Virus record (IMG/VR): IMGVR_UViG_3300004151_000009
Origin: an uncultured virus (IMG/VR IMGVR_UViG_3300004151_000009)
Lineage: Duplodnaviria; Heunggongvirae; Uroviricota; Caudoviricetes
DNA: 20,000 nt
Direction: 5' to 3' (one strand)
The notes under the pieces were generated by a model. That model was not told the DNA's origin. It saw only the letters and a program-made list of their open reading frames with translations, and did not search any database. Below, piece by piece: positions 1 through 20,000 of this stretch. Numbering within the stretch: position 1 is the first letter of the stretch; the number at the start of each line of letters is the position of its first letter. Position numbers and translations under genes: made by a program.

Positions 1-7786: not shown

Positions 7787-8101
7787 ATGAGCGGGATGGA
7801 AAACATGACTGAGGAACAGGCAATAGCATTATTTAATACCAACTGGTGGGAAGGAGCAACTGACAGACAGATAGCAGAGTTTCAAATAAACACCCCACGC
7901 CTCTGCTGTCCCTTTTCAAGGTTCCATGAAGCAATGGAGAAGACATTAGGCAGGCCCATCTGGACCCATGAATTTGGGCGGGAAGGGGCAGAAGCGATGA
8001 AGAAAGAACTCTTAGGTGAAAAAGCACCACCGACCTTAGAGGAGATCATAAGTCTCATTCTGAGAGATAAGAAAAAGGCAGTCCTCATAGCCTTCATGTG
8101 A
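7787..8101 (+). CDS. conserved-looking phage hypothetical protein (LCCPF..FHEA.E..LGRPIWTHEF)
   Basis: GGGGAGG RBS; motif-rich 104 aa ORF. Confidence 0.75.
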   Translation: MSGMENMTEEQAIALFNTNWWEGATDRQIAEFQINTPRLCCPFSRFHEAMEKTLGRPIWTHEFGREGAEAMKKELLGEKAPPTLEEIISLILRDKKKAVLIAFM

Positions 8102-8112
8102 TCCCCCCGGTA

Positions 8113-8252
8113 ACTAGTCTTTATTCTCCCTGGCGTGTAAAAAACTGTAACCCCCTGTACTGACTAGGCTTTATTCGGTCACATCAGCAGGAATTGTAGA
8201 AAAGAGGCCCCTAACTACTAGGCTTTATTGAGCAATCTCTCCCAAAATTGTA
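8113..8252. repeat. three bipartite direct repeats ACTAGKCTTTAT-N17/18-AAYTGTA (fourth copy at 7708-7744)
   Basis: Units start at 8113, 8163, 8217; second box at 8143, 8192, 8246. Confidence 0.8.
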
Positions 8253-8273
8253 GGCTACTACCGACCTTTAGAC

Positions 8274-8335
8274 CTATTGCCGATATATCGTGATTTTTGT
8301 GGTGGGGGGCCACTTTCACGATATATCGGCAATAG
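8274..8335. repeat. perfect 20-bp inverted repeat with 22-nt spacer
   Basis: CTATTGCCGATATATCGTGA (8274-8293) / TCACGATATATCGGCAATAG (8316-8335); each arm contains the palindrome CGATATATCG. Confidence 0.95.
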
Positions 8336-8342
8336 AATTAAC

Positions 8343-8385
8343 TGGCACGGTTCTTGCCGTGGTTACGTGTTGGCACGGTTTTTGT
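8343..8385 (+). promoter_or_regulatory. two tandem sigma54-like -24/-12 motifs
   Basis: TGGCAC-GGTTC-TTGC (8343-8357) and TGGCAC-GGTTT-TTGT (8371-8385). Confidence 0.45.
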
Positions 8386-8407
8386 TTTGCCTTGCTATCG
8401 GGTTTGC

Positions 8408-8611
8408 CTATGCGGCTTGTGCGGGCCTGTAGCGTAGCATGATCGAAACCATACCAAGCGCTTCCGCCTTGTCATCGGTGAAATAATCGGAATCCGGCAT
8501 AAGAACACCTTGCCAATAATATCTTACCCTGTATTCGTCCCACTCTGCGTCCCGAAATACCCGAACCGTCACGCCGTCATGGCTTGCAATGTAAATCCTT
8601 TTAAGCGCCAT
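8408..8611 (-). CDS. phage hypothetical protein (VFRDAEWDEYRV...DYFTDDK)
   Basis: ATG at 8611 after AAGGAAAGGTG; alternative GTG at 8620. Confidence 0.75.
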   Translation of the reverse strand: MALKRIYIASHDGVTVRVFRDAEWDEYRVRYYWQGVLMPDSDYFTDDKAEALGMVSIMLRYRPAQAA

Positions 8612-8632
8612 TTTATTCACCTTTCCTTTTTG

Positions 8633-8965
8633 TTATGAAAAATATTGTGCAAGAATATTTATTTGATTTATAGGTGCATATGCGAATATATCTTTTTTCG
8701 GCAAATAAATTGATAGCTCGTCTACCTGTCCATCTTGAAAGAAAACAGTGTCCATCAAAACAAGCGCTTTCCCGTCGCGCTCGAAGTATTCCAGGCCGAT
8801 ATATCCCATGCCGGGATGCCTGGACAAAACGAAATACCCGTTTCCTTCGCGATAAATATAGACCGCGTCATACGTTCCCGCAGATAATTGCACTGGCTGG
8901 AATTTTTGAATATATGCTATGACGTTCCCACTATCGTAATGGATAGAATACTTTGCTTTTCTCAT
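8633..8965 (-). CDS. hypothetical protein
   Basis: AAGGAAAGGT RBS, packed operon. Confidence 0.75.
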   Translation of the reverse strand: MRKAKYSIHYDSGNVIAYIQKFQPVQLSAGTYDAVYIYREGNGYFVLSRHPGMGYIGLEYFERDGKALVLMDTVFFQDGQVDELSIYLPKKDIFAYAPINQINILAQYFS

Positions 8966-8986
8966 GCTCTTTACCTTTCCTTTTTG

Positions 8987-9190
8987 TTATGCTTTCCATA
9001 GTGCGCGATGTTCAACTATGTTTGATGCAAAATACCAGTCGAGGTTCTGCGAATTTTTACAAAAAAAACGCAGGGCCAAAACCTCATGGCGCCTGTAATG
9101 CGAGAAATGATATCGTGGAAAATTGTCTTTTCCACCATGTAAAAACCAGTATTTTTCAAGGCGTATTGAAAACCACCTAAAGGATTTCAT
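8987..9190 (-). CDS. hypothetical basic/aromatic protein
   Basis: GAAAGGTG RBS; fills the operon gap. Confidence 0.55.
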   Translation of the reverse strand: MKSFRWFSIRLEKYWFLHGGKDNFPRYHFSHYRRHEVLALRFFCKNSQNLDWYFASNIVEHRALWKA

Positions 9191-9260
9191 CTCTTCACCT
9201 TTCTTTTTCCTGTTATGCCAGTATTGGCGCGCATTATCGCGATTTTATCATGCTGGTTTG

Positions 9261-9569
9261 TTATGCCGCTTTTTCCTCACTCTTGAAGTAACAAAACTCC
9301 ATTCTATCGTTGAATGGAATTGTTGTGTTGTTGATTGTCACGAACCACTCGCCTTTGTGTTGGTAAAGCGAAGCGGCAATGTCGAATTCTTCAAACGCTT
9401 GGTTAATTCTGCGTTTCGTCGTGACCGTTCGCCAGCCACCGGAGTTTAGAACGATTGTTCCCGTTTTCCGGTTGATTTTGAAAACTTGCGTATCATGATA
9501 TAAGACGCAAGTGAAACCGTTATGCTCAAAGACATGGGTTTCATGCTGGCCGATATGCTTGCATTTCAT
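9261..9569 (-). CDS. phage hypothetical protein (LNSGGWRTVTTKRRIN motif)
   Basis: GAAGGA RBS; motif recalled from small phage early proteins. Confidence 0.8.
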   Translation of the reverse strand: MKCKHIGQHETHVFEHNGFTCVLYHDTQVFKINRKTGTIVLNSGGWRTVTTKRRINQAFEEFDIAASLYQHKGEWFVTINNTTIPFNDRMEFCYFKSEEKAA

Positions 9570-9621
9570 GTTTTTTCCTTCTTTTGTGGCTTATCGTTTA
9601 TCGATAATTTTTTATTGTTTT

Positions 9622-9867
9622 TCAACCCTTGCGCGTAAACGTGCCATAGTCCACGGGTATCGGGAACCTGGTCACATAAAGCCATTCATCTAGCTGGCTT
9701 TCCGTCCATGTCGTATCAATATGCACCATTGTCCAAGTTCTATCTTGGTGATACATGCCCTGCGATTCTATGCCGATTGTGGTTTTCAATTTTTCCAGTC
9801 TTTTGACTATATAATTTGCCGCGTTTGTTGTTACATCAAAGCCTAGGTAGTTCATATAGTTTTCCAT
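9622..9867 (-). CDS. hypothetical protein
   Basis: AAAAAAGCGGGATGGA leader shared with the gene at 10082; true start may be the next Met. Confidence 0.7.
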   Translation of the reverse strand: MENYMNYLGFDVTTNAANYIVKRLEKLKTTIGIESQGMYHQDRTWTMVHIDTTWTESQLDEWLYVTRFPIPVDYGTFTRKG

Positions 9868-9881
9868 CCCGCTTTTTTTTG

Positions 9882-10082
9882 TTAATCAATGCAAGCCACG
9901 TTTTGCCATGTATCCGCCAAACGATTGAAAATATCCTGCTTGTTGACATAGGGATTTTCATGGAACTTAGGCAAGTTCAAGTATCTTGATAAATCATGCA
10001 TACCCTTTTCGTACTCTTTCACTCTTTCCTTTTCCTTTTGTAGTTCTTCTTGCAATGTCTTTATGTAGCTCATGTTCTCCAT
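9882..10082 (-). CDS. hypothetical coiled-coil protein
   Basis: Same leader as 9867; packed operon. Confidence 0.7.
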   Translation of the reverse strand: MENMSYIKTLQEELQKEKERVKEYEKGMHDLSRYLNLPKFHENPYVNKQDIFNRLADTWQNVACID

Positions 10083-10099
10083 CCCGCTTTTTTTGCTTG

Positions 10100-10375
10100 T
10101 TAATCAAAAAATCCTTCGGCAATGCTTAAAAAATCCGTTCTTGCGTATTTTCTGCCCGGCAAAGGCCGCATATCGGGCGTTCCCTCTGGAAAATTATCCT
10201 CACACGTTGCCCGGATAAATCTTGCCAAAATACGCACAATGCGCCTGTCTTCAATACCGTATTTTTCAATTAAATCGTCTTTTCTGCTTTCAATCGCCAG
10301 ATACAGGCTTTCTGTATTGCTCATCCATAAAGCCACATTCCACGTTTCCCAATTCTTCCAGCCATTATATTCCAT
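10100..10375 (-). CDS. phage hypothetical protein (YNGWKNWETWNVALW family)
   Basis: N-terminal YNGWxNxETWxVxLW motif recalled from phage early genes; GGGAAGG RBS. Confidence 0.85.
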   Translation of the reverse strand: MEYNGWKNWETWNVALWMSNTESLYLAIESRKDDLIEKYGIEDRRIVRILARFIRATCEDNFPEGTPDMRPLPGRKYARTDFLSIAEGFFD

Positions 10376-10399
10376 TGTGCTTTCCTTCCCGATTTTTTG

Positions 10400-10564
10400 T
10401 TAGCTGTTTTCCCGGCATTGCATGGACAATTCCCAAAGCCGGATAGCATACGCTGTCAAATCATCGTCCGACATTGCTTCGCTTTCCGGCGTTTCTGTTT
10501 CGGCCATTGCCATGACATCGGCAACGGTAATGTCACCATGTAGTAAATCAAGCATTGCTTGCAC
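10400..10564 (-). CDS. small acidic hypothetical protein
   Basis: GTG at 10564 after GCGGGAGGGAAGCACA, the leader type also seen at 10375 and 11379. Confidence 0.6.
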   Translation of the reverse strand: MQAMLDLLHGDITVADVMAMAETETPESEAMSDDDLTAYAIRLWELSMQCRENS

Positions 10565-10583
10565 TGTGCTTCCCTCCCGCTTT

Positions 10584-10865
10584 TTACTGGTTTCCCGGTA
10601 TTGCCCGAAAAGCATAGACCGGCATACCAGTACGGCGTTCTTGTATCTCGAAATCGTACTCCCCGTATTCAACTAGCAATGCCTTGCCCCAATATTTTCG
10701 GCCCGTGCCGAGATAATCATTTTTACGTAACCAGGCAAAAAGCTTTCGTGGCGTTATGTCTTTATCCGCAAAAGTGACGGTTTCTAACTTGTGCGCGTCA
10801 TTCCATGACCAGCCATAATCATCTCCCCATGCATCTATTGACAACATTTCATATTTTCTTTTCAT
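10584..10865 (-). CDS. phage hypothetical protein (IDAWGDDYGWSWND)
   Basis: ATCGGGGAAGG RBS. Confidence 0.8.
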   Translation of the reverse strand: MKRKYEMLSIDAWGDDYGWSWNDAHKLETVTFADKDITPRKLFAWLRKNDYLGTGRKYWGKALLVEYGEYDFEIQERRTGMPVYAFRAIPGNQ

Positions 10866-10892
10866 GCTTTTTCCTTCCCCGATTTTTAATTG

Positions 10893-11144
10893 TTACCCGA
10901 TGACCAGAATACGCCGATTGTGCGGGCCTGTCGTCTCGCCCACACTAATGCCAGCCGCCCGTAAACGGGCAAGCAGGTTATGACGGCTGGCGCAATATCG
11001 ACAAGAAAAAAGCTTGGCCTTACCCTTTAGCGTACTACCCGATAAATTTTCAATCCCATTTATAATCCCCCTTTGATAACTCCCACGGGCCAAGCTCCAT
11101 GCCCGATTGTACACGTCCATGTCTTTGCAAACGGTCCATGACAT
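10893..11144 (-). CDS. hypothetical basic protein
   Basis: Packed operon; LSGSTLKGKAK motif. Confidence 0.7.
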   Translation of the reverse strand: MSWTVCKDMDVYNRAWSLARGSYQRGIINGIENLSGSTLKGKAKLFSCRYCASRHNLLARLRAAGISVGETTGPHNRRILVIG

Positions 11145-11160
11145 GTCTTTTCTCTCTTTT

Positions 11161-11379
11161 TTAACTGTTACGGGCCTTGCGATACAGGCCGCCAGATAGC
11201 ATAATGTCTGCCCCAGGCGTGCCGCTTTCCGCGCGCCACTTGCGCCGCGCGGTCATGTATGCCTGCCGCGCTTTCCGGGCCGTCTGCCTGCCCGGCAGAA
11301 AAAGCGCGTGCCGCATATGGAAATAGTTGCCGCGCGTATCATCCCATTCCCACGATTGTCCTTCCATCTTGAGCTGCAT
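11161..11379 (-). CDS. hypothetical basic protein
   Basis: GCGGGAAGG RBS. Confidence 0.65.
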   Translation of the reverse strand: MQLKMEGQSWEWDDTRGNYFHMRHALFLPGRQTARKARQAYMTARRKWRAESGTPGADIMLSGGLYRKARNS

Positions 11380-11400
11380 TGTGCTTTTCCTTCCCGCTTT

Positions 11401-11598
11401 TTAATTGTCTGCGTCGGTAAACGAAAATGGCAGGCCACAAACCGTCTGGCCCGCACGAAACCCGGCATACAATCCAAGCGCCTGTAGCTGTTCCCGGATA
11501 TGCCTCCCGATCAAGTCCGGGCGTTCTCGGCGTATCTGTGCGCCTACCTCGTCAAAAAATATCTTGCGCCCCTGGCCGTCATAGTAATAACCGCCCAT
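11401..11598 (-). CDS. hypothetical protein (MGGYYYDGQG...)
   Basis: ATG at 11598 after GAGGA; first gene of the 8408-11598 cluster. Confidence 0.6.
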   Translation of the reverse strand: MGGYYYDGQGRKIFFDEVGAQIRRERPDLIGRHIREQLQALGLYAGFRAGQTVCGLPFSFTDADN

Positions 11599-12271
11599 TT
11601 TTTCCTCGCTTTTTTTAGGGTTGCGTTTCAAGCCGGGAACTGTTCCCGGCTTGTTTGCAATCCTTTGTCGGCTACTCTCGCCGGGCCTGTCCCGGCTAAG
11701 CTCTGGCCTGTCAATTTTCAGTGATCTTTGCGGGCCGCTTCCCCGCACGTCGTGATTATTTTCTAATCGCATTCTGGCCTTCCCGTCAAGCATTTTTTCT
11801 ATCTTTTTTTGGCCCGCTCAAAAAATTGAAATCAATTTCAAAAAATGCCGTATGTAATGATCCGGGCGCGCGAAGAGCATTTTTCATGCCAAAAAATCTT
11901 GAAAAAGGCCATTTTTCCTTGTATTGCGCTAAAAATCTAAAAACGTATCCTTGCCTAGCAAAACATGCCCGGCGCGGCAAATCGCATTCTGGCGTGTTTC
12001 AGCCCTATATGCTTCGCATAGCATAACGAAAAAAACTGGAAAAAAGCTCGATAAAAAGATTTTTTTGGCATGGTTTTTGTCGTGGCATGAAATATGCTTG
12101 GCGTTTTTTCCTGCCAGATTTTTTTGCTTTTTTTTGCTTTTTTTCGCATTTTCTTGTGCTTTTCCTGGTTTTTGGCATGGAACGTGAATTGACAAAACTT
12201 TGACTATACTACCACGGCTTTTCTCGCATATACTCTCGACATGACAAAAAAATGGCGCAGATTGCTTGCCT

Positions 12272-12387
12272 TATGCTTTCTTGGGCATATGCTTTCGCGG
12301 ACATATGCTTGACCACGCCGATATGCTTTCTTGAACATATGCTAGCTCGGACATATGCTTTTTCTAACCTATGCTTTGTGGAGCATA
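12272..12387. repeat. periodic TATGCT array (7 direct copies, 16-bp period, plus one inverted copy)
   Basis: TATGCT at 12272, 12288, 12304, 12322, 12338, 12354, 12370; AGCATA at 12382. Confidence 0.85.
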
Positions 12388-12489
12388 ACGCTGGCGGTAG
12401 TCTGGTCTGGCGGGGCGGCGGCTAAGTTCCAGGTGGGGCAGCCTGCTTACCTGTTAGGTATTCTGTCTTAAATCCTTCCCCAAAAAATG

Positions 12490-12575
12490 CTACGTTGCAA
12501 GTTGCCGGTCCCCCCTACGTTGCGGGTTGCCGGTCCCTTTTCATTTCTTGACCTACGTTGCTTGTTGTCGTTCCC
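12490..12575. repeat. three 23-bp direct repeats CTACGTTGC-NN-GTTGYCGKTCCC
   Basis: Copies at 12490-12512, 12515-12537, 12553-12575. Confidence 0.8.
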
Positions 12576-12795
12576 TTGGGTGCTTCCTGCCCGCTTCCTT
12601 GAGGTAGTGCTGATTGTTGTCAGGATGCCCTGTGCTGGACTTTCTTTTGATTCTTGGGGTTGGATACGGTCTGCTTGGTAGGCTGGCTTTAGAATGGCTT
12701 GTCTTTGGCTGGTTTTGAGTGTTCTTTGGCTGTTCGGGGTGGGTTCTTTTAGCCTAGTTCTGGTTGCTTTCCCACCCCGATTTTTTGGACTTCTG

Positions 12796-13029
12796 CTAGG
12801 CGTCGATGATCGTAAAAATATCCTCAATCGGATCGCCTTCCATGTCAATGTCGGCACGACAATGCCTGCGGTTGCCCTCCCGCTCCATTGCTTTGAAAAT
12901 CTCAAAATCCTCCCACGGAAGTACGCCTCCCCCAGAATCAGACATGGCATTGGGGGCTAACACGCTCCAAACGTCTTCAAACTGTTCACCTGAGTATCTG
13001 TCAACCCACTCCATTTGATATTTCGGCAT
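12796..13029 (-). CDS. hypothetical protein, FxxM[EK]xxG paralog family
   Basis: ATCGGGGAGG RBS; similar to 13059, 13519, 13776. Confidence 0.8.
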   Translation of the reverse strand: MPKYQMEWVDRYSGEQFEDVWSVLAPNAMSDSGGGVLPWEDFEIFKAMEREGNRRHCRADIDMEGDPIEDIFTIIDA

Positions 13030-13058
13030 GTGTTTCCTCCCCGATTTTTTGGGTTAGG

Positions 13059-13262
13059 CTAGTCTTTCAGAATGGTGTAAACATCCCCCTCGCACTCCCA
13101 CTCTAAGAGGCCCTGAGACTTCATTTTTTCAAAAATCGCCACATCTCCTCCATGCATCGCGTGTTCATCCTCGCTGCATAACGTGTTAGGGGTAAGGTGG
13201 TCCCACAATCCCTCACAACGTCGGCCAGTAAAAACATCCATCCAACTGATCTTGTATAGCAT
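13059..13262 (-). CDS. hypothetical protein, FxxM[EK]xxG paralog family
   Basis: ATCGGGGAGG RBS; MLYKISW.D.F.G...W..L.PN aligns with 12796-13029. Confidence 0.8.
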   Translation of the reverse strand: MLYKISWMDVFTGRRCEGLWDHLTPNTLCSEDEHAMHGGDVAIFEKMKSQGLLEWECEGDVYTILKD

Positions 13263-13291
13263 TTAGGATACCTCCCCGATTTTTGGTATGT

Positions 13292-13507
13292 TTAGATGTC
13301 CGATGGATCAGGCAGCGGAGGCTTCTGTGACACGATGTGGTTATGGTACAAAGCCCACCACTCTGCTAGCACGTTCTCGTGGGCCTTTGGCAGCCAGTCT
13401 CCCCCACAAGTAAAAACAGAAACGGCAATAGCCGCAAACACCGCTTTCGGACACTGCTCGTAAAAAGATATCTGCCGACTGTACTCGTTTGTCACCTTCC
13501 CGGCCAT
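13292..13507 (-). CDS. hypothetical protein (MAGKVTNEY...PKAVFAAIAVS...QKPP)
   Basis: ATG at 13507 after AAGGGGGG. Confidence 0.7.
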   Translation of the reverse strand: MAGKVTNEYSRQISFYEQCPKAVFAAIAVSVFTCGGDWLPKAHENVLAEWWALYHNHIVSQKPPLPDPSDI

Positions 13508-13518
13508 AACCCCCCTTA

Positions 13519-13746
13519 TTAAGCAGAAATTTCGTATGTGTCTTCCCACGCATCCCCGAAGTCACCCACCCCCCGCACAATCCGGGTACTCTCCCCCCGA
13601 CGTTCCATGTCTTTGAACACCTTGAAGGCGTCAAACCCCATTATACAGTCGCTCTTCAAGTCCCTGGCCTCAATATCTAAGGTAGTCCACTTCAAGGTGT
13701 AGATATTCGTCCCCGGAGTTGCCATGTACGTGTATGTGTAGAGCAT
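13519..13746 (-). CDS. hypothetical protein, FxxM[EK]xxG paralog family
   Basis: ATG at 13746 after AGGGGGG; FKDMERRG...EDTYEI. Confidence 0.75.
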   Translation of the reverse strand: MLYTYTYMATPGTNIYTLKWTTLDIEARDLKSDCIMGFDAFKVFKDMERRGESTRIVRGVGDFGDAWEDTYEISA

Positions 13747-13775
13747 ACCCCCCCTTTGTTTTTTTGAAGTTGATT

Positions 13776-14015
13776 TCAATCCCAGGCGTACTTGATGAAA
13801 AAAGTCTTACCCGGTTCGATGTTCTTTGTCAAGCCCATGTTTTCCATTTCTTGGAAAGTATCCGCTTCCGCCTTGGTCATGATAACACTCTTGTACATAC
13901 CCTTCCGAAAATAGATAGGTACAGACAGGTATCCCTGCTTTGCCTCGTTCCAAGTGATCTCAAGGGCCTTGCCATCCCCCATACCTTCGCTGGCGTACTG
14001 TATCTTGTAGGTCAT
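13776..14015 (-). CDS. hypothetical protein, FxxM[EK]xxG paralog family (divergent)
   Basis: ATG at 14015 after GGGAGGG; MTYKIQY...FQEMENMG. Confidence 0.75.
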   Translation of the reverse strand: MTYKIQYASEGMGDGKALEITWNEAKQGYLSVPIYFRKGMYKSVIMTKAEADTFQEMENMGLTKNIEPGKTFFIKYAWD

Positions 14016-14046
14016 GTGCTTTCCCTCCCGCTCGTTTGTTGAGTAC

Positions 14047-14075
14047 AGACTACCGCTTTCGGGCAGGTTTGTCAA
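14047..14075 (-). promoter_or_regulatory. sigma70-type promoter cassette
   Basis: TTGACA-N17-TAGTCT then CTCAACAAA leader and RBS. Confidence 0.7.
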
Positions 14076-14223
14076 GGTTTTTTATGACCAGTTTGGCCGC
14101 TTGCAGACGCTTCTCGTCTTCCTTGGTATTCAACCACGGGCACATGTTCAACGCCTTGACCATATTCTTGAGTGCCCAAGCGGGCTGGTTCCCCACTATG
14201 CTTCTCGCTTCCTGTAATGTCAT
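14050..14223 (-). CDS. 57-aa hypothetical protein ([33 protein letters not shown]...)
   Basis: Translated by hand and absent from the ORF track, probably too short for it; GGGAGGG RBS. Confidence 0.7.
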
Positions 14224-14226
14224 GAC

Positions 14227-14448
14227 CTAACCCTCCCGCCTCTTGTAACAAGGGCAATTCTCGTGCGGGGTTTCCGCTTCTACCATCACACCGTCAGCAT
14301 GTGCCCCGGTGGGCGGAAGCGGGATGGTGTCCAGGTAAAAACATCGCCCCATAAAATGGTCATCCTCCGGGTATCCGTTGTGTGTCTCCCAGATCGTATT
14401 CCAGTTGCAATACTTACAGGTATGACAAGTCCCTTCCTTGAGTTGCAT
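14227..14448 (-). CDS. Cys-rich small protein (CHTCKYC...C...CPC)
   Basis: ATG at 14448 after GAGGGGGAG, directly after a promoter. Confidence 0.75.
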   Translation of the reverse strand: MQLKEGTCHTCKYCNWNTIWETHNGYPEDDHFMGRCFYLDTIPLPPTGAHADGVMVEAETPHENCPCYKRREG

Positions 14449-14473
14449 AGGCTCCCCCTCATTCATTGAAGAC

Positions 14474-14502
14474 ATTATGTGCTTTTTCTTGGAAAATGTC
14501 AA
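14474..14502 (-). promoter_or_regulatory. sigma70-type promoter cassette
   Basis: TTGACA-N17-CATAAT; 14452-14503 matches 15623-15674 at 51/52. Confidence 0.8.
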
Positions 14503-14521
14503 GAGGTTAATCTGGTAAAAT

Positions 14522-15112
14522 CTAGTAAGTGTCTTCCCTATCAAATTCTTCCAGCCCCGCCCGGAATGCCTCCCACTTGAAGTCCACAAAGGCATCCCGT
14601 AGCCGCTCGATATGGCATTGCATAAGCCGCTCGAAGTCATCCAACTGCTTCGCACAACGCTGCAATGCCTCTTTCTCTATGAACTTGCCTAAACTCGCGT
14701 GGAAGTGTTCAAGGACCGGGATAAAGTCAATCTCCTGCCCGTCAAATGTGAAAGCGATCCGCTTGTCAAGGCACCCATCACCATGTACCTCCACCCCGGG
14801 AGCCTTTTCCAAAGCAAGGTAAAACAACGACTTGACGAGGGTCAAGGAGCTGTCTGTGTGTAGTTCTCGGATAGTCGTTTCTTTTTTCATGTGCATACCC
14901 CCGGCATACTCCCGATTTTTTGCTTCGGCGTATGTCATAGCCTTGTCAAAATAATTCTGACGCTTGGCACCTATCCTGCCGATCTTGCGAACCGTTCGGC
15001 TCCTGTCGTTGAACACGCACCAGTAATCCCCTATGCTGCCCACCCGGCACGGGCCTGTGGTGGTTGGCGAATGGACGGCACCGCAGTAGTGATTTTCGTA
15101 AGTGTCTGACAT
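14522..15112 (-). CDS. hypothetical protein, possibly a fusion of two small genes (internal start at 14890)
   Basis: ATG at 15112 after the repeated GAGGGGGGTAGGAAC leader; internal G-rich RBS and ATG at 14890. Confidence 0.65.
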   Translation of the reverse strand: MSDTYENHYCGAVHSPTTTGPCRVGSIGDYWCVFNDRSRTVRKIGRIGAKRQNYFDKAMTYAEAKNREYAGGMHMKKETTIRELHTDSSLTLVKSLFYLALEKAPGVEVHGDGCLDKRIAFTFDGQEIDFIPVLEHFHASLGKFIEKEALQRCAKQLDDFERLMQCHIERLRDAFVDFKWEAFRAGLEEFDREDTY

Positions 15113-15139
15113 GGTTCCTACCCCCCTCATTTGTTTTGT

Positions 15140-15298
15140 CTATCTGTCCACAACGCCATTCACGTACTGGCGGGATGCCTTCAAAGACTTCGCAAGGACA
15201 GCCCCAAGTTCAGGGTGCTTGCGGACTGCCTGCCACCCATCACTGTCAACTAACTGGCGAATTTGTGCGGCCTGCTTTCTGGAAATAATGGCATTCAT
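15140..15298 (-). CDS. small hypothetical protein (MNAIISRKQ...)
   Basis: ATG at 15298 after the promoter/RBS cassette. Confidence 0.65.
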   Translation of the reverse strand: MNAIISRKQAAQIRQLVDSDGWQAVRKHPELGAVLAKSLKASRQYVNGVVDR

Positions 15299-15326
15299 GT
15301 TCCTACCCCCCTCATTTGTTAGAAAC

Positions 15327-15355
15327 AGTATGTGATTTTTCTTGGAAAATGTCAA
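15327..15355 (-). promoter_or_regulatory. sigma70-type promoter cassette
   Basis: TTGACA-N17-CATACT. Confidence 0.8.
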
Positions 15356-15371
15356 GCGTATTTTTAATTTG

Positions 15372-15620
15372 CTATTTAATCCCTTCGCGGATTCGGTTGG
15401 CACACCACAACACACGATCAGGATGTAGCCCGCAACAATCTGAGCTAAGTTCTGGATTTACCACCATATCGTCAGCCACATCGGCAGCACCGGGAAGGAC
15501 TCGCCCAAGTAGATGTAGATACCCGATTGCATTTGCCACCCTGTCCCCCCCATAAGCCGGGTGGCGTCCCTCGAAGATCGCTGCGGATTCTCTCAAGATG
15601 TCAACGGTAGTGCTGTTCAT
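15372..15620 (-). CDS. hypothetical protein
   Basis: Own promoter/RBS cassette. Confidence 0.7.
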   Translation of the reverse strand: MNSTTVDILRESAAIFEGRHPAYGGDRVANAIGYLHLLGRVLPGAADVADDMVVNPELSSDCCGLHPDRVLWCANRIREGIK

Positions 15621-15644
15621 GACTCCCCCTCATTCGTTGAAGAC

Positions 15645-15673
15645 ATTATGTGCTTTTTCTTGGAAAATGTCAA
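15645..15673 (-). promoter_or_regulatory. sigma70-type promoter cassette
   Basis: TTGACA-N17-CATAAT. Confidence 0.8.
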
Positions 15674-15706
15674 GCGTTATTTTTAACTTGCAACTTGATC
15701 CCCCCA

Positions 15707-15991
15707 TTACTTCCATGCGGCATACTTTGCCAGGAAGTCTAGACGTTCCTGTTCCTGCGTCAAGGCGTCTGTGAGTGGGATCAGGGACTCTTCTACCCGC
15801 GCAGCCCTCTCCCGGTCAAGAAAAAAACCTACCGTCTGATCCGCATAGTCTGACCGCACATCGGTCACGCTTGTATAAGTGTACTGGCAATGCGGGCAGT
15901 AATCCCACCCCGCACCCTGGCCCCGGAGGTGCGAACAAAACTCACAAGCCGAAGACGCGCTTGAGATGGCAACTCTTTCCATTCTTTCCAT
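15707..15991 (-). CDS. Zn-ribbon-like protein (CEFC...CPHC)
   Basis: Two CxxC pairs; own promoter/RBS cassette. Confidence 0.7.
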   Translation of the reverse strand: MERMERVAISSASSACEFCSHLRGQGAGWDYCPHCQYTYTSVTDVRSDYADQTVGFFLDRERAARVEESLIPLTDALTQEQERLDFLAKYAAWK

Positions 15992-16019
15992 GTTCCTACC
16001 CCCCTCATTTGTTAGAAAC

Positions 16020-16049
16020 AGTATAGACCAAGAATCCCAGAAATGTCAA
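16020..16049 (-). promoter_or_regulatory. sigma70-type promoter cassette
   Basis: TTGACA-N18-TATACT; leader 15989-16024 identical to 15296-15331. Confidence 0.75.
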
Positions 16050-16070
16050 GTAGTTTTTTCGCAGTCAAAT

Positions 16071-16535
16071 TCAATTATTGACCCGGATCATGCGGTATTG
16101 CGGGTTGGTAGTCGTCTCCGTTCCAAATTCCAGATACAGATGACGCTTACCCTTGCGATAGATGACCAAGTACACCGAATCCGAATACAGACCAAGTTCC
16201 TTGTGCTTGGCGGTCATCTTGGCCCCGCTGTACCATTCCACCCGCACCTCGTCCCCCTCCCGCAAAAGGGACAGGATAGACTCCGCATGATATGCCGTGC
16301 TGTACAAAGCCGTGTAATAACATCCGCTCAAGTCCTTTGCCCTGGCCGAATAGTTTGAAAAATACGCCTTTGTCTCAAAAGCGTAGGTGTACTCCCCGTT
16401 CTCCCGCACGATGTGAAACTCCCACTTGCAAGTACCCGCCCCTGGCTCAGACCGTAAAACCAGGGACTTGCTCAGATACTTTTCAGCCTTGAGGACGTAC
16501 TTGATAGCCTTGATGTCTTCCTTGGTAAGTTCCAT
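16071..16535 (-). CDS. hypothetical protein
   Basis: ATCGGGAGGG RBS; 154 aa. Confidence 0.8.
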   Translation of the reverse strand: MELTKEDIKAIKYVLKAEKYLSKSLVLRSEPGAGTCKWEFHIVRENGEYTYAFETKAYFSNYSARAKDLSGCYYTALYSTAYHAESILSLLREGDEVRVEWYSGAKMTAKHKELGLYSDSVYLVIYRKGKRHLYLEFGTETTTNPQYRMIRVNN

Positions 16536-16555
16536 AGTGTTTCCCTCCCGATTTT

Positions 16556-16741
16556 TTAATAAAGGGCATCCAAAGGAAGAACGATCTCATTTCCTACGCA
16601 ACGCTCATTTTCTGCCGCTTCCTTGGATGGAAAAACCCGGATTCGATTCAATACTCTTGTATAAGAGTTTTTGCTTCCAGGCTTGGCAACGTATCCACCT
16701 TCGCCACCTGTCCTTTTCAAAATGAATCCATTTGATTGCAT
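16556..16741 (-). CDS. small phage hypothetical protein (GYVAKPGSKNSYT...C.GNE)
   Basis: Directly after the promoter/RBS cassette. Confidence 0.75.
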   Translation of the reverse strand: MQSNGFILKRTGGEGGYVAKPGSKNSYTRVLNRIRVFPSKEAAENERCVGNEIVLPLDALY

Positions 16742-16771
16742 GTGTGTTTCCCTCCCCGATTTGTTGAGTAG

Positions 16772-16800
16772 AGTATGCGCTAAAAACCTGGAAATGTCAA
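16772..16800 (-). promoter_or_regulatory. sigma70-type promoter cassette
   Basis: TTGACA-N17-CATACT; exact inverted copy of 7260-7312. Confidence 0.8.
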
Positions 16801-16823
16801 GAGGTTTTTTGAAGTTAATGGCG

Positions 16824-16855
16824 AAAAAAAAGCGGGAAGGCTTGCACCTTCCCGC
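16824..16855 (-). terminator. rho-independent terminator
   Basis: 9-bp stem GCGGGAAGG/CCTTCCCGC, 6-nt loop, T8 on the minus strand. Confidence 0.85.
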
Positions 16856-16883
16856 ACTAACTATTCAGGATTCTTTGAGATGT

Positions 16884-17825
16884 TTAGATTTCAATCAGCC
16901 GGATCAGTTCCGCCTTGTCCGGGGTTGTGATCGTCACGACAAGGCCGCTCGTGTGCCGGTATTCAGTGTCCCCGTAGGCGTCCTCCCCACTTTCCAGGTT
17001 CAGCCACCCCAGAGTCACCGTGGCCTTGTCACCCAAAGCCTTGCGGGCCTCCCGCAACTTCTCAATTTCGGCCAGTTCGGGCTTGTCGCGCTCGTTCCAT
17101 CCCGCAGCCTCCCCCTCCCGGATTCCGGCGGGAAGTTTGGCGTCCGCCAGCACATTCACGACGTATTCCTGACGGGCCAGGGCCTTCCAATCAAAGCCCT
17201 CTTCAAGTCTGGCAAGCAGCAACTCCGATCCATGCGCCTTGGCCCACTTCTCCAAAGCCGCCTCACCTTCTGCCGCTTCCTGCCGCTTGCGGGCCTCGTA
17301 CTCGTCCCGGCTCTTTTCCATGTCCTGCCGCTTCCGCAACTGTTCGGCTAACTCCGCTTCACGCTTGGCTTTCTTGGCCTCTCCCGCCTCTACCAGTTGC
17401 GCTTTGATGCTGTCAAACTCTTCCTCAACCCACCGATAGCGGGCCTTCTCAAACTCCAAGGCGGCGGAAAAACTCTCAAAAGGTGCGTCAAACCCCTCTT
17501 TCATGACATAAGAGGCAAGGGATGGGTCGTCCTTATCATGTCCAATTATGCCGATGATCGGGGAGCCGTGCTTGACAATGTACAGGCTGTCGGTGCTGAT
17601 GGTCTGAGTGCCCTCCCGCTCCCGGCGGATGGACACCCCACCCCCCACAACCTGAGTCTGCAAAAGGGCCAGGGTCAGGCTGCCGTCCCGGTCAACCTTA
17701 AAAAAGTCAACGTCTTCCGGGGAAATCTCGCCGGTCAAGGTCTGCATGGCCTTGCCGTCCAGCCCGCGCTTCAAAGCCTCACGCTGCCCAGCCTCAGTCA
17801 GCTTGTAAGTGATCGTCGCCTTCAT
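16884..17825 (-). CDS. hypothetical protein with central coiled coil (313 aa)
   Basis: ATG at 17825 after GGGAGGG; E/K/A/R-rich helix; followed by a terminator. Confidence 0.85.
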   Translation of the reverse strand: MKATITYKLTEAGQREALKRGLDGKAMQTLTGEISPEDVDFFKVDRDGSLTLALLQTQVVGGGVSIRREREGTQTISTDSLYIVKHGSPIIGIIGHDKDDPSLASYVMKEGFDAPFESFSAALEFEKARYRWVEEEFDSIKAQLVEAGEAKKAKREAELAEQLRKRQDMEKSRDEYEARKRQEAAEGEAALEKWAKAHGSELLLARLEEGFDWKALARQEYVVNVLADAKLPAGIREGEAAGWNERDKPELAEIEKLREARKALGDKATVTLGWLNLESGEDAYGDTEYRHTSGLVVTITTPDKAELIRLIEI

Positions 17826-17920
17826 TTTTCGTTCCCTCCCGCCCGGCCCCTGCCGGGGTTGTTGTTTCATGTCCCGCGCCATCCCCAGACGGGGCGGTGT
17901 TCCCCATTCCGTTGAGTAGG

Positions 17921-17949
17921 AGTCTACTCAATCCTTCCAGGTTTGTCAA
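17921..17949 (-). promoter_or_regulatory. sigma70-type promoter with an 8-bp inverted repeat over the -10 box
   Basis: TTGACA-N17-TAGACT; TTGAGTAG/CTACTCAA at 17912-17931; 26 bp identical to 18080-18105. Confidence 0.75.
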
Positions 17950-17965
17950 GCGTTTTCTTGTTTTT

Positions 17966-18065
17966 TGGTGGAGGCAGCCGGACTCGAACCGGCATCTACC
18001 GGCCCCTTACAGGGGTGCCCGCGTCCGGGCGTCCATTGTCGTTCTACCGATTAAACTATGCCCCC
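17966..18065 (-). ncRNA. tRNA-like RNA (100 nt) with Ala acceptor identity and non-canonical anticodon domain
   Basis: Acceptor GGGGGCA/TGCCTCC with G3:U70, A73, encoded CCA; D arm GTTT-AATCGGTA-GAAC; T arm GCCGG-TTCGAGT-CCGGC; own promoter at 18076-18104. Confidence 0.85.
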
Positions 18066-18075
18066 ATGAAGTAGA

Positions 18076-18104
18076 AGAATACTCAATCCTTCCAGGTTTG
18101 TCAA
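18076..18104 (-). promoter_or_regulatory. sigma70-type promoter of the tRNA-like RNA
   Basis: TTGACA-N17-TATTCT ending 10 nt before G1; no RBS follows. Confidence 0.8.
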
Positions 18105-18109
18105 GAGAT

Positions 18110-18385
18110 TTAATAATAAACCCCTAAAGCCCGGCACGCCAGGAAAGAAAAATCTGTGTTGTGCCCGATGTGCTTGACGGCCATAGCCTGTAACAAGGCA
18201 CCCTCAATCGTAGTGCATCCGCAGTTCGTGTCCCGCCCCTCCACATACGGGTGAAATATCCGGTGGTCCTCCTTGTCAAGATGCTCCACGATGCTGTACG
18301 GCCCGACCTCGTGGACTTCCACCACAACCCCCCACACAAAGTCTATCGTATTACCGTAAATCTGTGTCGGTCTACGCACTTTCAT
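18110..18385 (-). CDS. hypothetical protein
   Basis: AAGGAG RBS; overlaps the upstream gene. Confidence 0.75.
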   Translation of the reverse strand: MKVRRPTQIYGNTIDFVWGVVVEVHEVGPYSIVEHLDKEDHRIFHPYVEGRDTNCGCTTIEGALLQAMAVKHIGHNTDFSFLACRALGVYY

Positions 18386-18620
18386 ACTCCTTCACCATAT
18401 CCACCGCTTGTTGAAGAAGACTCATGCCTTCTGGGGTGGGGGAGTCCACGCATAAATCCTCAGCCACAGCAATAACCTTTTTCAAGAGTACACGAAGTTT
18501 CTCAAAGTCCTCCCACTCCACATAGGTGCCATCGGCGTCAAGTTCCATGTCACAGCCGGGGCAGTCGTCGTCACTGAGCCACAACGCACTGGACTCAAGA
18601 GAGTACCGTTTTATGCTCAT
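18372..18620 (-). CDS. hypothetical acidic protein
   Basis: ATGA overlap with 18617-18922. Confidence 0.7.
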   Translation of the reverse strand: MSIKRYSLESSALWLSDDDCPGCDMELDADGTYVEWEDFEKLRVLLKKVIAVAEDLCVDSPTPEGMSLLQQAVDMVKEYESA

Positions 18621-18922
18621 GTAGCCAACCCCTTTTTGAAGTGCTTTCTCACTGCGGCCTTGTATTCCGACGGCAACGGCATAACCGTTATAAGCACCTG
18701 CGCCAGACTGTAAATGTACACCATTTCCCCGTAAATCTTGATGTCTTTGGGCTTGGAGTGGTGCGCGGAAAACAGCGCATCGAAATACTTTTCAAGCCTC
18801 CCCGTTGCGTGTCTCCTTCCCATGCCCTTACTGTAGGCGATTGTTGCAGTCCTGTCAAGGGCTTTCTTTGGGAGTCCAACCCTCTCTTTTAAGCGTCTCG
18901 CTGCATGGTATGTGGTATGCAT
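18617..18922 (-). CDS. basic protein with TxHAxxRxxER motif (possible RelE/BrnT/DUF4258-like fold)
   Basis: GGGGAGG RBS; TYHAARRLKER at the N-terminus and LITV near the C-terminus. Confidence 0.7.
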   Translation of the reverse strand: MHTTYHAARRLKERVGLPKKALDRTATIAYSKGMGRRHATGRLEKYFDALFSAHHSKPKDIKIYGEMVYIYSLAQVLITVMPLPSEYKAAVRKHFKKGLAT

Positions 18923-18931
18923 GGCCTCCCC

Positions 18932-19543
18932 CTACATCCTGGCGAAGACTGCAACGTCTCCGTTATAAGTGCGTTCGGACCAATAGCTGTCAATAAACAG
19001 GTCACGGGCGTATGCGTCATAGTCGAAATACGCTTGCAGATGTTCGGGGATGGAATCCAATTCCCCCATTTCGTCAAGCAGTTGCTCCGCAAATGCTGTT
19101 TCAGAATCAAAAGTGCCCTGGAAAGCATCCTGAAAATCATCCAGGGTTGCATCCCCACCGTTGTCGTTTGCGTAAATGGCGTAAGCCTCCCCACCCTCTT
19201 CCAGAAGCCCATCCAGCTCGACAATCCTGTCCAGCGGGGTGTACTCCTCGACCAGCCCGTAAAATCCCTCTGAGTCATGAATGGCCCACTCCTCCGCAGA
19301 CGGGAACGGGGAGGGCAAAGCACCGCCACAATCCGGGCACCGCTCCCATTTGGCGTCCACATAAACGTCGCAGTCCTTGCAACGTCTACGCATGACATTG
19401 GGGTACTTGCTCATGGCAAGCAAGGCGTTAATCTGCGACTGAAGGCTTTCCGCACTCTCCCCGTCAACGTCGATCCATGTGCCCCGCGCTTCCCCGTTGT
19501 TGTAGTCGGCCAGGATGGACACATAGATTTTTCTGTCGCTCAT
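18932..19543 (-). CDS. ardA: antirestriction protein ArdA (DNA mimic) with Zn-ribbon insertion
   Basis: IYV..LADYNNG...G.WID, EEWAIHDSEGF, YFDYDAYARDLF; highly acidic. Confidence 0.93.
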   Translation of the reverse strand: MSDRKIYVSILADYNNGEARGTWIDVDGESAESLQSQINALLAMSKYPNVMRRRCKDCDVYVDAKWERCPDCGGALPSPFPSAEEWAIHDSEGFYGLVEEYTPLDRIVELDGLLEEGGEAYAIYANDNGGDATLDDFQDAFQGTFDSETAFAEQLLDEMGELDSIPEHLQAYFDYDAYARDLFIDSYWSERTYNGDVAVFARM

Positions 19544-19575
19544 TTCGTTACCCTCCCGCTTGATTTGTTGAAGTC

Positions 19576-19604
19576 AGTATGTGCTATTTTCCAGGTTTTG
19601 TCAA
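19576..19604 (-). promoter_or_regulatory. sigma70-type promoter of ardA
   Basis: TTGACA-N17-CATACT then GACTTCAACAAATC leader. Confidence 0.8.
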
Positions 19605-19631
19605 GCACTTTTCCCATTGACTTCACTATTT

Positions 19632-19943
19632 TCAGGAAGGCGACCAACCGTGCAGACAAAAGACCCTGAGAAGCGGGTTAACCCGCTGCAAAGTGCTGCG
19701 AATGTCGTTCGTTTTACTGTACCCGGAACCCCCCAGACGGAAATGAAAAGCCGGATATTGGCTATGCTTACTGTAAATCTGATCGGGCAGCATTTCCTTA
19801 GACTTTTTGCCAAGGTCCGAATCCGACGGCCAGAGGATATTCAACCCCTCACCCTCGTCCAGGTACACGGCAAAGCGCGTGTTAGAAAGTTGAAGGATGT
19901 AAGCCCGCTTTGCGTCCTGAATTTGTTCCGCTTGTGCCTTCAT
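19632..19943 (-). CDS. hypothetical protein (MKAQAEQIQDAK...FRLGGSGYSK)
   Basis: ATG at 19943 after GGGAGGG; the ORF-track start at 20000 is the TTG of the -35 box. Confidence 0.75.
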   Translation of the reverse strand: MKAQAEQIQDAKRAYILQLSNTRFAVYLDEGEGLNILWPSDSDLGKKSKEMLPDQIYSKHSQYPAFHFRLGGSGYSKTNDIRSTLQRVNPLLRVFCLHGWSPS

Positions 19944-19971
19944 GTGTGTTCCCTCCCGATTTGTTGAAGTC

Positions 19972-20000
19972 AGTATGTTCTTTTTCTGGGAAAATGTCAA
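19972..20000 (-). promoter_or_regulatory. sigma70-type promoter cassette
   Basis: TTGACA-N17-CATACT then GACTTCAACAAATC leader. Confidence 0.75.

What the first reader, a model, noticed from the sequence alone, without database searches (positions are those of the whole stretch)
17966..18065. tRNA-like RNA with alanine identity but anticodon arm replaced by two hairpins
Seen (minus strand): GGGGGCATAGTTTAATCGGTAGAACGACAATGGACGCCCGGACGCGGGCACCCCTGTAAGGGGCCGGTAGATGCCGGTTCGAGTCCGGCTGCCTCCACCA. Acceptor stem, D arm, T arm and CCA are intact, and it has its own promoter. G3:U70 and A73 are the established AlaRS determinants, and AlaRS ignores the anticodon. Between the D and T arms are hairpins GCCCG-GACG-CGGGC and CCCC-TGTAA-GGGG, possibly closed by a bulged AC(AA)TGG/CCGGT stem, instead of a 5-bp stem with a 7-nt loop. 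It is far too short for tmRNA and keeps a D stem, which tmRNA lacks. Inference: a chargeable non-decoding tRNA mimic, such as a decoy for anticodon nucleases, EF-Tu or RelA, a minimal alanine donor for stalled ribosomes, or an unusual decoder using the GUA-containing loop.
Basis: partly seen in the sequence, partly recalled or inferred. Interest (0 to 1): 0.82.

Follow-up and report, generated by a model that had tools for sequence, protein, structure and literature searches.

The report
Phage alanine-type tRNA mimic without anticodon
An uncultured freshwater phage carries a gene for an RNA that has the body and alanine-charging marks of a tRNA but GC-rich hairpins where the codon-reading arm should be, so it probably can take up alanine without reading codons, and its job is untested.

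Summary
Window 17966-18065 (minus strand) is the only Rfam hit in the window: tRNA, 48.6 bits against a cut-off of 29. Acceptor stem, D arm, T arm and CCA are intact, and 38 nt replace the 13 central model positions. ARAGORN calls nothing here. The tmRNA model gives 26.9 bits, below its cut-off of 47. Four of the five bacterial alanine identity elements are present.

No single deletion restores a 5-bp/7-nt anticodon arm, so this is not a simple intron or insertion. A sigma-70-like promoter ends 11 nt upstream. No terminator separates the RNA from a 313-aa orphan gene.

The complete phage (106 kb) also encodes ArdA, RtcB, an RNA ligase, RlaP and an ArfB-like protein.

No sequence relative was found, so there is no covariation or expression evidence. 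The two hairpins are no more stable than in shuffled sequence.

A narrow scan of viral contigs found other long alanine-type tRNA-shaped RNAs without an anticodon, so the kind recurs. In print I found only the "TLD-only" tmRNA of mycobacteriophage DS6A.

Best reading: a chargeable, non-decoding tRNA-Ala mimic acting as a decoy or competitor. Confidence about 0.45.

The parts
18076..18104 (-). Promoter-like site P1 (TTGACA, 17 nt, TATTCT) driving the tRNA-like RNA
   Evidence: Consensus scan, 10 of 12 matches. A 26-nt stretch containing it recurs exactly 155 nt downstream at P2.
17966..18065 (-). tRNA-shaped RNA gene of 100 nt including the encoded CCA; alanine-type acceptor stem
   Evidence: Rfam tRNA 48.6 bits, model 1-71. 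tmRNA model 26.9 bits, below its cut-off. ARAGORN silent. An identical copy lies in the 106-kb record G001.
18041..18056 (-). D arm (GUUU / AAUCGGUA / GAAC) with G18G19
   Evidence: Aligned to the D arm of the tRNA model; read directly.
17998..18039 (-). 42-nt GC-rich module in place of the 17-nt anticodon arm (RNA positions 27-68)
   Evidence: 38 nt against 13 model positions. No contiguous deletion restores a canonical arm; the best case has 4 of 5 pairs and no U33. Unique in the 106-kb genome.
18017..18030 (-). Hairpin 1: GCCCG-GACG-CGGGC
   Evidence: Present in the minimum-energy and constrained folds. No covariation data.
18003..18015 (-). Hairpin 2: CCCC-UGUAA-GGGG, containing the motif CUGUAA
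   Evidence: Present in the minimum-energy and constrained folds. No covariation data.
17977..17993 (-). T arm (GCCGG / UUCGAGU / CCGGC)
   Evidence: Aligned to the T arm of the tRNA model.
17921..17949 (-). Promoter-like site P2 (TTGACA, 17 nt, TAGACT), a duplicate of P1, in front of the next gene
16884..17825 (-). 313-aa orphan gene downstream on the same strand; no terminator lies between it and the RNA
   Evidence: ORF. No Pfam or PHROG family. Only 2 proteins at E <= 0.001: one 100% identical, probably the same gene, and a 195-aa fragment at 77% identity. AlphaFold2 model pLDDT 48.6.
16832..16855 (-). Intrinsic-terminator-like hairpin (10 pairs, then T8) closing the unit

Best explanation
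This is a gene of a roughly 106-kb phage for a tRNA-Ala-derived RNA that keeps everything in the upper half of a tRNA.

It keeps the 7-bp acceptor stem with G3.U70 and A73, the encoded CCA, the D and T arms, and the core tertiary positions. The anticodon arm has been remodelled into a branched GC-rich module of two small hairpins.

Shown: it is tRNA-shaped, of alanine type and without an anticodon; a promoter-like site lies 11 nt upstream; and it heads a unit with an orphan gene that ends at a terminator.

Inferred:
- It is transcribed early.
- It is trimmed like a tRNA (RNase P at the 5' end, host enzymes at the 3' end).
- It is alanylated by host AlaRS, which does not read the anticodon.
- It cannot decode, because hairpin 2 probably stacks on the closing stem and gives an arm of about 9 bp.

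Most likely job (inference from context only): a stable tRNA-shaped decoy or competitor in the conflict over host tRNAs and translation. It would bind a host factor that recognises the tRNA body or acceptor end, or a factor drawn by the hairpins it displays. The same phage invests in anti-restriction (ArdA), RNA repair (RtcB, RNA ligase, RlaP) and ribosome rescue (an ArfB-like protein).
For: - tRNA model 48.6 bits, full length, with a 38-nt central insert.
- Alanine identity: 4 of 5 elements present, against Table 1 of PMC9976931 (sequence).
- Positions flanking the insert that build the tRNA core (G26/A44, G45, A15/U48) are canonical (read).
- No single deletion gives back a normal arm, so this is remodelling rather than one insertion event.
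- The insert is not a repeat element of this genome.
- Promoter P1, duplicated promoter P2 and a terminator only after the next gene.
- Context: ArdA 0.9 kb upstream on the same strand. The complete genome also has RtcB, an RNA ligase (PF09414), RlaP and an RF-1 domain protein. RlaP is reported to repair damaged tRNA ends (abstract of PMC12776372).
- The kind recurs. A narrow IMG/VR pattern returned 46 loci. Of 20 representatives, 4 are long RNAs matched end to end by the tRNA model with a large central insert: L167, L173, L185, L188. ARAGORN, tried on all four, called none of them (L188 as its larger locus L204).
- One of these families (5 variants) keeps its hairpins.
- L188 is the only one of the 4 alignments printed, out of 42 sources searched, whose centre aligns to a model of this RNA instead of being skipped.
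Against: - No relative of this RNA or of its locus could be retrieved, so there is no covariation and no test of conservation.
- The insert folds no better than its shuffles, z -0.6.
- The closing stem is not favoured by the energy model.
- Similarity of the insert to L188 is not above chance: local score 16 against 11.8 +/- 2.0, reached by 5% of 2000 shuffles.
- G20, a minor alanine determinant, is U.
- The exact 26-nt promoter duplication suggests a recent rearrangement. If so, the intact body could reflect youth rather than selection.
- Links to particular partner genes are not supported. RtcB is in 0 of 7 other records with such RNAs. The RF-1 domain is in 2 of 7, against 3 of 9 in a crude control.
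- The one sizeable distant relative of the phage (98 kb, 80% complete) has no match to the tRNA model at all.
Confidence: 0.45

Rival explanations
1. It is a disabled tRNA-Ala gene. A once normal phage tRNA lost its anticodon arm through rearrangement, and the gene is now a neutral relic that may still be transcribed.
For: - It is a singleton with no detectable relatives.
- The hairpins are not more stable than chance.
- The local 155-nt promoter duplication points to recent rearrangement.
- At a relaxed threshold, ARAGORN forces a tRNA-Ala(GGC) reading with a 12-nt 'intron', so a GGC triplet sits in the insert.
Against: - Everything outside the arm is intact, including the core positions next to the insert, the encoded CCA and the promoter.
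- No single deletion restores an arm, so several changes all fell in one place.
- The relaxed ARAGORN call has only 3 of 5 stem pairs and G33. The same threshold also calls a tRNA on the opposite strand, which marks it as noise.
- Similar anticodon-less alanine-type RNAs recur in other viral contigs, and one family is conserved.
Confidence: 0.22
2. It is a tmRNA-like rescue or anti-rescue RNA. Like the 'TLD-only' tmRNA of mycobacteriophage DS6A, it would engage SmpB or stalled ribosomes, either inhibiting trans-translation or donating alanine. A three-codon frame (GCA CCC CUG UAA) could be read as a minimal tag.
For: - Alanine-type acceptor and T arm, as in tmRNA.
- The DS6A element is said to consist of little more than the TLD, and a similar molecule is reported to inhibit tmRNA (passages of PMC4131195 and PMC11915505).
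- Two-residue tags are reported in PMC11915505.
- The phage has an RF-1 domain, ArfB-like protein.
- The frame GCA..UAA is present (read).
Against: - tmRNA model 26.9 bits against a cut-off of 47, while the tRNA model gives 48.6.
- DS6A scores 43.2 bits on the tmRNA model and has no D stem; this RNA has a normal D arm.
- This RNA has a stem where SmpB sits in tmRNA. The SmpB position is taken from the introduction of PMC4131195.
- ARAGORN's tmRNA mode finds nothing even at 80% threshold.
- No pseudoknot.
- The frame lies across two hairpins, and a frame this short is expected by chance.
Confidence: 0.1
3. It is a decoding tRNA after unconventional processing. The insert, or part of it, would be cut out and the halves rejoined, for instance by the phage RtcB. 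Alternatively the CUGUAAG loop would read Tyr codons.
For: - The phage encodes RtcB and a second RNA ligase.
- The hairpin-2 loop region CUGUAAG resembles the anticodon loop CUGUAAA of an ordinary phage tRNA-Tyr(GUA) (L201).
Against: - No contiguous deletion yields a 5-bp stem with a 7-nt loop and U33.
- ARAGORN's intron mode finds nothing at its default threshold.
- No group I intron or ribozyme family matches.
- RtcB is absent from 7 of 7 other records with such RNAs.
- An alanine-charged reader of Tyr codons would mistranslate.
Confidence: 0.07
4. It is a cis-acting processing or stability element. The tRNA shape would serve only as an RNase P / RNase E cleavage signal that sets the 5' end or the level of the downstream 313-aa mRNA.
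For: - No terminator lies between the RNA and the gene. P1 transcripts must run into the gene, and the unit ends at one strong terminator.
- The L188 element also lies directly upstream of same-strand ORFs.
Against: - The gene has its own copy of the promoter (P2), so it does not need P1.
- A processing signal would not need G3.U70, A73 or an encoded CCA.
Confidence: 0.08

Closest known systems
Canonical bacterial or phage tRNA-Ala (Rfam RF00005)
   Same: 7-bp acceptor stem with G3.U70, G2-C71, G4-C69 and A73; CCA; D arm with G18G19; T arm; core tertiary positions. It passes the family's gathering score.
   Different: No 5-bp/7-nt anticodon arm and no anticodon; 42 nt of branched hairpins stand in its place; U20 instead of G20; not called by ARAGORN. 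The body is not close to any of the 82 ordinary tRNA-Ala genes that share its T arm. The best local score of its 26-nt 5' part against them was 15 of a possible 26.
'TLD-only' (CDS-less) tmRNA of Mycobacterium phage DS6A (PMC4131195, PMC11915505; JN698994.1, about 28478-28560)
   Same: A phage-encoded, alanine-type, anticodon-less, tag-less small RNA with acceptor stem and T arm, lying between protein genes.
   Different: DS6A is of tmRNA type: tmRNA model 43.2 bits, no D stem, a single helix capped by a small hairpin, 83 nt. This RNA is of tRNA type: tRNA 48.6 bits against tmRNA 26.9 bits, with a full D arm and a stem in the place where SmpB would sit.
Unnamed long alanine-type tRNA-shaped RNAs in IMG/VR (L188; family L167/L173/L183/L191/L193; L185)
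   Same: Matched end to end by the tRNA model with a large central insert, G3.U70/A73/CCA, missed by ARAGORN. L188 also has a closing stem, then 'AC', a 5-bp/4-nt hairpin, one nucleotide, then CUGUAA, and the same T-stem 5' strand.
   Different: No significant sequence similarity in the insert. The topology of the second element differs in L188. The phages and neighbouring genes are different. I found no description of these RNAs in print.
YrlA / bacterial Y RNA tRNA-like module (Rfam RF02553)
   Same: A tRNA mimic of non-decoding function. In the literature it is linked to RtcB operons (recalled, not tested here).
   Different: No match to RF02553 even at E <= 10. In YrlA matches seen elsewhere the tRNA-like part is permuted, as in Ruegeria phage RpAliso. 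This RNA has ordinary 5' and 3' ends in the acceptor stem.
Engineered 'tRNA scaffold' RNAs (a cargo RNA replaces the anticodon arm so that the chimera is processed and stable); recalled, not looked up
   Same: The same design: a tRNA body carrying foreign hairpins in place of the anticodon arm.
   Different: Man-made. No natural phage example of this design was found by my searches.

Membership tests
tRNA (Rfam RF00005; elongator tRNA-Ala) | Cloverleaf body: 7-bp acceptor stem, D arm with G18G19, T arm with UUC..A, scoring above the family's gathering score | tested here: met
   48.6 bits against 29, model 1-71.
tRNA (Rfam RF00005; elongator tRNA-Ala) | 5-bp anticodon stem with a 7-nt loop (U33, anticodon, R37) | tested here: not met
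   38 nt replace 13 model positions. ARAGORN makes no call. No deletion restores the arm.
tRNA (Rfam RF00005; elongator tRNA-Ala) | Bacterial alanine identity set: A73, G2-C71, G3.U70, G4-C69, G20 (Table 1 of PMC9976931) | tested here: met
   4 of 5 present, including the main determinant G3.U70; position 20 is U.
tRNA (Rfam RF00005; elongator tRNA-Ala) | Is aminoacylated and decodes on the ribosome | not testable with these tools
   Needs an alanylation assay and translation tests.
tmRNA, including TLD-only forms (Rfam RF00023) | Score at or above the family's gathering score, or a call by ARAGORN's tmRNA mode | tested here: not met
   26.9 bits against 47. ARAGORN -m finds nothing at default or at 80% threshold. 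DS6A scores 43.2 and L186 scores 64.
tmRNA, including TLD-only forms (Rfam RF00023) | tRNA-like domain without a D stem and without an anticodon-stem equivalent, leaving that space to SmpB | tested here: not met
   A 4-bp D stem and a closing stem with two hairpins are present.
tmRNA, including TLD-only forms (Rfam RF00023) | Tag reading frame with a resume codon and a stop | tested here: inconclusive
   GCA CCC CUG UAA can be read across the hairpins, but there is no pseudoknot, no relative and no way to test use.
Intron-containing tRNA (group I or bulge-helix-bulge type) | Removing one contiguous segment yields a canonical tRNA; an intron family or motif is recognisable | tested here: not met
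   Best deletion gives 4 of 5 pairs and no U33. No intron or ribozyme family matches. ARAGORN's intron mode finds nothing at default threshold.
YrlA / Y RNA-like (Rfam RF02553) | Match to the family model | tested here: not met
   No match at E <= 10 in 17750-18150.
Phage anticodon-less alanine-type tRNA mimics (informal class; no published definition found) | tRNA-model match over the whole RNA with a large central insert, plus G3.U70, A73 and CCA | tested here: met
   for this RNA. The same holds for L167, L173, L185 and L188.
Phage anticodon-less alanine-type tRNA mimics (informal class; no published definition found) | Demonstrable common descent with other members (sequence or covarying structure) | tested here: inconclusive
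   Insert similarity to L188 is not above shuffles. Of the 4 alignments printed, L188 is the only one whose centre aligns to model R1 (40.6 bits). R1 was built from this one sequence.

The most novel reading that the evidence does not exclude
The RNA belongs to an undescribed class of phage effector RNAs. In this class an alanine-chargeable tRNA body acts as a self-processing, stable chassis that displays bait hairpins instead of an anticodon.

Here the bait includes a tRNA-Tyr-like loop motif (CUGUAA), which is also present in the independent IMG/VR element L188. The RNA would trap or mislead a host tRNA-directed defence enzyme or a ribosome-rescue factor while being unable to mistranslate.
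Probability: 0.12. Interest if true: 0.85.

Novelty: new variant of a known kind. Interest (0 to 1): 0.55.

Why it matters
Phages are known to carry tRNAs, tmRNAs and tRNA-repair enzymes as weapons in conflicts over translation.

A tRNA-shaped RNA that keeps the alanine-charging marks but deliberately lacks an anticodon would be a different tool: a chargeable molecule that cannot decode.

The only printed precedent I found is the tag-less tmRNA stump of phage DS6A, which is said to inhibit trans-translation.

If the tRNA-type versions seen here and in other viral contigs are functional, they form an unannotated class, invisible to ARAGORN. That class could reveal which host factors read the upper half of a tRNA during infection. 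It would also be a natural counterpart of the engineered tRNA scaffold.

Standard tRNA finders miss such genes, so phage annotation currently overlooks them.

Tried and rejected
**Relatives by DNA**
- INPHARED blastn with 701 nt gave no match.
- INPHARED blastn with the 100 nt at E <= 10 hit 175 records. None (0 of 175) covered 80% of the query; the matches were mostly to the T-arm/acceptor 3' part.
- Four IMG/VR pattern scans found only this phage's own 106-kb record plus 4 unrelated tRNAs with a long variable arm and one chance match (checked).
- The fifth scan, built on motifs shared with L188, added only an ordinary tRNA-Tyr.

**Relatives by the neighbouring gene**
- IMG/VR: only the phage's own record.
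- Protein database: 2 proteins at E <= 0.001, one 100% identical (probably the same gene) and one 195-aa fragment at 77% identity.
- JGI metagenomes: only the source contig.

**Genome-contig scan with the T arm plus CTCCA**
82 are ordinary tRNA-Ala. 41 got no ARAGORN call and, by eye, are 3' remnants of tRNA-Ala or tmRNA 3' ends. None resembles this RNA.

**Phage relatives by DNA polymerase**
- 6 loci were found. The only sizeable distant relative (98 kb) has no match to the tRNA model.
- Isolated phages are at most about 30% identical in this protein. The host stays unknown.

**Sequencing runs**
- No RNA holder was listed. Six DNA runs were listed.
- Four runs were laid. The near-identical run covers the stretch. 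Contigs of a relative in a wastewater run cover part of the 313-aa gene and stop at 17886, before the RNA, which shows nothing either way.

**Downstream protein**
- No Pfam or PHROG family.
- The Atlas gave no usable hit.
- The AlphaFold2 model has pLDDT 48.6, too poor for a fold search, so none was run.

**Other ideas tested or set aside**
- Insert as a repeat element of the genome: not found.
- Homology between the insert and the GC-rich leader of the next gene: beyond the duplicated promoter the alignment looks like noise, and the leader fold has z -0.6.
- Co-occurrence with RtcB (0 of 7) and with the RF-1 domain (2 of 7, against 3 of 9 in a crude control made of unrelated large phage records): no support.
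- Hammerhead or other small ribozyme: no Rfam match, and junction strands of 2, 1 and 0 nt do not fit.
- CRISPR-repeat mimic (RNA anti-CRISPR): considered, but not testable without a host, and no repeat family matched.
Full report
**What is there**

Rfam's tRNA model (RF00005) matches 17969-18065 over its whole length at 48.6 bits (gathering score 29, E 7.5e-08). This is the only Rfam match in the 20-kb window. The alignment keeps the acceptor stem, D arm, T arm and discriminator, and puts 38 nt where the model has 13 central positions.

ARAGORN reports no tRNA or tmRNA in the window. A local run of ARAGORN with introns allowed also finds nothing, and so does its tmRNA mode at an 80% threshold. 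Only at the 80% threshold with introns does it force a tRNA-Ala(GGC) with a 12-nt 'intron', 3 of 5 stem pairs and G33. The same setting also calls a tRNA on the opposite strand, so I treat this result as noise.

The tmRNA model gives 26.9 bits against a cut-off of 47. A permissive Rfam search of 17750-18150 adds nothing credible and no YrlA match.

**Identity and core**

Read from the sequence, the acceptor stem is G1-C72, G2-C71, G3.U70, G4-C69, G5-C68, C6-G67, A7-U66, followed by A73 and CCA. Table 1 of PMC9976931 lists A73, G2-C71, G3.U70, G4-C69 and G20 as the bacterial alanine determinants and shows no anticodon determinant (passages and table seen). Four of the five are present, and position 20 is U.

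The positions that build the tRNA core in standard numbering are all canonical: U8, A14, A15 with U48, G18G19, A21, G26 with A44, G45, G53-C61, and U54U55C56 with A58. The numbering is established knowledge, applied by me. This includes the positions that directly flank the insert, so the RNA should fold into the usual L shape down to the first two pairs of the anticodon stem (A27-U, C28-G).

**The insert**

RNA positions 27-68 (42 nt, window 17998-18039) replace the 17-nt arm. Hairpins GCCCG-GACG-CGGGC and CCCC-UGUAA-GGGG appear in the unconstrained minimum-energy fold (-44.4 kcal/mol, z -2.05, 5 of 200 shuffles as stable). They also appear when the cloverleaf is enforced (-40.6).

- The insert alone is no more stable than its dinucleotide shuffles: -17.7 against -16.1 +/- 2.7, z -0.6, with 27% of 1000 shuffles as stable.
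- The hairpins are therefore plausible but unproven.
- I tried every contiguous deletion that would leave 17 nt plus a 4- or 5-nt variable loop. The best leaves 4 of 5 stem pairs and no U33, so neither a simple intron nor a single insertion explains the arm.
- The insert is unique in the 106-kb genome and is not a repeat element.
- Hairpin 2 runs straight into the 3' strand of the closing stem, so the two probably stack into an arm of about 9 bp with hairpin 1 branching off. This is my inference. Such an arm could not reach the decoding centre in the usual way.

**Transcription unit**

Five sigma-70-like sites with a perfect TTGACA and 17-nt spacer lie on the minus strand of 16500-19700, against 1.8 +/- 1.4 in shuffles.

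- P1 (18104-18076) ends 11 nt before G1.
- P2 (17949-17921) lies 17 nt after the CCA.
- A 26-nt stretch including the -35 box is identical at P1 and P2, 155 nt apart.
- No terminator separates the RNA from the next gene, a 313-aa orphan at 16884-17825.
- A strong terminator (10 pairs, then T8) follows that gene at 16855-16832.

The orphan has no Pfam or PHROG family. The protein search found only 2 proteins at E <= 0.001: a 100% identical 296-aa entry, probably the same gene, and a 195-aa fragment at 77% identity. Its AlphaFold2 model is poor (pLDDT 48.6).

**The phage**

The window is the reverse complement of bases 1-20000 of a 25.3-kb IMG/VR record. An identical copy of the RNA sits in a 106,007-bp record that CheckV rates 100% complete. 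The same sequence recurs near both ends of that record. The record has one ordinary tRNA, Thr(UGU), at 60.7 bits.

Genes recognised in or near the window:
- ArdA (window 18932-19543, same strand, 0.9 kb upstream)
- PhoH
- A 122-aa RF-1 domain protein of ArfB type (5440-5808)
- An RlaP nucleotidyltransferase (3-1007)

Elsewhere in the genome: RtcB, an RNA ligase (PF09414), a family A DNA polymerase, DnaB, RecA, an integrase, ThyX and tail genes. RlaP enzymes are reported to add nucleotides to damaged RNA 3' ends and to be needed to restore function to repaired tRNA (abstract of PMC12776372).

The nearest isolated phages, siphoviruses of Alphaproteobacteria, share at most about 30% identity in the polymerase. 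The host is unknown. The runs that hold the DNA are freshwater metagenomes.

**Search for relatives**

None was found. Details and counts are under Tried and rejected.

**Is it one of a kind?**

Notes from earlier sessions of this scan describe several alanine-type tRNA mimics without an anticodon in other phages. They name the 'TLD-only' tmRNA of mycobacteriophage DS6A as the closest known thing. I treated these notes as leads and tested what I could.

- *Literature.* PMC4131195 lists DS6A as 'TLD only' and says a similar molecule strongly inhibits tmRNA, perhaps by titrating SmpB, citing Mao et al. 2009 (passages). PMC11915505 repeats this and reports CDS-less tmRNAs in plastids and 2-residue tags (passages). 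Mao et al. 2009 itself is not in the library.
- *DS6A.* The element (JN698994.1, between genes 33 and 34) scores 43.2 bits on the tmRNA model. It has no D stem and is 83 nt long. The present RNA is of another type: tRNA 48.6 bits against tmRNA 26.9 bits, with a D arm present.
- *IMG/VR pattern.* A narrow pattern (GGGG..., a 60-90-nt gap, a standard T loop, CTCCACCA) returned 46 loci. 35 of them have at least 6 of 7 acceptor pairs.
- *Classification of 20 representatives by Rfam.*
  - 4 are long RNAs matched end to end by the tRNA model with a big central insert: L173 at 41.3 bits, L167 at 40.8, L185 at 38.5 and L188 at 33.9.
  - 4 contain an ordinary-length tRNA.
  - 10 are of tmRNA type, including apparent TLD-only forms such as L186 (82 nt, 64 bits).
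  - 2 match nothing at E <= 0.01.
- *ARAGORN* was tried on L167, L173, L185 and on L204, the larger locus that contains the L188 element, and called none of them.
- *One family is conserved.* The L167 family (5 variants, 120-124 nt) keeps its hairpins, and 4 of 32 predicted pairs show changes on both sides.

So tRNA-type, alanine-marked, anticodon-less RNAs do recur in viral contigs.

**L188**

This 108-nt RNA comes from a 63-kb record rated 100% complete. Its layout is similar to the present RNA: a closing stem, then 'AC', a 5-bp/4-nt hairpin, one nucleotide, then CUGUAA, a similar variable region and the same T-stem 5' strand. Of the 4 alignments printed, out of 42 sources searched, it is the only one whose centre aligns to a covariance model built from the present RNA rather than being skipped (40.6 bits).

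The insert similarity is not above chance: local score 16 against 11.8 +/- 2.0, reached by 5% of 2000 shuffles. The model rests on a single sequence. The motif search that joined the two RNAs was designed from them. I therefore count L188 as a possible distant relative and nothing more. Its neighbourhood is unrelated.

CUGUAAA is the anticodon loop of an ordinary phage tRNA-Tyr(GUA) found by the same scan. The resemblance of CUGUAAG/CUGUAAA in the two mimics is noted but unexplained.

**Partner genes**

RtcB is in 0 of 7 other records that carry tRNA-type mimics. The RF-1 domain is in 2 of 7, against 3 of 9 unrelated large phage records, three of which are one lineage. Most of these records are fragments. 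I see no support for a fixed partner.

**Reading**

- Shown: a tRNA-family gene with alanine identity marks and no anticodon arm, placed behind a promoter-like site at the head of a two-part unit in the early, anti-defence part of a large phage genome.
- Inferred: it is transcribed, trimmed like a tRNA and alanylated, and it cannot decode.
- Most likely job (context only): a decoy or competitor in tRNA-centred conflict with the host. Confidence about 0.45 for a functional, chargeable, non-decoding mimic, and less for any particular target.
- Rivals: a recently disabled tRNA-Ala gene (0.22), a tmRNA-like rescue or anti-rescue RNA (0.10), a cis-acting processing element (0.08), and a decoder after unconventional splicing (0.07).

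**Novelty**

My literature searches found no description of tRNA-type anticodon-less alanine mimics in phages. I read passages of PMC10690425, which lists candidate structured RNAs of viruses. The DS6A stump and CDS-less organellar tmRNAs are the nearest things in print. I rate this RNA a new variant of a known kind. The lack of relatives, of expression data and of statistical support for the hairpins keeps the score moderate.

Noticed in passing
window 5440-5808 (+): A 122-aa protein with an RF-1 domain (PF00472, 1.3e-24; phrog_3122). This is the size and type of ArfB/ICT1-like peptidyl-tRNA hydrolases, so it is a ribosome-rescue-type factor carried by the phage.
   Followed up: partly
window 3-1007 (-); G001 90985-92091 and 101647-102552: An RNA-repair set: the RlaP nucleotidyltransferase (PF10127, phrog_388) in the window, with RtcB (PF01139, 2.7e-87) and an RNA ligase (PF09414) elsewhere in the complete genome.
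   Followed up: partly
window 17826-17920 (-): A GC-rich leader of about 95 nt lies between promoter P2 and the start of the 313-aa gene, with several possible hairpins. Its fold is not better than shuffles (z -0.6) and no Rfam family matches.
   Followed up: partly
window 18079-18104 and 17924-17949 (-): An exact 26-nt duplication that includes the -35 box, 155 nt apart, brackets the RNA gene. A third, diverged copy (6 mismatches) lies in the terminal repeat of the 106-kb record.
   Followed up: partly
L017 (Ruegeria phage RpAliso OR257569.1, 2986-3823): An unannotated stretch with the 3' piece of a permuted or alpha-type tmRNA (RF04321 64.8 bits; RF01849 55.6 bits), followed by two permuted tRNA-like modules that match YrlA below its cut-off (42.3 and 34.7 bits against 69).
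   Followed up: partly
L154 349-430 (Escherichia phage REP8 OQ174507.1, 5918-5999; the same piece in many Felixounavirus records): An 82-nt RNA annotated 'tRNA-OTHER' has G3.U70, A73 and CCA, a UCU-type anticodon loop, an almost absent D arm and a long variable region. The tRNA model gives 31.2 bits and ARAGORN is silent. An alanine-marked odd tRNA in cultured phages.
   Followed up: partly
L167, L173, L183, L191, L193 (IMG/VR): A family of 120-124-nt alanine-type tRNA-shaped RNAs with a D arm and conserved hairpins in place of the anticodon arm. The tRNA model gives about 41 bits, and ARAGORN was silent on the two tried (L167, L173). The records are 5-27% complete fragments, probably of large phages.
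   Followed up: partly
L186 and L190 (identical to each other), and L158 (IMG/VR): RNAs of 81-82 nt that match the tmRNA model end to end with the whole middle missing (64 and 39.5 bits). These are apparent TLD-only tmRNAs like that of DS6A, found in uncultured viral contigs.
   Followed up: no
L006-L009 (IMG/VR, records of 102-365 kb): tRNAs of about 92 nt with a long variable arm and a UAU-type anticodon loop, sitting in tRNA clusters of huge phages (49.7-58.3 bits). The combination is unusual.
   Followed up: no
L185 (IMG/VR, 376-kb record): A 112-nt alanine-type RNA in which the extra hairpins appear to sit inside the D loop rather than in the anticodon arm (tRNA model 38.5 bits).
   Followed up: no
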